Shown piece by piece: positions 1-64,000 of a DNA stretch of 64,000 nt. The stretch is taken from the NCBI GenBank assembly GCA_902769535.1, contig CACXPH010000009.1:11032-75031 (forward strand), given 5' to 3'. Both the position numbers and the translations under genes were made by a program. The stretch's first letter is position 1. Each line of letters begins with the position of its first letter. The notes beneath the pieces were generated by a model. That model saw only the letters and a list, made by a program, of their open reading frames with translations, was not told where the DNA came from and did no database searches. This DNA comes from an uncultured Bacteroidales bacterium. GTDB taxonomy: Bacteria > Bacteroidota > Bacteroidia > Bacteroidales > Paludibacteraceae.

Positions 1-654
1 TATTTTCTACGATTCCAACGGGAATTCCTTCCGGGAAGGCTGCACTCAGACCACTGGTGATGATCGTATCGCCTTGGTTTACTACCATGTGTGCCGCTAC
101 GTCGGTCAGCAGCGCAAAACGGCTGTCTTTACCGTCCCATTGCAGCGTGCCGATATAACCGTTCTTGGCAAAGCGGCAACTGAGGTTGGTGTGGGTGTTG
201 ATGAGCGGTTGCACCACGCTGTAGTTACGTCCAACGGTGCGCACGATACCTACGGCGCCGTCTTCATTACGCACGCCCTGCTTGCTCTGGATACCGTCTT
301 TAGCTCCGCGGTTGATTGTCAGATAGTTATGCAGGCGATCTGTCGTCATTTGTACCACTTTGGCATTCTCATAGCGGATAGGCGCGTCGTTTTCCGTCGA
401 TTCCATCGAAGAAATCTGATTACGCAAGGCCGCATTCTCGGCTGCCAGTTGTTCGTTTTGATGCTTCAGACCGAAATAACTATTGATCTCACTTATCTGC
501 GCGTGTTGCCAGGCAACGAAATCATTCGCTGTACTGAGGATACTACTCCGCGGATAAGCGTTGTTCATGCTAATGAGCAAAAACGCAGCAACTTCCAAGG
601 CGATGAAAACCAGGAAGTTGCTATATCGCAGCAGTATTTTAAGCAATGTCTGCA
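1..654 (-). CDS. mreC: rod shape-determining protein MreC, N-terminal ~218 codons (continues past window start)
   Basis: Absent from ORF track because it is open at position 1. Own translation from ATG at 652-654: MQTLLKILLRYSNFLVFIALEVAAFLLISMNN...QNEQLAAENAALRNQISS...GIVRTVGRNYSVVQPLINTH. Starts 17 nt after the mreB stop, the usual mreB-mreC order. Confidence 0.8.
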
Positions 655-671
655 TATGCCGCTAGGGTCGA

Positions 672-1691
672 TTAGCGGAGAAGGAATCCGAAGTTGTTCA
701 CGTTCTTCAGCGCTACGCCTGTACCGCGTGCAACGGAGTGCAACGGATCGTCTGCTACGTGGAACGGAATTGTGATCTTATCCGTCAATCGTCTTGCTAA
801 GCCGTGCAGTAATGCACCACCACCGGTCAGGTAGATACCGCGTTTCACGATATCCGAGTACAACTCAGGCGGCGTGGACTCGAGTGCCTGAAGGATAGCT
901 CCTTCGATCTTGCTCACACTCTTCTCCAAGCAATGTGCGATCTCCTGATAGCTTACCGGAACGGACATCGGCAGCGCCGTCACTTTGTTCGGACCGATGA
1001 CGATATAATCCTCTGGTGCATCTTCCAACTCCGGCAGCGCCGAACCTACTTGGATCTTAATGCGCTCTGCGGTCGGCTCGTCAATACGGATGTTGTGCAT
1101 GCGACCCATATACTCGATGATGTCCTGGTTGAAATCATCACCTGCAATCTTAATCGATTTGTTACTTACGATACCACCGAGCGAGATAACAGCGATCTCC
1201 GTCGTACCACCACCGATATCCACGATCATGCAGCCTTCCGGACTCTCAACGTCCAAGCCAATACCGATAGCTGCAGCCATCGGCTCGTAGATCATGTAGA
1301 TGTCACGACCACCTGCGTGCTCCGAACTATCGCGCACCGCACGGATCTCCACCTCAGTCGAGCCCGAAGGAATACAAACCACCATGCGGATCGAAGGGCT
1401 GAAGAGACGTGCCTGCTTCGGGATCATCTTGATCATACCGCGGATCATCATCTCGCATGCGTAGAAATCGGCGATCACACCGTCTCGCAACGGACGTACG
1501 GTACGGATCATGCTACCGCCTTTACCAATCATCTGTTGTGCCTTACGGCCGACGGCAACCATCTTGTTGTCCGCCATCGAGATGGCCACTACGGACGGCT
1601 CGTCCACTACGATCTTATCATCGCACATGATGATCGTGTTCGCCGTTCCCAAGTCAATGGCAATCTCTTGTGTAAAAGAAAAAAGTCCCAT
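672..1691 (-). CDS. mreB: rod shape-determining actin-like protein MreB
   Basis: 339 aa, full length; IAIDLGTANT, MIVDIGGGTTEIAV and LTGGGALL ATPase motifs of the MreB/actin fold. Confidence 0.95.
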   Translation of the reverse strand: MGLFSFTQEIAIDLGTANTIIMCDDKIVVDEPSVVAISMADNKMVAVGRKAQQMIGKGGSMIRTVRPLRDGVIADFYACEMMIRGMIKMIPKQARLFSPSIRMVVCIPSGSTEVEIRAVRDSSEHAGGRDIYMIYEPMAAAIGIGLDVESPEGCMIVDIGGGTTEIAVISLGGIVSNKSIKIAGDDFNQDIIEYMGRMHNIRIDEPTAERIKIQVGSALPELEDAPEDYIVIGPNKVTALPMSVPVSYQEIAHCLEKSVSKIEGAILQALESTPPELYSDIVKRGIYLTGGGALLHGLARRLTDKITIPFHVADDPLHSVARGTGVALKNVNNFGFLLR

Positions 1692-1733
1692 ATGTTTAGT
1701 TGTTTTTAGTGCCTAGTTTCGCAAAATAACGCG

Positions 1734-1765
1734 CAAAGGTACTACAATTTTTTCATATATGCAAG
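1734..1765 (-). promoter_or_regulatory. Bacteroidota-type promoter (-33 CTTG / -7 TAccTTTG) for mreBC
   Basis: Reverse strand reads CTTG-N20-TACCTTTG; the -7 box ends 42 nt upstream of the mreB ATG. Confidence 0.55.
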
Positions 1766-1802
1766 CGCGCGCAAAACTTTTTTGAAATTTTGTTTGCGCG
1801 CG
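1765..1802 (-). terminator. GC-rich hairpin between flavoprotein gene end and mreB promoter (possible terminator)
   Basis: GCGCGCGCAAAAC / GTTTGCGCGCG arms around an AT-rich loop; no clean T-run follows. Confidence 0.35.
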
Positions 1803-1869
1803 AATGGCAGTAAAATCTTTACAAAAATACAACTTCTCTCGATTTCAACGGAGAAATATGAGTAGATTG

Positions 1870-2484
1870 CTATCGAATAAAATTCATGGCTTGGCGAGCT
1901 TCGTATTCCGGTTTGGGTTGGCCTTCCATCGCTTTAAGCATAGCCGCCATGTTTTTTGCCAAGGATCGCATGGTCTGCATGCCCTCTTGGTCCAAAGCTG
2001 CCTCACCTGCGTCACGACCGTAGACGATATTCCAGTATTGGGAAGTCACGAGCGGCATATGCATCATCTGGAACGGCATCGTGAGCGTTTGTAAGGTAGC
2101 GGTAGCTCCTCCACGACGACAAACAGCAACAGCCGCAGCCGGTTTGCCCGTGAAATAGGAACCTGCCGAGTAGAGTAGGCGTTGCAGCAGCGCCAATAAC
2201 CCGCCGTTTGGCTGGCCGTAATAGACCGGAGAACCGATGATCAACGCATCGGCCTCTTTCATCTTCTCCGACACACGGTTACAGATGTCATCATCAAAGC
2301 AGCAGCGGTTCTCACCTTTCGACTTGCAGGTGTTGCAGGCAATACAACTGCGAACCGGCTGTACGCCAAGTTGCACGATCTCGGCCACAATGCCGTTTTT
2401 CTCCAACTCCTTAGCCACCTCACTCAGCGCTAAGAACGTATTCCCCGCCTTCCGCGGACTTCCGTTAATCAATAGAACTTTCAT
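1870..2484 (-). CDS. NADPH-dependent FMN reductase / flavodoxin-family iron-sulfur flavoprotein
   Basis: 204 aa; MKVLLINGSPRKAGNT flavodoxin-like N-terminus and a Cys-rich segment (CIACNTC...CC). Confidence 0.7.
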   Translation of the reverse strand: MKVLLINGSPRKAGNTFLALSEVAKELEKNGIVAEIVQLGVQPVRSCIACNTCKSKGENRCCFDDDICNRVSEKMKEADALIIGSPVYYGQPNGGLLALLQRLLYSAGSYFTGKPAAAVAVCRRGGATATLQTLTMPFQMMHMPLVTSQYWNIVYGRDAGEAALDQEGMQTMRSLAKNMAAMLKAMEGQPKPEYEARQAMNFIR

Positions 2485-2498
2485 AGTGTTGTGTATTT

Positions 2499-2981
2499 TT
2501 AGTTAAACAATTGGATTTGTTCGAGGTAATTTTTGTCGATTTCATCGAAAGAATTGTAGTCTTTGCTGTCGATATCGAGTACGGCGATGACTTCTCCGTT
2601 TTGACGGATAGGCACAACGATCTCGCTTTTCGAGGCCGAGGAACAGGCTATATGGCCGGGGAACTCATGGACGTTCGGCACGATGAGCGTTTTGTTCTGC
2701 TGCCAGGCTGTTCCGCAGACACCCTTTCCGAACGGGATGCGGGTACAGGCGATAGGGCCTTGGAAAGGACCTAAAACCAATTCTTGGTTTATTGATGATT
2801 GATGATTTATGATTTCAAATTTAGGCTTTTCTTTTACAATATAAAAGCCAGTCCACCAGAAATGGAAGGTGTTGTGCAAGGCCGCGACAATGTTAGCCAT
2901 GTTAGCGATGAGGTCGGTCTCGCTGGAAATGAGAGACTGGATCTGCGGGAAGAGGGATTGGTATGTGGATTCTTTAGTCAT
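2499..2981 (-). CDS. GAF domain protein (free methionine-(R)-sulfoxide reductase family)
   Basis: 160 aa; LVLGPFQGPIACTRIPFGKGVCGTAW and EIVVPI blocks of the YebR/fRMsr GAF family. An extra KPKFEIINHQSSINQ loop is encoded by a heptamer tract. Confidence 0.7.
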   Translation of the reverse strand: MTKESTYQSLFPQIQSLISSETDLIANMANIVAALHNTFHFWWTGFYIVKEKPKFEIINHQSSINQELVLGPFQGPIACTRIPFGKGVCGTAWQQNKTLIVPNVHEFPGHIACSSASKSEIVVPIRQNGEVIAVLDIDSKDYNSFDEIDKNYLEQIQLFN

Positions 2982-2993
2982 GATAGTTGGGAG

Positions 2994-3422
2994 TTAGTTG
3001 TTTTGTTCGGCGAGATGGGCTTGATAGATCATGGCGCGGGTGAAGGCATAGAGTTGGACATAGCGTTTTTGTGCGCCGGTAGTCTTGTCAATCGGAGCTT
3101 GCGGATCGGGTTGTGTACCTTTCGTATAGGGCAGTTGCGCATTGAAACGTAATTCCCATTTAGCACGTAGTTCCTGGTCGGCAAGTTCATTCTTGGTTCG
3201 GGTACAGATTTCGCGCCATAAATTGTGGTACTCGAGCTCTTTACCAACCATGGGATGGCGTTTGAAATTGCGCGGGTTGGTGATGTAATAGCCTTCCTGC
3301 TTGCCATAGGCAATAACTCGTCCTCGTCCGTCTTTGAAGGTCTTCTGCCGTGTGATGAGTCCGTGTTTGGAAAGCGCGCCTTCTGTTTTTTCGATTGCAG
3401 GGTTGTAAAATAGTTCAGCCAT
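2994..3422 (-). CDS. hypothetical protein (142 aa)
   Basis: Clean ORF ending 12 nt upstream of the GAF gene start, on the same strand; no motif I recognise. Confidence 0.5.
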   Translation of the reverse strand: MAELFYNPAIEKTEGALSKHGLITRQKTFKDGRGRVIAYGKQEGYYITNPRNFKRHPMVGKELEYHNLWREICTRTKNELADQELRAKWELRFNAQLPYTKGTQPDPQAPIDKTTGAQKRYVQLYAFTRAMIYQAHLAEQNN

Positions 3423-3479
3423 AGTATAAAGTGGTTACGTGTTGGGTACGATGTAGTTAGCATAATATCATAACAATAA

Positions 3480-3542
3480 CATATGAATAACATAAGAATA
3501 TCATAAGCAAACCATATGAACGGCATAAGTTAAACATATGAA
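3480..3542 (-). repeat. three phased CATATGAA boxes in the 5' leader of the 142-aa gene
   Basis: CATATGAA at 3480, 3513 and 3535 (33 and 22 nt apart); CATAAG follows the first two boxes within 4-5 nt. Confidence 0.6.
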
Positions 3543-3572
3543 TAGTATATGATAGATCGCAAAAATATGGTG

Positions 3573-3604
3573 CAAAGGTACGAAGAAAAAATGATATATG
3601 CAAG
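3573..3604 (-). promoter_or_regulatory. Bacteroidota-type promoter for the 142-aa / GAF / flavoprotein unit
   Basis: Reverse strand CTTG-N20-TACCTTTG, about 150 nt upstream of the ATG at 3422. Confidence 0.5.
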
Positions 3605-3669
3605 AGGAAAGGAGATTTTTGTGAAGATTTGGCATAATTATTGTGGCATTTTTAAGAAAAGGAAGGGTT

Positions 3670-4008
3670 ATGAAACGAATTTTACTGGTTTTTGTTGCGG
3701 TACTGGCAGCCTCAGCGGGGCTGTATGCGCAGAGGGTCTATTCGACCGAGAAAGAATATCAGGCCGATGTGACGGTCTATGTGGTGGATCATGAGTATCA
3801 GGCGGATTTGTTAGTGTACGTGGAAGACCATGACTATCAGGCAAAGGGTAATGAGGGAAAGTGGTATTTTGCGGACAAGGACTATCAGGCGGATGTGAAG
3901 ATTTACTTTGTGGATCATGAGTACCAAGCCGATCTGAAGGTGTATTTCGTGGATCACGAGTACCAGGCCGGTTGGAGGAAGGAAGAAAAGAAGGGATTGA
4001 TGCAATAG
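3670..4008 (+). CDS. small secreted repeat protein (YQAD repeats)
   Basis: Start moved to the MKRILLVFVAVLAASAGLYAQ signal peptide. Six copies of (D/E)(H/K)(E/D)YQAD-x2-(V/I)Y(F/V)V follow. Confidence 0.65.
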   Translation: MKRILLVFVAVLAASAGLYAQRVYSTEKEYQADVTVYVVDHEYQADLLVYVEDHDYQAKGNEGKWYFADKDYQADVKIYFVDHEYQADLKVYFVDHEYQAGWRKEEKKGLMQ

Positions 4009-4050
4009 AAGGGATGTAGATTTCTTCGATGAAATCGGAAGAAGTTAGGA

Positions 4051-4074
4051 CAAAGAAAGAGCCGCAAGCGGCTC
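4051..4074 (-). terminator. hairpin terminator after the DUF262-HNH gene
   Basis: GAGCCGC/GCGGCTC stem followed on the minus strand by TTTCTTTG. Confidence 0.5.
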
Positions 4075-4130
4075 AACCTGCGGCTCGGGTGTCAAACAAA
4101 TAACAGATATTTGAAAAATCTGTGAGCCTA

Positions 4131-5252
4131 TTATTTGCTGCTTTTACGACGGTTACAGTCGCGGCAGAGCATTTGGCAGTTGCTTGCGATAGTTCGTCCA
4201 CCTTCTACCCACGGGGTTATATGGTCGGCTTCCATAACCTCGATGTCGAACGGTTTGCCGCAGATAGCACATTTGCCGCCTTGCCGCTCATAGACTTCAC
4301 GGCGCGTGTTTGCATCAAAAGTGCGGATACCGAGGTGGTGAATGTCGCCATCCAGAATATAGGCAAAGATACCGCTTTTCTTCTGCACGTCCGAGTCCGC
4401 CATCAGTTTGGCCATTTGTTCGTTGATATAAGTCGCCGTGAGTTTGGTATCGCGGTGACGGTTATAGAGCAAACCCCACTCGACGCCTTTCATCTCTTTC
4501 TTGTACTTGCGTCCGAAGAGTTTGTCCACCCAATGAATGACGTCTTGGAAATACTGCCATAACTCGTCAGCATCGGTGTCGTGCTGGTGATCCGCCATAT
4601 ACTGACGAAGCGATTTGCCTTGTGCGTCGCCGATCCATTGGAGCGCTGTCTCAAAATAGTCCTGACGTATAGGCGATCCGGACATAAAATCCGAGGCGAT
4701 ACGATAAGCCACACAGCCTGTTTTGGAGAAACGACGCTTGGCTTGTGTGGTCCACGAACCCGCATAGATAGCGTTCAAAATCTCTTGGTCGGTTAGTTTC
4801 TCGCCGGCTATGTTGATGCGCTGAAACCATTTGATTTTCTCTTCGTCGGTACCCTCGCAAATATAGACTTGAATCTTGTAGTCAAGAATACGATTTTGCT
4901 GCTCTTGGGTCATATTATTGAAGCCGAGCAGGTTACCGTCAAACTCCATCATATACTCGCCGGCAATGAACGAGCAGATAGAAATCGTACGTTGCTGACC
5001 GTCCAGCACTTCGTAGTCGATACCATCCGCGCCGTCGGTTTTTACCCAATACATGACGTTGAGCGGAAAGTTCTGCCAAACAGTATCCATAACGGCGTTG
5101 CGTTTCTTCTCGTCATAGACAAACTCCCGCTGATATTTCGGACGAATGTTCAGACGCCCGCCGTAACCGACAATGCCTTCTTCCTGAATACTCAAATCAT
5201 TGTAACCTGCGCACAACTCCCGCACGCGTACTTCATGTAAATCTATTTTCAT
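4131..5252 (-). CDS. DUF262 (GmrSD N-domain-like) - HNH endonuclease fusion protein
   Basis: 373 aa; LDGQQRTISI (DGQQR box of DUF262/ParB-like fold) in the N-terminal half. The C-terminus CAICGKP...ADHITPW...NCQMLCRDCNRRK is an HNH motif. Confidence 0.75.
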   Translation of the reverse strand: MKIDLHEVRVRELCAGYNDLSIQEEGIVGYGGRLNIRPKYQREFVYDEKKRNAVMDTVWQNFPLNVMYWVKTDGADGIDYEVLDGQQRTISICSFIAGEYMMEFDGNLLGFNNMTQEQQNRILDYKIQVYICEGTDEEKIKWFQRINIAGEKLTDQEILNAIYAGSWTTQAKRRFSKTGCVAYRIASDFMSGSPIRQDYFETALQWIGDAQGKSLRQYMADHQHDTDADELWQYFQDVIHWVDKLFGRKYKKEMKGVEWGLLYNRHRDTKLTATYINEQMAKLMADSDVQKKSGIFAYILDGDIHHLGIRTFDANTRREVYERQGGKCAICGKPFDIEVMEADHITPWVEGGRTIASNCQMLCRDCNRRKSSK

Positions 5253-5337
5253 GGCTTTTGTGGTTTTTTGTTACGAATTAAGATACGTTGGTATACTTTT
5301 TCTCTCATACCATCCTTGATAATTACTCCACTCGCGT

Positions 5338-6279
5338 TCAAATCATAAGTTCCATTCTTTCCGAACTTAGCAAAATATGCCTGTAATCTATGGGTATATC
5401 TCCCGTCTTATTTACATTGATGGCATTATAGTTTTCGAAGGTAGGATACTCTTCCATATTAAATGTCTTGTATAACACTAAATCTTCATGTCGTTGAGGG
5501 TAGTCTAAGTTGGTAAACCAACGAACACCGACAACACGAATATAACGATTCCCTTTTGCATCGACCCGTAATGATTTAGAGCGTACTTCATACGTTGGTG
5601 GAATCATAAACTCTCTATCACCGCTATGAATACTAACACCAAGCCACATTTTGTTTTCGCTTATTAACTTGAAGCAATCTTTGTAGGTAAGAGCATTTTG
5701 ATTTCCAATTATCAAGAACTTCTTGTCATATTTACTTAATAGAGCCACATACTCACGAAATAACGAGAAGGGCGGATTTGTTACAACGATATCAGCTTCC
5801 TTTAATAATTCGATACATTCTTGTGAGCGAAAGTCGCCATTCCCCTTTAGTAATGACAATACATTCTTATCGTTTTGAATTAAATATTGTACATCAGCTA
5901 AATTTACCGCGCCATCGTTATTATAATCTTGGACTTCGGTAATTTCTACTTTGTATGCAATTTTCTTAGGCTCGCTTTCTTCTATCTCAAATAATAGAGG
6001 TAATTCATCACCGGCTATAGGAGAACCGTTATAACAAGTGGCAATTAGTTTTTTGAGACCTAAGGTGTTGAAATTTAGTGCAAAGTATTTAAAGAAATTA
6101 CTTTCGTAAGGATCATCACAATTACACAACACTACTTTCCCTTTGAAGTGTTGTTTGTAGTATTTGAGTTCTTTCGCAATATCATCTAATTGCGTATAAA
6201 ATTCATCTTGTTTCGCGATTTTTGCAGCCTGTAAATCACTTTGAGCCATAGATTGATAGTTTTTTTGCATAACTATCAA
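5338..6279 (-). CDS. EcoRI-family N6-adenine DNA methyltransferase (3' end apparently frameshifted)
   Basis: 313 aa; DEFYTQ box and VVTNPPFSLF (NPPF) catalytic motif. The expected C-terminus (AYFAKFGKNGTYDLN...KVYQRILIRNKK) lies in another frame at 5249-5407. Visibly AT-rich relative to neighbours. Confidence 0.75.
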   Translation of the reverse strand: MIVMQKNYQSMAQSDLQAAKIAKQDEFYTQLDDIAKELKYYKQHFKGKVVLCNCDDPYESNFFKYFALNFNTLGLKKLIATCYNGSPIAGDELPLLFEIEESEPKKIAYKVEITEVQDYNNDGAVNLADVQYLIQNDKNVLSLLKGNGDFRSQECIELLKEADIVVTNPPFSLFREYVALLSKYDKKFLIIGNQNALTYKDCFKLISENKMWLGVSIHSGDREFMIPPTYEVRSKSLRVDAKGNRYIRVVGVRWFTNLDYPQRHEDLVLYKTFNMEEYPTFENYNAINVNKTGDIPIDYRHILLSSERMELMI

Positions 6280-6309
6280 TCACAAACGAAAAAATAGGTG
6301 GAATTTACC

Positions 6310-6478
6310 TATTCGTATTCAGGAAAAGCGTCGGATTGCAAACCTCAACCAAAGTAGATAAATTCACACCTAAAGGTATGAACATTTACCATTACTTTGG
6401 TTTAGCGAGCAGACGCTCATAAATACATCTATTCGTTTTAATTCAAAATAGTTTCCGACGCTTTTTTGAATACGAATA
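6310..6478. repeat. nested inverted repeats (about 25-nt outer arms, 10-nt inner arms)
   Basis: TATTCGTATTCAGGAAAAGCGTCGGA (6310-6335) pairs with TCCGACGCTTTTTTGAATACGAATA (6454-6478). The inner pair AACCAAAGTA (6347-6356) / TACTTTGGTT (6393-6402) is perfect. Confidence 0.7.
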
Positions 6479-6544
6479 ATAGTAATGCTGTTAATATGTT
6501 ATTTATTTTCTGCGCAACGCTTCGCGCTCGTTTATGTCATTTTG

Positions 6545-6618
6545 TGGAGTATAGCGGACTCGAACCGCTCACCTCAACACTGCCAGTGTTGCGCTCTAGC
6601 CAGATGAGCTAATACCCC
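6545..6618 (-). tRNA. tRNA-Ala (anticodon GGC)
   Basis: Reverse complement GGGGTATTAGCTCATCTGGCTAGAGCGCAACACTGGCAGTGTTGAGGTGAGCGGTTCGAGTCCGCTATACTCCA folds as a cloverleaf. Anticodon loop CTGGCAG; G3:U70 Ala identity pair. Confidence 0.9.
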
Positions 6619-6651
6619 ATTATTTTTTACGCTGTCGGAACCAGCGATGTG

Positions 6652-7044
6652 TTATAAATCGCCTGACCATCCGTGACCGAGATCCCAGTGTTCGTCGTAC
6701 CGGAACTCGAAATACGGCAAGGCGAAGTATTTGTCGATAAGTGCGGTCAGTTCTTCTTCCTTATCTTTTGCCCACTGACCTACAAAGACGATAAATCTAT
6801 CAATATTCCATGACACGCGGCCGGAAAAAGGATGACGATGTAAAGGCTCTGGATATTCAATATTAGTGATTCCTTTTTGCAATGACTCCTCTACCATCTT
6901 TGGCGTCAGCTCTTTTTTATAGACACCAAAGAAGTCGTGCTCTTCCGGATCATACCAGAAGATACCGACTGCCGGCATGGGTTCGTCGAAGGACTTCATA
7001 TCCTTCATTATGGCCTCTTTTTCGCTATGTGATAAGGTAGTCAT
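6652..7044 (-). CDS. hypothetical protein (130 aa)
   Basis: ORF with its own promoter; no motif I recognise (MTTLSHSEKEAIMKDMKSF...HWDLGHGWSGDL). Confidence 0.5.
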   Translation of the reverse strand: MTTLSHSEKEAIMKDMKSFDEPMPAVGIFWYDPEEHDFFGVYKKELTPKMVEESLQKGITNIEYPEPLHRHPFSGRVSWNIDRFIVFVGQWAKDKEEELTALIDKYFALPYFEFRYDEHWDLGHGWSGDL

Positions 7045-7070
7045 AGTTGTTATTCAAACCTTTGCGGCTG

Positions 7071-7102
7071 CAAAGGTACAGCTTTTTTTTGAAATACGCA
7101 AG
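7071..7102 (-). promoter_or_regulatory. Bacteroidota-type promoter for the 130-aa gene
   Basis: Reverse strand CTTG-N20-TACCTTTG; the -7 box is part of the palindrome ACCTTTGC-GGCT-GCAAAGGT (7058-7077). Confidence 0.55.
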
Positions 7103-7155
7103 AAAATGGAAGAAAAAATACTCGCAACTGAAGTTACGAGCACGGGATAAAGCCG

Positions 7156-7779
7156 TCAAACAACAGAGTTTGGATCGGTGAGGAGATAGATGCGCATGGC
7201 CATGGAGGAAGGGAACTTCGCATAGAAATCATCATCCGACTCGATCCATTCGATGGAGCGGATAGGGAATCGCCGCATCGCCATCTGCTGCCAACGGCGT
7301 ATATGTTGCGGTTGGTTGGGAACGACTTTCACACCTGTCTTTCCGTCCGCGAAATGCACAATAGCCACCGCACGCACCTTATGGATAATAGCCTGCGCGC
7401 GTTGCTCGTCCGTCAGCCGATGCGAGATCGTTATATGCCGTCCGGATGCATTGAGACGCGCCATCTCACGACGGAAGAGTTGTCCGTGCGTACTCGTGTC
7501 GTGCCACTGATTAACGGCAATATAATAATGAATCATCTCATGCAGGATTGTATCCTCAATCAAGGTCTCGGGCAAATCAATACGCGCATTGATACGCAAC
7601 ACAAAGTTTTCGTTCTGATAGCCGCTGAACAAGCCCTGCTTACGGCGCGTGAACGTCACTTTTCCAAGAAAGCCCTTAGCATGGCTAAGCTTGATCGGCA
7701 ACGGCGGCAACTGACCATTGAAATAGGCCGTGTTGTATTCGTCAAATCGCGCTTGTATGTATTCGACCGTTGGTGTCAT
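7156..7779 (-). CDS. SprT-like zinc metalloprotease domain protein
   Basis: HEMIHY zinc-binding motif with an SprT-like N-terminal region. Start moved to MTPTVEY (7779) because the longer ORF runs through the promoter region. Confidence 0.65.
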   Translation of the reverse strand: MTPTVEYIQARFDEYNTAYFNGQLPPLPIKLSHAKGFLGKVTFTRRKQGLFSGYQNENFVLRINARIDLPETLIEDTILHEMIHYYIAVNQWHDTSTHGQLFRREMARLNASGRHITISHRLTDEQRAQAIIHKVRAVAIVHFADGKTGVKVVPNQPQHIRRWQQMAMRRFPIRSIEWIESDDDFYAKFPSSMAMRIYLLTDPNSVV

Positions 7780-7800
7780 GCTGCACGTTGTTAGTGGGTG

Positions 7801-7832
7801 CAAAGGTAATGCTATTTTTTGAAATATACAAA
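7801..7832 (-). promoter_or_regulatory. Bacteroidota-type promoter for the SprT-like gene
   Basis: Reverse strand TTTG-N20-TACCTTTG. Confidence 0.55.
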
Positions 7833-7848
7833 TAAAAATGCAAAATGG

Positions 7849-7880
7849 TTTGCATATGTGCAAAATGTTTTGTATCTTTG
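7849..7880 (+). promoter_or_regulatory. Bacteroidota-type promoter for the BRO-N gene (divergent from SprT promoter)
   Basis: TTTG (7849-7852)-N20-TATCTTTG (7873-7880), then GCAGCG; ATG lies 19 nt downstream. Confidence 0.6.
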
Positions 7881-7898
7881 CAGCGTAATTCAAAAGTT

Positions 7899-8759
7899 AT
7901 GGAAGATAATTTTGCTATACAAATTTTTGAGGGGAAACGCGTCCGTATCGTTTGGGACGAAGAACAAGAAAAGTACTATTTCTCTGTGGTGGATATAGTG
8001 CAAGTTTTAACCGATAGTGAGAATCCGACAGATTATCTCAAGAAAATTCGCAAACGTGATCCGGAATTGGGATTGTTCCTAGGGACAAATTGTCCCCAGG
8101 TAATGATGATGACTCATACCGGGAAGAAAAGAATTACGTTAGCCGCTGATTTACAGGGTATTTTTCGTTTGATTCAGTCGATTCCATCGAAGAAAGCCGA
8201 GCCGGTGAAGCAATGGTTGGCGCAGTTAGGCGAGCAGCGTATTGATCAGATGATTGATCCTGAGCTGACATTTCAGATGGCGGTGGAGGACTATCGTCGC
8301 CAAGGTTATTCGGATAAGTGGATCAACGAGCGCATGCGTTCAATAGAAATGCGCAAGGAGCTAACGGATGAGTGGCAACGGGCCGGAATAACGGAACATC
8401 GAGATTTTGCTATTCTTACGAATGTGCTCACGAAGGCATGGAGCGGAATGACTACCGGTGAGTACAAGAAACTCAAAGGCTTAACGAAAGAAAACTTGCG
8501 TGATAACATGACTAATATTGAACTGGCGCTGAACACCCTTGCTGAAGTAGCGACAACTGAAATTTCCCGCGAACGCAATCCGCAGGGAATGGCGGAAAGC
8601 CAGCAAGCAGCGGTAGCGGGAGGTCAAGTGGCCAAGAATGCCCGTCGTGATTTGGAAAGCCAGTTAGGTCGCTCGGTCATTTCTTCTCAAAAAGCCTCGG
8701 ACTATATCCGTCCGATAGAAAAAGGTAAATCGGAAGAACTAAATGGGGAAGAGAAATGA
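7899..8759 (+). CDS. BRO-N domain protein (phage antirepressor-like / DinD-related)
   Basis: IFEGKRVRIVWDEEQEKYYFSVVDIVQVLTDS N-terminus, RLIQSIPSKKAEPVKQWLAQLG and KAWSGMTTGEYKKLKGL blocks typical of the Bacteroides BRO-N family. Start moved to MEDNF. Confidence 0.75.
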   Translation: MEDNFAIQIFEGKRVRIVWDEEQEKYYFSVVDIVQVLTDSENPTDYLKKIRKRDPELGLFLGTNCPQVMMMTHTGKKRITLAADLQGIFRLIQSIPSKKAEPVKQWLAQLGEQRIDQMIDPELTFQMAVEDYRRQGYSDKWINERMRSIEMRKELTDEWQRAGITEHRDFAILTNVLTKAWSGMTTGEYKKLKGLTKENLRDNMTNIELALNTLAEVATTEISRERNPQGMAESQQAAVAGGQVAKNARRDLESQLGRSVISSQKASDYIRPIEKGKSEELNGEEK

Positions 8760-9214
8760 AACGGATAGGTATTTGTATATTAACCCTTTTGATTAGCATT
8801 TGTACTATGGCACAGACGCAGTTGTTTCGCGGGAAGTCGTCGTATACGAGCGACATCCTTTATTCGTTCGACGGACAGTATATATACAAAGGTCGGTCGA
8901 GTTACACAAGCGATATTTTGTATACTTGGGACGGCAAATATGTGTACAAAGGACGCAGTTCGTACACATCGGACATCCTCTATACATGGGACGGGAAATA
9001 CCTGTATACCGGTAGATCGAACTACACGTCCGATATCGTGCTGACGTTTGATGGCACATATATCTACCGCGGGAAGTCATCGTACACCAGCGATATACTC
9101 TATACCGTTCAGAACGGCTATATCTACCGCGGCAAATCGAACTACACGAGCGATATCTTATATTCGGTTAATGGGGTTTTGCCTATTCCGATGCTTATCA
9201 TGATGATGCAATAA
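8756..9214 (+). CDS. small secreted protein made of six 20-aa repeats
   Basis: Signal peptide MKRIGICILTLLISICTMAQ, then six copies of G(K/R)S(S/N)YTSDILY-x-x-DG-x-Y-x-Y. Its ATG overlaps the BRO-N stop (ATGA). Confidence 0.7.
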   Translation: MKRIGICILTLLISICTMAQTQLFRGKSSYTSDILYSFDGQYIYKGRSSYTSDILYTWDGKYVYKGRSSYTSDILYTWDGKYLYTGRSNYTSDIVLTFDGTYIYRGKSSYTSDILYTVQNGYIYRGKSNYTSDILYSVNGVLPIPMLIMMMQ

Positions 9215-9226
9215 TTACTCACTTTT

Positions 9227-10537
9227 ATGAAAAACGCTCTTTTACAGATCTTGATTTTCGGACTGATGGCTTTGTCCTTTGTAGGGTGCACACAGACGCC
9301 GGAAGAACCGGAGGAACCGCAGGGAGATCCGTCGGTGGTAGTATACGAATGCAACGAGCAGCTCTTTGCTCGCACCGATGCCTTCAAAAAGATTGAAGCC
9401 TATGTGCCGCAGCTGGAGAAAATGCAGGTGAACGTGTTGTGGCTCATGCCTATTCATCCGCGCGGGGAATACAACGCCATCGGTTCGCCGTACTGCATTA
9501 AAAACCACCGTGAGATCGATCCGGCTTTCGGTACGATGGATGACCTGAAGAGTCTGGTCAATACCTGTCATGCGCACGATATACGCGTCGTCTTAGACTG
9601 GGTGGCCAATCATACCTCGTGGGACAACCCGTGGGTGAGTGCTCATCCGGATTGGTATCAGTCGGCGCAGACAGCCGATGAGAGATTGTGGAACGACGTA
9701 GCGTTTCTCAACTATTCCAACCAAGAAGTGCGCGATACGATGACGGCTTGTATGCTATACTGGATCGAGGAGGCGGACATTGACGGTTTTCGTTGCGATT
9801 ACGCCCACGGCGTGCCGATGAATTGGTGGAAAGAAGCCACGGTAGCCATCCTTGAGGCTAAACCGAATGCTTTTCTGCTGGCCGAGACCGAGAAGACGGA
9901 ACTGTATAACGCCGGTTTTCAGTTGCTCTATAGCTGGAGTTATCTGACAGCCATCGAGAACCTATATAGCGGTTCAGGTACTATCTATAAATGGATGTCC
10001 GCGAGCGATGCCGAATTCAACTCAACACCGGAAGGCAAAGGACGCCTGCGTTATATCACCACGCATGACGAGTGCAACTCAAAGTCTCCGCAGTCTTGCT
10101 ATACCAACGCCAAAGGTGAACTGTCGGCTTTCTGTCTGACCATCTTCATGGGTGGCGTGCCGATGATCTATTCGTCGCAAGAGATCGGCTATATGCAGCA
10201 GATCAGTTTCTTCGACTACAAGCTGCTGGATTTCCAATCAGGCGGATCGACGCGCGCAGCGCTGGTGACGCTCATGCAGGCTTACCAGAACACCCGACTT
10301 CTCCGAACCGGTAAAAAACAAGCAGGTCAGTTATCCGGCAAGGTGGCGTACGTAGAGTACCGTCGTGGCGAACAGTCGCTGCTGGTAGTATGCAACACGA
10401 CGAACAGTCCGCAGTCTGTAGACCTGCCGGCTGCCTATCAGCAAGCCAAGGTGACGGATATGCAGACCCAAGAGAAACGCACGCTATCTTCCCGGCTTGA
10501 TCTTGGTGCTTACGAGTACGTCATCTACAAAAGGTAA
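9227..10537 (+). CDS. GH13 alpha-amylase family lipoprotein
   Basis: 436 aa; lipoprotein signal (LSFVGC) and GH13 blocks VLDWVANHTS, DGFRCDYAHG, LLAETE, YITTHDE. Confidence 0.8.
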   Translation: MKNALLQILIFGLMALSFVGCTQTPEEPEEPQGDPSVVVYECNEQLFARTDAFKKIEAYVPQLEKMQVNVLWLMPIHPRGEYNAIGSPYCIKNHREIDPAFGTMDDLKSLVNTCHAHDIRVVLDWVANHTSWDNPWVSAHPDWYQSAQTADERLWNDVAFLNYSNQEVRDTMTACMLYWIEEADIDGFRCDYAHGVPMNWWKEATVAILEAKPNAFLLAETEKTELYNAGFQLLYSWSYLTAIENLYSGSGTIYKWMSASDAEFNSTPEGKGRLRYITTHDECNSKSPQSCYTNAKGELSAFCLTIFMGGVPMIYSSQEIGYMQQISFFDYKLLDFQSGGSTRAALVTLMQAYQNTRLLRTGKKQAGQLSGKVAYVEYRRGEQSLLVVCNTTNSPQSVDLPAAYQQAKVTDMQTQEKRTLSSRLDLGAYEYVIYKR

Positions 10538-10560
10538 AATTGCTATTTTTGTACGAAATA

Positions 10561-10592
10561 TTTGCATATATGCAAAATATTTTGTAACTTTG
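10561..10592 (+). promoter_or_regulatory. consensus Bacteroidota promoter with no ORF immediately downstream
   Basis: TTTG-N20-TAACTTTG followed by CAGCG. It points toward the terminator and body of the opposite-strand tRNA-Asn. Confidence 0.5.
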
Positions 10593-10648
10593 CAGCGTTT
10601 TTGGTTGAGCAGGGTGAAGGAGCGAGTGGAAGGATAGGCGGTAAACGC

Positions 10649-10683
10649 AAAAAAAAGAAGCACCTACAACCAAGTGTAAGTGC
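10649..10683 (-). terminator. rho-independent terminator of tRNA-Asn
   Basis: Minus strand GCACTTACA-CTTGGT-TGTAGGTGC hairpin followed by TTCTTTTTTTT. Confidence 0.7.
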
Positions 10684-10687
10684 CTCG

Positions 10688-10761
10688 CGCTCCCTCTAGG
10701 ACTTGAACCTAGGACCCCCTGATTAACAGTCAGATGCTCTAACCGACTGAGCTAAGGAAGC
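10688..10761 (-). tRNA. tRNA-Asn (anticodon GTT)
   Basis: Reverse complement GCTTCCTTAGCTCAGTCGGTTAGAGCATCTGACTGTTAATCAGGGGGTCCTAGGTTCAAGTCCTAGAGGGAGCG folds as a cloverleaf; anticodon loop CTGTTAA. Confidence 0.9.
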
Positions 10762-10794
10762 TTGTTTTGTGCCCTCGTTTTTCGAAAGCGGGTG

Positions 10795-10826
10795 CAAAAG
10801 TACTGCTTTTTGTTGATATATGCAAA
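10795..10826 (-). promoter_or_regulatory. Bacteroidota-type promoter for tRNA-Asn
   Basis: Reverse strand TTTG-N20-TACTTTTG, about 35 nt upstream of the tRNA 5' end. Confidence 0.6.
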
Positions 10827-10901
10827 TTTTTTTGCAAAAAAATGCACTAAGAGGTGAAGATTTTTGAAAATTAACCCGATTTTTGGTCAAAAATAGCACA
10901 A

Positions 10902-11906
10902 ATGAAAAAGATTTTAGGTTTAGGTAATGCGCTAACGGACATCCTGTTGCAGGTCAGTGAGGATGATTTGCGCGAACTCGGATTCCCGAAAGGGAGTATG
11001 AACCTTATTTCTAAAGATCAGGCAGAGCAGATCCAGTATCGTTTCCTGTCGGTCCGCAAACGAATGGTAGCCGGTGGTTCGGCTTCGAATGCGATCAACT
11101 GTATCGCTTCGTTAGGCGGCAAGGCAGCGTTCATCGGTAAGATCGGTAACGATGAGGTGGGTGATTTCTACCGCGAAGACATGCTCAAGAACGGTGTTAA
11201 GCCGATCTTGCTGCTCTCGCAAACCACTATGTCCGGTTTCTCTATCGTCTTAGTAACGCCTGACGGCGAGCGTACGTTCGCTACGTACTTAGGTGCGGCA
11301 GCCGAACTCTGCGCGGACGATATCCAGAAAGATGCCTTCAATGGATACGACATCTTCCATATCGAGGGTTACCTCGTGCAGAACCACGAGTTGCTGGAGA
11401 AAGCCATTCGTCTGGCGAAAGAGGCCGGTTGTATGGTGTCGCTCGACCTTGCGTCGTATAACGTGGTCAATGAGAACCATGCCTTCCTTAAGGACTTGGT
11501 GAAGCAGTATGTGGATATCGTCTTTGCGAACGAGGATGAGTCGTTCGCCTACACGCATCTCAACCCGGAAGAGTCCGTTCAGATGATTGCCGAGCAATGC
11601 GATATTGCGGTGGTGAAGGTCGGAAAGAACGGCTCGTATGTACAGCAGGGCAGCAAGCGTCACCATATAGGTGCTATCACGACCAGTTGTACCGATTCCA
11701 CCGGCGCGGGTGACTATTTCGCAGGTGGTTTCCTGCATGCCCTCAGTGACGGTTTTGACATCCGTCGTTGTGCAGAGATAGGTACAATCGCTGCCGGTCG
11801 AGTAGTCGAGGTGGTGGGTACCAAACTGACAGATGACACATGGGAAGAGATTCGTCGTATATGCGCGCTCTATCGCGGGTTTATGCAGAAATACGATAAG
11901 GAGTAA
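10902..11906 (+). CDS. PfkB-family carbohydrate/adenosine kinase
   Basis: 334 aa; GLGNALTD N-terminus, GGSASNA, and the C-terminal DSTGAGDYFAGGF PfkB signature. Confidence 0.8.
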   Translation: MKKILGLGNALTDILLQVSEDDLRELGFPKGSMNLISKDQAEQIQYRFLSVRKRMVAGGSASNAINCIASLGGKAAFIGKIGNDEVGDFYREDMLKNGVKPILLLSQTTMSGFSIVLVTPDGERTFATYLGAAAELCADDIQKDAFNGYDIFHIEGYLVQNHELLEKAIRLAKEAGCMVSLDLASYNVVNENHAFLKDLVKQYVDIVFANEDESFAYTHLNPEESVQMIAEQCDIAVVKVGKNGSYVQQGSKRHHIGAITTSCTDSTGAGDYFAGGFLHALSDGFDIRRCAEIGTIAAGRVVEVVGTKLTDDTWEEIRRICALYRGFMQKYDKE

Positions 11907-11937
11907 TTAATTTGCAATCATAAATCTAAAATCATAA

Positions 11938-12648
11938 ATGAAAATCTTTTACTGGTTGTGGCAATATCTGATTGCTTGGCCGTTGCTCTTGGTGCTGACC
12001 GTTTTCACGGCGGTGTTCACCGTTTGTACTGTCGCTTGGCGTAATGCCGAGTTCGTGCATAAGGTACAGCAGTTCTGGTCGCGTTCGTTCTTCTGGCTGA
12101 TGTTTTTGCCCGTTTCTGTCGATGGAACCGAGCATATTAAGCCCGGGCAGAGTTATGTGTTCGTCGCAAACCACCAGTCGATGTTCGACGTGTGGTTGGT
12201 CTACGGCTGGCTGCCGGTGATCTTCAAATGGCTGATGAAAGCCGAGTTGCGCAAGGTGCCGTTTGTAGGTACAGGTTGCAAGGCTGCCGGACATATTTTC
12301 GTCGATCGTCGTAATGCCAAAGCGGCGATGGAGAGCCTCAAAGAGGTGGAGAAACAGCTGGTCAACGGTGTCTGCACGGTCATCTTCCCGGAAGGCACTC
12401 GTTCGCTCAACGGCGAAGTAGGTCGTTTTAAACGCGGTGCGTTCCAGATAGCCTGGGATCTGGGTCTGCCGGTTATTCCGCTGTCGCTGGACGGCTGCTA
12501 TGAAGTGCTGCCGAAAGGCAAACCCTTCGTGCGTCGCCATCCCGTACATATGCATATAGGCGAACCGATCGACCTCAAGCAATACGCGGACGCCAACGAA
12601 GCCATCGAGGCTGTTCGGAATGCCGTCATAGAAGGCCGCCTTCACTAA
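11938..12648 (+). CDS. plsC: 1-acyl-sn-glycerol-3-phosphate acyltransferase
   Basis: 236 aa; N-terminal TM segment, then ANHQSMFD (HX4D) and FPEGTRS acyltransferase motifs. Confidence 0.8.
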   Translation: MKIFYWLWQYLIAWPLLLVLTVFTAVFTVCTVAWRNAEFVHKVQQFWSRSFFWLMFLPVSVDGTEHIKPGQSYVFVANHQSMFDVWLVYGWLPVIFKWLMKAELRKVPFVGTGCKAAGHIFVDRRNAKAAMESLKEVEKQLVNGVCTVIFPEGTRSLNGEVGRFKRGAFQIAWDLGLPVIPLSLDGCYEVLPKGKPFVRRHPVHMHIGEPIDLKQYADANEAIEAVRNAVIEGRLH

Positions 12649-12687
12649 ACATTAAACATTAAATATTAAACATTCAACATTTATATC
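12646..12687. repeat. heptamer tract (TAAACAT-like x6) forming the whole intergenic spacer
   Basis: TAAACAT TAAACAT TAAATAT TAAACAT TCAACAT TTATATC runs from the plsC stop codon to the base before the HIT ATG. Confidence 0.9.
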
Positions 12688-13125
12688 ATGTATTCCGATC
12701 CGAAAGATTGTCTCTATTGCACGAACAATGAGACGCTTCATACCCTGATGATAGAGATCGCGCACCTACGCGTGTCGCGCGCGTTCGTATTTAAGGAGCA
12801 GACCTATCACGGTCGTTGCCTTGTGGCGTACGACAAGCATGTGAACGACCTCAATGAACTGGATGACGAGCAGCGTAACCTGTTCATGGCCGATGTGGCG
12901 GACGTCACGCGCGCTATGCAGAAACTGTTCAAGCCCGAGAAAATCAACTACGGTGCTTATTCCGATAAACTGAGTCATCTCCATTTCCACCTCGCTCCCA
13001 AATATGTGGACGGACCGGATTATGGCGGCACTTTCCAGATGAACCCGGGTAAGGTCTATCTGACCGATGCTGAGTACGAGGAGATGGTCGCTGCGCTGCG
13101 TAAAGAGCTGAAATCTGAATGCTGA
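12688..13125 (+). CDS. HIT family protein
   Basis: 145 aa; HLHFHLAPK histidine-triad motif. Confidence 0.7.
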   Translation: MYSDPKDCLYCTNNETLHTLMIEIAHLRVSRAFVFKEQTYHGRCLVAYDKHVNDLNELDDEQRNLFMADVADVTRAMQKLFKPEKINYGAYSDKLSHLHFHLAPKYVDGPDYGGTFQMNPGKVYLTDAEYEEMVAALRKELKSEC

Positions 13126-13139
13126 AAACTGAAATCTGA

Positions 13140-14303
13140 TTGCTTTTTAAAGATATCATAGGACAAGAGGCGACGAAGCAGCAGCTGCGTCAGGCTGTGC
13201 GTGAGGGACGAATACCTCATGCGCAGTTGTTTACGGGTATATCAGGGATCGGTAAGCTGCAGTTGGCGCTCGCCTATGTCCAGTATCTCAATTGTCCGCA
13301 TCGCACCGAGAGTGACAGTTGCGGTACCTGTCCGACCTGTCTGCAGTTCGAGAAACTCCAGCACCCGGACTTGCATTTCGTCTTTCCAATCGTGAAAACC
13401 GATGCCGGGGATACCTGCGACGCCTTCCTTGAACCATGGCGCGAGATTATCCTCAACAAGCATTATTTCGATCTCGAAGACTGGCACGAGGCCTTGGGTG
13501 TCGAGACCAAGCAGAGCATGATCTACGAGAAAGAGAGTGGTGAGATCCTGCGCAAACTCAGTCTGAAAGCGTACGGAGAGGGCTATAAAGTGATGATCAT
13601 CTGGCAGCCGGAGAAGATGAATGCCACCTCAGCCAATAAATTGCTGAAGATCCTCGAGGAACCGGCTCCTAAGACGGTCTTTCTGATGGTATCGGAGCAT
13701 CCGGAACAGTTGCTGGCTACCATTCAGTCGCGTGTGCAGACGATTCAAGTACCGCGCTTGGAGACTGAGACGATTGCTGAGGCTTTGCAGCAACGTGGGC
13801 TGAATGCTACCCAAGCCATCGACATCGCGCGTATCGCGAACGGTAGTTATCTGGCTGCGCTCAAAAAAGCCGATGAATCCGAAGAGAATCAACAAGAACT
13901 GCGCGATTTCATCGCACTTTTCCGCGATGCCTATACGGTCGGTGTACTCAAAGATCCGGAGAAGAAATACGAATCGCTCAAGCGTCTGCGTCAGTGGAGT
14001 CTCGACATGGCGGATAGCAAAGTGGGACGTGAACGGCAGAAACATTTTCTGCAGTATGCCCAACAGCAGATACGCGAGAACTACATCCGTAACATGGCGC
14101 AAACGGAACTGAACTACCAGATGGAAGCCGAACGCGCTTTCTCCGATAAGTTCGCGCCGTTTATCCACGACGGCAATGTGGAGGCCATCATGAACCAGTT
14201 GGATCTGGCGGAACGACAGATAGAGCAAAACGGCAATGCGAAGATGATCTTCTTTGACCTTTGCCTGCAAATGATAGTATTGATTAAAAAACCGAAGATA
14301 TGA
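13140..14303 (+). CDS. holB: DNA polymerase III subunit delta'
   Basis: 387 aa; IIGQE...PHAQLFTGISGIGK P-loop-like clamp-loader N-terminus, CGTCPTC zinc module, ANKLLKILEEP; TTG start. Confidence 0.75.
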   Translation: MLFKDIIGQEATKQQLRQAVREGRIPHAQLFTGISGIGKLQLALAYVQYLNCPHRTESDSCGTCPTCLQFEKLQHPDLHFVFPIVKTDAGDTCDAFLEPWREIILNKHYFDLEDWHEALGVETKQSMIYEKESGEILRKLSLKAYGEGYKVMIIWQPEKMNATSANKLLKILEEPAPKTVFLMVSEHPEQLLATIQSRVQTIQVPRLETETIAEALQQRGLNATQAIDIARIANGSYLAALKKADESEENQQELRDFIALFRDAYTVGVLKDPEKKYESLKRLRQWSLDMADSKVGRERQKHFLQYAQQQIRENYIRNMAQTELNYQMEAERAFSDKFAPFIHDGNVEAIMNQLDLAERQIEQNGNAKMIFFDLCLQMIVLIKKPKI

Positions 14304-15406
14304 AAAAATATACGATAGGAGCGGCTAATCACGAGTTGGGAGCGAGTGCTACCAAGCGTAACTCGGCACATATGTTGCCCGTAAGTGACTGGTTGTCCGA
14401 CCTGCCGGAGAATACCCAACTGACCGACCTCATTGAGGTGCAGTTCAAGAATACACGTAAGGGTTATTTCCATAACAGCCAGAAACTGCCATTAGAGAAA
14501 GGCGTGAAGGTCGTTGTGGAAGCCAATCCCGGACAGGACTTAGGTGAGGTCGTGCTGACCGGCAAACTAGTGGAACTGCAGATCAAGAAGAACAACATCG
14601 ACACCTCGCGTTATGAGGTGCGTCAGGTGGTTCGTATCGCTACCGAGGAAGACCTCGAGCGTGCTCGTCAGGCGCATGCACGTGAGCACGAGACGATGAT
14701 CAAAGCGCGTGAGTTAGCTAAGTCCTTAGGCCTCGAGATGAAGATCGGTGATGTGGAGTACCAAGGCGACGGATCAAAGGCGATCTTCTTCTATATCGCT
14801 GACGGACGTGTCGACTTCCGCCAACTCATCAAGGTCTATGCTGAGACTTTCCGCATCCGCGTGGAGATGAAGCAGATCGGTGCACGTCAGGAAGCGGGTC
14901 GTATCGGTGGAACAGGTCCATGCGGCCGTGAGTTGTGCTGCTCGACCTGGATGATCAACTTCAACTCCGTGGGAACCGGCGCAGCGCGTCTGCAGAATAT
15001 ATCGCCGAACCCGCAGAAACTGGCTGGTATGTGCGCTAAACTCAAATGCTGTCTGAACTACGAAGTACCGGTCTATGAAGACGCTTCGAAACTGCTGCCG
15101 GCACGCCATATTGAGTTGGAAACGAAAGATGCCACCTGGTATTTCTTCTCTTCTGATCCTCTGGCAGGAACCGTCACCTATTCGTCTGACCCGCAACACC
15201 CTGGTAACTTGACGACCCTCTCTGCAGCGCGTGCCCACGAGATCATCGCCATGAACCGTCGCGGCGAGAAACCCGATACACTCGAAGGTACACGTGCTGT
15301 CTCCACCGAGATTGGTTATCAGACCGGACACGGCGACGTGACACGTTTTGACAAGAAGAAAAACCACCATCACCACGACCATAGAGACAGGAGGGAAAGA
15401 AGATGA
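14300..15406 (+). CDS. PSP1 domain protein (RicT/YaaT-like)
   Basis: 368 aa; conserved GPCGRELCCSTW and KLKCCLNYE Cys blocks of the PSP1 family; the usual neighbour of holB. Confidence 0.75.
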   Translation: MKKYTIGAANHELGASATKRNSAHMLPVSDWLSDLPENTQLTDLIEVQFKNTRKGYFHNSQKLPLEKGVKVVVEANPGQDLGEVVLTGKLVELQIKKNNIDTSRYEVRQVVRIATEEDLERARQAHAREHETMIKARELAKSLGLEMKIGDVEYQGDGSKAIFFYIADGRVDFRQLIKVYAETFRIRVEMKQIGARQEAGRIGGTGPCGRELCCSTWMINFNSVGTGAARLQNISPNPQKLAGMCAKLKCCLNYEVPVYEDASKLLPARHIELETKDATWYFFSSDPLAGTVTYSSDPQHPGNLTTLSAARAHEIIAMNRRGEKPDTLEGTRAVSTEIGYQTGHGDVTRFDKKKNHHHHDHRDRRERR

Positions 15407-15870
15407 AAAAAGCGGTTATAGGCTATGGGTTATGGGTGATAGGCCTATTGATGCTCTGCACGTCCTGCAGCACCGACACGGTCTATAGTCAATTTGTCGC
15501 GATTTCATCGGGAGAATGGCATGTGGACTCGGCGAAAGTGTTTGACTATACCATTGCTGATGCGCAACCCGGCTATCAGCTGTTGGTCTATGTGCGGCAT
15601 ACGGAGCGCTATCCGTATCAGAACATGTGGCTGTTTATTGACAACGGTGCACAGCGTGACACGATCGAGTTTTACTTAGCGGATGACCGCGGTCAATGGC
15701 TCGGCAACAAGCATCATGGTTTCATCGAGATGCCGGTGTTGCTTGAAGAGAACTATCATTATTCCGATACAGGCGCATACACGCTTTCTATCCAGCACGG
15801 CATGCGTGACAGTCTGCTGCGTGGCATTATGGATGTCGGTTTGGAGATTTCGAAAAATGGACAAGATTAA
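15403..15870 (+). CDS. gldH: gliding-motility-associated lipoprotein GldH
   Basis: 155 aa; lipoprotein signal ending [22 protein letters not shown] block; conserved position after holB-PSP1 in Bacteroidota. Confidence 0.6.
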
Positions 15871-15878
15871 ATCGTCCT

Positions 15879-16619
15879 ATGGGTAAGAATAAACTCAAGA
15901 AATTTGCGGAGATGGAGACCTTCTCCAATGTCTTTCAGCCGCCGTATAAACCGATGGCGGGACGTTGGCGTGAGCAGTTTTTTCATAACGACAACCCGAT
16001 AGTGCTGGAACTTGGTTGCGGTCGAGGCGAGTACACCGTAGGCTTGGCGAAGAAATATCCCGACAAGAACTTCATCGGCGTGGACATCAAAGGTGCACGC
16101 ATGTGGGCAGGAGCCAAAGAGGCGGAGTTGAACGGAATCAAGAATGCTGCTTTCCTGCGTACGCAGATAGAGTTCATCACGGAGTTCTTTGCAGCCAATG
16201 AAGTGGATGAGATATGGATTACGTTCTGTGACCCGCAGATGAAGAAAGCTACCAAGCGTCTGACTTCCACCTATTTCATGCAGCGCTACCAGCAGATCGT
16301 CAAACCGAACGGTCTCATTCATCTCAAGACCGACAGTCCGTTCCTCTATACTTATACCACGGAGATGCTGCGGCTGAACCCCTATCCTGTCGTTTGCTCG
16401 ACCGATGACTTATATGCCAAAACACTCGATTCCAACGCACTTTTTGCGGATGCGCGAGCACTGCAGACGCATTATGAGAAACAATGGCTCGATAGAGGAC
16501 TGAGTATCAAATATGTCGAATGGCATCTGTCGCCTCTGACGACTTGGGAAGAACCCACTATCGAGATAGAGAAAGACACGTACCGTTCGTACGGTCGTAA
16601 TTACAACAATCCCGAATAA
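15879..16619 (+). CDS. trmB: tRNA (guanine-N7)-methyltransferase
   Basis: 246 aa; [14 protein letters not shown]-binding motif, [15 protein letters not shown]. Confidence 0.85.
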
Positions 16620-17446
16620 TGCAAAAACTCTTCGTTCGCATACTGACTTGGTTAGGCATCATGGCGGTGCTGACGCTGCTCACTATGGGAGCTTGGATGA
16701 TAGTTAGTGGTGGCAGTCAGAGTACGGTGAGTCTCAAATGGTTTCAGTTCGTGCAGACGATCGGTACGTTTCTCTTGCCGCCAATCCTCTGCGCTTGGCT
16801 ATGGGATGAGAATCATAAACCTTTCCACTGGCTCCATCTGAACAAAGGAGCGGACTGGCAGTCGTTTGTACTGGCGATAGGTATCATGATCTGCGCTATA
16901 CCGGCTATCAACCTCTTGGCAGATTTAAACAGCCGTATCGATTTGCCGGATAGTCTCGATTTCATCGAACAAAAATTCAAAGCCTATGAGGCATCTGCCG
17001 CTGCTTTGACAGAGCGATTCCTGCAAGCCGATAATGTAGCCGTGTTGCTCCTCAATATCGGTTTAATGGCGCTGCTGCCGGCTTTAGCCGAAGAACTCTC
17101 TTTTCGCGGAACACTCCAGCAGTTGTTGGGTAGCAAACACCTGGCTATCTGGATCACGGCGGTAATCTTCTCGGCTATCCACATGCAGTTCTACGGTTTC
17201 ATCCCGCGCATGCTGATGGGAGCTATGTTCGGCTATGTGTTTGTATGGACCGGCAGTCTATGGGTTCCGATCGTCATGCATTTCACCAATAACGGCCTGG
17301 CCGTGTTGGCGTTTTATGTCTTCGGTACAGAAAACAGTTACGCCGACACGATAGGTGCCGGCGCAACATGGTGGTTAGGCGTGATCAGCCTGATGCTTAC
17401 ATCTCTGGGTCTACTAATATTCTACCGCAGAACTCGCAAACAATAA
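16619..17446 (+). CDS. CPBP family intramembrane glutamic endopeptidase
   Basis: 275 aa polytopic protein; EELSFRG and FSAIHM motifs of CAAX/CPBP proteases. Confidence 0.7.
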   Translation: MQKLFVRILTWLGIMAVLTLLTMGAWMIVSGGSQSTVSLKWFQFVQTIGTFLLPPILCAWLWDENHKPFHWLHLNKGADWQSFVLAIGIMICAIPAINLLADLNSRIDLPDSLDFIEQKFKAYEASAAALTERFLQADNVAVLLLNIGLMALLPALAEELSFRGTLQQLLGSKHLAIWITAVIFSAIHMQFYGFIPRMLMGAMFGYVFVWTGSLWVPIVMHFTNNGLAVLAFYVFGTENSYADTIGAGATWWLGVISLMLTSLGLLIFYRRTRKQ

Positions 17447-18131
17447 TCTTCTTGCGGGTACGGATGTCCAGTTGCAGCTGAGCAGGGATTTTTGCGTGGC
17501 AACCACCACAGGAGTCACGCTCAATCTTAACGACTGCCAGACCGTTACGTGCGCTCTTACGGATGCGCTTGAAACCGGTTAACAGACGCTCGTCCAGTTT
17601 TTTCTCCAGTTCATTTGCCTTGAGCACGAGAGCCTCGGTCTCTGCCTTAGTTTCTGCCAGAATCTGGTCGAGTTCCGAACGCTTCTGGTTCAGATCCACG
17701 GTGCGCTCCTCGATGTCCTTGGTCGTCTTAGCCTTGTCTGCCAGACGTGCCTCGAGTTCAGCACTGAAATGTTTGATCTTACGCTGCGAAGCCTCGATCT
17801 CCAACTCCTGATACTCGATCTCCTTGTTGAGGTTATCGAACTCGCGGTTGTTACGAACGCTGTTCTGCTGCTCTTTGTAGCGTGAGATAGACGCGTTGGC
17901 GTTCTCCGTACGTACGCGGTGATCCGAAATCTGCGTCTCGCACTCTTTGATGTCATTCTCGATATTAGCCAGACGGGTCTTGAGACCTTCTACTTCGTCG
18001 GCCATATCCTTCACTTCTTGCGGCAGCTCACCTGCCAATGTGCGCAAGTTATCGATCTTCGAATCCACTTGCTGTAACTCGTAGAGGTATTTCAGTTTAT
18101 CCTCTACAGTCAGTTCTTTTGCTCTTGCCAT
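17397..18131 (-). CDS. coiled-coil zinc-ribbon protein (COG1579-like)
   Basis: 244 aa; long coiled coil, then CGGCHAKIP...CEFCGRIL zinc ribbon; usual partner downstream of Nif3. Confidence 0.7.
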   Translation of the reverse strand: MARAKELTVEDKLKYLYELQQVDSKIDNLRTLAGELPQEVKDMADEVEGLKTRLANIENDIKECETQISDHRVRTENANASISRYKEQQNSVRNNREFDNLNKEIEYQELEIEASQRKIKHFSAELEARLADKAKTTKDIEERTVDLNQKRSELDQILAETKAETEALVLKANELEKKLDERLLTGFKRIRKSARNGLAVVKIERDSCGGCHAKIPAQLQLDIRTRKKIIVCEFCGRILVDPEM

Positions 18132-18883
18132 ACTTGTATTGGTGTTTTATCGTTTTTACTTATATAGGTCTTTACGCCAAGCGGTGCGAGGATGTCTGCA
18201 AATATATCGCGGGCGTGGCGCTCACTGATCCAATGGTCGATGTCAATCAGTCCGATACGTCCGTCTGCATCCTGGAACTCATGATACTTGACATCCGCCG
18301 TTAGATAGACATCGGCGCCTTGCTCGATAGCGGTCTCGATGAACTCTGCTCCGCTACCTCCGCATAAAGCCACGGTCTGTATCTGATCTTTCACGGGACG
18401 CGTATAGCGCACGTAGGTACTTTCTAATATATCGCGAATATGTTCGATGAAATCGAGATAATTCATTGGCTTTGTCAGTTGTCCGATAGCGCCTAATCCA
18501 CTCTCCGTTAACAGCCTAATATCCGTCAGTCCTAACTTCTCCGCCAGTTTTGTGTTGATGCCTCCCTCTACGGAATCGAGATTGGTATGCGCGGAATAGA
18601 TCGCGATATTGTTTTTAATCGCCATCTCCACGATGCGAGCTTGCGGCGTCTGACCGCAGACCTGTTTGAGTCCGTGGAAAAGGAGCGGATGATGACTGAT
18701 GATGAGTTGGCAATCACGTGTAATAGCCTCACTGACCACGGTTTCTGTGATGTCCGTTGTCAGGAGAACCGACGTAATGTCGCGTTCCGTGTCACCTACC
18801 TGCATTCCCGAGTTATCCCATTCTTCCTGGGCACTCCGTGGCGCTACAGATTCTATGCTATTGATAATCTCCCTAAGGAGCAC
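18110..18883 (-). CDS. Nif3-like dinuclear metal centre protein
   Basis: 257 aa; ISHHPLLF, YSAHTNLD and the C-terminal IDHW block of the NIF3/YbgI family. Confidence 0.8.
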   Translation of the reverse strand: MLLREIINSIESVAPRSAQEEWDNSGMQVGDTERDITSVLLTTDITETVVSEAITRDCQLIISHHPLLFHGLKQVCGQTPQARIVEMAIKNNIAIYSAHTNLDSVEGGINTKLAEKLGLTDIRLLTESGLGAIGQLTKPMNYLDFIEHIRDILESTYVRYTRPVKDQIQTVALCGGSGAEFIETAIEQGADVYLTADVKYHEFQDADGRIGLIDIDHWISERHARDIFADILAPLGVKTYISKNDKTPIQVWQEQKN

Positions 18884-19303
18884 TTATTTCGCTTCCTCTT
18901 CCGCCTCTTCTTCTACGGTGAAGTCCGTGATACCGGCGTTGATGAGGATGTTGTACCATTGGATGAGTTTGCGGATGTCCGATGGATAGACGCGGTCGCG
19001 GTCCCAATTCGGCAATACTTTGTCAAACCAGGCCTGCAGTTCCGCATTCGACACCTTCTTGACATCCATCGCAACAACCTTCAATCCTTCTTTCTTTCCG
19101 GCGTTGGTCAGCACTTCGCTCAGCGCGATATCATCTGCGTCCGTGAACATCGATACATCGCTCAGTGCCACGATCTTGTCACGTGCATAGGTCGGCATAC
19201 GTTTGCCGTCCACGAGAGACTCAACGATGAGCATGTTATTGCCACGACTAACGAGCTTGTACAAACCCGGTTTACCGGTGATAGCAAGGATATTTTTCAA
19301 CAT
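18884..19303 (-). CDS. DUF5606-like hypothetical protein
   Basis: Start moved to MLKNILAITGKPGLYKLVSRG. I recall this N-terminus as DUF5606, from memory only. Confidence 0.45.
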   Translation of the reverse strand: MLKNILAITGKPGLYKLVSRGNNMLIVESLVDGKRMPTYARDKIVALSDVSMFTDADDIALSEVLTNAGKKEGLKVVAMDVKKVSNAELQAWFDKVLPNWDRDRVYPSDIRKLIQWYNILINAGITDFTVEEEAEEEAK

Positions 19304-19332
19304 AAAACGCTTGTTTCTTTTAAAATCGGCTG

Positions 19333-19364
19333 CAAAATTACAATATTTTTTTGAAATATGCAAG
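19333..19364 (-). promoter_or_regulatory. Bacteroidota-type promoter for the DUF5606-Nif3 unit
   Basis: Reverse strand CTTG-N20-TAATTTTG. Confidence 0.5.
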
Positions 19365-19380
19365 AAAAGTAGTAATTTTG
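19350..19380 (+). promoter_or_regulatory. Bacteroidota-type promoter for the EamA transporter gene
   Basis: TTTG-N19-TAATTTTG, 16 nt before the ATG at 19397. Confidence 0.5.
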
Positions 19381-19396
19381 TGCCCGTTTTTGCGCT

Positions 19397-20311
19397 ATGT
19401 GGACAATTTTAGCATTCATATCCGCACTGTGTCTGGGCTTTTATGACATCAGCAAGAAGATCGCCTTACGGGATAACAAGGTGGTGGACGTGTTGACGCT
19501 CAGTATCTGTGTGTCTGCGTTGTTGCTGTCTATTCCGCTTTGGTTGTCGCGGTTGTTCCCGGAAATGATGACAGGTACGCATTTCTATGTGCCGACGCTC
19601 GATCTGCAAGCGCATCTATACACCGTTCTCAAGTCGGTCATCGTGCTCAGCAGTTGGGTATTTGCTTATATATCGCTCAAGCATTTACCGCTATCCGTGG
19701 TAAGCCCGGCACAGGCTACCCGACCGATGTGGACGCTCGTCGGCGCATTGCTCCTCTTCGGCGAGCGGCTTAATACCTGGCAGTGGATCGGTGTGCTCCT
19801 TGCTATCGGAACGATCTTCATGCTCTCGTTCAAGAACCGCTCGTCGTTGATGCACCCTACTACCTCTGCCGATAACCGCTACTATGTAGCATTGGCATTA
19901 GCCATACTCATCGGCGCTTGTTCGGGATTGTACGACAAATACCTTATGCGGCGCTATGACCATAATGCCGTGCAGGTCTATTATACCTTCTATCAGGCGA
20001 TCATGATGATCATCGTGTGGTTGATTGCAAATCATAAATCTAAAATCAAAAACCTAAAATCTATCAAAAATAGTTGGGTAATTGTCTTGATTAGCCTGTT
20101 TTTGATCGTCTCTGACAATGTGTATATGTTGGCGCTGCGTGATCCGGACTCGCTCATCGCGGTGGTCAGCACCATTCGTCGAGGAGGTGCCGTGATAGGC
20201 TTTGCCTATGGATTGCTCTTCCTCAAAGAACCCGATCCGTGGCGTAAAGTAGTCAGTATGATCGGTATCTGTGCCGGCTTAATATGCCTTGCAATAGGTT
20301 CTATTGCATGA
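19397..20311 (+). CDS. EamA/DMT family transporter
   Basis: 304 aa with about 10 hydrophobic helices in two halves; carries an in-frame NHKSKIKNLKSIKN insert. Confidence 0.65.
   Translation: MWTILAFISALCLGFYDISKKIALRDNKVVDVLTLSICVSALLLSIPLWLSRLFPEMMTGTHFYVPTLDLQAHLYTVLKSVIVLSSWVFAYISLKHLPLSVVSPAQATRPMWTLVGALLLFGERLNTWQWIGVLLAIGTIFMLSFKNRSSLMHPTTSADNRYYVALALAILIGACSGLYDKYLMRRYDHNAVQVYYTFYQAIMMIIVWLIANHKSKIKNLKSIKNSWVIVLISLFLIVSDNVYMLALRDPDSLIAVVSTIRRGGAVIGFAYGLLFLKEPDPWRKVVSMIGICAGLICLAIGSIA
20030..20071. repeat. in-frame heptamer tract (AATCATA-like x6, 42 nt) inside the EamA gene
   Basis: AATCATA AATCTAA AATCAAA AACCTAA AATCTAT CAAAAAT; the first 19 nt are identical to the tract at 11916. 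Confidence 0.85.
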
Positions 20312-20325
20312 TTTTTTTGCATAAA

Positions 20326-20358
20326 ATTTGTATATGTCAAATTTTTGTAGTAATTTTG
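20326..20358 (+). promoter_or_regulatory. Bacteroidota-type promoter for the beta-barrel gene
   Basis: TTTG-N21-TAATTTTG. Confidence 0.5.
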
Positions 20359-20383
20359 CACGAAATTTGAATTTATAAACCAG

Positions 20384-21121
20384 ATGAAACGGTATTTATC
20401 CATTTTTGTTATAAGCTTACTGGCTGTAAGTGCAATGGCAGCAGACCTGCCCAAGCAGGGTTTTGGTTTGCAGATAGGCTATGCGCAGCCGATATTGCGT
20501 TTGAACTCTCCGAGTACTTCCTATCCCAAGGATTCGCTTGTGAATATCACCAAACTCCACGGCTTAAAAGTAGGCGTGGTATACGATGGTAGCTTTGCTA
20601 AAGGGTTCGGTACCTCGGTGGGTATCAACTATACGTTCGCAACGAAGCAGAACAATTGGAGTAGCGTGACGAGTTTTACACGTTTTCCGGAGAGCCGCTC
20701 TCAGATGATGTATCACCAGATTGAGGTGTTTGCCGACTGGCAGTACAAGTTTGAGATTGCGAAGGAGACCTACGTTATGCTCTTTTCCGGTCCGACAATC
20801 CAGTACGGTATTGCGTTTACCCAAAAGAACGAGCAGCGTCTGGATGAGAGCGGTTCAATCAGTCTCACCGAGAACGTAAACCGTTACGGTAAGGAAAGTC
20901 CCAATACCGATTTGCGTCATTTTAACGTCACATGGGGTGTCGGAGCCGGATTCCAATACCAGCGTTATTTCCTGCGCGGTGGGTATGACTTCGGTTTGAT
21001 CAATCCGTATGCGAATGCTCAATTCGTCAATCCCTTGACCGGCGCGACGATAGACCGGAACACGCGCGGACGATTGGATCAGTGGGAGATTAAGATCGGC
21101 GCTTATCTTTGGTACAAGTAA
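20384..21121 (+). CDS. outer-membrane beta-barrel protein
   Basis: 245 aa; signal peptide, alternating aromatic/polar strands, C-terminal ...IGAYLWYK. Confidence 0.5.
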   Translation: MKRYLSIFVISLLAVSAMAADLPKQGFGLQIGYAQPILRLNSPSTSYPKDSLVNITKLHGLKVGVVYDGSFAKGFGTSVGINYTFATKQNNWSSVTSFTRFPESRSQMMYHQIEVFADWQYKFEIAKETYVMLFSGPTIQYGIAFTQKNEQRLDESGSISLTENVNRYGKESPNTDLRHFNVTWGVGAGFQYQRYFLRGGYDFGLINPYANAQFVNPLTGATIDRNTRGRLDQWEIKIGAYLWYK

Positions 21122-21124
21122 TCT

Positions 21125-22216
21125 ATGGAACTACTGCTATTATTTTTATTTGGCGCGATGGCCATCAGCTTCCTGTGTTCCGTGCTGGAATCGGTGCTGA
21201 TGTCAACGACCATTAGTTATATCAACCTGCGCGAGGAGGAGGGCTATGCTCCTGCCAAACTGATGAGCAGTTATAAGGAAGACACAGGTCGTCCTTTGGC
21301 GGCTATCCTCTCGCTCAACACGATAGCCAATACCATCGGTGCGGCAGGTGTCGGTATGCAGGTGACAGCAGTGTTCGGTAATAAATGGTTTGGTTTGTTC
21401 TCTGCACTTACTACGATCCTCATTCTCTTCTTCGGTGAGATCATTCCGAAAGTGATTGGCACAACCTATTGGCGTCAGTTAATGGGCTTTACCGCGCGTA
21501 CGATCCATGCGCTGATCTTTATCCTCTATCCTTTAGTGTGGTTGGTAGAACTGATCACGCGTATGGTACCGGACAATGAAGACGAACCCTCTGTGAGTCG
21601 TGAAGAGGTGCTGTCCATGGTTAATGTGGGCGAAGAAGAAGGTGTGGTGGACGAAGACGAGAATAAGATCTTCAGCAATCTCATGCGGCTGGATTCTATC
21701 CATGCATACGATGTGATGACCCCGCGTGTGGTAGCGAAGATAGCGCCGGAAAATATGACGCTCCGCGCCTACTATGACAACGATGAATACGACCATTTCT
21801 CGCGTATTCCGCTGTATAAACCCGAATCACCGGAGTATATCACGGGCTATGTATTGCGAAACGATGCCTTGGAGGAGTTGACCGAAGACCATTTCCGCAA
21901 GACCCTTGGTGGCATTAAGCGTTCCTTACCGGCTTTTGATCAGGATCTGACACTTGGTACTATCTTTGATAGTATGCTCAAGCAGAAGAGCCAGATTGCG
22001 CAGATCATCGACGAGTACGGTATGTTCGTCGGTATCCTGACGCTGGAGGATATCATCGAGACCATCTTCGGTCTGGAGATCATTGACGAGAACGATACGG
22101 TCATCGACATGCAGCAGTATGCCCGTGAACGTTGGGAACAACGCCAGAAGAAATACAAGAAACTCAATGAAGTTAAAGAGCGACATACGGATTCTAAACA
22201 AGAAAGCGAAGTTTGA
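21125..22216 (+). CDS. CNNM (DUF21)-CBS domain transporter, hemolysin-C-like
   Basis: 363 aa; N-terminal four-TM DUF21 region followed by a CBS pair (DVMTPR..., [10 protein letters not shown]). Confidence 0.75.
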
Positions 22217-22631
22217 ATACATCATTCTTGACCGTTATATAGCCGGCATCCAGCTCTTTGGCACGGAGATCAAATCCATTCGTGAGGGCAAGGCATCGCT
22301 GGTAGATAGTTATTGTACGGTGGAGCACGGCGAGATGTATGTCAAGCAGATGCATATAGCGGAGTATCGTTTCGGCAGTTATGCGAACCATGACTCCAAG
22401 CGAGACCGCAAACTGCTGCTGCAACGTCGTGAGATACGTAAACTCGAGAAAGCAACGAAGGATACCGGCAAAACCATCATCCCTTTGGAACTCTTTATCA
22501 ACGAGAAGGGGCTGGCGAAGATGGAAATAGCGCTTTGTCAAGGAAAGCATACTTACGACAAACGTCAGTCTCTCCGCGAAGCGGATGACAAGAAACAGAT
22601 GGATCAATTAAAAAAACGAATATATGAGTAA
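22167..22631 (+). CDS. smpB: SsrA-binding protein
   Basis: [35 protein letters not shown] matches the SmpB N-terminus. Start set at MKLKSD, which overlaps the upstream gene by 50 nt. Confidence 0.85.
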
Positions 22632-24150
22632 AGCATTATTAATGATTTTGGACGGATGGGGTATCGGCAAGAAAGATCAGGCTGATGCTATTTCCTGCAC
22701 GTCCACTCCGCATTGGGATGCGCTGTTGGCAAAGTACCCGAATTCACAATTACAAGCGAGCGGAGAGAACGTCGGTCTGCCGGACGGACAGATGGGTAAC
22801 TCCGAGGTGGGTCACCTTAATATCGGTGCCGGTCGTGTGGTTTACCAGGACTTGGTGAAGATCAACCGTGCTTGTAAGGACGGTAGTATTCTGGATAATC
22901 CCGAAATCAAAGCCGTGTTCAGTTATGCCAAGGAGGCGGGCAAGAAGATCCATTTTATGGGTCTGACCTCGGACGGCGGTGTCCACTCGAGCCTTGAGCA
23001 CCTCTTCTATCTCTGCGACATTGCAGCCAAGTACGGTCTGCAAGGTAAGACCTTCATTCATTGCTTCATGGACGGTCGTGATACCGACCCGCGTTCGGGT
23101 ATCGGTTTCATTGATCAACTCGAAGCCCATTGCGCGAAATCTGCCGGTGAGATCGCTTCTATCATCGGCCGTTTCTATGCGATGGACCGTGACAAACGCT
23201 GGGAGCGTGTGAAGGTAGGTTATGACCTGCTCGTGAACGGTCAAGGTGAAGCGTTTGAGTCGATGCACAAGGCGATGGAAGCCAGTTATGCAGCCGACGT
23301 GACGGATGAGTTCATCAAACCGATCGTGCGCGTGCGTGACGGCAAGCCGCTGGCAACAATCGAAGAAGGTGATGCTGTTATTTTCTTCAACTACCGTAAC
23401 GACCGTGCTAAAGAGATCACGATCGCGCTGACTCAACAAGATATGCCGGAGAACGGTATGAAGACTATTCCGAACCTGCATTACTGCTGCATGACGCCGT
23501 ATGATTCTTCGTTCCAAGGTCTGCATGTGCTGTTCCCGAAAGAGAACGTAACCAATACCCTCGGAGAGGTAGTCAGTAAATTAGGTATGAAGCAGTTGCG
23601 TATCGCTGAGACGGAGAAGTTTGCACACGTTACCTTCTTCTTCAACGGCGGCCGTGAGGCGGAGTTCGAGAACGAGGACCGTATTTTAATTCCGAGTCCG
23701 AAAGTAGCTACCTACGACCTGCAACCGATGATGTCTGCGCCGGAAGTGACCATTGCGCTGCGTGACGCACTCAACAGCCAGAAATACGACTGCATCATCC
23801 TCAACTACGCCAATGGTGACATGGTAGGTCATACAGGAGTTTATAACTCTATCCAACAGGCTATCACCGCCATTGATATCTGCGTAAACGAGACCGTTGA
23901 AGCAGCGCTGCGTAACGGATACGAGGTGATTATTATTGCCGATCACGGTAACTGCGACAATGCTATCAATGCGGATGGTACACCTAATACCGCGCACTCC
24001 CTCAATCCGGTTCCGTTCGTATATATATCAAAGGATCACACGGACGCACGCGTAGAGAACGGTATTCTCGCCGATGTGGCGCCGTCCATCTGCCATATCT
24101 TGGGCATCCAACAACCTCAAGAGATGACAGGACATAGCTTGATACACTAA
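22624..24150 (+). CDS. gpmI: 2,3-bisphosphoglycerate-independent phosphoglycerate mutase
   Basis: 508 aa; [27 protein letters not shown] motifs. Confidence 0.95.
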
Positions 24151-24153
24151 AAA

Positions 24154-24187
24154 GAAAGCGGCCCGAAAGGGTCGCTTCTTTTTTTTG
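24154..24187. terminator. bidirectional rho-independent terminator between gpmI and topA
   Basis: GCGGCCC-GAAA-GGGTCGC hairpin flanked by an A-run upstream and a T-run downstream. Confidence 0.8.
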
Positions 24188-24192
24188 AATGA

Positions 24193-26511
24193 TTATTTCT
24201 TGCTGCGGTTATAGCCGCGTTTCCCGGGCTTGAGCGGTTCGGACTGTGCAATGATTTGCTTCACTTCCGCCTCCGTCAATGCCGCTGCGTCGGTACTCTT
24301 TGGCAGACGGTAGTTGCCTTCCGGTGTATGGATATACAGGCCGTACTTACTGCGCAGCACTTGGATGTCTCCCCATGCATGAACGGGTAATGCACTCTGG
24401 CGTTTCTCTTCAATCAGCGCAATGGCTTCTTCCGGCTTCAGACTCAGCGGGTCTTTACCGCGCGGGATAGAGATATAGAGTTTGTCATAGTGTACATACG
24501 GACCGTATTTGCCTTCACCTACGATCATCTCTTTTCCCTCGTATTCACCGAGCGAGTACGGTAATGCATTTTGGAATAGTTCCAATGCTTCACTCAGTGT
24601 AATCGTATAGATAGACTGTCCTTTCTTGAGGCTGGCGAATTTCGGTTTCTCCTTGGTCGAGTCGCCTAACTGTACGCACGGACCGATTTTGCTGATCTTG
24701 GCAATAACCGGCAGGCCTGTTTCGGGATCTTCACCTAACACGCGACCTTCAACTTTTCCTGATGGAATCGAAGAAAGTAATGGTTGGAAGGTCTTGTAGA
24801 ACGCATCGACGGTCTGTACCCAATCGGCACGTCCTACAGCTATCTTATCAAACTGCTCTTCCTCGTTTGCCGTGAAGTCATAACTGAGGATAGTCGGGAA
24901 ATGCTCCACTAAGAAATCATTGGTGATATATCCCAAGTCGGTCGGCATGAATCGTTGGGCCTCTGCGCCGTACAGTTCACTCTTCTGTTTCTCCATCACC
25001 ATGCCGTTTTTGAGCGTCAGTATCGCAATATCGCGCTTAATACCCGGAACGGAACCTTTCTCGACATACTTAACCTTTTGGATGGTCTCAATAATAGTGG
25101 CATATGTAGAAGGACGACCGATACCTAACTCCTCCATACGTTTCACGAGCGTGGCGTCGTTATAGCGGAAAGGCGGCTTGGCATAGGTCTGAACAGCCTC
25201 TGCGTTCACTAACTTCAGTCGCTCACGTTGCGCCATTGCCGGCAATATACGACGCTCTTCCTCTTCATCGTCCGTGGACTGCACATAGACGCGTGTGAAA
25301 CCGTCGAAAAGAACTACTTCACCTGTTGCTACGAACGCGTATTTCGAACCGTGAACAGATACCTCAATGGTCGTCTTTTCGGTTTCTGCTTCAGCCATTT
25401 GTGAAGCAATGGTGCGTTTCCATATCAACTCGTACAGGCGCTGCTCATCCTTTGTAGCTCCGGCACTGAGCGTACTCATATACGTCGGACGAATGGCCTC
25501 GTGTGCCTCTTGCGCACCCTTGGTTTTTGTGCGGAACTGGCGGGTGTGTACATACTCTTTGCCGAACTGCTGTGTGATAACCTCTTTGGAGGTAGCCAAC
25601 GCTAAGGTGGACAGGTTAACCGAGTCGGTACGCATGTAGGTAATCAATCCGTGCTCATATAGCGACTGCGCCAAACGCATTGTCTTTGAAACGGTGAATT
25701 TCAACTTACGCGCTGCCTCCTGTTGCATAGAGGAGGTAGTGAAAGGTGCTGGCGGCATATGCGTTACCGGTTTGCGTTGTACGTCGCGTACGATGAACTG
25801 TGCCGAATTGAGACTCTCTAAGAACTCTATCGCATCTTTCTTGTGCGAAAAACGATGGTTCAGTTCACACTTAAGCACCGAAGCATCACCCGGATTTACT
25901 CCGATGAAATCGGCAAAAACACGATATGCGGATGAAGCACGGAAGGCTTCAATCTCACGCTCTTTCTCAACAATCAAACGAACTGCCACTGACTGCACAC
26001 GACCAGCAGAAAGACCGGTTGTCACTTTCTTCCAGAGGATAGGACTCAGTTCAAAACCCACGATACGGTCGAGCACACGACGTGCCTGCTGGGCATTCAC
26101 CAGATTATAGTCGATATCACGCGGATGCTCGATGGCTTCCAAGATAGCCGGCTTGGTAATCTCATGGAATACGATACGTTTGGTATCTTTGTTCTGCAAA
26201 CCCAATACCTCTTTGAGATGCCATGCAATAGCCTCTCCCTCGCGGTCCTCATCGGATGCCAACCAAACGGTATCCGCTTTCTTCGCTTCGCGCTGCAACT
26301 GCTCAATCAGATGCGCTTTCTTGGCGTCAACTGCGTAATGCGGTTCGTAACCGTGCTCAAAATCAATGCCTAATGAGTTCTTACCAATCGGTTCAATATC
26401 GCGTACGTGACCTTGACTGCTTAGAACTTCATAGTCTTTCCCAAGAAACTTACCAATGGTATCCGCCTTGTGCGGAGACTCTACTATAACCAAATTTTTA
26501 CCCATATGCAC
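24193..26511 (-). CDS. topA: DNA topoisomerase I
   Basis: 772 aa; Toprim N-terminus (LVIVESPHKA, DEDREGE) and the ITYMRTDS active-site tyrosine block. Confidence 0.95.
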   Translation of the reverse strand: MHMGKNLVIVESPHKADTIGKFLGKDYEVLSSQGHVRDIEPIGKNSLGIDFEHGYEPHYAVDAKKAHLIEQLQREAKKADTVWLASDEDREGEAIAWHLKEVLGLQNKDTKRIVFHEITKPAILEAIEHPRDIDYNLVNAQQARRVLDRIVGFELSPILWKKVTTGLSAGRVQSVAVRLIVEKEREIEAFRASSAYRVFADFIGVNPGDASVLKCELNHRFSHKKDAIEFLESLNSAQFIVRDVQRKPVTHMPPAPFTTSSMQQEAARKLKFTVSKTMRLAQSLYEHGLITYMRTDSVNLSTLALATSKEVITQQFGKEYVHTRQFRTKTKGAQEAHEAIRPTYMSTLSAGATKDEQRLYELIWKRTIASQMAEAETEKTTIEVSVHGSKYAFVATGEVVLFDGFTRVYVQSTDDEEEERRILPAMAQRERLKLVNAEAVQTYAKPPFRYNDATLVKRMEELGIGRPSTYATIIETIQKVKYVEKGSVPGIKRDIAILTLKNGMVMEKQKSELYGAEAQRFMPTDLGYITNDFLVEHFPTILSYDFTANEEEQFDKIAVGRADWVQTVDAFYKTFQPLLSSIPSGKVEGRVLGEDPETGLPVIAKISKIGPCVQLGDSTKEKPKFASLKKGQSIYTITLSEALELFQNALPYSLGEYEGKEMIVGEGKYGPYVHYDKLYISIPRGKDPLSLKPEEAIALIEEKRQSALPVHAWGDIQVLRSKYGLYIHTPEGNYRLPKSTDAAALTEAEVKQIIAQSEPLKPGKRGYNRSKK

Positions 26512-26545
26512 TATATAATAAGGTGTGCCCTCAAAAAATCGGCTG

Positions 26546-26577
26546 CAAAAGTAGTATAAAAAAATTATTTGTGCAAA
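26546..26577 (-). promoter_or_regulatory. Bacteroidota-type promoter for topA
   Basis: Reverse strand TTTG-N20-TACTTTTG followed by CAGCCGATTTTTTG. Confidence 0.55.
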
Positions 26578-26590
26578 TTTTTTTTATTCG

Positions 26591-26622
26591 CTTGCATATA
26601 TCAAAGATATTTTGTATCTTTG
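26591..26622 (+). promoter_or_regulatory. Bacteroidota-type promoter for nfeD-floA
   Basis: CTTG-N20-TATCTTTG followed by CAGCCGATTTG; a mirror image of the topA promoter. Confidence 0.55.
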
Positions 26623-26671
26623 CAGCCGATTTGAAAAAAATAATTGTAAAATTTTTTATCGAAACACTTGC

Positions 26672-27010
26672 ATGAATATTTTTTTAGTCGTATTATTAGT
26701 GCTCGCGGGCGTCGCATTATTATTAATGGAGATGTTCCTTTTGCCGGGATTCGGCATTGCGGGTATCGGTGGATTCGGTTGCCTGATTGCAGCCGTAGTA
26801 TTGGCCTGGCTCTGGATAGGTCATCTTGCCGGTTATATCACCTTGGCGGCTTGCCTTATACTGTCCGGTTTGGCTATCTGGGGATTTCTGCGTAGCAAAG
26901 CGCTGGACAAGATGGCGCTGGATTCCAAGATCGACAGCCATGTCGAGATGGCGCACAATAAACTAGCTAAGGACGAAAAGGTAGAGAAGAAGAGTGTTAA
27001 GAAGAAGTGA
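26672..27010 (+). CDS. NfeD-like membrane protein
   Basis: Start moved to MNIFLVV; three hydrophobic helices plus a Lys-rich tail; position upstream of floA is typical. Confidence 0.5.
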   Translation: MNIFLVVLLVLAGVALLLMEMFLLPGFGIAGIGGFGCLIAAVVLAWLWIGHLAGYITLAACLILSGLAIWGFLRSKALDKMALDSKIDSHVEMAHNKLAKDEKVEKKSVKKK

Positions 27011-27016
27011 TATTAA

Positions 27017-27071
27017 TTGAATCACGCATTAATCACCCATTAATCACGCAATAATCACCCAATACACCTCC
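27017..27071. repeat. 11-nt tandem repeat x5 in the nfeD-floA spacer
   Basis: TTGAATCACGC ATTAATCACCC ATTAATCACGC AATAATCACCC AATACACCTCC. Confidence 0.85.
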
Positions 27072-27159
27072 CTTGCAAGCCCTGATTTTAGAGCAAGTGC
27101 CGAGGATTTTACGGCTGGAAGCGTTTATTACTGTACAATCATAAATCATAAATAGTCAT

Positions 27160-28134
27160 ATGGAAGTCTTAAACATCGTTTTGATTACACTGATCGCCAT
27201 TGCGCTGTGTATTTTCTTCTATTATGTGCCCTTCATGCTGTGGATCAACGCAGCCGTGAGTGGTGTGCACATCAGTCTGGTACAACTCTTCTTGATGCGG
27301 ATCCGTAAGGTGCCTCCCACAAAGATCGTCAACTGTATGATCGAGGCGCATAAGGCCGGTCTGATGGAAGTCAAACGTGATGGTCTGGAGGCCCATTATC
27401 TGGCAGGCGGTCATATTGAGCGCGTGGTACATGCACTCGTTTCGGCCAGCAAAGCAGGTATAGATCTGTCCTTCCAGATGGCAACGGCTATTGACCTTGC
27501 CGGTCGTGATGTGTTCGAGGCTGTTCAGATGAGCGTTAATCCGCGTGTCATTGACACCCCGCCGGTAGCAGCCGTAGCGAAAGACGGTATACAGTTGATT
27601 GCCAAGGCTCGTGTGACCGTGCGTGCGAACATCCGTCAATTAGTCGGAGGTGCCGGAGAGGACACAATTCTTGCCCGTGTGGGTGAAGGTATCGTGAGTT
27701 CCATCGGTAGTGCGGAAAGTCACAAGCAAGTGCTCGAAAATCCCGATTCCATCAGTAAATTAGTGCTTTCTAAGGGTCTGGATGACGGTACGGCTTTTGA
27801 GATTCTCTCGATTGATATCGCTGATATTGACGTAGGTAAGAATATCGGTGCGCAACTCCAGATGGATCAGGCGGAAGCGGATAAGAATATCGCGCAGGCG
27901 AAGGCCGAGGAGCGTCGTGCTATGGCTATCGCAAGCGAGCAAGAGATGAAGGCTAAGGCACAGGAAGCGCGTGCGAAAGTGATTGAGGCTGAAGCACTCG
28001 TTCCGCAAGCCATGGCAGAGGCTTTCCGTAACGGTAACCTCGGCATCATGGATTACTACCGCATGCAGAATATCCAGGCGGATACCACCATGCGCGAGCA
28101 GATCGTAGGGGGAGAGAAGAAAGCTAAAAAGTGA
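27160..28134 (+). CDS. floA: flotillin-like protein FloA
   Basis: 324 aa; N-terminal TM helix, SPFH-like body and a C-terminal EA-rich coiled coil (UPF0365/YqfA family). Confidence 0.8.
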
Positions 28135-28925
28135 AGATAGCGCTTCTCCAATATCCGATTGAGTGGGCAGATCCGCAAACGAACATAGGCTTGCTCGACG
28201 AGCGCTTGCACGCTATTGCCGGACAAGCAGATATTGCGGTAGTGCCGGAGATGTTCAGTACGGGTTTCTGTACTGATCGACCCGGTCTGGCGGAAGAGTG
28301 GGGGAAAGGCTTGTGTTACCAAGCGCTCCAGCAGATGGCGGATACCTATAACCTGGCTATCGTCGGGTCAATGATGGTAACAGACCAAGGACATCTGTAT
28401 AACCGAGGTTTCATCTTCCGGCCGCACGATGTACCGCAGTATTACGACAAGCATCACTTGTACAAGAGCGGCGGCGAAGCGGAGTTCTTCACGCCGGGTA
28501 ATGCCCGACCGCTGTTCGAGTACCGGGGTGTCAAGATTCGCTTGGCTGTTTGTTATGACCTACGTTTTCCGGTGTGGCTTAGGCAGGACAAGCATAACAT
28601 GTACGACATCCTTATCGTTGTGGCTTGCTGGCCTACGATACGTATCCAGTACTGGGACGCACTCCTGCCGGCACGAGCCGCTGAGAACCACGCATACGCC
28701 ATAGGTGTTAATATGGTCGGAACGGATGGAATGCAACTTGATTATAACGGTCACTCTGTCGCCTACGACACCTGGCTCAAGGATGTAGCAGGCTTTGAAG
28801 ATTATGAGCAGGGCACGCGCATCGTGGACCTGTCTATAGAAAAACTACGACACTTCCGCGAAGTGTTACCCCAATGGGAAGAAGCAGATGAATACGAACT
28901 GGCACATACGCCAACTAACGCCTGA
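28131..28925 (+). CDS. carbon-nitrogen hydrolase (omega-amidase YafV-like)
   Basis: 264 aa; VVPEMF (Glu), YDKHHLY (Lys) and AVCYDLRFP (Cys) catalytic triad blocks. Confidence 0.75.
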
Positions 28926-30603
28926 GGAGCAAGCAGCTGCCGAGCGTCTGAGTGCCGAACTGGAGATCAGTCCGGTCGCCGGTCGTATATTAGCCGGTCG
29001 TGGTTTGCGTACAGCCGCTGAAGCGCGAGCGTATATACGTCCGTCGTTGGACAGCCTGCACGATCCTTTCCTCATGCGGGACATGGGTGCGGCTATAGAT
29101 CGTCTTTGCCGGGCGATAGACAACCACGAGCGAATCATGGTCTATGGCGATTATGATGTGGATGGAACGACCGCTGTGGCACTCATGTACTCGTTCCTCC
29201 GCACCCAGACCGACAACCTCATCTATTATATTCCCGATCGCTATACGGAAGGCTATGGTATCTCTACCAAAGGTATTGACACGGCCAAGGAGAAAGGTTG
29301 TTCCCTTGTTATCGCCCTTGACTGCGGTATCAAAGCCGTGGAGAAAATGGACTATGCTAACAGTATCGGTGTGGACTTTATCATCTGTGACCACCATACG
29401 CCGGGAGATGAGATTCCGCGTGCGGTAGCGGTGCTGAACATGAAGCGAAAGGACTGCTCTTATCCATTCAAAGAACTCAGCGGATGCGGCGTCGGTTTCA
29501 AACTGGCGCAAGCATATGCACAGCGTCGTGGATTGGATATGCAGGAGATCTATCGTCTCTTACCGCTGCTCGCTATGTCCATTGCCAGTGATATAGTACC
29601 GGTTACGGGTGAAAACCGAATCCTCGCTTTCTATGGCCTACGTGCACTCAATGCCTTCCCCTCTGTGGGACTGCAGGCAATCATGCAGGTGGCGGGTATA
29701 GAAGGCAAGACCATCACCATCAGTGACCTTGTCTATAAGATCGGTCCGCGCATCAATGCTGCCGGACGTATTAAGAGTGGTGCCGAAGCCGTGCGCTTGC
29801 TGATTACCACCGATGCAGAGACGGCGTTACAATTCGCGCGGGATATCGATTCCTATAATCAAGACCGTCGTGATTATGATTCCAAGACTACGGATGAAGC
29901 ACTCGAACAGTTGGCAAAAGACCCGATGAATGCGAGCCGATTCACTACGGTTGTCTATTCGCCCGATTGGCATAAAGGGGTCGTGGGAATAGCCGCCAGT
30001 CGTCTGACGGAGACCTATTACCGACCGACGATCGTGCTTACTGCCGGAGAGGATGATATCATCAGCGGTAGTGCCCGTTCGGTCAGTGATTTCGATATCT
30101 ATACAGCTATTGACTCCTGTCGTGACCTGCTTACCAATTTTGGTGGACATAAGTTCGCGGCTGGACTCAGTATGCATCTCAAAGACCTGCCGGAGTTCCA
30201 ACGGCGTTTTGAACAGTATGTGGCAGCGCATATCACTCCCGACCAACAATGCCCGACACTCGATGTGGAGGCGGAAGTGGAACTGAGCGATATGGACTGG
30301 AAGATGTACAAGATCCTGCAGTGCCTCGAGCCTTTTGGACCAGGGAACGAACGTCCGCTCTTCTTATGCCGTCATCTGATCAACAATCGGAACACGCGTG
30401 CGGTAAGCGATGGCCGTCATCTGCATCTGGATCTTACGGACCAGGTGGTAGCGATGGACGGTATCGCGTTCGGTCAAGGCGACAAAGCTACCCATCTGCA
30501 AAACGGTAATTCCGTCGATGTATGTTTCTATCTTGAAGAGAATACTTATCGCGGTCGCACTACCCTCCAGATGAATGCGCAGGATATTCATTTAAATGAA
30601 TAA
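28888..30603 (+). CDS. recJ: single-stranded-DNA-specific exonuclease RecJ
   Basis: 571 aa; YGDYDVDGTT, ALDCG, ICDHH DHH motifs and GGHKFAAG DHHA1 motif. Confidence 0.9.
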   Translation: MNTNWHIRQLTPEEQAAAERLSAELEISPVAGRILAGRGLRTAAEARAYIRPSLDSLHDPFLMRDMGAAIDRLCRAIDNHERIMVYGDYDVDGTTAVALMYSFLRTQTDNLIYYIPDRYTEGYGISTKGIDTAKEKGCSLVIALDCGIKAVEKMDYANSIGVDFIICDHHTPGDEIPRAVAVLNMKRKDCSYPFKELSGCGVGFKLAQAYAQRRGLDMQEIYRLLPLLAMSIASDIVPVTGENRILAFYGLRALNAFPSVGLQAIMQVAGIEGKTITISDLVYKIGPRINAAGRIKSGAEAVRLLITTDAETALQFARDIDSYNQDRRDYDSKTTDEALEQLAKDPMNASRFTTVVYSPDWHKGVVGIAASRLTETYYRPTIVLTAGEDDIISGSARSVSDFDIYTAIDSCRDLLTNFGGHKFAAGLSMHLKDLPEFQRRFEQYVAAHITPDQQCPTLDVEAEVELSDMDWKMYKILQCLEPFGPGNERPLFLCRHLINNRNTRAVSDGRHLHLDLTDQVVAMDGIAFGQGDKATHLQNGNSVDVCFYLEENTYRGRTTLQMNAQDIHLNE

Positions 30604-30633
30604 ATGGTAAATGATAAAATCGTAAATAGTTTT

Positions 30634-31224
30634 ATGTTTTCCGAAAGAGACACCAAAGGCCCGTCCTTACGTAAGGGTTCAATCGAAGTGGTATGCGGAT
30701 CGATGTTCAGTGGCAAGACCGAAGAACTCATCCGTCGTATGAAACGTGCTAAATTTGCCAAACTGCGTGTGGAGATCTACAAGCCGGCTATTGATGTGCG
30801 TTACAGCGAAGAAGATGTGGTCAGCCACGACCGCAATGTCATCCAGTCCACGCCTGTCGATAGCAGTCAGAATATCCTGCTGATGGTCGATGATATCGAT
30901 GTAGTCGGTATTGACGAGGCGCAGTTCTTCGATATGGGTATCGTGGATGTATGTAAACAGTTAGCTGACCGAGGTATACGCGTTATCTGTGCCGGTCTGG
31001 ATATGGATTTTAAGGGTGTTCCTTTCGGTCCGATGCCGGCGCTCATGGCTATTGCCGATGATGTGTATAAGACCCATGCCATCTGTGTCCACTGCGGTGA
31101 TCTGGCGTACGTGAGCCACCGTCTCGTGGCTTCCGACAAGCGCGTCTTGTTAGGTGAAACGGATAGTTACGAACCCCTCTGCCGTGAGTGTTATAACAAA
31201 GCCATAGCCGCTGAAAACTATTGA
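30634..31224 (+). CDS. tdk: thymidine kinase
   Basis: [15 protein letters not shown]-loop, IDEAQFF, C-terminal CVHCG...CRECY zinc site. Start could also be the ATG at 30604, which lies inside a heptamer tract. Confidence 0.85.
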
Positions 31225-31279
31225 TGTCATATTACCTTTAGCCATCCGAGACTGTTACACCTATAGCGTCCCGGATGGT

Positions 31280-33235
31280 TTGTCTATACCCACACCGGGT
31301 ACACGCGTTATCGTGCCCTTGATGAACAAATCGGTGCGAGGTATTGTGTTGCGGGAACATACCGAACCTATCGACGAATCTTTTGCATCTAAGATTAAAC
31401 CTGTCTCCTATGTCAGTGAGACGGCACCTGCTGTATCACCCGAGCAGTTAGCGCTCTGGCAATGGATGAGCACCTATTACATGTGTCCGTTAGGCGATGT
31501 GATGGCTGCAGCTTTGCCTGCCGGTCTGGATAAACGGCTCCTTAACCCGCCTACACGTCGACGAGCGCACATGGCACCTTATACAGGGCCGATCGAACCC
31601 ATGCATGCACTTTCGCCTGCACAGGCGAAAACAGTCGATTCCATCGGAACTTTTTGGAATTCAGGAAAGGATATCGTATTGCTGCATGGCGTCACTTCGT
31701 CCGGTAAGACGGATATCTATATCCATCTCATCCAAGCGCAGTTAGAGGCTGGCAAGAACGTCCTTTATCTCGTGCCGGAGATAGCCCTCACCACCCAACT
31801 GACATCGCGTCTGCAACGTATATTCGGTGATCGCCTCATGGTCTATCATAGTCGTCTGACCGATGCCGAACGGGAAGAGTGCTATCAACAAATCACAAAT
31901 CAACAATCAGAAATCACCAATAACTTCGTGGTCTTGGGACCAAGAAGTGCGGTCTTCTTGCCCATCCCGAATATCGGACTGGTCATCGTAGATGAAGAGC
32001 ATGACCCGAGTTATAAGCAGGCGGAACCGAACCCGCGTTATCATGCGCGCGCGACAGCCATTGTCCTGGCGAAAGAGCATAAGGCTAAAGTGCTGTTGGG
32101 AACAGCGACACCCTCGGTAGAGTCGTATTACCTGGCGCAGAAAGGTACGTACGGCCTGGTGACGCTCTCCGAACGATTCGGTGGCGTTGAACTGCCGGCT
32201 ATCACACTCATAGACCTTCGGCAGCAGTACGAGCGCAAGGAGATGGAAGGCCATTTTAGTGATTCGCTTATCGCGCGTATACGGGAATGTCTGGCAGACC
32301 ATAAGCAGGTCATTCTCTTCCAGAACAGACGCGGTTATGCCCCGCAGATACAGTGTATCAACTGTGGTCAGCCGCCTCGTTGTATTCAGTGCGACGTGCC
32401 TATGACGCTCCATATGCGCGAACATGAACTGCGTTGTCATTACTGCGGTTATCATGCACCTATACCGGCTGTCTGTCCGCACTGCGGAGGTGAGTATAAG
32501 ACCATCGGCTTCGGTACCGAACGTATCGAGGATGAGATACAGACGCTCTTTCCTGAGGCACGTGTGATGCGTATGGATCTGGATACAACGCGGAATAAAT
32601 CCGCATACCAGGATATCATCAATGCTTTCGCCAACCACGAATGCGATATTCTCGTCGGAACGCAAATGGTAACCAAAGGACTCCATTTTGACGATGTGCG
32701 TCTGGTAGCGGTGCTCAATGCCGATCCGCTCTTTAACCAACCCGACTTCCGCGCCTACGAGCGTGTTTATCAGATGCTCGAACAGGTAGCAGGACGTGCC
32801 GGACGAAAAGGCACCAAAGGCGAAGTGCTCATCCAGACTTTCGATACATCGAATAAAGTGCTTGAGATGGTGCAGGCGCATGATTACAATGCCCTTTACA
32901 CCCAGCAGATAGCCGAGCGCCAACTGTTCAACTATCCACCATTCTATCGGATCATCCGCCTGCAACTGCGTGACCATAATGCCGTGCGTGTGCATCGAGT
33001 GGCAACGCAACTTCAGACCTATCTCAGTCGTATATTCGGACCTCGTGTGTCCGGTGTTATCATTCCTTCCGTGGAACGTGTGCAAGCGTATACACTTCGC
33101 GAGCTCACCCTGCGTATTGAGAACACTGCTTCTATCGCCGAAGCCAAACGAAGACTGAAAGAGTGTATAGAGCAAATTTTCTCGATTCCATCGAATAAAA
33201 ACACGAAATTAATCATAGACGTAGATCCGCAATAA
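31280..33235 (+). CDS. priA: primosomal protein N' (replication restart helicase PriA)
   Basis: HGVTSSGKT Walker A, VDEEHD, Cys-rich zinc cluster (CINCG...CIQC...CHYCG...CPHCG). PriA-like sequence ([19 protein letters not shown]) continues in frame upstream to about 31211. Confidence 0.85.
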   Translation: MSIPTPGTRVIVPLMNKSVRGIVLREHTEPIDESFASKIKPVSYVSETAPAVSPEQLALWQWMSTYYMCPLGDVMAAALPAGLDKRLLNPPTRRRAHMAPYTGPIEPMHALSPAQAKTVDSIGTFWNSGKDIVLLHGVTSSGKTDIYIHLIQAQLEAGKNVLYLVPEIALTTQLTSRLQRIFGDRLMVYHSRLTDAEREECYQQITNQQSEITNNFVVLGPRSAVFLPIPNIGLVIVDEEHDPSYKQAEPNPRYHARATAIVLAKEHKAKVLLGTATPSVESYYLAQKGTYGLVTLSERFGGVELPAITLIDLRQQYERKEMEGHFSDSLIARIRECLADHKQVILFQNRRGYAPQIQCINCGQPPRCIQCDVPMTLHMREHELRCHYCGYHAPIPAVCPHCGGEYKTIGFGTERIEDEIQTLFPEARVMRMDLDTTRNKSAYQDIINAFANHECDILVGTQMVTKGLHFDDVRLVAVLNADPLFNQPDFRAYERVYQMLEQVAGRAGRKGTKGEVLIQTFDTSNKVLEMVQAHDYNALYTQQIAERQLFNYPPFYRIIRLQLRDHNAVRVHRVATQLQTYLSRIFGPRVSGVIIPSVERVQAYTLRELTLRIENTASIAEAKRRLKECIEQIFSIPSNKNTKLIIDVDPQ

Positions 33236-33236
33236 T

Positions 33237-34181
33237 ATGTTAGAAGAATACAAACGCCGTGTGGCGTATATCAATGAGATGATTGAGTCCGGTCATGCGG
33301 ACGAACTGGTGGCGGAAGGAGAAGCCTACCATGCCGAACAACTGACGCGTATCGCGCGGGAGATCGTTTCTCGCGGTGCACGCGTCGTACTCATTGCCGG
33401 ACCCAGTTCGAGTGGCAAGACCAGTACCAGTCATAAACTCTGTCTCGAACTGCTTGCACAAGGTAAACAACCCGTGGCCTTGTCCCTGGATAACTGGTAC
33501 TTGAACGGAACCCTCACCCCGCTCAAACCGGATGGAACCAAAGACTACGAGTCCGTCTATGCCATTGATCTCCATCAACTCGAAGACGATCTGAAAGCGC
33601 TCGTGGCCGGACAGGAGATATTGCTGCCTACTTTCAATTTCGCAGATGAGACACGAGAGTATCCGGGAGAGACGCTGAGTCTGGAGAAAGAGGCGGTACT
33701 GGTGATGGAGGGTATCCATGCACTTAACCCGATTCTGACGCGCCATCTGAGAGATGAGGATAAATTCAAGATCTTCGCTTCGCCGATGAGTCCTGTCTCG
33801 TTAGATGGTGAGACTTGGATCCCGACGTATGTCCATCGGCTTCTTCGACGCATGAGTCGTGATTATCGTACGCGTGGCAAAACTCCGCTACAGACCATCT
33901 CCGGTTGGGCGGATGTGCGCGAAGGCGAAGAGAAATGGATAGAACCGTTCCGCACCGAAGCCGATGTAGAGTTCGATACCTCTATGACCTACGAACTGCC
34001 AGCCATCCGTTATACAGTAGAGACGGCGCTGCAGACCGTTCCTGCAGCCGCAGACGAATACAAGGTGGCTGCCAAACTGCTCTATTACCTCTCGTTCTTC
34101 GAAGGCCTTGAGGCTTCGTTTATACCCAGAACATCCATCCTCCGTGAGTTCATTGGAGGTAGCCAATTTAATGTCGGATAA
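33237..34181 (+). CDS. uridine-kinase-like P-loop nucleoside kinase family protein
   Basis: 314 aa; IAGPSSSGKTSTS P-loop, LSLDNWY, VMEGIHALNP blocks of the Udk/PRK-like fold. Confidence 0.55.
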   Translation: MLEEYKRRVAYINEMIESGHADELVAEGEAYHAEQLTRIAREIVSRGARVVLIAGPSSSGKTSTSHKLCLELLAQGKQPVALSLDNWYLNGTLTPLKPDGTKDYESVYAIDLHQLEDDLKALVAGQEILLPTFNFADETREYPGETLSLEKEAVLVMEGIHALNPILTRHLRDEDKFKIFASPMSPVSLDGETWIPTYVHRLLRRMSRDYRTRGKTPLQTISGWADVREGEEKWIEPFRTEADVEFDTSMTYELPAIRYTVETALQTVPAAADEYKVAAKLLYYLSFFEGLEASFIPRTSILREFIGGSQFNVG

Positions 34182-34182
34182 T

Positions 34183-35091
34183 ATGAAAAAACTCTTCCTT
34201 CTCTCAGCGCTGCTAATCGGCAGCATACACCTTGCGGGTTGTCAACCGCAGGAACCCGAACAAGTAGAACCCAGTAAGGTTGTGATGCATTATAATTTCA
34301 AGTCGCAGTTCGTTCCGAGTCGCACGATCCGTGTGTGGTTGCCGGAAGGCTATAGTGCGACCAAGAAATACGATGTGCTCTATATGCACGACGGTACTAT
34401 GCTCTTCGATGCTACCACTACCTGGAACCATCAGGAGTGGGGTGTGGACGAAGCGATGGACTCGCTCGTTAACCTCGGTCGTATCCGTCCGACGATCGTC
34501 GTGGGTATTGATAACCGGACCAACACCATGGACCGCGTAGCGGAGTACTGTCCGGACGATGTAGGCGAACTGCTTCCGGCCGGTAAACAACTCTACGACG
34601 GTTTAGGCACGCCGCATGGCAATGACTACTTGCGTTTTCTTATCGAGGAACTCAAGCCCTTCATCGACTCGGCGTATTCCACCTATCCCGATCGTGACCA
34701 TACATGGATCATGGGTAGCAGTTGCGGTGGACTCATCTCGTCTTATGCGCTTTGTAAGTACCCGCAGGTCTTTGCCGGCGCAGCCTGTATGTCCACGCAT
34801 AGCACCCTGGCAGCGGATGTGAATCATCCTGATCCGGACGCGATTACGGCCTATCGCACCTATCTGCTGCAGCATCTGACACCCAATAGTTGTTTGCTCT
34901 ATTTCGATCGCGGCGACCAGACCCTTGATGCCAATTATGCCGAGTCGCAGGATGCCATCAATCAGGCACTTTGGGCTGCCGGATGGGACGAAGACCATTT
35001 CATGTACCGTTTCTTCCCGGGTGCGGCCCACGAAGAGAAATACTGGCGTGCCCGTCTAGATATTCCCCTCCGTTTCTTGCTGGGAAAGTAG
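34183..35091 (+). CDS. secreted esterase-family alpha/beta hydrolase lipoprotein
   Basis: Start moved to the MKKLFLLSALLIGSIHLAGC lipobox; GSSCGG nucleophile elbow; C-terminal GAAHEE. Confidence 0.6.
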   Translation: MKKLFLLSALLIGSIHLAGCQPQEPEQVEPSKVVMHYNFKSQFVPSRTIRVWLPEGYSATKKYDVLYMHDGTMLFDATTTWNHQEWGVDEAMDSLVNLGRIRPTIVVGIDNRTNTMDRVAEYCPDDVGELLPAGKQLYDGLGTPHGNDYLRFLIEELKPFIDSAYSTYPDRDHTWIMGSSCGGLISSYALCKYPQVFAGAACMSTHSTLAADVNHPDPDAITAYRTYLLQHLTPNSCLLYFDRGDQTLDANYAESQDAINQALWAAGWDEDHFMYRFFPGAAHEEKYWRARLDIPLRFLLGK

Positions 35092-35128
35092 AATAGTGAA
35101 TACTGATTTGGTCGTTTTTGCATTTTTA

Positions 35129-35160
35129 TTTGCATATCTAAAAAATTCTTTGTACCTTTG
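35129..35160 (+). promoter_or_regulatory. Bacteroidota-type promoter of the seven-gene operon
   Basis: TTTG-N20-TACCTTTG then CAGCG, 106 nt upstream of the ATG at 35267. Confidence 0.6.
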
Positions 35161-35266
35161 CAGCGTGAAAATATAGAGAAAAACCATGTTTTTGGGATTT
35201 AATATTGATGCGTGGATTACGATCGTCAACGTCGTGTATCCTTTAACTCCGCTACCCTAATCCATT

Positions 35267-37351
35267 ATGAATAAACCCTCTCAAAAGAAAACACAGAAAG
35301 ACCACGGTGGTCTATGGATCATCCTCGTTGCGGCAGTAGCATTGGAGGCTATCTCCTGCCTTATGTACTTCACCAGCCGCGCTGCCATCCGTCAACAAGC
35401 GGAGCAACGTGCCAAGACCGAGTTACGTCGTGCGGAACTGGAGATAGATGTTCATGCTATCGAAATGGAAACAGCCGCTAAGGGTTTGGCGCTGCTGGTT
35501 CAAAAGCATATTAACGAACCGGATTATATCTTCGCCGCCACTCGGCTGGCAGTAAGTACATTGCGCGCCAACACCAGCATGGCGGTCGCGTTCATTCCTA
35601 ACTATTTCCCTAAAAAAGGGGAGTTCTTCGAGATCTGCAGCAGCCGTTTCTCGGAGGATAGTATCTACACGCGTCAGATAGGTAGTGCCACCCATGACTA
35701 CACCCAAATGGAATGGTATCAAAATGGCTTGGTGTATGACAGTTGCCGGTGGTGCGAGCCGTACTTGGACGATTCGGGTTCGAAGACCTATGTGGTCAGT
35801 TATTCATGCCCTGTACACGACGCAAACGGCAAAGTGGTGGCTGTCGTATGTATCGATATGTCGCTGGACGAACTCAAGAACATCTCCGAATATCTGCAGG
35901 TCTATCCAAACAGCTATTATACCATCCGTTCCGGTACTGGCGTGGAGATCGTACCTGCGCCGGATACCGTGCCCGGGCGCAGATATAATATCTATGGAGA
36001 AGATATAGATGCCACCGGTTGGCACATCGAGATCATCATTCCCGAAGAGGAACTCTTCCGCGACCTCAATCATATCGGACGCATCGTTGGATTGCTGATG
36101 CTTTTAGGCCTGGCAATGCTCATCCTTATTGTATGGTACGCCGGTCGTAACACCAAACGTATGGTCGAATCGACAGCGCGTAACCAGAGTATCGAGAACG
36201 AACTCAATATCGCGCGTAAGATCCAGATGGCAATGCTGCCGACGCGTTTCCCGCCATTCCCGGACTATCCGTACCTGAATGCATACGGTGAAGTGATTCC
36301 GGCTAAAGAAGTAGGTGGTGACCTGTTTGATTTCTTTATCCGCGAGAACAAACTGTTCTTCTGCGTCGGTGACGTGAGTGGAAAAGGTGTACCGGCATCC
36401 ATCGTGATGGCGATGACGCGTTCTATCTTCCGCAGTTTCTCGTCCTACCTGAACAGCCCGGCGCAGATTGTCACGCAGATGAACGACAGCCTCAGCGGAG
36501 AAGGTAATGACCAGAGTATGTTCGTCACCTTGTTCCTCGGTGCACTCGACCTCTCCACCGGTGAACTCAAATACTGCAACGCCGGTCACAATGCCCCCAT
36601 ACACCATACACCATACACCATACACCAATTAGATTGTACACCGAATCTTCCTCTCGGTGTGCTGGGTGGCTTTGCATATCAGGAACAAGAAGCGAAACTG
36701 GAGATCGGTGACTCCCTGTTCCTCTATACTGACGGCTTGACCGAAGCAGAGAACAGCGCACATGAACAGTTCGGGGAGCAGAGGATGGATGAGCGGTTAG
36801 CGGCGAGCGGCGAGCAGAGTCCGCAAGAACTCATCCAGACGATGCAGCAAGCCGTGGCTGCGTTTGTAGGTGATGCCGAGCAGAGCGACGACCTGACCAT
36901 GTTCGCCATCCGGTTGTTAGACAAATCTCAAATCTCAAATGTCAAATCTCAAATGAGCTCAGGCCATTACTCCCTCGTCATGCGTAATGATATCCAGCAG
37001 ATACCGACGCTCGCCGAGTGGGTGGAGATGATCGGTCTTCCGCAAGAACTCAATATGCCGATCAACCTGGCGCTCGAAGAGGCGGTAAGTAACGTCATGC
37101 TATACGCCTATCCGGGTAAGAGCGGACAAGTGCTCATAGAGTGCGACAAGTTCGACAAGCTGGTATTCACCATTACCGACAGCGGTGTACCGTTCGACCC
37201 GACGCAACAGGAAGATCCGGACGTGACGCAGAGTGCAGAAGACCGCCCGATTGGCGGTTTGGGTATTTTCCTCGTTCGCCAGATCATGGATGACATCCGC
37301 TATGAACGCAAAGACAATAAGAATATTCTGACATTAACAAAAAAATTATAA
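35267..37351 (+). CDS. membrane sensor with PP2C/SpoIIE phosphatase fused to an RsbW-type HATPase serine kinase
   Basis: 694 aa; two TM segments bracket a ~240-aa extracytoplasmic region. PP2C blocks are GGDLFDFF, CVGDVSGKG, NAGHN, LYTDGLTEA, DDLTMFAI. The C-terminus LALEEAVSNV...GGLGIFLVRQIMD is an anti-sigma-kinase-like ATPase. Confidence 0.8.
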   Translation: MNKPSQKKTQKDHGGLWIILVAAVALEAISCLMYFTSRAAIRQQAEQRAKTELRRAELEIDVHAIEMETAAKGLALLVQKHINEPDYIFAATRLAVSTLRANTSMAVAFIPNYFPKKGEFFEICSSRFSEDSIYTRQIGSATHDYTQMEWYQNGLVYDSCRWCEPYLDDSGSKTYVVSYSCPVHDANGKVVAVVCIDMSLDELKNISEYLQVYPNSYYTIRSGTGVEIVPAPDTVPGRRYNIYGEDIDATGWHIEIIIPEEELFRDLNHIGRIVGLLMLLGLAMLILIVWYAGRNTKRMVESTARNQSIENELNIARKIQMAMLPTRFPPFPDYPYLNAYGEVIPAKEVGGDLFDFFIRENKLFFCVGDVSGKGVPASIVMAMTRSIFRSFSSYLNSPAQIVTQMNDSLSGEGNDQSMFVTLFLGALDLSTGELKYCNAGHNAPIHHTPYTIHQLDCTPNLPLGVLGGFAYQEQEAKLEIGDSLFLYTDGLTEAENSAHEQFGEQRMDERLAASGEQSPQELIQTMQQAVAAFVGDAEQSDDLTMFAIRLLDKSQISNVKSQMSSGHYSLVMRNDIQQIPTLAEWVEMIGLPQELNMPINLALEEAVSNVMLYAYPGKSGQVLIECDKFDKLVFTITDSGVPFDPTQQEDPDVTQSAEDRPIGGLGIFLVRQIMDDIRYERKDNKNILTLTKKL
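36597..36627. repeat. (CCATACA) x4.4 heptamer tract inside the PP2C domain
   Basis: Four perfect head-to-tail copies plus CCA; encodes HHTPYTIHQ. Confidence 0.9.
36922..36956. repeat. (CAAATCT-like) x5 heptamer tract in the PP2C-kinase linker
   Basis: CAAATCT CAAATCT CAAATGT CAAATCT CAAATGA; encodes SQISNVKSQMS; same word family as 39602-39636. Confidence 0.9.
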
Positions 37352-37355
37352 TCAT

Positions 37356-37658
37356 ATGACAATCAACATCGTTAACGAGGGCGAGCAACTGGTTGCACAA
37401 CTCTCCGGAAGATTAGACACCGCTGCGGCTGCAGAGATTGCACCGGATTTCCAGGCACTCGCAGAACAAGCTGCTAAACACATCATTCTGGACTGCTCTG
37501 AACTGGAGTACATCTCTTCGTCGGGTCTGCGTTTGTTCCTTGCCTTGCGCAAAGAGTCCGCTGCCAAAGGCGGCAAACTGCAGGTTCGGGCTATCAATGC
37601 CGACATCCGTCAAGTATTCATGATGACCGGCTTCATCAGCCTCTTCGAAATCCTCTAA
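37356..37658 (+). CDS. STAS domain protein (anti-sigma-factor antagonist type)
   Basis: 100 aa; LSGRLDT, LDCSELEYISSSGLR (phosphorylatable Ser context), FEIL C-terminus. Confidence 0.85.
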   Translation: MTINIVNEGEQLVAQLSGRLDTAAAAEIAPDFQALAEQAAKHIILDCSELEYISSSGLRLFLALRKESAAKGGKLQVRAINADIRQVFMMTGFISLFEIL

Positions 37659-37679
37659 ACTTTAAACGCTAAACGTTTT

Positions 37680-38729
37680 ATGGACCTACATTCGGAAATG
37701 CTGCTGGAGGAGTACCGCGAAGCGAAGCCTGTGTTCGAACAGATGCAAGGCGAAGTCACGCGTATCCTGAAGGAAGCCTTAGAGCGCAACGGACTCATTG
37801 TGACAGCCGTCGAGACGCGTATCAAGACCGAAGAGAGTCTGGCGGGCAAACTGGCACTCAAGGGCTCTAAGTACGCCACGCTCAGCGACATCACCGACAT
37901 CCTTGGTGCGCGTATCATCACCTTCTATACCGACGACGTGGACCGTATTGCCGCCATGGCGGAACAGCTCTTCGAGATCGATTGGACCAACTCCGTCGAT
38001 AAGCGTAAACTGCACCAACTGGACAGTTTCGGGTATAACTCGCTACACTATATCTGCCGTCTGCCGGGTTATGACTACCGCTTCGAACTGCAACTACGTA
38101 CCACACTCCAACACGCTTGGGCGGCAATTAATCATGATAACGGCTATAAGTCCGGCGTGGAGATTCCGCGCGAGTACATGCGACGAATCAACCGACTGGC
38201 AGGCCTACTGGAGATAGCCGATGACGAGTTCAGTCACATCCGGACAGAGATTAACGACTATCGTCGTCGCGTACAACAACTGGTACAAAACGGACAACTG
38301 GACGATGTACTGTTGGACGGTGACGCTTTCCGTAGTTACCTGAATGCACGACCGTTTGATAAACTCAACAAACGCATTGCGGCTATCAATCAAGCGGAGA
38401 TCCAAGAAGTGCCGTTAATCCGGTACCTAAAAGTGCTCAAAGAGTTGGGATGCAACACCTTAGGCGATGTGGCGCGTCTGCGTAATACCTACGAGGAAGA
38501 CGCCTATGCGCTTGCACGCCATCAGTTGGGAAATACCGACCTTGATATCATCTCGTCCGCTGTCGGACTGCAGAACATCTGCATCGTGTGCATCCTTTCG
38601 CAAGGCGGTGGTAAGATCGGCCTGCTGCGCTTCTTCAATGCCCTCAACGGACATGATTCGCAGAACGAAGAACTGGCGGACCTCACCTTCAAACAGGCCT
38701 CTAACTTGCCGTTTATGAATAAATCGTAA
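37680..38729 (+). CDS. RelA/SpoT-domain small alarmone synthetase with an unassigned C-terminal half
   Basis: 349 aa; RIKTEESLAGKL, ILGARIITFY, FGYNSLHYI, ELQLRTTLQHAWAAINHDNGYK synthetase motifs in residues ~40-170. The last ~170 aa are unrecognised. Confidence 0.8.
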   Translation: MDLHSEMLLEEYREAKPVFEQMQGEVTRILKEALERNGLIVTAVETRIKTEESLAGKLALKGSKYATLSDITDILGARIITFYTDDVDRIAAMAEQLFEIDWTNSVDKRKLHQLDSFGYNSLHYICRLPGYDYRFELQLRTTLQHAWAAINHDNGYKSGVEIPREYMRRINRLAGLLEIADDEFSHIRTEINDYRRRVQQLVQNGQLDDVLLDGDAFRSYLNARPFDKLNKRIAAINQAEIQEVPLIRYLKVLKELGCNTLGDVARLRNTYEEDAYALARHQLGNTDLDIISSAVGLQNICIVCILSQGGGKIGLLRFFNALNGHDSQNEELADLTFKQASNLPFMNKS

Positions 38730-38763
38730 TAACGAAATTACGTAATTATGTAATCCTGAAAAA
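38724..38763 (+). repeat. junction element copy 1 (octamer-built, contains ATTACGTAAT palindrome)
   Basis: TCGTAATAACGAAATTACGTAATTATGTAATCCTGAAAAA; 36/40 identical to 40199-40238. Confidence 0.9.
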
Positions 38764-38764
38764 T

Positions 38765-39604
38765 ATGAACCCTATTTTAATAGATCTCAACGACTACGTA
38801 CGTACCGGCGAAGGAGCTAACGGTGCGAGTTATAACCATAAGACCGATCCGTCGATCATGATGAAGATGTACTTCCGCAATTTCGAGGCAGCCGCGCTCG
38901 AACTCGAACTGGCGAAGAAGGTCTATGCTGCAGGCATCCCTACTCCGGAACCAGGCGACCTCGTGACAGACGGCGAGCGCATTGGTATTCGTTTCCGACG
39001 CATTGACGGCAAGAAATCCTATTCGCGTGCCTGCGGTGACGAACCCGAGAAAGCACCTGAGTTCGGACGTGAGTTCGCGCAGCTCTGCAAGAAACTGCAC
39101 TCCATTCACGTGGACACCACGCAGTTCGAATCCGTCAAAGACCGCCTCTATCGCATGCTGGAGAACAATCCGGATTTCACGCCGGCACAGAAGACCAAAC
39201 TGCATGATTTCATTGCAGCTGCTCCGGATGCGGACACGGCCATCCATGGGGATTTGCAGTTCGGTAACGGCATTTTCACGGATAAAGATGGTGTGCATAC
39301 GCAATACTTCATCGACCTCGGTGATTTCTGTTACGGTTATCCTATGTTCGACCTCGGCATGGTCTATCTATGCTGTTGCCTCAATGACGAAACATGGACC
39401 ATGGAAGTGAACCATATGTCCAATGCTACCGCACGCAAATTCTGGGATGGTTTTGCTCGTGAGTACTTTGGTCCGAATGCTGACCTCGAAGAGGTAGAAA
39501 AGGTTGTTCGTATCTACGCCGGTCTCAAGACCATCATGATCGAGCGTGACACGCACTGTCCGATGCCCCAATTCCGTGCCATGCTTGAAGGCGTCATTTA
39601 TTAA
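38765..39604 (+). CDS. APH-fold (aminoglycoside-phosphotransferase-like) kinase family protein
   Basis: 279 aa; HGDLQFGNGIF catalytic loop and IDLGDF metal-binding motif. Confidence 0.7.
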   Translation: MNPILIDLNDYVRTGEGANGASYNHKTDPSIMMKMYFRNFEAAALELELAKKVYAAGIPTPEPGDLVTDGERIGIRFRRIDGKKSYSRACGDEPEKAPEFGREFAQLCKKLHSIHVDTTQFESVKDRLYRMLENNPDFTPAQKTKLHDFIAAAPDADTAIHGDLQFGNGIFTDKDGVHTQYFIDLGDFCYGYPMFDLGMVYLCCCLNDETWTMEVNHMSNATARKFWDGFAREYFGPNADLEEVEKVVRIYAGLKTIMIERDTHCPMPQFRAMLEGVIY

Positions 39605-39625
39605 ATCTCAAATTTAAAATCTCAA

Positions 39626-40204
39626 ATGTCAAATAAGTATCTTGATACTTCCCTGCTTGACCGCGCAATCATCTTCGCCGTTCAAGCGCATCACAACACC
39701 GAACGGCGCGGTAAAGGTTTTCCTTATATCGTTCATCCGATGGAAGCCGTCGAGATCGTAGCTACTATCACACCCGATCAGGAACTGTTGGCAGCGGCTG
39801 CGCTGCATGACACCATCGAAGATACGGACGTGACGGTAGAAGACATCCGTACGCAGTTCGGAGACCGTGTGGCGGAACTGGTGCATGCCGAGTCCGATCA
39901 GTTCACCGAAGGAGTCTCCGAAGAGGACAGTTGGCACGAACGTAAGCAAGCCGCTATCGACCGTCTGGCAGCCGCTTCGCACGACGCCAAGATCGTAGCG
40001 ATGGGAGATAAACTGAGTAACATGCGCGCCATCTGGCGGGACTATCAGACCAAAGGTGACGAACTGTGGACTATCTTCCATGTGAAGAACAAAGCTTCGC
40101 ACGAATGGCATTATCGCGGTCTCGCAGCTTCTTTGTCCGAGTTGAGTGACACCTTTGCCTACCAAGAGTTCGTACGACTGATTAATGAGGTATTTAATTC
40201 GTAA
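39626..40204 (+). CDS. HD-domain small alarmone hydrolase-like protein (SpoT/Mesh1 type)
   Basis: 192 aa; AHHNTERRG, VHPMEAV, ALHDTIEDT, FGDRVAELV blocks of the (p)ppGpp hydrolase domain. Confidence 0.75.
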   Translation: MSNKYLDTSLLDRAIIFAVQAHHNTERRGKGFPYIVHPMEAVEIVATITPDQELLAAAALHDTIEDTDVTVEDIRTQFGDRVAELVHAESDQFTEGVSEEDSWHERKQAAIDRLAAASHDAKIVAMGDKLSNMRAIWRDYQTKGDELWTIFHVKNKASHEWHYRGLAASLSELSDTFAYQEFVRLINEVFNS

Positions 40205-40238
40205 TAACGCAATTACGTCATTACGTAATCCCGAAAAA
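40199..40238 (+). repeat. junction element copy 2
   Basis: TCGTAATAACGCAATTACGTCATTACGTAATCCCGAAAAA. Confidence 0.9.
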
Positions 40239-40240
40239 CA

Positions 40241-41041
40241 ATGAATATTATCTTTGATAATATAATCAACGCTCGCGATCTCGGCGGCATGATCGGTCAT
40301 GAGGGACGCAAAGTACGTAGCGGAATGCTACTGCGTACAGCCCATCTGCATGACGCCACCGATGAAGACATCAGTCGTCTGCAGAACGAGTACCACCTGC
40401 GTCGGATCTTCGATTTTCGGTCATTAGGTGAGGCGCAGTTCCTACCCGATCGCGAAGTACCGGGTGCTACGCATCACCTGTTGCCGACCATCGACCTCAG
40501 TGCCGAGCGTGTGACCGAACAACCCATCCCGCAGGAAGCCTTCCTCGATCTCGAGCGGCATATAGTCAACTATTCGTTCTATCCCGAGGTGCAAGCCATG
40601 GCGGCGGATATGTACCCCTCCCTCATTCGCTCCGAATATTCTCAACTGCAGTATGCCACCTTTCTCCGTCTGATCGTGGAGACACCCGAAGGCGCGGTAC
40701 TCTGGCATTGTTTCCAAGGTAAGGACCGAACCGGTTGGGGAGCAGCGTTTATCCTGTCTGCCTTAGGAGTGGATAGAGAAACGATCATCGCCGATTTTGA
40801 CCGTTCCAACAAGGCTTACCGCGGACTGGTCACACGGCTCAATGACGATGTTATCGCGCGCGGCGGAGGCGAGGCGGAGATGGATGTCATACAAGCCTTC
40901 ATGGGTGTCAGCACGAAAAATTTCCGTCGCACCCTCGACTTCATCGACCGTGAGTTCGGCGGCATGATTGCTTACCTTCAGAACCAACTCCTCCTTTCCA
41001 AAGAGGACATCCAATTATTACGCAAACGCTATTTAGAATAA
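40241..41041 (+). CDS. Cys-X5-Arg phosphatase (tyrosine-phosphatase-like family)
   Basis: 266 aa; NARDLGG N-terminus and HCFQGKDRTGWGAAF active-site loop. Confidence 0.7.
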   Translation: MNIIFDNIINARDLGGMIGHEGRKVRSGMLLRTAHLHDATDEDISRLQNEYHLRRIFDFRSLGEAQFLPDREVPGATHHLLPTIDLSAERVTEQPIPQEAFLDLERHIVNYSFYPEVQAMAADMYPSLIRSEYSQLQYATFLRLIVETPEGAVLWHCFQGKDRTGWGAAFILSALGVDRETIIADFDRSNKAYRGLVTRLNDDVIARGGGEAEMDVIQAFMGVSTKNFRRTLDFIDREFGGMIAYLQNQLLLSKEDIQLLRKRYLE

Positions 41042-41059
41042 CACTAAAAATTTAATATT

Positions 41060-41683
41060 ATGAATCCGAACAACAAATTTGTCATCACGATCAATCGTGA
41101 GTTAGGTAGCGGTGGCCGCACCGTAGGTCGTAAACTGGCTGAAAAACTGGGCGTTGAGTATTATGACAAAGCCCTCATCAAGGCATTGCAAGATCGATAT
41201 GGTATCTCCGTCGAGCAAATCGAGAAAATCAAAGGTCAGGAACAAGGCTGGTGGGCAGAATTCAAACGTAAGATGACCTTCTCGGAAGAAGAGTACAATC
41301 TTAACCAGATGGGAATTGAATCCGAGTCTGTCTTCCGGGCAGAGATCGAGTTCCTGAAGGGCCTTGCCAAAGAGGAATCGTGCGTCATCGCCGGTCGTAG
41401 CGGTTTCTATATTTTCCGCGACCACCCGAACCATCTGAGTATCTTCATTCAGGCATCCATGCCATGCCGTATGGCACGTGTAGCGCGTGAGCAGAATATG
41501 TCGAAAGAAGAAGCACGCATGACCATCGAGAAAATCGACCAGATGCGCGAGAACTATATCAAAGAGCAAACAGGTCTTTCCCGTTACGACACCCGCAACT
41601 ACCAACTCGTGCTCTCGATGGACGAACTGACGGAAGACGCTGCTGTTGATGTCATCATGGAGTATATCCGTAAGATGGCTTAA
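41060..41683 (+). CDS. cytidylate-kinase-like P-loop family protein
   Basis: 207 aa; VITINRELGSGGRTVGRKLAEKLGVEYYDK N-terminus typical of the Cytidylate_kin2-type family. Confidence 0.55.
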   Translation: MNPNNKFVITINRELGSGGRTVGRKLAEKLGVEYYDKALIKALQDRYGISVEQIEKIKGQEQGWWAEFKRKMTFSEEEYNLNQMGIESESVFRAEIEFLKGLAKEESCVIAGRSGFYIFRDHPNHLSIFIQASMPCRMARVAREQNMSKEEARMTIEKIDQMRENYIKEQTGLSRYDTRNYQLVLSMDELTEDAAVDVIMEYIRKMA

Positions 41684-41778
41684 CGACGCTAAGATGCCGC
41701 AATGGGTAACCGACTATTTTTTCTCATCTATGCAATGACATAAAGTCTTTGATTAAATTGTATAGTGTGTGGTGTATG

Positions 41779-41806
41779 AAGGGCAGCTACGGCTGCTCTT
41801 TTTTTG
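41779..41806 (+). terminator. rho-independent terminator of the seven-gene operon
   Basis: GGGCAGC-TACG-GCTGCTC hairpin followed by TTTTTTTG. Confidence 0.75.
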
Positions 41807-41951
41807 TATGTACTGAAATTAATATAAGTTATACTATATGTCATATTTCTGTGTTATTTTTAGTATTCTATTTACGATTATTCGCAAAATGTTGTGTATG
41901 TAATCAAAAAGCAGTAATTTTGCCGGTGATTTAACAAAAAAGAATGGAAAT

Positions 41952-43199
41952 ATGAAGATTCTGTTTGTAGTGAATAGCTATTTTAGTCAAGGCAACGGTC
42001 TTGATGAGTCAGCACGAAGAACCGTGCAAGCCTTGCGCGATGCGGGACAGGAAGTGCGAGTGTTATCCGGAAAGAATTTTGAGAATCCCGATGGTCCGCA
42101 ACCCGATTATCCGATGGAGAAATTCCATTTCCCGTTGATGCAACCTATGTTGGACTCGTTTGGTTACGCCTATGCGGACTGGCACGGAAAAACGGTGGAA
42201 GACGCGGTGCGTTGGGCGGATGTCATCCATCTCGAAGAGACGTTCTTCCTGCATCACGCGGCGATGAACTGGGCACGCAAACTCGGCAAACCCATCACGG
42301 GCACGTATCACGTGCACCCGGAAAATATTGTATATAATTGTTTAGGTTTTACAGGAGGACACCTCATCTGTCAGATCCTCTATCGCTACTGGTGCCGTGT
42401 GTTCTACGACAACTATAAATACCTGCAGTGTCCTACGGACAACGTACGGGATCGTCTGATTCGCCATCGTGTGAAAGCCAAATGTTTCACCCTCTCGAAC
42501 GGCGTTATTCCCGACAAGTGTATTCGTCCTAAGACACCTCCTACAGATTACTTGGATCCCGAGCGTCCTTTAGACCTCATTTATATCGGTCGTACGGCCG
42601 TAGAGAAAGACCAACCGACCCTCTACAAGGCTATTCGGCTCAGCAAATACGCAAAGCGTATACGGCTGCATATCGCAGGTCGTGGACCGAAGTTAGATCA
42701 GTACACCAAGATGGCGAACAAACTCTATGAGGATGGCGTAGTGGATTATCAACCGACAGTGGGTTTCTATGACCGCGAAGGCTTGCGTCAACTGGCAGCC
42801 AAAGCCGATCTGGCGGTGCATTGCGCCTTGGTGGAAGTAGAAGGAATGAGTATTACCGAAGCCCTGCAACAGGCGGTCGTACCCGTTATTGCCGAAGCCC
42901 AATATTCCGGCACGGCCATTTATGCACTCGACGACCGCAGTAGGTATCCCGCAGGTGACGCACAGGCCTTGGCTGCACGGATCGACTACTGGTTTGACCA
43001 TCCGCAAGAGCGCTGGGCAATGGGTTTCAAATATGCCGAGTCGATGAAGCAATACGAGATAGCCAACTGTGCCCAAGTCCTTATTGAGATGTTCCAAAAA
43101 GCCATTGATTCTACGAAATATGCGATTTATCCTCTTCATTATCCTGTGTTTACTTCCATTAGCCGCGAGGTCATCCGATTCTATCGCCGCATCGCCTGA
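41952..43199 (+). CDS. GT4-type glycosyltransferase
   Basis: 415 aa; two Rossmann halves; C-terminal half has the EVEGMSITEALQ (E-x7-E-like) motif. Confidence 0.6.
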   Translation: MKILFVVNSYFSQGNGLDESARRTVQALRDAGQEVRVLSGKNFENPDGPQPDYPMEKFHFPLMQPMLDSFGYAYADWHGKTVEDAVRWADVIHLEETFFLHHAAMNWARKLGKPITGTYHVHPENIVYNCLGFTGGHLICQILYRYWCRVFYDNYKYLQCPTDNVRDRLIRHRVKAKCFTLSNGVIPDKCIRPKTPPTDYLDPERPLDLIYIGRTAVEKDQPTLYKAIRLSKYAKRIRLHIAGRGPKLDQYTKMANKLYEDGVVDYQPTVGFYDREGLRQLAAKADLAVHCALVEVEGMSITEALQQAVVPVIAEAQYSGTAIYALDDRSRYPAGDAQALAARIDYWFDHPQERWAMGFKYAESMKQYEIANCAQVLIEMFQKAIDSTKYAIYPLHYPVFTSISREVIRFYRRIA

Positions 43200-43872
43200 A
43201 CTCATTCATACATCCTGGTTCTGCAGCGCCGAGAAACTAAGTAGGAATGTTGATATCTATATACCGGAGGGGGAAGGTCCTTTTCCGGTCTTGTATCTGA
43301 TACACGGCATCAACGGTTACGAAGGTTCGTGGCAGGAGAAAGGGCACGCCTTGGACACCCTCGCTGCCAAGATAGCACAAGGTCTCTGTCCGCCTATGAT
43401 ACTGGTCATGCCCGATTGCAATAAATGGCCCTACAAAGTGCATCCCGGCCGTAAGAACCTCTGCCGCTATCTCTTCCGCTACGGTCGTGTCAGCCGAGAG
43501 CACGAGATAGAATACTCTATCAGTGAACTGATGGCGATGGTGGATACGACCTACGCAGTGTCCGGATATTGCACGATAGCTGGTCTGAGTGACGGTGCAC
43601 GAATAGCTGCGAATGTAGCTAATCTCCGACCCGATTGTATCCATTCGGTGGGACTCTTCTCGCCTGTCTTGCATAAAGATCAGTTGCCCAAAGACTCCAC
43701 GCAGAATTATTACGTCTATGTAGGCACCAAGGATATGTTCAAAGCCAGCGGAAAGCGCTATCACAAGCGCATGATCAAGGCAGGATACAGGCATCAGTTC
43801 ATCGAACTGAAAGGCCGTCATGATTGGAAAGTGTGGCAGGCCTGCCTATCCGATTTCCTCGAGAAAATGTGA
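43120..43872 (+). CDS. secreted esterase-family alpha/beta hydrolase
   Basis: Start moved to the MRFILFIILCLLPLAA signal peptide; PVLYLIHG, GLSDGA nucleophile elbow; overlaps the GT4 gene end by 80 nt. Confidence 0.55.
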   Translation: MRFILFIILCLLPLAARSSDSIAASPELIHTSWFCSAEKLSRNVDIYIPEGEGPFPVLYLIHGINGYEGSWQEKGHALDTLAAKIAQGLCPPMILVMPDCNKWPYKVHPGRKNLCRYLFRYGRVSREHEIEYSISELMAMVDTTYAVSGYCTIAGLSDGARIAANVANLRPDCIHSVGLFSPVLHKDQLPKDSTQNYYVYVGTKDMFKASGKRYHKRMIKAGYRHQFIELKGRHDWKVWQACLSDFLEKM

Positions 43873-43874
43873 GA

Positions 43875-43901
43875 AAAAGCGGGTTGAGGCTCGCTTTTTT
43901 T
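43875..43901 (+). terminator. probable terminator after the esterase gene
   Basis: AAAGCG...CGCTTT stem followed by a T-run. Confidence 0.45.
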
Positions 43902-43909
43902 GTGTTTAA

Positions 43910-43941
43910 TTTGCACAATTCAAAAAAAAGCAGTACTTTTG
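43910..43941 (+). promoter_or_regulatory. Bacteroidota-type promoter for rsfS-ftsH
   Basis: TTTG-N20-TACTTTTG; the -7 box is half of the palindrome ACTTTTGC-AGTC-GCAAAAGT. Confidence 0.6.
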
Positions 43942-43966
43942 CAGTCGCAAAAGTTTTTAATTATTC

Positions 43967-44332
43967 ATGAAAGAAGTAACGACAAAGAAATTGATGGAAA
44001 CCATTGTAGAGGGTATCCGAAATCGTAAGGGACAACGAATTGTGACGATTGATTTGAAGAAAATCAAAGAAGCACCGGTGGAGATGATGATTATCTGCGA
44101 GGGTCAGAGTAACACACAAGTGTCGGCTATAGCGGATGAGATAGATGACTTCGTACGCACGACGACGCACGTGCATCCGCTAAGTGTGTCGGGCCAGGAG
44201 AACGCCGAGTGGATCGCGATGGACTACGGTACGATTTTCGTGCACGTCATGCAGCGTGAGCCGCGTGCTTTCTATGATATAGAGCACCTCTGGGCAGATG
44301 GTAAAATCACAGAACTCGAGGATGTTCTGTGA
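43967..44332 (+). CDS. rsfS: ribosome silencing factor
   Basis: 121 aa; DYGTIFVHVMQREPRAFYDIEHLW block typical of RsfS/YbeB. Confidence 0.85.
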   Translation: MKEVTTKKLMETIVEGIRNRKGQRIVTIDLKKIKEAPVEMMIICEGQSNTQVSAIADEIDDFVRTTTHVHPLSVSGQENAEWIAMDYGTIFVHVMQREPRAFYDIEHLWADGKITELEDVL

Positions 44333-44371
44333 TATTTATGATTTATGATTTTAGATTTTTGATTTTCCATG
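44330..44371. repeat. heptamer tract (TATGATT-like x6, 42 nt) from rsfS stop to ftsH ATG
   Basis: TGATATT TATGATT TATGATT TTAGATT TTTGATT TTCCATG. Confidence 0.9.
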
Positions 44372-46426
44372 GCAGATAATAGACAGAAGCGCCGTGCGCC
44401 GCAGCGAAGCAATCAGCCGAGTGGCCCACGGAGATGGATAAGCATCCTTTTCTATACCTTCGCGTTCGCGCTGATAGGTTTTTATTTCTTTGGGGATAAG
44501 CAAGGACAGGGTGCCAGCAAGGAGTTGAGTTATACCAAGTTGACGGCTTATGTTGAGGCCGGCGCGATAGAGAAGATCGAAGTGACGGATGACCTGATGG
44601 CGAAAGCCACGGTCAAGCCGCAGAGTTATACATTAGTGTTCGGCTCTCAAGGTGACGGCGAGAAAGCACGCGGTGTGCTGAAGACGCAAGTACCTTCGAT
44701 AGAGGAGTTCTCCAAATATATCGATGGTGTGAACGCAAGTCGTAAGGCGGACGGCCAAGCGGCCATTGACGTGAAGTACGCTAAGTCGCATGACTACTGG
44801 TACCTGATCCTCGTCAATATCCTGCCTTTCGCGTTGCTGATCCTGTTCTTCGTCTATATGAGTCGCGGCGTAGGTAGCGGTGGCGGCATCGGAGGTATCT
44901 TCGGTGTTGGTAAGGCGCAAGCGCAGTTGTTCGACAAGGAGAAGAAAGACAAGGTGACGTTCGAAGACGTAGCCGGTCTGTACGGCGCCAAGCAGGAAGT
45001 GCAGGAGATAGTCGAGTTCCTCAAGAACCCCAAGAAATATACGGAGATTGGAGCTAAGATACCGAAGGGTGCGTTACTCGTAGGCCCTCCGGGAACAGGT
45101 AAGACATTGCTTGCAAAGGCGGTAGCCGGAGAAGCAGATGTGCCATTCTTCTCGATGTCAGGTAGTGACTTCGTAGAGATGTTCGTCGGTGTAGGTGCAA
45201 GCCGTGTGCGCGACCTGTTCCGCCAGGCGAAAGAGAAAGCACCGGCGATCATCTTCATTGATGAGATCGACGCAATCGGCCGTGCGCGTGGTAAGGGGGT
45301 GATGACCGGTGGTAACGACGAACGTGAGAGCACGCTCAACCAATTACTTACAGAGATGGATGGTTTCGGTACGAACTCAGGTGTGATCATCCTGGCAGCT
45401 ACGAACCGTGCTGACGTACTGGACGCAGCCCTGCTGCGTGCCGGACGTTTCGACCGACAGATTCATGTCGAGTTACCGGACTTACAAGAGCGCAAAGAGA
45501 TTTTCCAAGTGCATCTGCGTCCGATCAAGTTAGACGAAACGGTCGATGTTGATTTCTTAAGCAAACAAACCCCGGGCTTCTCGGGAGCAGATATTGCCAA
45601 CGTATGCAACGAGGCAGCGCTGATTGCTGCGCGCGGCGGACGTAAGAAAGTAGGCAAACAGGACTTCATGGACGCCGTCGATCGTATCGTAGGCGGTCTG
45701 GAGCGAAAGAACAAGATCATGACTGAAGACGAGAAGAGATCCATTGCTTTCCACGAAGCCGGTCATGCGACGATTAGTTGGATGCTGCGTTGGGCGAACC
45801 CGTTGGTCAAAGTAACGATCGTACCGCGCGGTATGGCCTTAGGCGCTGCCTGGTATTTGCCGGAAGAGCGCCAACTGACCAACGAGGAGCATATCAATGA
45901 TGAACTCTGTTCGCTCTTAGGCGGTCGTGCAGCCGAGCAACTCTTCCTGCAGCAGACCTCTACCGGCGCGCTCAATGACCTCGAGCGTGCTACCAAACAG
46001 GCCTATGCGATGGTGGCGTACTACGGTATGAGCGATAAGCTCAAAGATGTCAGCTTCTATGACTCCACAGGTCGGTATGAATACGGATTTACCAAACCTT
46101 ACTCGGACGAGACAGCTGCGCTCATAGACCAAGAGACACAGCGTATCATCGCCGATCAGATGGCACGAGCCAAACAGATACTGACCGAGCACGCGGAAGG
46201 TCATCATCAGATAGCCCAACTGCTCATCGACCGTGAGGTGATCACGAGCGAAGATGTGGAGCGTATCCTCGGTCCGCGTCCGTGGAAGAGTCGTGGTGAC
46301 GAACTGCTGGAAGTGAATGCTGCTATCGTTGAGGCTGAAGCGGCTAAACCTAAGAAACGTGCGCCTCGTAAGAAGAAAACAGAAGAAACTCAAATTACAG
46401 AGAATAATGAACAAAACCCTGCTTAG
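44369..46426 (+). CDS. ftsH: ATP-dependent zinc metalloprotease FtsH
   Basis: 685 aa; GPPGTGKT Walker [12 protein letters not shown] region, HEAGHA zinc site. Confidence 0.95.
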
Positions 46427-49214
46427 CATCGCGCTGCTGTGTGCAGCGATGATGGTCTCGGCGCAAGAGGCGCCGGAGAAACTGCCGATCGATCCCGAAG
46501 TACGGTACGGCCAGTTAGATAACGGATTGACGTATTACATCCGTCACAACGAACAACCCAAACAACGTTGTGAGTTCCATATCGCGCAATCGGTTGGTGC
46601 TATCCTCGAGGAGGATCATCAAAACGGTCTGGCGCACTTCCTGGAGCATATGGCCTTCAACGGTACCGAGCATTTCCCGGGTAAGGGCATCATCAACTAT
46701 TTTGAATCGGTAGGTGTCAATTTCGGAGGTAATATCAATGCCTATACTTCTATCGATGAGACCGTTTACCGTCTGTCGGATGTGCCGACGTACCGTGAAG
46801 GAATTATCGACAGTGCGTTGCTTGTGATGCACGACTGGAGCTGCGGTCTGTTGTTGTTGCCCGAAGAGATCGATGCTGAGCGTGGAGTCATCCGAGAGGA
46901 GTGGCGTACGCGTCGTACAGCTTCACGCCGTATATGGTCGCGTATGCAGGAAGCGATGTATCCGGGTACTCAGTATGCCAAGCGTGACGTGATTGGCGAC
47001 ACGGCTGTCATCAATAACTTCGAATACCAGGCGCTACGTGACTATTACAAAAAATGGTACGGTCCGGACAACCAGGCTATCATCGTCGTCGGTGATATCA
47101 ATGTCGATACCATCGAGGCGAAGATCAAAGCACTGTGGGCAAACGTACCGCGTCGTGTCAATTATGGTGAGCGTCCTATCTACACGGTGAACCATAACGA
47201 CAAGCCGTTGATCGCCATCGTGACTGATCCGGAGGCAGAAGGAAGCCGCATCACGTTGCAGTATAAGTTCGACCCCCTGCCGGAAGCGTTCCAAAGCACT
47301 GCGCAGGAATACATGATTGAGATGGTGCGTGACCTGGTGTGTACAATGCTGGATAATCGTTTCACTGAGTTGTCTCTTGATCCGAAGGCCTCCTTCACCG
47401 GCGCCGGTTGTTACTACGGCGAGATAGCCAAGAAGATGGATGCTTTTATCGCCGTGTCTATCCCGAAAGAAGGTCGCGAGACGGAGGCATATAATGACCT
47501 CTTGTTCCAACTGGAGAAAATGCATCGTTACGGCTTCACCAACGCCGAGTTAGAGCGCGTGAAGAGCGAGAAGATGAACGATATGAACACAGCCTTCAAC
47601 GAGCGAAATACCCGCAAGAACATCGCGCTTGCACGTGAGTGTATCCGCCATTTCGAGGACGGAGAAGCAATGCCGGGTATGCAATGGGAGTATGATTTTG
47701 TGCAGGCTGTACTGCCGATGGTTAGTCTGGAGACAGTAAATAAAGTAGCGAAAGCGCTCATTCATCCGAACCCGACTGTTGCTATCTCCGGTCCCGAGAA
47801 AGAAGGCGTGAACATCCCGTCGGAGGAGACCATCTTGGCATCGCTGGCCGGACAGAGTGAGTTGGCTATCGATGCACCGGTGGAAGAGGCTTTTGACTCG
47901 GAGTTAGTGAAGAAAGCACCGCATAAGGGGAAGATCAAATCTGTGAACCGCAATGAAGAGTTAGGCATCACCGAGTGGATGTTGAGTAACGGTATCAAAG
48001 TGGTGTTCAAACCAACGGAGTTCAAGGCAGACGAGATCTTGATGCGTGCCTTCTCGAAAGGTGGTATGAGCCAAGTGAAGACCGAAGACCTGCCGTCCGC
48101 ACAAGCAGCTACCGCGATTGTTAGCCTCTCCGGTATCGGTCGTTTCAATTATACCCAGTTAGAGAAAGCGCTGACGGGCAAGACCGTTTCTGTAAGTCCG
48201 GAGATCTCTGAAAGTATCGAGCAGATGAGAGGATCCTCCTCCGTCAAAGATTTCGAGTCGATGCTCCAACTCACCTACCTCTATTTCACCGCGCCGCGTC
48301 GTGACGAGAAAGCCTACGAGACCTTTGTGTCCCTGATGAAGAACCAATTGGCAAACCGCGATAAGAACCCGAAGAATATCTTCTCTGACTCTATCCAGAT
48401 GATGAGCACCAACCATTCGGAGCGTACCATACTGGTTACGAACGAAATGTTGGAGAAAGTGAGTCTGGATAAGGCTTTAGAGGTATATAAGGCACGTTTC
48501 GCCAACCCGGCTGATTTCACGTTCGTCTTCGTGGGAAACATCAACCCGAACGATCCGAAAGTGCAGGAGATGGTATGCCAGTGGCTCGGTGGTATGAAGA
48601 CCAAGAAATGCGCTCATGAGGAGGTAATTGACCATCATGTGACCGTAGCGCTGGGTAAGCAGAAGAACTATTTCAGCCGTCAGATGGAGACCACTACTGC
48701 CTCGAACCGTATCCAGTATACCTCGTATGATATTCCGTATACTCTTGCGAATGACCTGAATATGGAGATCATCGGTCGTATTCTCAGCACGCGTTACCTG
48801 GAGTCTATCCGTGAGCGCGAAGGTGGTTCGTACGGTGTGGGTACGCATGGTTACGTTGTGGCGCTGCCTAAACCGCGTGCCGGCTTGATCATGCAGTTTG
48901 ACACCGATCCGCAGAAACAGGAACGCTTGATGCAGATCATCCACGAAGAGGTTCAGACCATCATTGCGAACGGACCGTTGGCTTCCGACCTGCAGAAAGA
49001 GAAAGAGTCGATGCTCAAGGATTTCCAGGAAGACTTGGAAAAGAATACCTTCTGGCGCTCGACGCTTTACATGTACTACATGTACGGTACGAACGAAGTG
49101 CGCGATTACAAAGCGGCTGTCGAGGCTATCACTGCACAGACGGTACAAGCTACGCTCAAGAAACTGGTGGATGCCGGAAATATGTACGAAGTGGTAATGT
49201 TCCCTGAAAACTGA
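46407..49214 (+). CDS. M16 (insulinase) family zinc peptidase, two-module
   Basis: Start moved to the [20 protein letters not shown] signal peptide; HFLEHMAFNGT (HxxEH) site; about 935 aa. Confidence 0.8.
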   Translation: MNKTLLSIALLCAAMMVSAQEAPEKLPIDPEVRYGQLDNGLTYYIRHNEQPKQRCEFHIAQSVGAILEEDHQNGLAHFLEHMAFNGTEHFPGKGIINYFESVGVNFGGNINAYTSIDETVYRLSDVPTYREGIIDSALLVMHDWSCGLLLLPEEIDAERGVIREEWRTRRTASRRIWSRMQEAMYPGTQYAKRDVIGDTAVINNFEYQALRDYYKKWYGPDNQAIIVVGDINVDTIEAKIKALWANVPRRVNYGERPIYTVNHNDKPLIAIVTDPEAEGSRITLQYKFDPLPEAFQSTAQEYMIEMVRDLVCTMLDNRFTELSLDPKASFTGAGCYYGEIAKKMDAFIAVSIPKEGRETEAYNDLLFQLEKMHRYGFTNAELERVKSEKMNDMNTAFNERNTRKNIALARECIRHFEDGEAMPGMQWEYDFVQAVLPMVSLETVNKVAKALIHPNPTVAISGPEKEGVNIPSEETILASLAGQSELAIDAPVEEAFDSELVKKAPHKGKIKSVNRNEELGITEWMLSNGIKVVFKPTEFKADEILMRAFSKGGMSQVKTEDLPSAQAATAIVSLSGIGRFNYTQLEKALTGKTVSVSPEISESIEQMRGSSSVKDFESMLQLTYLYFTAPRRDEKAYETFVSLMKNQLANRDKNPKNIFSDSIQMMSTNHSERTILVTNEMLEKVSLDKALEVYKARFANPADFTFVFVGNINPNDPKVQEMVCQWLGGMKTKKCAHEEVIDHHVTVALGKQKNYFSRQMETTTASNRIQYTSYDIPYTLANDLNMEIIGRILSTRYLESIREREGGSYGVGTHGYVVALPKPRAGLIMQFDTDPQKQERLMQIIHEEVQTIIANGPLASDLQKEKESMLKDFQEDLEKNTFWRSTLYMYYMYGTNEVRDYKAAVEAITAQTVQATLKKLVDAGNMYEVVMFPEN

Positions 49215-49233
49215 ATACTGAACAAGGAATGCT

Positions 49234-49977
49234 ATGAATATCGTAGTTGTCAACGATGACGGATGGGGCACAGCGGGTATTCGCCTGTTAGCCAAAGAGA
49301 TGACCAAGTTAGGTCATGTGACTGTCATTGCGCCGGATGGTCCGCGCAGCGGCAGAGCGTCTGCTATCAGTGTGGAAACACCGATGTACTTACGTCCGAT
49401 TGACGACCATGACCTGAACGGCGCCGAGGTGTTTGTGACCAACGGCACACCGGCTGACTGCATCAAGATTGCCCGTGAGCACCTGTTCGCAGGTAAGCAG
49501 ATAGACCTGGTCGTTTCCGGAATCAACCACGGTTCGAACGCCGCTATTAACGCCATGTATTCGGGAACGATAGGCGCTTGTCTGGTGGCGGCAGAGAAAG
49601 GTATTCCCGCCATCGGATGGTCCATCGACAGTCATGCGCCTGACGTAGATCTGCATTGGTTACAACCCTTCCTCGTGGAAGTGACGCAACATCTGTACGA
49701 AGAAGGTATTGCACCGCGCACGTGCTTTAATATCAATGCGCCGGTGGGAGAGATAGAAGGTATGCGCTGGACACGGCAGTGCCGTGCACACTGGACGAAT
49801 GAACTGACGCCATTAGAAAGCGAACTGCCCGAAGGCATCACGCATGGATGGAAACTCGGCGGGGAGTTTGTGAATGAAGAACCGTCTGCCACCGATACGG
49901 ATATCTGGGCTATGGATCATCAGTTGTTGTCTATCACGCCGTTAACGATTGATTGGACGGAGTATGGATCGCTTTGA
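49234..49977 (+). CDS. surE: 5'/3'-nucleotidase SurE
   Basis: 247 aa; VVVNDDGWG, SGINHGSN, YSGTIGA motifs. Confidence 0.9.
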   Translation: MNIVVVNDDGWGTAGIRLLAKEMTKLGHVTVIAPDGPRSGRASAISVETPMYLRPIDDHDLNGAEVFVTNGTPADCIKIAREHLFAGKQIDLVVSGINHGSNAAINAMYSGTIGACLVAAEKGIPAIGWSIDSHAPDVDLHWLQPFLVEVTQHLYEEGIAPRTCFNINAPVGEIEGMRWTRQCRAHWTNELTPLESELPEGITHGWKLGGEFVNEEPSATDTDIWAMDHQLLSITPLTIDWTEYGSL

Positions 49978-50242
49978 TCGCTATTGGATTGGCATCCTTG
50001 TCGGACTTATTCTGCCCGCTGCTTTCGGGTTGACGTATATCGACGTGATGAACTTATGGTATCCGCTGCAGACCCTGCAGTTCCAAGCCGGAGGTGTGCT
50101 GAGCAAATTGCTCTTGGTATGCGTCTTTCCGGATTTGGCACTCATCTTCGTCTTCTATACGACCGACACGTGGCGCCTGGCTAAGGGTGTCTTAGCCGGA
50201 GCAATGCCGTATATCTTAGCAGCGCTTATGGTCTCGATGTGA
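49964..50242 (+). CDS. small hypothetical membrane protein
   Basis: About 92 aa with three hydrophobic segments; overlaps the surE end and the lpxB end; weak call. Confidence 0.35.
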   Translation: MDRFDRYWIGILVGLILPAAFGLTYIDVMNLWYPLQTLQFQAGGVLSKLLLVCVFPDLALIFVFYTTDTWRLAKGVLAGAMPYILAALMVSM

Positions 50243-51332
50243 TGATTTCTGCCGCTCTGACGGAAGCGGGCTGAGTTCCTAAGAGAGAAATGAGGTGTTC
50301 GTATGCAGCGAGCATCTCTTTTTTATAGGTTTCGTCGTGTAGCAGGCGCTCCAGTTCAGCCGCTACCTTGTCCACCGTGAAGTCATTGGCTATGCACTCT
50401 TTGATCACCTCTTTGTTCTCGATGATATTGACTAATGTGAAGTGCTTGATGCGGAACATGAGCGGTTGAGCAGCCCATCGAATGAGTCCCACGAACGTAG
50501 GGCACGCCAGATGATACACCGCTACCTGTGGACAACCTAACAATGCCGTCTCTAAGGTTGCCGTTCCGGAATTGACAACAGCCACTGAGGCGTGCAGTAA
50601 GGTCGCATAGGTATCACGTGTTAGTTTTTCGTTATTGCGAAGATAGGGTGCGTAAAACTCGTCTCCTATATTCGGCGCAGCGCATACCGTCACTTGATAC
50701 TCCTCAAAACGCTGTGCAGCCTCTAACATCGTCGGTAAGCAGTTGCTTATCTCGGAAGGACGGCTGCCGGGCAGGATAGCGATACTCTTTCCTCTCACCT
50801 CTAACCGCTCACCTTGCACTTTTACCATCTGCTCTGCCGTCGGGTTACCTACGTACTCGCAAGAGTAGCCGTATTGGGCATAAAAAGCCGGTTCAAAGGG
50901 GAAGATACCCAGCACACGGTCGCACAGACGAGCAATCTTGTGGATGCGTCTGCGCTTCCAAGCCCACACTTTCGGTGGGATATAATAGTAGATCTTAGTG
51001 TGGGGTAGGTGACGTTTGCAGAACGAAGCCATACGTAGGTTAAACGACGGATAATCGATGAGAACAAGTACGTCCGGTTGCTCTTTGAGCATGGCTTCGC
51101 GGGCAATACGGAAATTATCGCGTATGTCGCGCCGGTGGCTGATGACGGCAGCAAAACCCATGAAGGCCATATGGCGTATATGCCGATAGATACGACATCC
51201 CTCGGAAGCCATCTTGTCTCCTCCGAGTCCGCTTATCTGCGCTTTGGGATCGCTTTGACGAATCTGCGCTATCAGCGCAGCTGCATGCATGTCCCCGGAC
51301 GCTTCGCCTGCTATGAAGAAGTAATTAGCCAC
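50226..51332 (-). CDS. lpxB: lipid-A-disaccharide synthase
   Basis: 368 aa; FFIAGEASGD N-terminus, DYPSFNL, SGTATLE blocks; GTG start. Confidence 0.9.
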   Translation of the reverse strand: MANYFFIAGEASGDMHAAALIAQIRQSDPKAQISGLGGDKMASEGCRIYRHIRHMAFMGFAAVISHRRDIRDNFRIAREAMLKEQPDVLVLIDYPSFNLRMASFCKRHLPHTKIYYYIPPKVWAWKRRRIHKIARLCDRVLGIFPFEPAFYAQYGYSCEYVGNPTAEQMVKVQGERLEVRGKSIAILPGSRPSEISNCLPTMLEAAQRFEEYQVTVCAAPNIGDEFYAPYLRNNEKLTRDTYATLLHASVAVVNSGTATLETALLGCPQVAVYHLACPTFVGLIRWAAQPLMFRIKHFTLVNIIENKEVIKECIANDFTVDKVAAELERLLHDETYKKEMLAAYEHLISLLGTQPASVRAAEIITSRP

Positions 51333-51348
51333 CTCTGACTTCTAACTT

Positions 51349-52722
51349 CTAACCTCTAATAACGTCCATTACTTTCTGCGCCAACTCATTGGCCTCATCC
51401 ATGGTCGCAGCCTCGGAATAGACGCGGATAATCGGTTCGGTATTGGACTTGCGAAGATGTACCCAACCTTGTGCGAAATCTATCTTCACACCATCGCGGT
51501 CGTTCACTTTTTCGTTCGTGTAGAGTTCCTTGACACGCGCTAAGATGGCATCTACATCGGTATCCGGTGTGAGATCGATACGGTTCTTGCTGATACAGTA
51601 ATCAGGTAATGTACGACGCAGTTCACTCACTTTCATATCCAGGTGCGCCAGATGACTCAAGAAAAGGGCAATTCCTACCAGTGCATCACGTCCATAGTGA
51701 CAAGCCGGATAGATCACACCACCGTTACCTTCACCGCCGATAACTGCGTTCATACGTTTCATCTCCGCCACTACATTCACTTCGCCTACAGCGCTCGCGC
51801 TGTACTGACCGCCGTGTGCCTTGGTTACATCGCTCAACGCACGAGTTGACGACATATTACTTACCGTATTACCCGGTGTGTGGCGCAATATATAATCGGC
51901 CACGCTGACCAGCGTATATTCCTCGCCGAACATATCTCCGTTCTCGCAGATAATAGCCAAGCGGTCCACATCCGGATCAACAACAAAGCCTACATCCGCC
52001 TTACCGCTCTTCAGCAGGTCGCTGATCTGAGTCAAGTGTTGCGGCAGCGGTTCGGGATTATGCGGGAAATGACCGTTCGGTGTGCAGTTCAGTTCGATGA
52101 TATTCTCTACGCCTAGAGCCTTTAGAATAGCCGGAATAGCCAGTCCGCCTACGGAGTTGACACAATCAATAGCGACGGTGAAATGCTTTTTCTTAATCGC
52201 TTCGGTATCCACCAAGGGCAGTTTCAGCACCTGCTCTACGTGGTACGGCAGATAATCCTTGGTTGCCATATGACCCAACTGATCTACTTCGGCAAAAACA
52301 AAATCCTCTGCCCCTGCAATCTCCAATACACCCTTGCCTTCGGCATCATTGAGGAACTCGCCGTGCTCATTGAGCAGTTTGAGTGCGTTCCATTGTTTGG
52401 GATTATGGCTGGCGGTAAGGATGATACCTCCTGCGGCTTTCTCGCCGGTCACAGCCAGCTCGGTGGTCGGAGTTGTGGCCAAGCCGATATTCACGACGTC
52501 ATACCCCATCCCCATGAGTGTACCGCACACGATCTGTTCCACCATAGGTCCGCTCAGACGGGCATCACGCCCCACTACAATCACGTTGTTATCCGGCATA
52601 GCAGCCCTACGTTGGGTGGCATAAGCTGCCGTGAAACGAACGATATCTACAGGATTCAGACCGTCACCTACACGACCGCCAATCGTGCCACGGATACCCG
52701 AAATACTCTTAACAAGACTCAT
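51349..52722 (-). CDS. glmM: phosphoglucosamine mutase
   Basis: 457 aa; SISGIRGT, TASHNP phosphoserine loop, DPDVDR metal loop, GGEGNGG. Confidence 0.9.
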   Translation of the reverse strand: MSLVKSISGIRGTIGGRVGDGLNPVDIVRFTAAYATQRRAAMPDNNVIVVGRDARLSGPMVEQIVCGTLMGMGYDVVNIGLATTPTTELAVTGEKAAGGIILTASHNPKQWNALKLLNEHGEFLNDAEGKGVLEIAGAEDFVFAEVDQLGHMATKDYLPYHVEQVLKLPLVDTEAIKKKHFTVAIDCVNSVGGLAIPAILKALGVENIIELNCTPNGHFPHNPEPLPQHLTQISDLLKSGKADVGFVVDPDVDRLAIICENGDMFGEEYTLVSVADYILRHTPGNTVSNMSSTRALSDVTKAHGGQYSASAVGEVNVVAEMKRMNAVIGGEGNGGVIYPACHYGRDALVGIALFLSHLAHLDMKVSELRRTLPDYCISKNRIDLTPDTDVDAILARVKELYTNEKVNDRDGVKIDFAQGWVHLRKSNTEPIIRVYSEAATMDEANELAQKVMDVIRG

Positions 52723-52723
52723 A

Positions 52724-53302
52724 TCAACGTTTGATTTTCATTTTCATTATATAGCAATACGGCGTCACGGAATTGGCGTCTGTAGAGAAACCGCACTTAC
52801 TCGGACAGATGATCTGGCACTCCGCATTCGTGTACTTCATGTACTTGACAGCCATATGCCATCCTACTGCTTCGCATTGCGTCGTGTTGCCGTATTGGAA
52901 CTCATTCGGATAAGCCTGATCGAGCGTTGACCAATAACTGAGCGTATCCGCGTTCTCCGTGAGTGCGAATTTCTTATAGCGCATTACGACGGTCTCTAAG
53001 GGTTCTATTGCATCGATCTTTGTCGTATCCCCGTCCTCATCAATAAACAGCGAGTCACCGCGGTTACGCAAATGGAAATAGAGATCATCGTACCCCGGTA
53101 CAAGCAGGTAGTCATTCTCTGCCCACTCATAATCATCTGCCGGCTCATCCATCAGCACGTTGATATGATTACGCGAGAGATAGTTCTCTATCAATTTATC
53201 TTCTGCATTACGCTGCGAAGAGTAGGTGTTTCCGCTACAACTCGTGAGGGCGATACCCAACACGATTGTCAAACCCAAAACGATCTTTTTCATTGGTCTC
53301 AA
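52724..53302 (-). CDS. DUF4827-like lipoprotein
   Basis: 192 aa; lipobox LTSCSG. I recall this family as the usual neighbour of glmM in Bacteroidales, from memory only. Confidence 0.45.
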   Translation of the reverse strand: MRPMKKIVLGLTIVLGIALTSCSGNTYSSQRNAEDKLIENYLSRNHINVLMDEPADDYEWAENDYLLVPGYDDLYFHLRNRGDSLFIDEDGDTTKIDAIEPLETVVMRYKKFALTENADTLSYWSTLDQAYPNEFQYGNTTQCEAVGWHMAVKYMKYTNAECQIICPSKCGFSTDANSVTPYCYIMKMKIKR

Positions 53303-53303
53303 T

Positions 53304-53843
53304 TTATCGTATTTCTATATCAATTATTACATTCTCATAGGGTGGAACGAACGCCGTTCCTTGTTGTCCGAACGCCGTGTACCAAGGTACATACATACGC
53401 GCTTTGGCACCGTGGTTCAGTTCGCATGCGTTCCGTTCTACGGCCGAAGGCAGTTCGCTCTTACCGAGGATATAATTCCCTTCGGTATCCAGCAACAGCT
53501 GCTCATCGAACGTATAGACGCGCATATGCAGGTCGCACGCTTGTCCTAACTGCGGTTTGTCGCGTTGGTCATCGCCGTTGTCGTAAATATGTATCCACGC
53601 CTTGCTCTCGTATAACGCATAGGACTCTTCTTGTGCCTGAACGGCTTCCATCACCGCCTTGTCCGCTGCTTTAGCCAGTTGCATGTTGAGTTCCATCGCG
53701 GCTAACTGCGTGCTATCCGCTTCCGGAGCCTGTCCTTTGCGTTGACTCGGACGCTGAGGCGCCGTGCTGTTACATCCGATAAGCAGCAATGCCACCATAC
53801 TGCCAATCAACCACTTAATCTTTGTTCCCTTTCTTCTTTCCAT
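53304..53843 (-). CDS. lipoprotein with FKBP-like C-terminal region
   Basis: Start moved to MERRKG...LLIGCNS; C-terminus GAKARMYVPWYTAFGQQG...VPPYENVIIDIEI resembles an FKBP fold. Confidence 0.4.
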   Translation of the reverse strand: MERRKGTKIKWLIGSMVALLLIGCNSTAPQRPSQRKGQAPEADSTQLAAMELNMQLAKAADKAVMEAVQAQEESYALYESKAWIHIYDNGDDQRDKPQLGQACDLHMRVYTFDEQLLLDTEGNYILGKSELPSAVERNACELNHGAKARMYVPWYTAFGQQGTAFVPPYENVIIDIEIR

Positions 53844-56800
53844 TCTTATCCAGTATCGATTTGCGGTACTCACTCGGCGTGACACCGTAGGTGCTCTTGA
53901 AGCATTTGGCGAAATAGCGGCTGTCGTTCATACCTACCATATACGTCACTTCCGTGATGTTCAGTTGGCGCTCTTCTAACAGTTGCGCCGCACGTTTGAT
54001 ACGCATCTCACGAATGAACTCTACAGGACTTAGACCAGTCATACTCTTCAATTTATTGAAGAAGACGGTACGACCCATGCCCATATCATCTACCAAATCA
54101 TCCACGGTGAGCGTGTTGTTCTCCAGCTGCTTGTTCATCACGTCTAACAACTTGGCCAGGAACGCATCGCCCGGTATTGTCTCGTCGTATTTCTGCGGTT
54201 CCAGACGCATTAGACGCTGACGGTAACTCTGCTCCAACTGGGTGCGTTGAGCAAAGATATTATTCACGCGGGCACGCAGATACTCCGGTTCGAACGGTTT
54301 GGTCACGTAGTCATCCGCTCCGTACCCTAACGCTTCTATCTTACTCTCGATAGAGGTCTTGGCGGTCAGCAGAATAACGGGTATATAATCGAAATCAGGG
54401 TTCTGTTTAACGAACCGCGTCAACTCCAGACCGTCCACGTTCGGCATCATCAGATCGGTCACGATCATATCGATCGGTTTACTGCGAACCACACGCTCCG
54501 CTTCTTCTCCGTCTGCAGCCGTCACTACATGGTACTCGCGGCTCAGGATACCCGAGAGGAAGGCTCGCATATCCTTGCTGTCATCTACCACCAGGATCGT
54601 ACGTGCGTCTTCCTGCTGCTCTTGCTGCAGTTGTTCGATCTTATCCGCAAACGTAGGTGCCACCTCCGGCATCGTGATGTTATCCGTCACGAGGAACTCA
54701 ACCGAGTCGTCGAAATGTTCCTTACCTGTATGCAGCAGTACGGTAATCGTCGTGCCTTTGCCCACTTCGCTCTCCACCTCGATATAACCGTGGTGCAGAT
54801 CAACCAACTCTTTGGTCAGGTTCATACCGATACCCGTTCCGGTCGAGTTGTTGTTATTGAGTTCGTTATTGCTTGAGAAGCGCTCAAAGAGCACATTGCG
54901 TTTCTCCGGCGATATACCGATACCTTCGTCTTGTACGGTAAGCGTCACAAAGCCCGGTTTGTCACCCACAATCACACGAATAGCTTTGCCGGCCGGTGTG
55001 AACTTAAACGCATTGCTCAGCAGGTTCCAAAGGATGGTGTCCATACGCGCACGGTCAATCCAAACGGTCGAGTCTTCTGCGCGGTTCTCCACCTCAAAAC
55101 GGATATGTTTGTCATCCGCTTCCTTCCGGAAATTAGCACAAGCTTCGTTCACCACCTCGCTCAACAAGGTCTGCTGTACCTTCAGCTTCATCTTCTGGTT
55201 CTGTACCTTGCGGAACTCCAGCAACTGATTGACCATACGCAACATCCGCTGGCTGTTACTCTGCACGATCTCCAGTTGGCTGCGAACGCTCTGATTGATG
55301 CGCTCGTTCTGCAGTATGTTCTCCACCGGCGCCACGATAAGCGTCAACGGCGTACGTAACTCATGACTGATATTCGTGAAGAACCGTAACTTGATATCCG
55401 TCACTTGTTGCTCCACTTTCACTTTCTGCCGTAAGGTGTTGTAGGTCGTGACCGTATAAATGGTCATTCCAATGAACAGACAGATACCGATGATATACAG
55501 CATAATCGCCCACCAAGCCAACCAAGTCGGACGACTCACATGAATAACCAGTATCTTCTCGTTGTCCACTTCGCTTCCTTCGCGATTGGTGGAACGCACA
55601 TGGAATACATAACTGCCGTGCACCAGGTTACTGTAGGTCACACGACGCAGATCGGTTGCCGCACGCCATCCGTTGTCCACGCCGTCCATCTTGTAGAAAT
55701 AGAAGATCTTATCCACGCCTACAAAATCCATCGCTGCGTACTCGATGGTAAGGTTACTCTCGTTGGCAATCGTGATGGTGTCGCCTTCCAACTCCTGGTC
55801 ATTGGACTCGATACGCGTGAAGCGGATAGGTGGAACGGAACTCGAGCGATGGATACGCGACGGATCGAACGAACAATACCCGTTCGAATAACCGAACAGA
55901 ATCAATCCTTCCGGTGTGCAGAGCGCTTCGGCCTCCGTGAAATACGTATTGTGCTCGCCGTCCATGGCATCGTAGTAATACAGATTACCGGTCTCCAGAT
56001 CCATCTGCGCGATGTTACTCTCCGACGTGAACCAGATATTCTCCGTATCACAGGTCATGCTCAGAATGATATCATGGAAGGTCTCGACATGCTGGATCTC
56101 TAAGTTTGGATCCGTAGGATCAATCGTTAGCAGACCGCCACCGAACGAACCGAACCATAACTTATCGTGGCTGTAACAAACGGCGCGAATATCGTAACTG
56201 GGTAATACCAAACTCTCATTCGTAGCGCAGTTAACCCGCAGGATACCCGTCGTTGTGCCGCACCATAGATAGTCTCCCACGATCTCGATATCTCGCACTT
56301 TCATTCCCGGACCGATGACTTGCGGTTTGCTCCATCCCGATCCGTTCCACCGCACGATATTCACACCGTCACCATAGGTGGCTACATACAGCGTACCGTC
56401 GTTACCTTCGACAACATCGTAGATATCCAGATGACTCGTGGGCACCGTTTGCTTGGTGGTCATGTTGATCAGTCCCTTACCTTTCGTTCCGTACAGCATA
56501 CCGTACGAGCTCTCCAGTGCGCAATAGACGAGTTTATCGGACTTTAGTAATGGTAGTATCTCGCCTTTCTTCGTCTGTGCGAAAGCACGCACTTCCCCGT
56601 TTTCACGGTCTGAACGACGCATGTCGTGTAGTTGATACGGCGTCGGATCCATGTTCACACAATCGACACCTCCGTCGTAGGTCGCTATCCACATCTGTCC
56701 GTCGCGGTCGATATAGGCCGTGTGGATCATGTTCGTCAGACCGTCTATCGGGAAGACCAATTCATCTTTATCGTAGTCGTAGTAACTCCATCCTCCACCC

Positions 56801-57393
56801 GTCGGATTGACCCATGTGCGACCGAGTTTGTCTTCGAGCAGGAAGAAATGCTCGCGCAGACGACCTGCATACCGACTGTCCAAGGCGGGTTTGAACCGTT
56901 TCCATTGACCGTACCGATACCGCATGATTCCGTCCGTGTTGTCTGCTTGCCAGATTACACCGCGCGAATCGACTTTGGTGTTCTTGTCCATCTCCGTCAT
57001 CTGCTCCACCATCTCGCTCGGCAGACTGTCGTACGGCTGTTCGGTCGTCACCTTACGCGCCGCATCCAAACGGTAGTAATGTCCGTCGTACGTGCTCCAC
57101 CAGATACGTTCTGACTCATCCTCGAAGATACGCACCACGCGGTTATTCACCTGCGCAGCTTCTCCGTTATTCATCGCTTTGTAGGTCTCGAACGTGTAGC
57201 CGTCAAAACGGTTCAGACCGTCCCACGTACCGAACCACATAAAACCCTGACGGTCTTGCAGAATAGCCATCACGGTATTCTGACTCATACCGTCCTTGAT
57301 GGAGTAGTGCTGAATCACATAGTGCTCGTGCGCCTTTACATGAACAAAGAACAAGGAACAAAGAGCAATGAATATTAACCTATAACCTCTCAC
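53815..57393 (-). CDS. hybrid two-component system protein (periplasmic beta-propeller sensor, HisKA/HATPase, receiver, AraC HTH)
   Basis: 1192 aa; FFTNISHELRTPLT H-box, GTGIGMNL G-box, ILVVDDSKDM...TDLMMP receiver, C-terminal AraC-type HTH; GTG start. Confidence 0.9.
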   Translation of the reverse strand: MRGYRLIFIALCSLFFVHVKAHEHYVIQHYSIKDGMSQNTVMAILQDRQGFMWFGTWDGLNRFDGYTFETYKAMNNGEAAQVNNRVVRIFEDESERIWWSTYDGHYYRLDAARKVTTEQPYDSLPSEMVEQMTEMDKNTKVDSRGVIWQADNTDGIMRYRYGQWKRFKPALDSRYAGRLREHFFLLEDKLGRTWVNPTGGGWSYYDYDKDELVFPIDGLTNMIHTAYIDRDGQMWIATYDGGVDCVNMDPTPYQLHDMRRSDRENGEVRAFAQTKKGEILPLLKSDKLVYCALESSYGMLYGTKGKGLINMTTKQTVPTSHLDIYDVVEGNDGTLYVATYGDGVNIVRWNGSGWSKPQVIGPGMKVRDIEIVGDYLWCGTTTGILRVNCATNESLVLPSYDIRAVCYSHDKLWFGSFGGGLLTIDPTDPNLEIQHVETFHDIILSMTCDTENIWFTSESNIAQMDLETGNLYYYDAMDGEHNTYFTEAEALCTPEGLILFGYSNGYCSFDPSRIHRSSSVPPIRFTRIESNDQELEGDTITIANESNLTIEYAAMDFVGVDKIFYFYKMDGVDNGWRAATDLRRVTYSNLVHGSYVFHVRSTNREGSEVDNEKILVIHVSRPTWLAWWAIMLYIIGICLFIGMTIYTVTTYNTLRQKVKVEQQVTDIKLRFFTNISHELRTPLTLIVAPVENILQNERINQSVRSQLEIVQSNSQRMLRMVNQLLEFRKVQNQKMKLKVQQTLLSEVVNEACANFRKEADDKHIRFEVENRAEDSTVWIDRARMDTILWNLLSNAFKFTPAGKAIRVIVGDKPGFVTLTVQDEGIGISPEKRNVLFERFSSNNELNNNNSTGTGIGMNLTKELVDLHHGYIEVESEVGKGTTITVLLHTGKEHFDDSVEFLVTDNITMPEVAPTFADKIEQLQQEQQEDARTILVVDDSKDMRAFLSGILSREYHVVTAADGEEAERVVRSKPIDMIVTDLMMPNVDGLELTRFVKQNPDFDYIPVILLTAKTSIESKIEALGYGADDYVTKPFEPEYLRARVNNIFAQRTQLEQSYRQRLMRLEPQKYDETIPGDAFLAKLLDVMNKQLENNTLTVDDLVDDMGMGRTVFFNKLKSMTGLSPVEFIREMRIKRAAQLLEERQLNITEVTYMVGMNDSRYFAKCFKSTYGVTPSEYRKSILDKNGKKKGNKD

Positions 57394-57412
57394 CTTTCAC
57401 CTTTCACCTTAA

Positions 57413-58288
57413 TTAGAGTCCTTTCTCGGCCAAACGCTCCAGATAGCGACCGTAAGCGGTCTTCATCTCTTTGCCTAACGCCGCCAGTTGCTCCGTACTG
57501 ATCCAACCGTTACGCCATGCGATCTCCTCGATACAGCTCACGTAGAAACCTTGACGGTTCTGGATGGTTGCAATGAAATTACCGGCCTCGAGCAGGCTGT
57601 CGCAGTTACCCGTATCCAGCCATGCAAACCCACGACTGAACAGTTTGACCTTCAGCGTGCCTTCGTTCAGATAGAGCTTGTTCAAGTCCGTGATCTCGTA
57701 TTCGCCACGCGCACTCGGTTGGAGATTAGCCGCTTTCTCGCACACCGTCTCGTCGTAGAAATACAGACCCGGTACGGCATAGTTACTCTTCGGTTCTGCC
57801 GGTTTCTCTTCCAGACTCAGCACCTTGCCGTCCTTGTCAAACTCCACGACGCCGTACGCACGCGGATCAGCTACTTCGTATCCGAAGATACAAGCACCGC
57901 CTTCTTGCGCCGAAGCAACGGCTTCCTTTAGCATATGTCCGAAATGCTGACCGTAGAACATGTTATCGCCTAAAATCAAGCAACCCGGTTCGCCGTTCAA
58001 GAACTCTTTGCCTAACACAAATGCTTGTGCCAAGCCGTTCGGCACCAGTTGCACTTTGTAACTCAACTTCATACCCAGACGACTACCGTCACCTAACAAC
58101 TCCTCGAACATCGGCAAGTCACGCGGTGTACTGATCACCAGCACTTCGCGGATACCGGCTAACATTAACGCACTCAGCGGATAATAGATCATCGGCTTGT
58201 CATAAACCGGCATAATCTGCTTGCTGATTGCTTTACTGAGAGGGTACAACCTTGTTGCGCTACCTCCGGCTAATATGATTCCTTTCAT
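57413..58288 (-). CDS. rfbA: glucose-1-phosphate thymidylyltransferase
   Basis: Start moved to MKGIILAGGSATRLYPL; the rest is colinear with RmlA. Confidence 0.9.
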   Translation of the reverse strand: MKGIILAGGSATRLYPLSKAISKQIMPVYDKPMIYYPLSALMLAGIREVLVISTPRDLPMFEELLGDGSRLGMKLSYKVQLVPNGLAQAFVLGKEFLNGEPGCLILGDNMFYGQHFGHMLKEAVASAQEGGACIFGYEVADPRAYGVVEFDKDGKVLSLEEKPAEPKSNYAVPGLYFYDETVCEKAANLQPSARGEYEITDLNKLYLNEGTLKVKLFSRGFAWLDTGNCDSLLEAGNFIATIQNRQGFYVSCIEEIAWRNGWISTEQLAALGKEMKTAYGRYLERLAEKGL

Positions 58289-58310
58289 ACTCAAAAAACC
58301 TTTGCGACTG

Positions 58311-58342
58311 CAAAGGTACGATAATTTTTCCACATACGCAAA
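58311..58342 (-). promoter_or_regulatory. Bacteroidota-type promoter for rfbA
   Basis: Reverse strand TTTG-N20-TACCTTTG; the -7 box is half of the palindrome ACCTTTGC-GACT-GCAAAGGT (58298-58317). Confidence 0.55.
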
Positions 58343-58360
58343 AGAAATGTGGAATTTTTG

Positions 58361-59212
58361 TCAAATAAGTGCTAAAATAGCCACTATAAGCGTAGAAAAC
58401 ATCAAGACCGGCATCTGCTTGTCTAAGTTCTGACGGTGTGTCCACACAAACCATAAATGCCATCCCCATATCGGCAAGATGCACAGCACCCACCAGTGGC
58501 CGAACAACGCAAATAGCACCAAACAACCGATGATTAAGCACGAATGGTAGATTCGTCCACCGGTCTGACCTAACCAACCGGCAAAAGTACGTTTGCCGTG
58601 TAACAGGTCATTGTCCATATCACGGATATTATTGACGTTCAGCACACCTACGCACGGCAGACCGATCGCCACACCGCACCAGATAATCTCCCACGTCAGC
58701 GTTTGTGTCTGCAGGTAATATGCCCCCCAGGTACTCGCTAAGCCAAAGAAAATAAACACACCGAGGTCGCCTAAACCCATGTAACCGTAACTGTGCTTGC
58801 CTAAGGTATAGGTCATAGCGCCGAGAATAGCCAACAGGCCTAAGCCTAAGAAACTTAGGCTCTGCCAACTAATGAGTGTACCAAACGCACACCATACTAA
58901 GACGGTACCGAAAATGACGCACAGACCGATAAAGATACCGATCATCGTCTTCATCTGCTTCTCGGTGATGGTACCGGCTTGCAGTCCGTACGCTGCACGA
59001 CCTTGCTGATCCGAGTCCGTGCCTTTCTGCGCGTCGCCTAACTCATTACTCAGATTACTGAGTATCTGCAGACACAAGGCCGTCAAAAAGGCCAAACTGA
59101 ATACTGACCACTGGAAACTGACTGCTTGATACGCCAGTCCCGAACCGAGAATAATACCTGCCACCGACAGCGGCAAGGTCCGCAAACGTAATGACTGAAT
59201 ATAAGGGTTCAT
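58361..59212 (-). CDS. menA: 1,4-dihydroxy-2-naphthoate polyprenyltransferase
   Basis: 283 aa polytopic UbiA-fold protein; NELGDAQKGTD and NNIRDMDND Asp-rich motifs. Confidence 0.8.
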   Translation of the reverse strand: MNPYIQSLRLRTLPLSVAGIILGSGLAYQAVSFQWSVFSLAFLTALCLQILSNLSNELGDAQKGTDSDQQGRAAYGLQAGTITEKQMKTMIGIFIGLCVIFGTVLVWCAFGTLISWQSLSFLGLGLLAILGAMTYTLGKHSYGYMGLGDLGVFIFFGLASTWGAYYLQTQTLTWEIIWCGVAIGLPCVGVLNVNNIRDMDNDLLHGKRTFAGWLGQTGGRIYHSCLIIGCLVLFALFGHWWVLCILPIWGWHLWFVWTHRQNLDKQMPVLMFSTLIVAILALI

Positions 59213-59225
59213 GAGTATTCAGTGA

Positions 59226-59921
59226 TCAGTTTTCGGCGATCAGTTTTTCCACAAGTTCCGGTACTCCCTGCGTAGCAGGTTTGCGGATATGCGTGATACG
59301 GTCAGCCCACATACCGAACTCCGGTTGACCGGGATCGACAAAATAGATCGGACAGTCTTTCGGCGCGTAATGAATAAGACTTGCTGCCGGATAGACATTC
59401 AGACTGGTACCGACTACCACCATGATCTGTGCTTGACTCGCGATGCGACACGCCTCGTCGAAATACGGCACACCTTCGCCGAAGAACACGATGTACGGAC
59501 GCAACAACGAACCGTCCGGGTGACGGTCACCGTAATGTTGTTCCCATCCTTTCAAAGGCACAGTGGCCGTCTCGTTATTCTCCGAGCGTAACTTCGTGAT
59601 CTCGCCGTGCAAGTGCAGTACCTCTGTTGCACCTGCCCGTTCGTGCAAATCATCGATATTCTGCGTGATGACACGTGTTCCGGGTATCGCCTGTTGCAAC
59701 TTAGCTATCGCGATATGCGCCGCATTCGGTTGAGCAGCCAAAGTGTCCTTTCTGCGTGCGTTGTAGAAATCGACACATAACTGCGGATTCCTTAACCATG
59801 CCTCGTGCGTACACACATCCTCGATGCGGTACTTCTCCCATAACCCGTCCGAGTCACGAAACGTACCCAGACCACTCTCGGCGCTCACTCCTGCGCCTGT
59901 GAAAACAACAATGCGTTTCAT
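59226..59921 (-). CDS. cobB: NAD-dependent protein deacylase (Sir2 family)
   Basis: 231 aa; TGAGVSAESG, QNIDDLHERAG, HG catalytic His. Confidence 0.85.
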   Translation of the reverse strand: MKRIVVFTGAGVSAESGLGTFRDSDGLWEKYRIEDVCTHEAWLRNPQLCVDFYNARRKDTLAAQPNAAHIAIAKLQQAIPGTRVITQNIDDLHERAGATEVLHLHGEITKLRSENNETATVPLKGWEQHYGDRHPDGSLLRPYIVFFGEGVPYFDEACRIASQAQIMVVVGTSLNVYPAASLIHYAPKDCPIYFVDPGQPEFGMWADRITHIRKPATQGVPELVEKLIAEN

Positions 59922-59929
59922 AGTAGTGT

Positions 59930-60301
59930 CTATTTAAAGGCGAAAACAAAATATACGGCTGCAATCAGACAGAGGCACGCCACGAAATGGTTCCATCGCA
60001 ACTCCATGTGAAAAGCGATCATGGAAAACGCCACAAAAACCACCAACGTGATCACCTCTTGTATCACTTTCAACTGCATCAGCGTGAACGTTCCGCCATT
60101 ACCCTCAAAACCCATCCGGTTGGCGGGCACCTGCAGACAGTATTCAAAGAAGGCAATTCCCCACGATAGAAGAATAACAAAAATCAAAGGCGTAGCGTTC
60201 GTGAAAAATCCGGTCTGTTGTAACTTCAAATGACCGTACCAAGCCAGCGTCATGAAGATATTCGACGCCAACAATAACAAAATTGTGTATAATGCGTTCA
60301 T
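59930..60301 (-). CDS. small DMT-superfamily membrane protein (DUF486-like)
   Basis: 123 aa with four hydrophobic helices. Confidence 0.5.
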   Translation of the reverse strand: MNALYTILLLLASNIFMTLAWYGHLKLQQTGFFTNATPLIFVILLSWGIAFFEYCLQVPANRMGFEGNGGTFTLMQLKVIQEVITLVVFVAFSMIAFHMELRWNHFVACLCLIAAVYFVFAFK

Positions 60302-60342
60302 TCTTTAAACTTTAAACTTTCTAATAATCGTGCCCTTTAGGG

Positions 60343-61125
60343 CTAAGAACTTTCAACTGACGGCAGGTATGCCGTCTTTATATTGGTCATTGCCCCGTAT
60401 ATCGAATCCATTGCGTCAGGATTGAGTTCCTGTATCTGCGCTAATAAATCTTTTACTTTCTCGCGTGCCGACACATGCTCAAAGGGACAGAGTTTCTGTT
60501 GTTTTTCATACTTTTGCATTTCGGCGTACTTCACCAAATCCGCCTCTTCTATCAGGCACAACGGTCGGATGATTTGGAGCGGCATTTTGTCCAGTTGCAG
60601 GATAGGTGGCATGGTAGCGAACGAACCTGCATAAACGAGGTTCATCAGCAGCGTCTGCACCACATCGTTCTTATGATGCCCGAAAGCGATCTTGTTGCAC
60701 CCGATCTCTTGCGCTACATTGAAAAGCGTCTTCCGCCGGTACCACGAGCACAGAAAACAAGGATTCGTTTCTTCCCGATTTTTCCCGATGAAATCGGAAG
60801 AATTTGGTATTTCTCCGATCTCTACATCTCGCACGATGAGTGGCACTTTCGCCTCCGCGCAGAAATGCTCCAGATAACTCATATCCGTTTGGTAGGCCCG
60901 TTCCTTGACCCGCACATGAAGTGCTGTGACGCGAAAACGCGGCTTGTAGATCTGCGCTCTGCGACCCAATAATTCCACCAGCGCCAAGCTGTCCTTACCA
61001 CCGCTGAGGCCGATGAGGATATGGTCCCCGTCAGCTATCAGACCGTAGTCCGCACACGCTTTATGAAAGCGCTTAGTCAAGCGTTCCCGCTGTTTGTCCA
61101 AGGCTATTTGTTCCGGCGTTTTCAT
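60343..61125 (-). CDS. ttcA: PP-loop ATPase, tRNA 2-thiocytidine biosynthesis TtcA-like
   Basis: 260 aa; GLSGGKDS PP-loop and CFLCSWYRR Cys motif. Confidence 0.65.
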   Translation of the reverse strand: MKTPEQIALDKQRERLTKRFHKACADYGLIADGDHILIGLSGGKDSLALVELLGRRAQIYKPRFRVTALHVRVKERAYQTDMSYLEHFCAEAKVPLIVRDVEIGEIPNSSDFIGKNREETNPCFLCSWYRRKTLFNVAQEIGCNKIAFGHHKNDVVQTLLMNLVYAGSFATMPPILQLDKMPLQIIRPLCLIEEADLVKYAEMQKYEKQQKLCPFEHVSAREKVKDLLAQIQELNPDAMDSIYGAMTNIKTAYLPSVESS

Positions 61126-61810
61126 TATTCTGCTTGATCAGGTCGGCAATCTTACGGCTCGCTTCTTTCTGCAACTTGATACAGAAATAGATGAGCACAA
61201 CCGTACAAATCGAACCGGCAATCGGGTTCACCGCACCACTCATCGCAATCGAGTCATACACGCCGTGTGCCAGGAACGGAACCAGGAACATCTTCGCCGC
61301 ATTGGCCTTTGAACGGTCCACGAAATGATAGAGCGCGTAGTAATAACCCATCAAGATTGCGAACGCATAGTGTCCCGGCACGGAGAGCAACGCTCTCATT
61401 ACAGCTGTAGTCACCCATCCTTCGCCACTCTGGAAGACATAACCGATATTCTCAATCGTGGCAAATCCAAGACTGATAAAGACCGCGTATACAATGCCGT
61501 CGAAATGCTCGTCGAACTGCGGACAACGACGCAGGAACAACCACAGCACCAGCAGTTTAGCACCTTCTTCCGGCAAGGCGGCTACGCAGAACGCATTCAC
61601 GGTCGAACCGATCAAGGTCGTAGGTGAACCGTCTCCGAAAAGCAGCGACGAGATATACACCTCCAGGAATGCGACCGGGATACAGATTCCTACGCCGATG
61701 AAGAACGCGCGGAGCACCCACCGGATCGGTTCCGGGTGCGGATCCTTCCGCCAGATGAACAATCCCAATAAGACGGCCGGCAAAACAGCCGCAATGAACA
61801 TCAAATACAT
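61073..61810 (-). CDS. PrsW family intramembrane metalloprotease
   Basis: 245 aa polytopic protein; ALPEEGAK and HGVYD motifs. Confidence 0.6.
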   Translation of the reverse strand: MYLMFIAAVLPAVLLGLFIWRKDPHPEPIRWVLRAFFIGVGICIPVAFLEVYISSLLFGDGSPTTLIGSTVNAFCVAALPEEGAKLLVLWLFLRRCPQFDEHFDGIVYAVFISLGFATIENIGYVFQSGEGWVTTAVMRALLSVPGHYAFAILMGYYYALYHFVDRSKANAAKMFLVPFLAHGVYDSIAMSGAVNPIAGSICTVVLIYFCIKLQKEASRKIADLIKQNNENAGTNSLGQTAGTLD

Positions 61811-61833
61811 ACTTATTCTTATTTATTATTTTT

Positions 61834-62694
61834 TTACCAATCGAGGTTATAAACGATGCCGATAGCGTGAACGAACGCCTTTTCTTCGGTCAGTTCGATA
61901 TACGATTTCTTCTTCGTGATATTGATATCTCGGCCGTAGCTGTAATGGAAGCGGTAGAAGAAATCCAGACTGCTCATCCGCGTCAGACGCCACTTGACAC
62001 CCGCTTGTGTACGCACATTGCTGATAAACTGACGTCCGTCTTTCTGCTGGTACTCGGGTGCGTTGAGCGTGTTCTCCAGTTCGACCCATAAGTACGGTTT
62101 CACCGGTTTGCCGGGCACGATGAACTCCGTACCGAGCCGCGAGCGCAGCGTCCATGCGTACGGACTTTTCTCGTTGGCATTCACACTGTCGGTTCGCATA
62201 TCGCATACAAAACGTTCACGCAGGTAGATCTTCGCCAGATCGGTCTTGTACGAACCCGTCACGCCGAAGAACACACGATGGCGGATAAACTCATTCGGAT
62301 CGCTCCAGCCTTTGTTTCCCAAGATTCGCAAGGTATATCCCGCATCTGCTTTCAGGTAATAGAAAACCGGATGTGCGTACGCCAAAGACAGCGTCGTGTA
62401 CGACTTGCTGAACGCGGCGCCGCTGGCCGAGTTATATACATCGAAACGGAGTTCCTCCGCAATACCGAGTCGCAGTCCGTTATTCCATTTCTTGGTAAAC
62501 TCAGCTCCCGCCCGCAACTGCACACCGTGCGTCGTATCGCATGTCTGCGTCTCGTAGTCCCATGCGAGAGCAGTCATACTCAGCGCCAACAGCGCTCCTA
62601 TAACCCATAACCTATAACCCGGAGCGTCTTCCCGACGGAACGGGAAGAGCGGCTTCCGCCTAGAAGGGTTCAACAACCTATTATCTATTTCCAT
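61834..62694 (-). CDS. DUF2490-like outer-membrane protein
   Basis: 286 aa; signal-like segment, beta-strand-rich body, aromatic C-terminus; family name from memory. Confidence 0.45.
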   Translation of the reverse strand: MEIDNRLLNPSRRKPLFPFRREDAPGYRLWVIGALLALSMTALAWDYETQTCDTTHGVQLRAGAEFTKKWNNGLRLGIAEELRFDVYNSASGAAFSKSYTTLSLAYAHPVFYYLKADAGYTLRILGNKGWSDPNEFIRHRVFFGVTGSYKTDLAKIYLRERFVCDMRTDSVNANEKSPYAWTLRSRLGTEFIVPGKPVKPYLWVELENTLNAPEYQQKDGRQFISNVRTQAGVKWRLTRMSSLDFFYRFHYSYGRDINITKKKSYIELTEEKAFVHAIGIVYNLDW

Positions 62695-63440
62695 TACTTG
62701 AACTTCGTAATTTGGTCAATACTGTTGCTTATCTTGCCTTTCTCCAGAGGGTAGGTCACTTTGATATACGCTACGTCGCGCAGGAAGTCGATGTGTCCGA
62801 TCTCTACATCCAGCACTTTGAGTCCCGTCCGTTCCTCGAGGTCTGCGATCAGCGCTACGCGGTTCTCGGGTTTGATATTCTCGATCTTCTCATAGAGAAT
62901 GATCTTCGTCGAGGTATGCTTGCGGCCACTCCAAAACTCAAATCCCCATGCCATAGCCAACAGCAGTATGTTGGCAAAAAGCAATAAATACCACGCCAAA
63001 CCATCGGCTTTGAGACTCAGCGAGTTGATTACAGAGACAGCGATGATGAGGAACATATAGTTCATCTCGCGGATAGGCACGGTCTCGGTTCGGTAACGGA
63101 TCATACCGAAGATAGCGAACAGACCGAGCACGAAACCTGTCTGGATGTCGAGTATCTGCATCAGCCAGAGCAGCAGGAACATACCGGATGAGAAGAGCAT
63201 AAACTGCACGTAGTAATCGCGGCGGCGGCTGTAACGATAGTAGATACAGTAGATGAGAATCCATGAAACCAACAGGTTGAACAGGAACATGAGCGGCATC
63301 GTAACGATATCTGCACTTACGTGCAGCCACTCAGCTATCGTCTGCATCACATAACTGATACTGTTCGTCGCACCGAAGCGCTCGGCGATACTCGGATCGT
63401 TCTCCAGGAACTCCAATGTGGGATTACTTAACTCTGGCAT
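62694..63440 (-). CDS. DUF4956-like membrane protein
   Basis: 248 aa with four TM helices plus a soluble tail; usual partner of VTC-domain proteins, from memory. Confidence 0.45.
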   Translation of the reverse strand: MPELSNPTLEFLENDPSIAERFGATNSISYVMQTIAEWLHVSADIVTMPLMFLFNLLVSWILIYCIYYRYSRRRDYYVQFMLFSSGMFLLLWLMQILDIQTGFVLGLFAIFGMIRYRTETVPIREMNYMFLIIAVSVINSLSLKADGLAWYLLLFANILLLAMAWGFEFWSGRKHTSTKIILYEKIENIKPENRVALIADLEERTGLKVLDVEIGHIDFLRDVAYIKVTYPLEKGKISNSIDQITKFK

Positions 63441-64000
63441 AATTTCTCAATTTTACGTATTTTACTCTTAAATCGGTTTTTCTTAATGTCCGGCGTAGTC
63501 AAAGCCGTTCCGATGCAGTATTTGCTGATCTTGAGCGGATGGATACGCAGGTTGAGCATGATCTTGGTCATCGGCGAAGACACGTTACCGTCCCTCTTTA
63601 ATTCGACAATCACTAATTCGCTGAACGTCTTCTTCTCTCCACTCACTACGTTGTCCCATACGAGATCCATATCGATCGTCAGTCGCTCCGTCTTGGCCTT
63701 GTTGACCAGCGTGATACGATGGAACTTCGTCCATAAGTGCGGACTCAACTCAGACCAAACATACCTACTTTTAGCCGCAATGAAATCCTCCACGCTCCAT
63801 TTCTCTTTCTTGGTCTCCCCGAAGGACTCTCCCGTGATATCAAACCCCGGTACGGAAATCCGTTTCTTCTTCGTGCGACCTTTGTTGTTCTTGCGCTTGA
63901 TCTCCAGAAACGTCAGATCGCTGTCCACGTACTGCCTTACGCGTATCTTCTGCCGCACGAGTTGCCGGTCGTGATGACGCACATACATATCCAGCGACTC
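63428..64000 (-). CDS. VTC (polyphosphate-polymerase-like) domain protein, C-terminal part (open at window end)
   Basis: Frame stays open upstream of the listed Met to position 64000; RQKIRVRQY...LTFLEIKRKNNKGRTKK and VIVELK blocks resemble the VTC/CYTH-like tunnel fold. Confidence 0.5.
   Translation of the reverse strand, partial: ESLDMYVRHHDRQLVRQKIRVRQYVDSDLTFLEIKRKNNKGRTKKKRISVPGFDITGESFGETKKEKWSVEDFIAAKSRYVWSELSPHLWTKFHRITLVNKAKTERLTIDMDLVWDNVVSGEKKTFSELVIVELKRDGNVSSPMTKIMLNLRIHPLKISKYCIGTALTTPDIKKNRFKSKIRKIEKLCQS

Follow-up and report, generated by a model that had tools for sequence, protein, structure and literature searches.

Heptanucleotide tandem tracts at gene junctions and inside genes of a rumen Paludibacteraceae-like lineage

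Heptamer tracts of the window

In the 64,000-nt stretch of Paludibacteraceae DNA analysed here (the window), the genes plsC and HIT are separated by a 39-nt spacer filled entirely by a tandem repeat, about 5.5 copies of a TAAACAT-like heptamer (12646-12687, forward strand). Tandem Repeats Finder (TRF) reports the repeat at 12646-12681 with period 7, 5.1 copies and 89% matches, and together with reading of the sequence this agrees with the preliminary description of the window, in which the tract was said to span the interval from the plsC TAA to the HIT ATG. As RNA, this spacer has a minimum free energy (MFE) of 0 kcal/mol. The heptamer tracts of the window are composed of head-to-tail 7-nt units in three or more copies, as detected by TRF and by our own scan.

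Further junctions on the forward strand carry tracts made of other units. The junction from PfkB to plsC has AATCATA/AATCTAA (11916-11946, found by TRF), and the one from HIT to holB has a CTGAAAN tract (13106-13142) that covers the HIT C-terminus, its stop codon and the TTG start of holB; the CTGAAAN family is also found at this junction in relatives. Upstream of FloA, 2.4 copies of AATCATA abut the ATG (27137-27157). Between the RecJ stop and the ATG of TK at 30634 lies a cassette of TAAATGA/TAAATGG/TAAAATCG (30593-30636); the ATG at 30634 is probably the true start of TK, so that 30604-30633 would be either spacer or an N-terminal extension. The STAS to RelA/SpoT-like junction carries about 3.5 copies of CTAAACN (37655-37682), with a homologous tract in L005 only, and the closest relatives (L001-L004) have spacers of 1-2 nt at this position. 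A CAAATNT tract between APH and HD (39602-39636) enters the HD start codon and the first codons, the interval from the RsfS TGA to the FtsH ATG is occupied by ATTTATG/ATTTTTG (44330-44371), a reverse-complement relative of the AATCATA family, and CTGAAAA/CTGAATA lies between the stop of an M16 peptidase gene and the SurE ATG (49204-49231). On the reverse strand we find AGTTAGA (sense) between PGM/PMM and LpxB (51333-51360), AAGGTGA/ATAGGTT (sense) between an NTP_transferase gene and a hybrid two-component gene (57376-57412), which belongs to a TRAAGGT family found at 11 junction types, and 2.6 copies of CTTTAAA between a PP-loop gene and a DMT_6 gene (60303-60323), adjoining a small GCCC-TAAA-GGGC hairpin element.

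Tracts also occur inside coding sequences (CDSs), where they are located in variable loops, linkers and signal peptides and where all three frames of the 7-nt unit are translated, producing peptides with a periodicity of seven residues. In a gene for a GAF protein resembling free Met-R-sulfoxide reductase, an in-frame tract detected by TRF (2791-2825, reverse strand) encodes an insertion of 12-14 residues that is missing from the solved homologues 3mmh and 3ksf in the alignments inspected. On the forward strand, GGTTATR/GGCTATG encodes the core of the GldH lipoprotein signal peptide (15414-15448), and an in-frame PriA tract (31884-31923) encodes a loop, QQITNQQSEITNN, that exceeds the corresponding loop of solved PriA structures by 5 residues. 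The EamA transporter has a loop, NHKSKIKNLKSIKN, encoded by 42 nt in frame (20029-20071, forward). EamA is absent from the HIT-centred loci used for comparison and its homologues were therefore taken from a protein search instead, in which the loop was present in 120/120 homologues of at least 74% identity and was hypervariable, with the 7-residue periodicity.

Three in-frame tracts lie in a single SpoIIE-type phosphatase gene on the forward strand: a perfect CCATACA repeat of 4.4 copies in a hypervariable loop (36597-36627, encoding HHTPYTIH), 3.6 copies of GAGCGGC (36791-36815), and 4.7 copies of CAAATCT in the linker from the phosphatase to the HATPase domain (36922-36956). The CCATACA unit is found in the L007 orthologue as well, but at another site. 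The linker tract falls within a 15-residue segment that L010-L042 lack and that L008 and L047 have in a version shortened by 7 residues (21 nt), and in other species the same linker contains different heptamer-coded peptides. On the reverse strand, four copies of TTGTTCN (sense) encode the hydrophobic N-terminus of the hybrid two-component protein (57342-57372), and three copies of ATAACCC lie near the 5' end of a DUF2490 gene (62600-62620).

All heptamer sites of the preliminary description were recovered by TRF or by reading, and its gene names match Pfam (acyltransferase, HIT, DNA_pol3_delta2, EamA, GAF, PriA, RsfS, FtsH). Its list was incomplete, as it lacked the tracts at 15414-15448, 36597-36627, 36791-36815, 57342-57372 and 62600-62620, and the site at 59224-59251 is a pair with a 14-nt period rather than a heptamer tract. 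A scan of the window with Rfam gathering thresholds returned two tRNAs only and nothing at the tracts. Two junctions on the forward strand are filled by an element of another class, an 8-mer (ATTACGTA) hairpin element between RelA and APH (38730-38764), with a second copy between HD and the next gene (40205-40240). This 34-nt element has two matches in the window, at 38730 and 40205, against 0 expected. Small hairpins were noted only for these separate 8-mer and GCCC-TAAA-GGGC junction elements.

Enrichment, position and composition across the lineage

To place the tracts in context we compared them with shuffled sequence and with related loci, which comprise two syntenic regions and their flanks only. 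At a score of at least 10, the window holds 16 head-to-tail tracts of period 7 against 0.07 expected (own scan and TRF), and no other primitive period is comparably enriched, the standouts being periods 14 and 21, as multiples of 7, and two arrays of 11-mers. In 1.71 Mb of related rumen Paludibacteraceae-like DNA there are 301 period-7 tracts against 1 in shuffles, compared with 67 against 10 for period 8 and 45 against 0 for period 11. The period-7 excess proposed for checking in the preliminary description is present in the window and in the related loci. Rumen Clostridia loci, retrieved as a control with a query identical to that used for the Paludibacteraceae-like loci, contain 2 such tracts in 233 kb, and a second Bacteroidales clade contains 48 in 198 kb. 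An assembly or sequencing artefact is hardly conceivable as the source of these tracts, since the same tracts recur in assemblies made independently, with other samples and other assemblers (L081, L082, L163-L168), and with conserved flanks in hundreds of MAGs and metagenome contigs.

Genes across the loci were called with a home-made codon-usage caller, which misses one or two genes, e.g. SmpB (22167-22631). With these calls, 291 tracts are distributed as 148 intergenic, 47 at CDS edges and 96 CDS-internal. Non-coding DNA makes up 8.6% of bases and has a tract density per base about 11-fold higher. Among co-directional spacers of 8-80 nt, 131 of 503 contain a tract. Copy number peaks at 4.x for the CDS-internal tracts (52/96, vs 51/148 of the intergenic ones).

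The junction tracts are positioned closely with respect to the flanking codons. Roughly 70% of them (97/140) begin at or before the first base of the spacer, with the stop codon as the mode, and some units come from conserved C-terminal codons, e.g. attgTAA giving ATTGTAA. As a consequence of this starting position, half of the tracts carry stops in all three sense frames (50%, vs 18% of shuffles). Tract ends are concentrated between positions -2 and +7 around the start codon, and no Bacteroidota promoter motif was found in the tract spacers. The 176 junction tracts comprise 89 distinct units, which rules out one common unit or motif.

The sense strand of the tracts, taken over the lineage, has the composition A 0.43, T 0.30, G 0.16 and C 0.11, which is the same as that of ordinary short spacers. 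The tracts had been characterized as G-poor, and this holds for the forward strand of the window only; on the sense strand of the lineage G exceeds C. The excess of C over G on the forward strand of the window, considered as a clue to replication-strand asymmetry, likewise fails when the tracts are viewed relative to transcription or lineage-wide. Start regions that follow tracts have a mean MFE of -2.3 kcal/mol, compared with -4.5 for gaps of less than 8 nt and -4.3 for other spacers, although against shuffles the tract spacers do not fold significantly more weakly (z +1.2 to +1.7). The spacer at 39596 has an MFE of 0 kcal/mol, like that of plsC-HIT, and the other heptamer spacers fold no better than shuffles. 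RNA structure was therefore rejected as a distinguishing feature: the tracts are structure-poor, yet not beyond what base composition gives.

These data bear on the possibility that the tracts are selected RNA features, either unstructured, A/U-rich and stop-rich spacers for Shine-Dalgarno-independent initiation or arrays of 7-nt sites for a single-strand RNA-binding protein (S1 or a cold-shock OB-fold protein, one protein per heptamer), with selection setting both position and period. Such an origin would fit the filling of operon stop-to-start spacers, the A-rich sense strand, the weaker folding of start regions and the occurrence of a tract of some kind at the plsC to HIT junction in most relatives, and binding by S1, Csp or Csr has been proposed for TAACTGA repeats (PMC4679880). 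We nevertheless regard it as unlikely. About a third of the tracts (96/291) are CDS-internal and period 7 is far above expectation there too, so that selection on leaders cannot explain them; the 89 different units leave no common binding motif; a T-rich sense strand is found in some of the tracts (44330); and composition is that of ordinary short spacers, with folding not significantly weaker than in shuffles. In addition, orthologous junctions are commonly tract-less, and closest relatives differ. The idea of landing pads for Shine-Dalgarno-independent initiation, raised in the preliminary description, is consistent with the weaker folding at starts, but this is an effect of composition, and many orthologues do without a tract.

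Variation between strains and sharing of units between loci

The conspecific strain L163 is 98.4% identical to the window over 19.6 kb, and the two differ by only two tract-associated indels, each of exactly 7 nt, at 12658 and 13134. The first is one unit (ATTAAAT) of the plsC-HIT tract, and the second, in the HIT-holB tract, makes the holB start ATG in L163 vs TTG in the window. The remaining gaps are a compensated patch of 1+1-2 nt inside EamA and a 1-nt homopolymer change. For pairs of loci that are 93-99% identical, indels of at least 5 nt are most commonly 7 nt in size, and one is 28 nt. L164 and L165 show no tract indel, four tracts are identical among three independent assemblies, and the independent assemblies L081 and L082 have identical tracts; because L081 is identical over 13 kb, it is uninformative on tract change. 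The whole-unit changes within a species, one of which alters the start context of holB, could be taken as a sign of contingency loci, in which hypermutable repeats toggle specific genes by phase variation. This is very improbable for tracts that lie beside or within housekeeping genes (plsC, HIT, holB, ftsH, priA, recJ), that lie outside reading frames at junctions and in frame within CDSs, and that are absent from promoter motifs. Only the two differences from L163, at 1.6% divergence, were seen, with none in L164 and L165, and the three assemblies agree across four tracts.

Over larger distances the tracts turn over. Relatives compared at seven orthologous junctions have either ATGA/TAATG overlaps or spacers of 1-4 nt, or else tracts of various units that are 14-126 nt long. 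The plsC to HIT junction has other units and lengths of 1-126 nt in relatives, and nearly every relative has some tract there, which could mean that a spacer is selected at this junction. A slippage-prone process at gene ends had been suggested for the tracts. The two 7-nt steps relative to L163 and the modal indel of 7 nt are direct support for slippage, but the process is not specific to gene ends, as the 96 CDS-internal tracts are far above chance. At junctions, the surplus of tracts is best explained by tolerance combined with seeding on stop and start codons.

The tracts are also related to one another. The 19-mer AATCATAAATCTAAAATCA occurs exactly at 11916 and 20030, with a reverse-complement relative at 44346 (one mismatch), and allowing up to 3 mismatches it has 6 matches in the window vs 0.02 expected. 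An 18-mer, AAATCTCAAATGTCAAAT, is common to 39602-39636 and 36922-36954. Within single genomes, identical units were found at different sites 25 times vs 5.8 expected, a value reached by 0/1000 label shuffles, and overall such sharing is 3-4 times above expectation. The RecJ-TK cassette TAAATGAYAAAATCGTAAAT is present at at least 12 other junction types in relatives, and the 7+8 nt higher-order unit TAAATGAC[CT]AAAT[GC]GTAAAT at at least 12 junction types in at least 15 species. In the sampled loci, cassette families each occupy 3-12 junction types. Versions of about 43 nt have in common an irregular GTACAT unit at three unrelated junctions, L037 has a composite block of about 95 nt at two junctions, and L007 has one unit in three coding loops and several junctions. 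The earlier statement that copies are related across loci is borne out by this unit sharing and by the recurrence of composite cassettes at unrelated junctions, whereas a very small dispersed insertion sequence in the sense of a single element does not agree with the 89 units, and the exact degenerate pattern of the cassette TAAATGACYAAATSGTAAAT, searched with no mismatches, had no match in viral contigs.

This sharing, including the two copies of the 34-nt element at 38730 and 40205, could also arise if the tracts were very small non-autonomous mobile cassettes, extending from stop codon to start codon, which a dedicated mechanism or one based on template switching would copy from one operon junction to another and into coding loops, with slippage acting only later. 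We think this doubtful, because the heptamer tracts show no inverted ends or hairpin on inspection by eye and no target duplication was seen, the repertoire of units is very diverse, many units visibly come from the local stop or start codon context, strain differences are single-unit steps with no whole-block gains, and neither a viral match to the exact cassette pattern nor an associated gene was found.

We consider it likely that the tracts are heptanucleotide microsatellites (long simple sequence repeats, SSRs), abundant throughout the rumen Paludibacteraceae-like lineage and shaped by slippage in a 7-nt register together with within-genome exchange. Tracts grow and shrink by whole 7-nt units, as is characteristic of strand slippage or unequal exchange in that register, are often seeded on stop or start codon context, and turn over rapidly between species. 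They are found everywhere but are retained mainly where frame is irrelevant, in the stop-to-start spacers of tightly packed co-directional operon genes, or, in frame, in loose loops, linkers and signal peptides. Exchange is included alongside slippage because within-genome sharing of units is 3-4 times above expectation, and the similarity between tracts may come from ectopic short-patch conversion or template switching between them. No event of de novo tract birth was caught in the loci compared, and for this reason we infer the origin of the first duplication and the cause of the 7-nt length. The preference for 7 nt may be a property of the replication or repair machinery, in line with the polymerase-contact idea (Mrazek et al. 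2007, as cited in PMC4679880 and PMC4692102).

For the genes concerned, the effect of slippage and exchange would be to place an A/U-rich, structure-poor and stop-rich spacer between cistrons that otherwise overlap or abut. Such a spacer may influence how the downstream gene is translated but is dispensable. The data agree with, but do not prove, a function of the tracts as unstructured and stop-rich spacers between cistrons.

Slippage from local seeds alone leaves unexplained the near-identical cassettes of 20-43 nt at unrelated junctions of different species and the L007 unit in several unrelated coding loops. It is conceivable, if on balance improbable, that cassettes are actively propagated within a genome by templated copying into operon junctions and loose coding segments, which would proceed by short-patch ectopic conversion or by template switching primed by microhomology through the near-universal TAA/ATG ends.

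Relation to known repeats and significance

Bacterial heptamer SSRs, short tandemly repeated repetitive (STRR) sequences and TAACTGA repeats are the closest known cases, and the heptamer tracts belong to the same general kind. Our literature searches returned no report of heptamer tracts in rumen Paludibacteraceae or Bacteroidales. Long heptanucleotide SSRs of prokaryotes, in the accounts given by PMC4679880 and PMC4692102 of the survey by Mrazek, Guo & Shah (2007), are over-represented in particular lineages, mostly intergenic and composed of many units; the same accounts give slippage as their proposed cause and ascribe the length of 7 nt to polymerase contact. The tracts resemble these SSRs in their tandem 7-nt units, over-representation in a lineage, mostly intergenic location and many units, and we found tandem units, an excess over shuffles and other periods, whole-unit alleles and depletion in coding DNA. 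They differ in that they form operon stop-to-start spacers, are in many cases in frame within genes, and share units within genomes.

TAACTGA direct repeats have been found in marine Beggiatoaceae, some Cyanobacteria and five Bacteroidetes, including Paludibacter propionicigenes (MacGregor 2015, PMC4679880). They have a single dominant unit, with related heptamers rarely repeated, and horizontal spread was proposed for them; binding of heptamer repeats by CspB is among the points cited there (PMC4679880). Similar to these repeats, the tracts include stop-containing heptamers a few nt upstream of start codons, and the corresponding spacers of relatives are shorter and free of repeats. In contrast, there are about 90 units here, horizontal spread is not indicated, and tandem TAACTGA was found 0 times in the 2.26 Mb examined. 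The G-rich heptamers GGGAATC/GGGGAYT of Xanthomonas and Nostoc and the cyanobacterial STRR sequences have G-quadruplex potential (Rehm et al. 2015, PMC4692102) and are intergenic, mostly between co-oriented genes and near the end of the upstream gene, with one in the operon pecE-pecF (PMC4692102). Intergenic location, co-oriented genes, proximity to the end of the upstream gene and extensive variation in length and sequence among close relatives are common to those repeats and the tracts, but the former have specific, G-rich units and the latter are A/T-rich and diverse. We detected no tandem GGGAATC-type units in the DNA examined, the STRR units CCCCAGT, TTGGTCA and CAACAGT occurred in tandem 0, 1 and 0 times, and the lineage belongs to Bacteroidales and not to the heterocystous cyanobacteria.

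The recurrence of very short sequences at many intergenic sites is a feature that the tracts share with the small dispersed repeats of Nostoc and with REP/REPIN sequences. The former, reportedly described in Nostoc punctiforme by Elhai and colleagues in 2008 (a study cited in PMC3116915), are said to occupy many intergenic sites in association with heptamer tandem repeats, and no autonomous element is known for them. REP sequences and REPINs are hairpins mobilised by RAYT transposases, and the heptamer tracts differ from them in having no obvious hairpin on inspection. The tandem repeats of Borgs are fast-evolving and have independent origins, both between genes and, in frame, within them (bioRxiv 10.1101/2022.05.18.492195). 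The tracts are comparable in their rapid evolution and in being both intergenic and in frame, where they create new protein segments. The in-gene units of Borgs are multiples of 3 nt and much longer, whereas the 7-nt unit here is read in three frames and gives the 7-residue periodicity.

The preference of long bacterial microsatellites for 7 nt has been a question since the STRR sequences and the surveys of 2007 and has received little detailed work (PMC4692102). For the lineage studied here, hundreds of uncultured rumen genomes are well sampled, and over short evolutionary distances tracts appear, give way to others and disappear at one and the same junction, so that comparative genomics could map what determines the 7-nt bias. 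If templated copying does occur, every genome would come to have a set of units peculiar to it, a common stock from which new intercistronic spacers, protein loops and signal-peptide cores are composed; this would amount to a hairpin-less and enzyme-less micro-mobile DNA that is undescribed for Bacteroidota. The tracts alter gene spacing, start codons (ATG vs TTG in holB), C-termini (HIT) and protein loops. At such sites gene callers will set starts wrongly, e.g. that of TK at 30604 vs 30634, and studies of translation coupling in the Shine-Dalgarno-independent Bacteroidota should take the tracts into consideration.

Distribution of heptamer tracts in the window and the lineage

Between the TAA stop of the plsC-like acyltransferase gene and the ATG of the HIT-family gene (12646-12687) lie TAAACAT-like heptamers, as the preliminary description stated, in about 5.5 copies. 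Tandem Repeats Finder and our own period scan recovered all the other sites listed there, together with five overlooked tracts (at 36597, 36791, 15414, 57342 and 62600), and the gene names proposed earlier agree with Pfam. At an equal score threshold, the period-7 scan yields 16 tracts in the window versus 0.07 in locally shuffled sequence, and no other primitive period shows comparable enrichment. The window has 22 co-directional spacers of 12-80 nt, and 11 of them are heptamer tracts. Because matches to the Bacteroidota -33/-7 promoter motif (TTGY-N17-22-TAnnTTTG) map only to the longer spacers, the junction tracts probably sit within predicted operons.

A highly stereotyped Bacteroidota promoter of ~45 nt (TTGCATATATGCAAAA...TAnnTTTGCAGC) forms the largest dispersed repeat families of the window, with copies on the + strand at 7850, 10562, 20328, 26592, 35130, 41892 and 43911, and on the - strand at 58341, 26576, 19363, 10825, 7831, 7101, 3603 and 1764. 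At ~50000 gene orientation changes from + to -, and the cumulative GC skew reaches its maximum at the same place; the pattern would be in line with converging replication, as in a terminus-like region, or just with the change in transcription direction. The TK-PriA spacer (31225-31279) carries a GC-rich inverted repeat (CCATCCGAGAC...GTCCCGGATGG) in place of a heptamer tract, and the PriA ORF as listed begins with TTG, with part of the usual N-terminus missing.

Species-representative genomes were scanned with the RelA/SpoT-like protein as query, which matched rumen MAGs labelled Paludibacteraceae or Bacteroidales (protein identity up to 95%), and the HIT protein, used to search metagenomes, added 80 further loci. 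The 134 Paludibacteraceae-like loci (1.71 Mb) contain 301 period-7 tracts versus 1 in shuffled sequence, a second Bacteroidales clade (~52% RelA identity; 198 kb) contains 48 versus 1, and rumen Clostridia loci found with the same query (233 kb) contain 2 versus 0. Heptamer tracts are a lineage-wide phenomenon and no peculiarity of the window. In the Paludibacteraceae-like set we also find 67 tracts of period 8 (10 in shuffled sequence) and 45 of period 11 (none in shuffled sequence). Assembly artefact is ruled out as the source of the tracts, because independent assemblies carry them identically.

Genes were called from codon usage, with long ORFs as the training set, and 291 non-redundant tracts were classified on that basis: non-coding DNA, which accounts for 8.6% of bases, holds 148, CDS edges 47 and CDS interiors 96. 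Among spacers between co-directional genes, 26% of those 8-80 nt long hold a tract, which typically constitutes the whole spacer. Of 140 junction tracts, 97 start no later than the base immediately 3' of the stop codon, with the mode on the stop codon itself, and tract ends cluster between -2 and +7 nt with respect to the start codon. The density of CDS-internal tracts is far above the shuffled expectation, and the process that makes tracts therefore acts everywhere and is filtered by selection.

Turnover and kinship of the tracts

To follow tracts among relatives (loci from rumen MAGs and metagenome assemblies, given L-numbers), we compared seven orthologous junctions, five in the SpoIIE-STAS-RelA-APH-HD block plus plsC-HIT and HIT-holB. 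Two states alternate at these junctions: an overlap or 1-4 nt spacer, versus a tract of 14-126 nt built from different 7-mers and sometimes 8-mers. The tract-less state (ATGA or TAATG overlaps, or 1-4 nt spacers) looks ancestral. The STAS-RelA tract is absent from L001-L004, the closest relatives of the window (90-95% RelA identity), and the APH-HD tract from L001 and L003, with 1-2 nt found instead in each case. Close relatives have a unit family in common and differ in copy number, as in the AACATTA/AACATTC tract, which spans 39 nt in the window and 38 and 32 nt in L110 and L096, respectively, and more distant relatives carry unrelated units at orthologous junctions. Many units can visibly be traced to conserved sequence at the site; ATTGTAA x n, for instance, comes from attgTAA, the final four coding bases with the stop codon.

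Change in steps of one unit is seen between strains. The conspecific L163 is 98.4% identical to the window over 10687-30312, and its two tract-associated indels are each exactly 7 nt and within flagged tracts: it lacks an ATTAAAT unit at 12658 and a unit at 13134, the second loss also changing the holB start from TTG in the window to ATG. The other gaps comprise a 1-nt homopolymer change and, within EamA, a compensated 1+1-2 nt patch. In locus pairs 93-99% identical, indels of at least 5 nt are most often of 7 nt (seven events, six inside tracts and one adjoining a tract), and one indel is of 28 nt. Hypermutability of the contingency-locus kind is improbable, given L081 and L082, independent assemblies that match the window exactly across four tracts, and L165 (98.8% identical to the window), in which no tract indel was found.

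Apart from the tracts, the window lacks 132 nt (44 codons, in frame) at ~5384 relative to the otherwise identical metagenome contig L082, inside an EcoRI-methylase-like gene (5338-6279, - strand) that adjoins a GmrSD/HNH gene. L081 matches the window exactly as far as ~18824 and then diverges, lacking the EamA and adjacent OMP beta-barrel genes (window ~19397-21121), and this therefore represents a strain-level gene-content difference or a recombination boundary.

The copies at different loci had been proposed to be related, and we find that this kinship exceeds shared composition. The window tracts at 11916 and 20030 have an exact 19-mer in common, and the 18-mer AAATCTCAAATGTCAAAT occurs in both the phosphatase linker and the APH-HD junction, where it includes the HD start codon. 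A 34-nt element of 8-mers, described below, likewise recurs at two window junctions. L037 carries a composite block of ~95 nt at two junctions. The cassette TAAATGAC[CT]AAAT[GC]GTAAAT contains an irregular 8-nt unit and is present at no fewer than 12 junction types in at least 15 species, and versions of ~43 nt with a second irregular unit, GTACAT, in common are found at three unrelated junctions. An identical consensus unit occurs at different sites of one locus in 25 of 555 pairs versus 5.8 expected from label shuffling (0 of 1000 shuffles reach 25), and this sharing persists after removal of the richest loci and of nearby pairs. A single mobile element, the tiny insertion sequence suggested earlier, is disfavoured, since the 176 junction tracts comprise 89 distinct units and no inverted ends or hairpins stood out on inspection of heptamer tracts. 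The genome-specific unit repertoires point to exchange between tracts.

Other small elements also occupy spacers. Two 34-nt fillers (38730-38764 and 40205-40240), ~88% identical and made of the ATTACGTA-type 8-mer with a predicted 7-bp hairpin, each separate a TAA stop from the following ATG within one operon, and related ACGTCATN 8-mer tracts occur at the corresponding junctions in L005, L007, L038 and L040. A GCCC-TAAA-GGGC mini-hairpin (AATAATCGTGCCCCTTTAGGGCTAA) and a second element (TCTCCCTTCCTTTTAGGAAGGGT..GGGTTAGGCTTTT) recur, either in both orientations or across several junctions (window 60319-60342; junctions in L036 and L025; HIT-holB in L088, L089, L101, L102, L105, L106, L132 and L143), and both look REP-like. 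Units of 11 nt are repeated about seven times in a divergent promoter region (3464-3544, AATAACATAAG) and four times between NfeD and FloA (27020-27064, AATCACGCATT); given their one-helical-turn spacing, protein-binding or curvature elements would be only a guess.

In-frame tracts and a possible role in spacers

Within proteins, the SpoIIE-type phosphatase carries three tracts, placed in a hypervariable loop and in the linker that leads to the HATPase domain. The tract in the linker is part of a 15-residue segment that is absent in L010-L042; in L008 and L047 this segment is shorter by 7 residues (21 nt), and its heptamer-coded peptides differ between species. At the linker L007 has HTPYTIHHTP, coded by the same CCATACA unit as is found in the other loop of the window protein. 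The EamA tract codes a hypervariable, 7-residue periodic loop found in 120 of 120 homologs of at least 74% identity. In the GAF protein, a homolog of free methionine-R-sulfoxide reductase, the tract codes an insertion of 12-14 residues that is absent in the solved homologs whose alignments were inspected (3mmh, 3ksf), and the loop with the PriA tract exceeds that of solved PriA structures by 5 residues. In GldH and a hybrid two-component protein the tracts code hydrophobic N-terminal signal or membrane segments. Tracts of 4.x copies represent 52 of 96 CDS-internal cases versus 51 of 148 intergenic ones, as expected if three units (21 nt) were added to a seed. Longer in-frame coding repeats are present in ORF 3643-4008 (126-nt and 39-nt units, at 3739-3970) and ORF 8756-9214 (60-nt units, at 8819-9174).

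At gene starts (-35 to +15), the predicted mean MFE is -2.3 kcal/mol after tracts, versus -4.5 for gaps below 8 nt and -4.3 for other spacers, and the plsC-HIT spacer has no predicted fold at all. This weaker predicted folding is due to base composition (z +1.2 to +1.7 versus shuffles), and the composition of tracts is that of ordinary short spacers. In half of the junction tracts each of the three sense frames contains a stop codon; the figure is 18% for shuffled tracts and 30% for the antisense strand. It is plausible that the tracts serve as structure-poor, stop-rich intercistronic spacers, and such a role would not be a required one, because many orthologs have no tract.

Relation to known heptamer repeats

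The tracts of the window belong to an already known class of bacterial heptamer repeats; the STRR of cyanobacteria are also heptamers. Heptanucleotides have been described as the most abundant class among long SSRs of 5-11 nt in many bacteria, with polymerase contact as a proposed explanation (Mrazek et al. 2007, as cited in PMC4679880 and PMC4692102). In Xanthomonas and Nostoc, G-rich heptamers are found chiefly in the gaps between co-oriented genes and differ among close relatives (PMC4692102). In Beggiatoaceae, Cyanobacteria and five Bacteroidetes including Paludibacter, TAACTGA repeats lie a short distance upstream of start codons (PMC4679880). Except for one TTGGTCA pair, none of these STRR, G-rich or TAACTGA units occurs in tandem in the sequences examined here, and we found no report of such tracts for this lineage in the literature. 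What is noteworthy here is the filling of stop-to-start junctions within a phylum with Shine-Dalgarno-independent initiation, the frequent in-frame use of tracts in proteins, and the unit repertoires that are particular to each genome.

Follow-up and report, generated by a model that had tools for sequence, protein, structure and literature searches.

In a rumen Bacteroidales bacterium, seven adjacent genes (termed A to G) probably constitute a non-canonical partner-switching operon with alarmone metabolism, not a sigma factor, as its output. The window, that is, the whole stretch of DNA analysed, is 64,000 nt long. The proposed coupling of a STAS/partner-switching module to a synthetase/hydrolase pair is strongly backed by conservation of the gene neighbourhood and by domain fusions; together, conserved adjacency and fusion point to a functional linkage, short of mechanism. 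The sequence-only reading that preceded this analysis knew of no described system of such composition, and we likewise found in the literature no published description of a partner-switching module coupled to a small alarmone synthetase (SAS) or small alarmone hydrolase (SAH). The same coupling recurs in many Prevotella and Firmicutes-like bacteria.

All seven coding sequences reside on the plus strand and are separated by gaps of 4, 21, 35, 21, 36 and 18 nt. Upstream of A, positions 35129-35160 of the plus strand match the Bacteroidetes promoter consensus TTTG-N20-TAccTTTG exactly, with TTTG at -33, a 20 nt spacer and TAccTTTG at -7. The window contains 12 matches to this pattern, where 0.72 would be expected; a sigma-70 scan did not detect the promoter. 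The next full match on the plus strand is at 43910, with none between, and the only other nearby TAnnTTTG motifs are those at 40249, barely within the 5′ end of F, and at 41915, ahead of the gene that follows the operon. An intrinsic terminator at 41778-41806 (plus strand) consists of a 10 bp GC-rich hairpin (41778-41801; dG -16.1 kcal/mol, z = -3.4) and a T-run. The single promoter, the seven same-strand genes and their spacing had been noted in the sequence-only reading and are confirmed by the ORF list and the consensus match, as is its terminator, which had been placed at 41779-41806. From these signals we infer that the seven genes form a single transcript. The window around the cluster carries housekeeping genes (priA, ftsH and rsfS).

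Gene A (35267-37351, plus strand) encodes a 694 aa sensor with two transmembrane segments, at about residues 15-37 and 270-293. Three domains are encoded in turn on the plus strand: a periplasmic PDC/Cache-like domain (about 35387-36163; Pfam MCP-like_PDC_1, 65.7 bits), a PP2C/SpoIIE phosphatase (about 36317-36928; SpoIIE, 174.8 bits) and an RsbW-type serine kinase (about 36992-37348; HATPase_c_2, 87.1 bits). The phosphatase carries the motifs GGD350, DVSGKG369, TDG488 and SDD540, and the kinase carries the N-box SNV at 608, the G1 motif DSGVPFD at 638 and the G2 motif GGLG at 663. The product of B (37356-37658, plus strand) is a 100 aa single-domain STAS protein of the anti-sigma antagonist type (Pfam STAS, 60.5 bits; TIGR00377, 63.7 bits, above the cutoff of 53.45). 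Its predicted phospho-serine is S55, which by our reading of the motif is aligned with S58 of SpoIIAA. Among 97 unique SAS-adjacent STAS proteins, Y52, S54, S55, G57, L58 and R59 are invariant and I53 is present in 82%.

The RsbU/RsbW/RsbV and SpoIIE/SpoIIAB/SpoIIAA systems share with A/B a PP2C phosphatase, an RsbW-type HATPase_c_2 kinase and a STAS protein bearing the conserved D/S-S-G-L phospho-serine context. Unlike those, however, the seven-gene cluster encodes no sigma factor, its kinase and phosphatase are fused in a membrane sensor, and the constant companion of its STAS gene is an alarmone synthetase. In Pseudomonas, HsbR/HsbA also has an RsbW-like kinase and a PP2C phosphatase in one polypeptide, with a STAS protein as output. 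This arrangement is common to HsbR/HsbA, SypE/SypA and A/B, but the first two have receiver-domain input and biofilm or flagellar targets, whereas A/B has periplasmic PDC/Cache-like input and an SAS/SAH pair as its linked target. The fused kinase/phosphatase SypE of Vibrio fischeri acts on the STAS protein SypA (PMC8256260).

The synthetase, C (37680-38729, plus strand), is 349 aa long. Its N-terminal half (37680-38288, plus strand) comprises a RelQ/RelP-like SYNTH domain and a long helix; the Pfam RelA_SpoT match (62.5 bits) is limited to residues 46-159, and Foldseek aligns this half with 5dec and 6fgk at TM scores of 0.77-0.83. In common with RelQ/RelP (SAS1/SAS2), C has the fold as well as aligned catalytic and substrate motifs. 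The latter are intact and contain the family-invariant residues R47, K49, K57, D73, R78, Y119, H123, E136 and Q138. C differs from these enzymes in its low identity (22-27%), its genetic tie to STAS, kinase and PP2C genes, and an extra helical domain of 146 aa at the C-terminus (38289-38729, plus strand; residues 204-349) that is conserved across the family. This region, which the sequence-only reading had singled out for profile and structure searches, gave a confident model (pLDDT 95.8, pTM 0.91) that matched no solved fold in the PDB by Foldseek (best E = 3.7, TM < 0.31), and a Pfam search gave no match. Because C also scores only 54 bits against the YjbM equivalog, whose cutoff is 320, it is not a plain RelQ/RelP enzyme, an alternative that had been entertained earlier.

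The properties of C also bear on whether the cluster might be a toxSAS toxin-antitoxin or anti-phage module, in which C would be a growth-arresting toxin, through (pp)pApp or tRNA pyrophosphorylation, and E, possibly B, the antitoxin. CapRel is about 370 aa long and has a regulatory C-terminal domain, and so resembles C in size and layout; C also weakly matches PDC-S33, a candidate system in PADLOC, at 51.8 bits and in the SYNTH region only. However, in searches of the PDB the SAS family profile favours RelQ/RelP (1e-24 to 1e-20) over CapRel (6e-6), no other toxSAS chain is among its 59 matches, C superposes on CapRel with an rmsd of 21 Å, and the fold of the C-terminal domain is neither CapRel-like nor otherwise known. 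The other six proteins matched no defence families, save for a weak nucleotide-kinase match of G. With regard to gene organization, the nearest known counterparts of C/E are the SAS-SAH pairs (including the FaRel/ATfaRel toxSAS module), in which synthetase and HD hydrolase are encoded together as they are here, and stand-alone SAHs (Mesh1, RelH). Overlapping SAS-SAH gene pairs exist in distant relatives (e.g. locus L149), and FaRel is known to be countered by SAH antitoxins (PMC7229694). However, C shows no close relationship to the validated toxSAS families, and the C/E pair is found inside a sensor-driven signalling operon in a housekeeping context (priA, ftsH, rsfS). Moreover, the module is present in nearly all sampled Paludibacteraceae and Prevotella species, its sequence identity tracks taxonomy, and the SAH is dispensable in Prevotella, where none of 41 SAS genes adjoins one. 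A toxSAS module, which had been raised earlier as an alternative, is thus very improbable.

The hydrolase, E (39626-40204, plus strand; 192 aa), is a Mesh1/RelH-like SAH (Pfam HD_4, 73.4 bits) with the motifs HD61, ED65 and DKLSN128; among solved proteins it is nearest to Lmo0812 (4yf1, 9e-21), to the SAHs 7qoe and 7qoc, and to Mesh1 (3nr1). D (38765-39604, plus strand; 279 aa) is a divergent kinase of the APH/eukaryotic-like-kinase fold (Pfam APH, 67.6 bits; TIGR02172, 221.9 bits, slightly below the cutoff of 228.2) with HGDLQFGN at 161 and IDLGDF at 183, and it has no close relative among solved structures. F (40241-41041, plus strand; 266 aa) is a Cys-X5-Arg phosphatase (Y_phosphatase3, 196.6 bits; 8dhi, 5e-22; MptpB 1ywf, 4.7e-14) whose MptpB-like P-loop, HCFQGKDRTG, we take from knowledge of MptpB to be of the lipid/poly-phosphate type. 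G (41060-41683, plus strand; 207 aa) is a P-loop protein of the Cytidylate_kin2 family (157.3 bits; 3hdt, 1e-24) and a facultative member of the cluster. For all seven products the domains first proposed hold, with Pfam matches and the quoted motifs at their expected positions. The accompanying idea of D, F and G as enzymes that put phosphates on the nucleotide or take them off is not supported as stated.

In 72 of 77 species-representative Paludibacteraceae and Prevotella genomes, the SAS gene has a same-strand STAS gene within 500 nt, compared with a background of two STAS matches in 766 kb (0.26 per 100 kb) more than 5 kb away. In Paludibacteraceae, where the genes flanking the cluster differ among species, the loci carry STAS (28/28), PP2C (27/28), APH (28/30) and HD_4 (27/30) genes. 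The F phosphatase is found in 27 of 30 species of this family and is absent from Prevotella and distant loci, and 7 of 30 loci contain a G-family member, whose place in the cluster varies and which shares only 35-56% identity with G. The minimal unit in Prevotella is kinase-STAS-SAS (STAS in 40/45, an upstream kinase domain in 35/45), with differing accessory genes. By comparative genomics, the operon core is the RsbW-type kinase, the STAS protein and the 350 aa SAS, with F and G as accessories, and the seven genes are not a fixed unit. E is missing beside the Prevotella SAS, and the linkage of F and G is lineage-bound or sporadic.

A second scan used as reference the SAS-family protein P0271, which is 44% identical to C. 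The members it recovered (35-62% identical to P0271) again reside with partner-switching and SAH genes, in three gene orders: PP2C/kinase/STAS/SAS/SAH, SAS-SAH-STAS-PP2C-kinase and SAH-x-PP2C-kinase-STAS-SAS. A Bacillus-type HelD gene adjoins one of these loci, and the GC content of another is 28%. The kinase, STAS and SAS core recurs in shuffled order at distant, partly Firmicutes-like loci, in most cases accompanied by a PP2C phosphatase and frequently by an SAH. Since roughly half of the distant family members sampled lack a STAS or PP2C neighbour, the SAS family is not dependent on partner switching.

The components are also joined within single proteins. One ORF, verified on DNA, combines HATPase_c_2, SAS and the C-terminal domain, and an SAS-HD_4 fusion exists. 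D-type APH domains are fused to HD_4 in loci L147, L148 and L155 and to STAS in L077 and L083, the latter with the EYISSSGLR motif kept; in some other genomes the hydrolase is fused to an amidohydrolase. The fusions of kinase with SAS, of SAS with SAH, and of the APH kinase with SAH or STAS link A, B, C, D and E to one another, and D, fused elsewhere to an SAH or STAS domain, is clearly integrated.

Alternatively, the target of the A/B switch could be unlinked, for instance a sigma factor or another protein encoded elsewhere, and the SAS, SAH and other genes would merely be co-transcribed stress genes whose products neither B nor A controls directly. Sigma factors are the binding partners of canonical RsbW proteins, our genome view spans 64 kb, an ECF sigma gene is located two genes downstream of the SAS in one Xylanibacter clade, and roughly half of distant SAS-family members have no partner-switching neighbours. 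The absence of a sigma gene noted for this cluster nevertheless extends to its relatives, as only 5 of 160 related loci have an ECF-like sigma gene within 3 kb. Co-regulation alone also fits poorly with the kinase-SAS fusion in one ORF and with a STAS-SAS adjacency that stays constant while surroundings change and the order of genes varies from lineage to lineage, and the membrane-tethered kinase domain of A would be ill-suited to sigma sequestration. We regard this explanation as unlikely.

The earlier idea that the STAS protein gates alarmone metabolism stands as far as coupling to SAS and SAH is concerned (two Bacteroidales families, distant lineages and fusions); the mechanistic steps are ones that we infer, namely which proteins make contact, which way regulation runs, what nucleotide is made and what D, F and G do. 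In the partner-switching operon we favour, the periplasmic domain of the membrane sensor A would set the balance between its phosphatase and kinase, and this balance would determine the phosphorylation state of B at Ser55. B, with or in competition against the RsbW-type domain, may then control C through protein-protein contact. C would be a pyrophosphokinase of the RelQ/RelP fold, extended by its C-terminal domain and most likely producing (p)ppGpp or pGpp, and E would hydrolyse this product to reset the signal. D may act as a further integrated effector, F as a family-specific accessory phosphatase and G as an optional add-on.

The same core might instead serve a product other than a guanosine alarmone, with C, D and F making or editing (p)ppApp, a further-phosphorylated nucleotide, or pyrophosphorylated RNA or protein. 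Such a product would be consistent with the limited identity of C to RelQ/RelP (22-27%), with family-specific invariants such as Q144-H145 (QHxW, where RelQ has MNFW), with fusion of the hydrolase to kinase D in some genomes and to an amidohydrolase in others, and with the presumed lipid/poly-phosphate-type P-loop of F. Yet all alignable donor- and acceptor-site motifs of RelQ/RelP are retained in C, including the G-Y-x-S-x-H loop, the folds nearest C are (p)ppGpp synthetases, and E resembles ordinary (p)ppGpp hydrolases, which makes a non-guanosine product distinctly doubtful.

The logic proposed for the A-to-C pathway, partner-type control of a second-messenger synthetase, has a parallel in the phosphatase, kinase and switch protein of SiaABCD in Pseudomonas aeruginosa, where the small switch protein, controlled by phosphorylation, binds and activates a diguanylate cyclase (PMC8457831). 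SiaABCD differs from the cluster in its messenger (c-di-GMP) and enzyme family (GGDEF). The likeness is best read as analogy and not membership, since the cutoff of the SiaA model is 700 bits and A reaches only 47.

The seven genes of the operon (A to G, 35267–41683) all lie on the + strand with gaps of 4, 21, 35, 21, 36 and 18 nt, exactly where the sequence-only reading had placed them. The promoter that it proposed was also recovered: positions 35129–35160 read TTTG-N20-TAccTTTG, the Bacteroidetes −33/−7 consensus, and a pattern search of the whole window for TTTG-N18-22-TAnnTTTG found 12 matches against 0.72 expected. A generic sigma-70 scan gave no match at 35129–35160, where the Bacteroidetes consensus search finds the promoter. 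On the + strand between 35160 and 43910 the pattern search found no further full match to the promoter consensus, and the sole other bare −7 motifs nearby are at 40249, shortly after the F coding sequence begins, and at 41915, 5′ of the next gene. Past the operon, the first terminator-like element is, as had been claimed, a 10-bp hairpin (41778–41801; dG −16.1 kcal/mol, z = −3.4) followed by a T-run ending at 41806. A search of 34900–42000 against Rfam at E <= 1 gave no match to a riboswitch or to any other RNA family, either in the 106-nt leader or in the rest of the operon. Given its gaps, promoter and terminator signals, this layout is compatible with a single transcription unit.

Pfam and NCBIfam models bore out every domain call made earlier for the seven proteins. 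The sensor A has two hydrophobic segments (approximately residues 15–37 and 270–293) that enclose a PDC/Cache-like domain. They are followed by a PP2C/SpoIIE phosphatase domain (SpoIIE, 174.8 bits) with the motifs GGD350, DVSGKG369, TDG488 and SDD540, and by an RsbW-type kinase domain (HATPase_c_2, 87.1 bits; partial match to the RsbW model) that has N-box, G1 and G2 motifs. Both the metal-binding and the ATP-binding motifs are intact. Protein B is a single-domain STAS protein of the anti-sigma-antagonist type (TIGR00377, 63.7 bits; cutoff 53.45), and its residues Y52, S54, S55, G57, L58 and R59 are invariant in 97/97 unique STAS proteins encoded beside a small alarmone synthetase (SAS) gene. 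S55 is the predicted phospho-acceptor because it aligns with S58 in the context D-S58-S-G-L of SpoIIAA. In three Prevotella loci (L050, 9359–9667; L051; L054), two tandem STAS genes lie directly upstream of the SAS gene, and both products carry YISSSGLR. The operon thus shares with canonical RsbU/RsbW/RsbV partner switching a PP2C phosphatase, an RsbW-type kinase and a single-domain STAS protein with a conserved serine. However, the output of the canonical system is a sigma factor, and the operon encodes none.

The synthetase C carries a RelA_SpoT domain (PF04607, 62.5 bits) confined to its first half, and belongs to a family of ~350–370-aa proteins, alignable over their full length, that comprises 982 clusters at 50% identity (E <= 1e-30). 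A model of C built from 124 sequences has a mean pLDDT of 89.8, and residues 1–203 superpose on RelQ and RelP (TM 0.77–0.83, 22–27% identity; Foldseek). C aligns with RelQ and RelP at each of the motifs R-x-K...S...K, D-x-x-G-x-R, G-Y-x-S-x-H and E-x-Q-x-R-T...W-A...H...Y-K; most of their residues are invariant across the C family, among them R47, K49, K57, D73, R78, E136 and Q138. Judged by its motifs and model, C is an active-looking enzyme of the RelQ/RelP fold. It is not the plain RelQ/RelP enzyme that had been considered as an alternative, because its score with the YjbM equivalog model, 54.3 bits, falls far short of the cutoff of 320. With 349 aa and a conserved additional domain, it also departs from the single-domain architecture of ~200–230 aa found in RelQ and RelP. 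To judge by the folds nearest to C and by the motifs it keeps, its product would most simply be (p)ppGpp or pGpp. A search for sequence rules that govern acceptor specificity found none, and a non-guanosine or further-modified product might, less probably, be made instead.

The last part of C, which the sequence-only reading could not assign, has no Pfam match, and a fold search of this domain against the PDB returned nothing below E = 3.7 (best TM < 0.31). When modelled alone, these C-terminal 146 residues reach a pLDDT of 95.8 and a pTM of 0.91, and we define them here as a confidently modelled domain without a known fold.

We also considered whether C belongs to a toxSAS/antitoxin or defence module. 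The profile of the C family matches RelQ and RelP in the PDB at 1e-24 to 1e-20, but CapRel at just 6e-6, and no other toxSAS chain occurs among its 59 PDB matches. The superposition of C on CapRel is poor (rmsd 21 Å; Foldseek). By profile and superposition, C therefore lies outside the validated toxSAS subfamilies (FaRel, FaRel2, PhRel, PhRel2, CapRel and Tas1-like). PADLOC yielded a weak, generic SYNTH-domain match for C and a weak nucleotide-kinase match for G, and a defence system was discarded as a candidate.

Protein D is an APH-fold kinase scoring close below the TIGR02172 cutoff; sequence and profile comparisons with the PDB gave nothing better than E = 6.5e-4, with protein kinases and small-molecule kinases mixed. 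Protein E is a stand-alone HD_4 hydrolase (73.4 bits) in which the motifs HD61, ED65 and DKLSN128 are present, and among solved proteins it is most closely related to small alarmone hydrolases (SAHs) and Mesh1. Protein F is a Cys-X5-Arg phosphatase of the Y_phosphatase3 family, akin to 8dhi and MptpB, and G is a member of the Cytidylate_kin2 family, in which the proteins of solved structure are uncharacterised. The P-loop of G (41060–41683) reads GSGGRT, with Arg at the position of the Walker A Lys, a residue that is invariant in the classical motif. With this replacement G would be a putative kinase at most. The idea that D, F and G add or remove nucleotide phosphates found no direct support.

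To follow the neighbourhood of C, a first scan taking one genome per species gave 80 loci, 35 of the Paludibacteraceae type (67–94% identity to C) and 45 from Prevotella and Xylanibacter (48–61%). They were annotated by tblastn and with HMMs derived from the proteins of the window and homologues of these, and fractions denote loci with a component over eligible loci. In Paludibacteraceae the A-B-C-D-E-F block is kept, with STAS in 28/28 loci, PP2C in 27/28, the APH-fold kinase in 28/30, and HD_4 and the F-type phosphatase each in 27/30, and the genes outside this block are mostly unrelated from species to species. G-family genes (35–56% identity to G) occur in 7/30 of these loci at varying positions, usually between those for E and F. 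In Prevotella, none of D to G is found beside the SAS gene (HD_4, phosphatase and Cytidylate_kin2 each 0/41). A STAS gene lies immediately upstream of the SAS gene in 40 of the 45 loci, and 35 loci encode a kinase domain upstream in the same orientation, either as a free-standing RsbW-like protein of 137–141 aa or within an A-like PDC-HAMP-PP2C-kinase sensor. The co-occurrence of A and B with C to F thus holds in Paludibacteraceae and fails for D to G beside the Prevotella synthetases, and a fixed unit of seven genes is not supported: F and G are not kept beyond Paludibacteraceae, where G itself is sporadic.

The link between STAS protein and alarmone synthesis fares far better. Across the first scan, the SAS gene has a STAS gene on its own strand at a distance of no more than 500 nt in 72/77 eligible genomes, whereas farther than 5 kb from it these loci hold 2 STAS genes in 766 kb. 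Together with the domain fusions described below, this adjacency strongly supports the connection drawn in the sequence-only reading. Among the Prevotella loci, a GerE/LuxR-type regulator is encoded beside the SAS gene in 20/45 and an ABC-2 transporter in 17/45. The regulator (~200 aa) is encoded 3′ of the STAS-SAS pair (L041–L085; e.g. L045:11093–11698), its N-terminal ~130 aa are without a Pfam match, and it might act as a transcription factor that responds to alarmones. The transporter is a fused protein of ~965 aa encoded upstream of STAS-SAS (e.g. L045:5466–8360).

These distributions also weigh against a toxSAS/antitoxin or defence module, which we consider unlikely. The module is spread across species with sequence identities that track taxonomy, and its presence in the two families is near-universal and vertical; the operon lies among housekeeping genes in the window; and an adjacent SAH gene is missing in 41/41 Prevotella loci. 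Neither the obligate adjacent antitoxin nor the patchy or mobile distribution by which toxSAS systems are recognised is found here.

Several independent domain fusions join components of the module in one chain. The 521-aa product of L174:6001–7566, continuous on the DNA in a locus without STAS, fuses an RsbW-type HATPase_c_2 kinase domain to a SAS with the C-terminal domain, and this SAS part, C-terminal domain included, is 49% identical to C. Protein P0154 combines SAS, C-terminal domain and HD_4. HD_4 is fused to an APH-fold kinase in three metagenomic loci, at L147:5348–6808, L148:9086–10522 and L155:1024–2412, each directly 3′ of the SAS gene. In two Prevotella species (L077:7997–9208 and L083:1970–3181), a 403-aa STAS–APH-fold kinase fusion is the product of the first gene of an operon that continues with RsbW-like kinase, STAS and SAS, and the fused STAS domain retains the phospho-serine motif EYISSSGLR. 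These fusions place the kinase domain of A together with B, C, D and E in one functional network, and connect an orphan, TIGR02172-like kinase family with alarmone metabolism; for F and G no fusion or wider linkage was found. HD_4 is also fused to Amidohydro_1 in a Firmicutes-like locus (L099:9074–10900), and in L092 Amidohydro_1 is a separate gene within the cluster. This amidohydrolase may have a base or a nucleotide as its substrate.

The best-supported reading, which we consider probable, is that the module is a partner-switching system with alarmone metabolism as its output. Under one version, B, in its unphosphorylated or phosphorylated form, would bind and switch C, perhaps through the C-terminal domain of the synthetase. 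Under another, which the kinase–SAS fusion makes attractive, the RsbW-like domain would hold C as RsbW holds a sigma factor, and B would displace C. E would remove the product of C, and D would serve as an integrated effector or regulator; the fusion of a D-type kinase to STAS suggests that D may itself be under partner-switch control. F would be an addition specific to the family, and G would be optional. A more specific proposal is possible, although we hold it rather doubtful as a whole: SAS would replace the sigma factor in an RsbW/RsbV-type switch, the extracytoplasmic ligand of A would directly gate SAS, possibly via its C-terminal domain, and the SAH-linked D and F would make a non-canonical phosphorylated nucleotide out of the alarmone, or the reverse. 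If true, this would constitute a ribosome-independent, signal-specific alarmone route in dominant rumen and gut anaerobes (Prevotella, Paludibacteraceae and some Firmicutes).

Alternatively, the genes might merely be co-transcribed, with no control at the protein level, and the switch might act on an unlinked sigma factor as its true target. Only 64 kb are visible, and such a factor could be encoded elsewhere in the genome. This reading fits poorly with the domain fusions and with the lack of a conserved sigma gene nearby. No sigma factor is encoded among the seven genes or their flanks, as had been noted before, and ECF-like sigma genes lie within 3 kb in 5/160 related loci, all of one clade, in a scan with a single ECF seed, for which reason group-3 sigma factors could be under-detected.

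The same gene partners are met again in more distant relatives. A second search, seeded from family members 34–47% identical to C, gave 80 metagenomic loci, whose taxonomy was judged from neighbour genes and GC content only. The partners occur there in three other orders: PDC-PP2C/kinase/STAS/SAS/SAH, SAS-SAH-STAS-PP2C-kinase and SAH-x-PP2C-kinase-STAS-SAS. Within 500 nt of the SAS gene, STAS is encoded in 20 and HD_4 in 19 of the 57 eligible loci, and within 3 kb STAS is found in 24/44 and PP2C in 21/44. One distant locus adjoins a Bacillus-type HelD gene whose score exceeds the equivalog cutoff, another has a GC content of 28%, and on these grounds the module appears to exist outside Bacteroidota. 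Other distant members of the SAS family have an SAH neighbour only, or none of the module genes, and the family is therefore not bound to partner switching.

Among described systems, SypE/SypA resembles A and B in pairing a fused phosphatase/kinase with a STAS output (PMC8256260). SiaABCD resembles the operon in that a phospho-regulated switch protein controls a second-messenger synthetase (PMC8457831), but the likeness is in logic only, as A reaches 47.2 bits where the SiaA model requires 700 and the operon has no GGDEF domain. Literature searches, with sparse coverage of subscription journals, found no description of this linkage of an alarmone synthetase (SAS, GTP pyrophosphokinase, ppGpp) to partner switching (STAS, anti-sigma antagonist), and the searched parts of two RSH surveys and a STAS review do not mention the linkage. 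It draws on two known kinds of system, partner switching and SAS/SAH pairs, and a prior description of it is possible. It includes the C-terminal domain without a solved structural relative and the newly linked orphan kinase family.

Small alarmone synthetases are known to be controlled by transcription, by allosteric pppGpp and by RNA binding, and how they are switched on is an open question. Here, a family of ~350-aa SASs is linked again and again to a switch that works by serine phosphorylation and has an extracytoplasmic sensor. Stringent-type signalling would thereby receive input by a new route, and partner-switching systems would gain a new class of output. Prevotella and Xylanibacter are major genera of the rumen and human gut, and the hypothesis is directly testable since cultured strains carry the module (X. 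ruminicola D31d and Ga6B6; Prevotella sp. P6B1 and MA2016).

Elsewhere in the window, Rfam at gathering thresholds found two tRNA genes and nothing else, at 6545–6618 (−) and 10688–10761 (−). The latter is flanked by a divergent pair of promoter-consensus matches (10561–10592, +; 10795–10826, −), and another divergent pair of full matches lies at 7801–7832 (−) and 7849–7880 (+). An esterase-like gene (43069–43872), 3′ of a glycosyltransferase gene, was compared with L001–L006 (~15558–16194). On near-identical contigs it is called either as a + strand Esterase of 144–193 aa or as a − strand ORF of 194 aa without a domain, and these inconsistent calls may reflect strain-level frameshifts or gene-calling noise.
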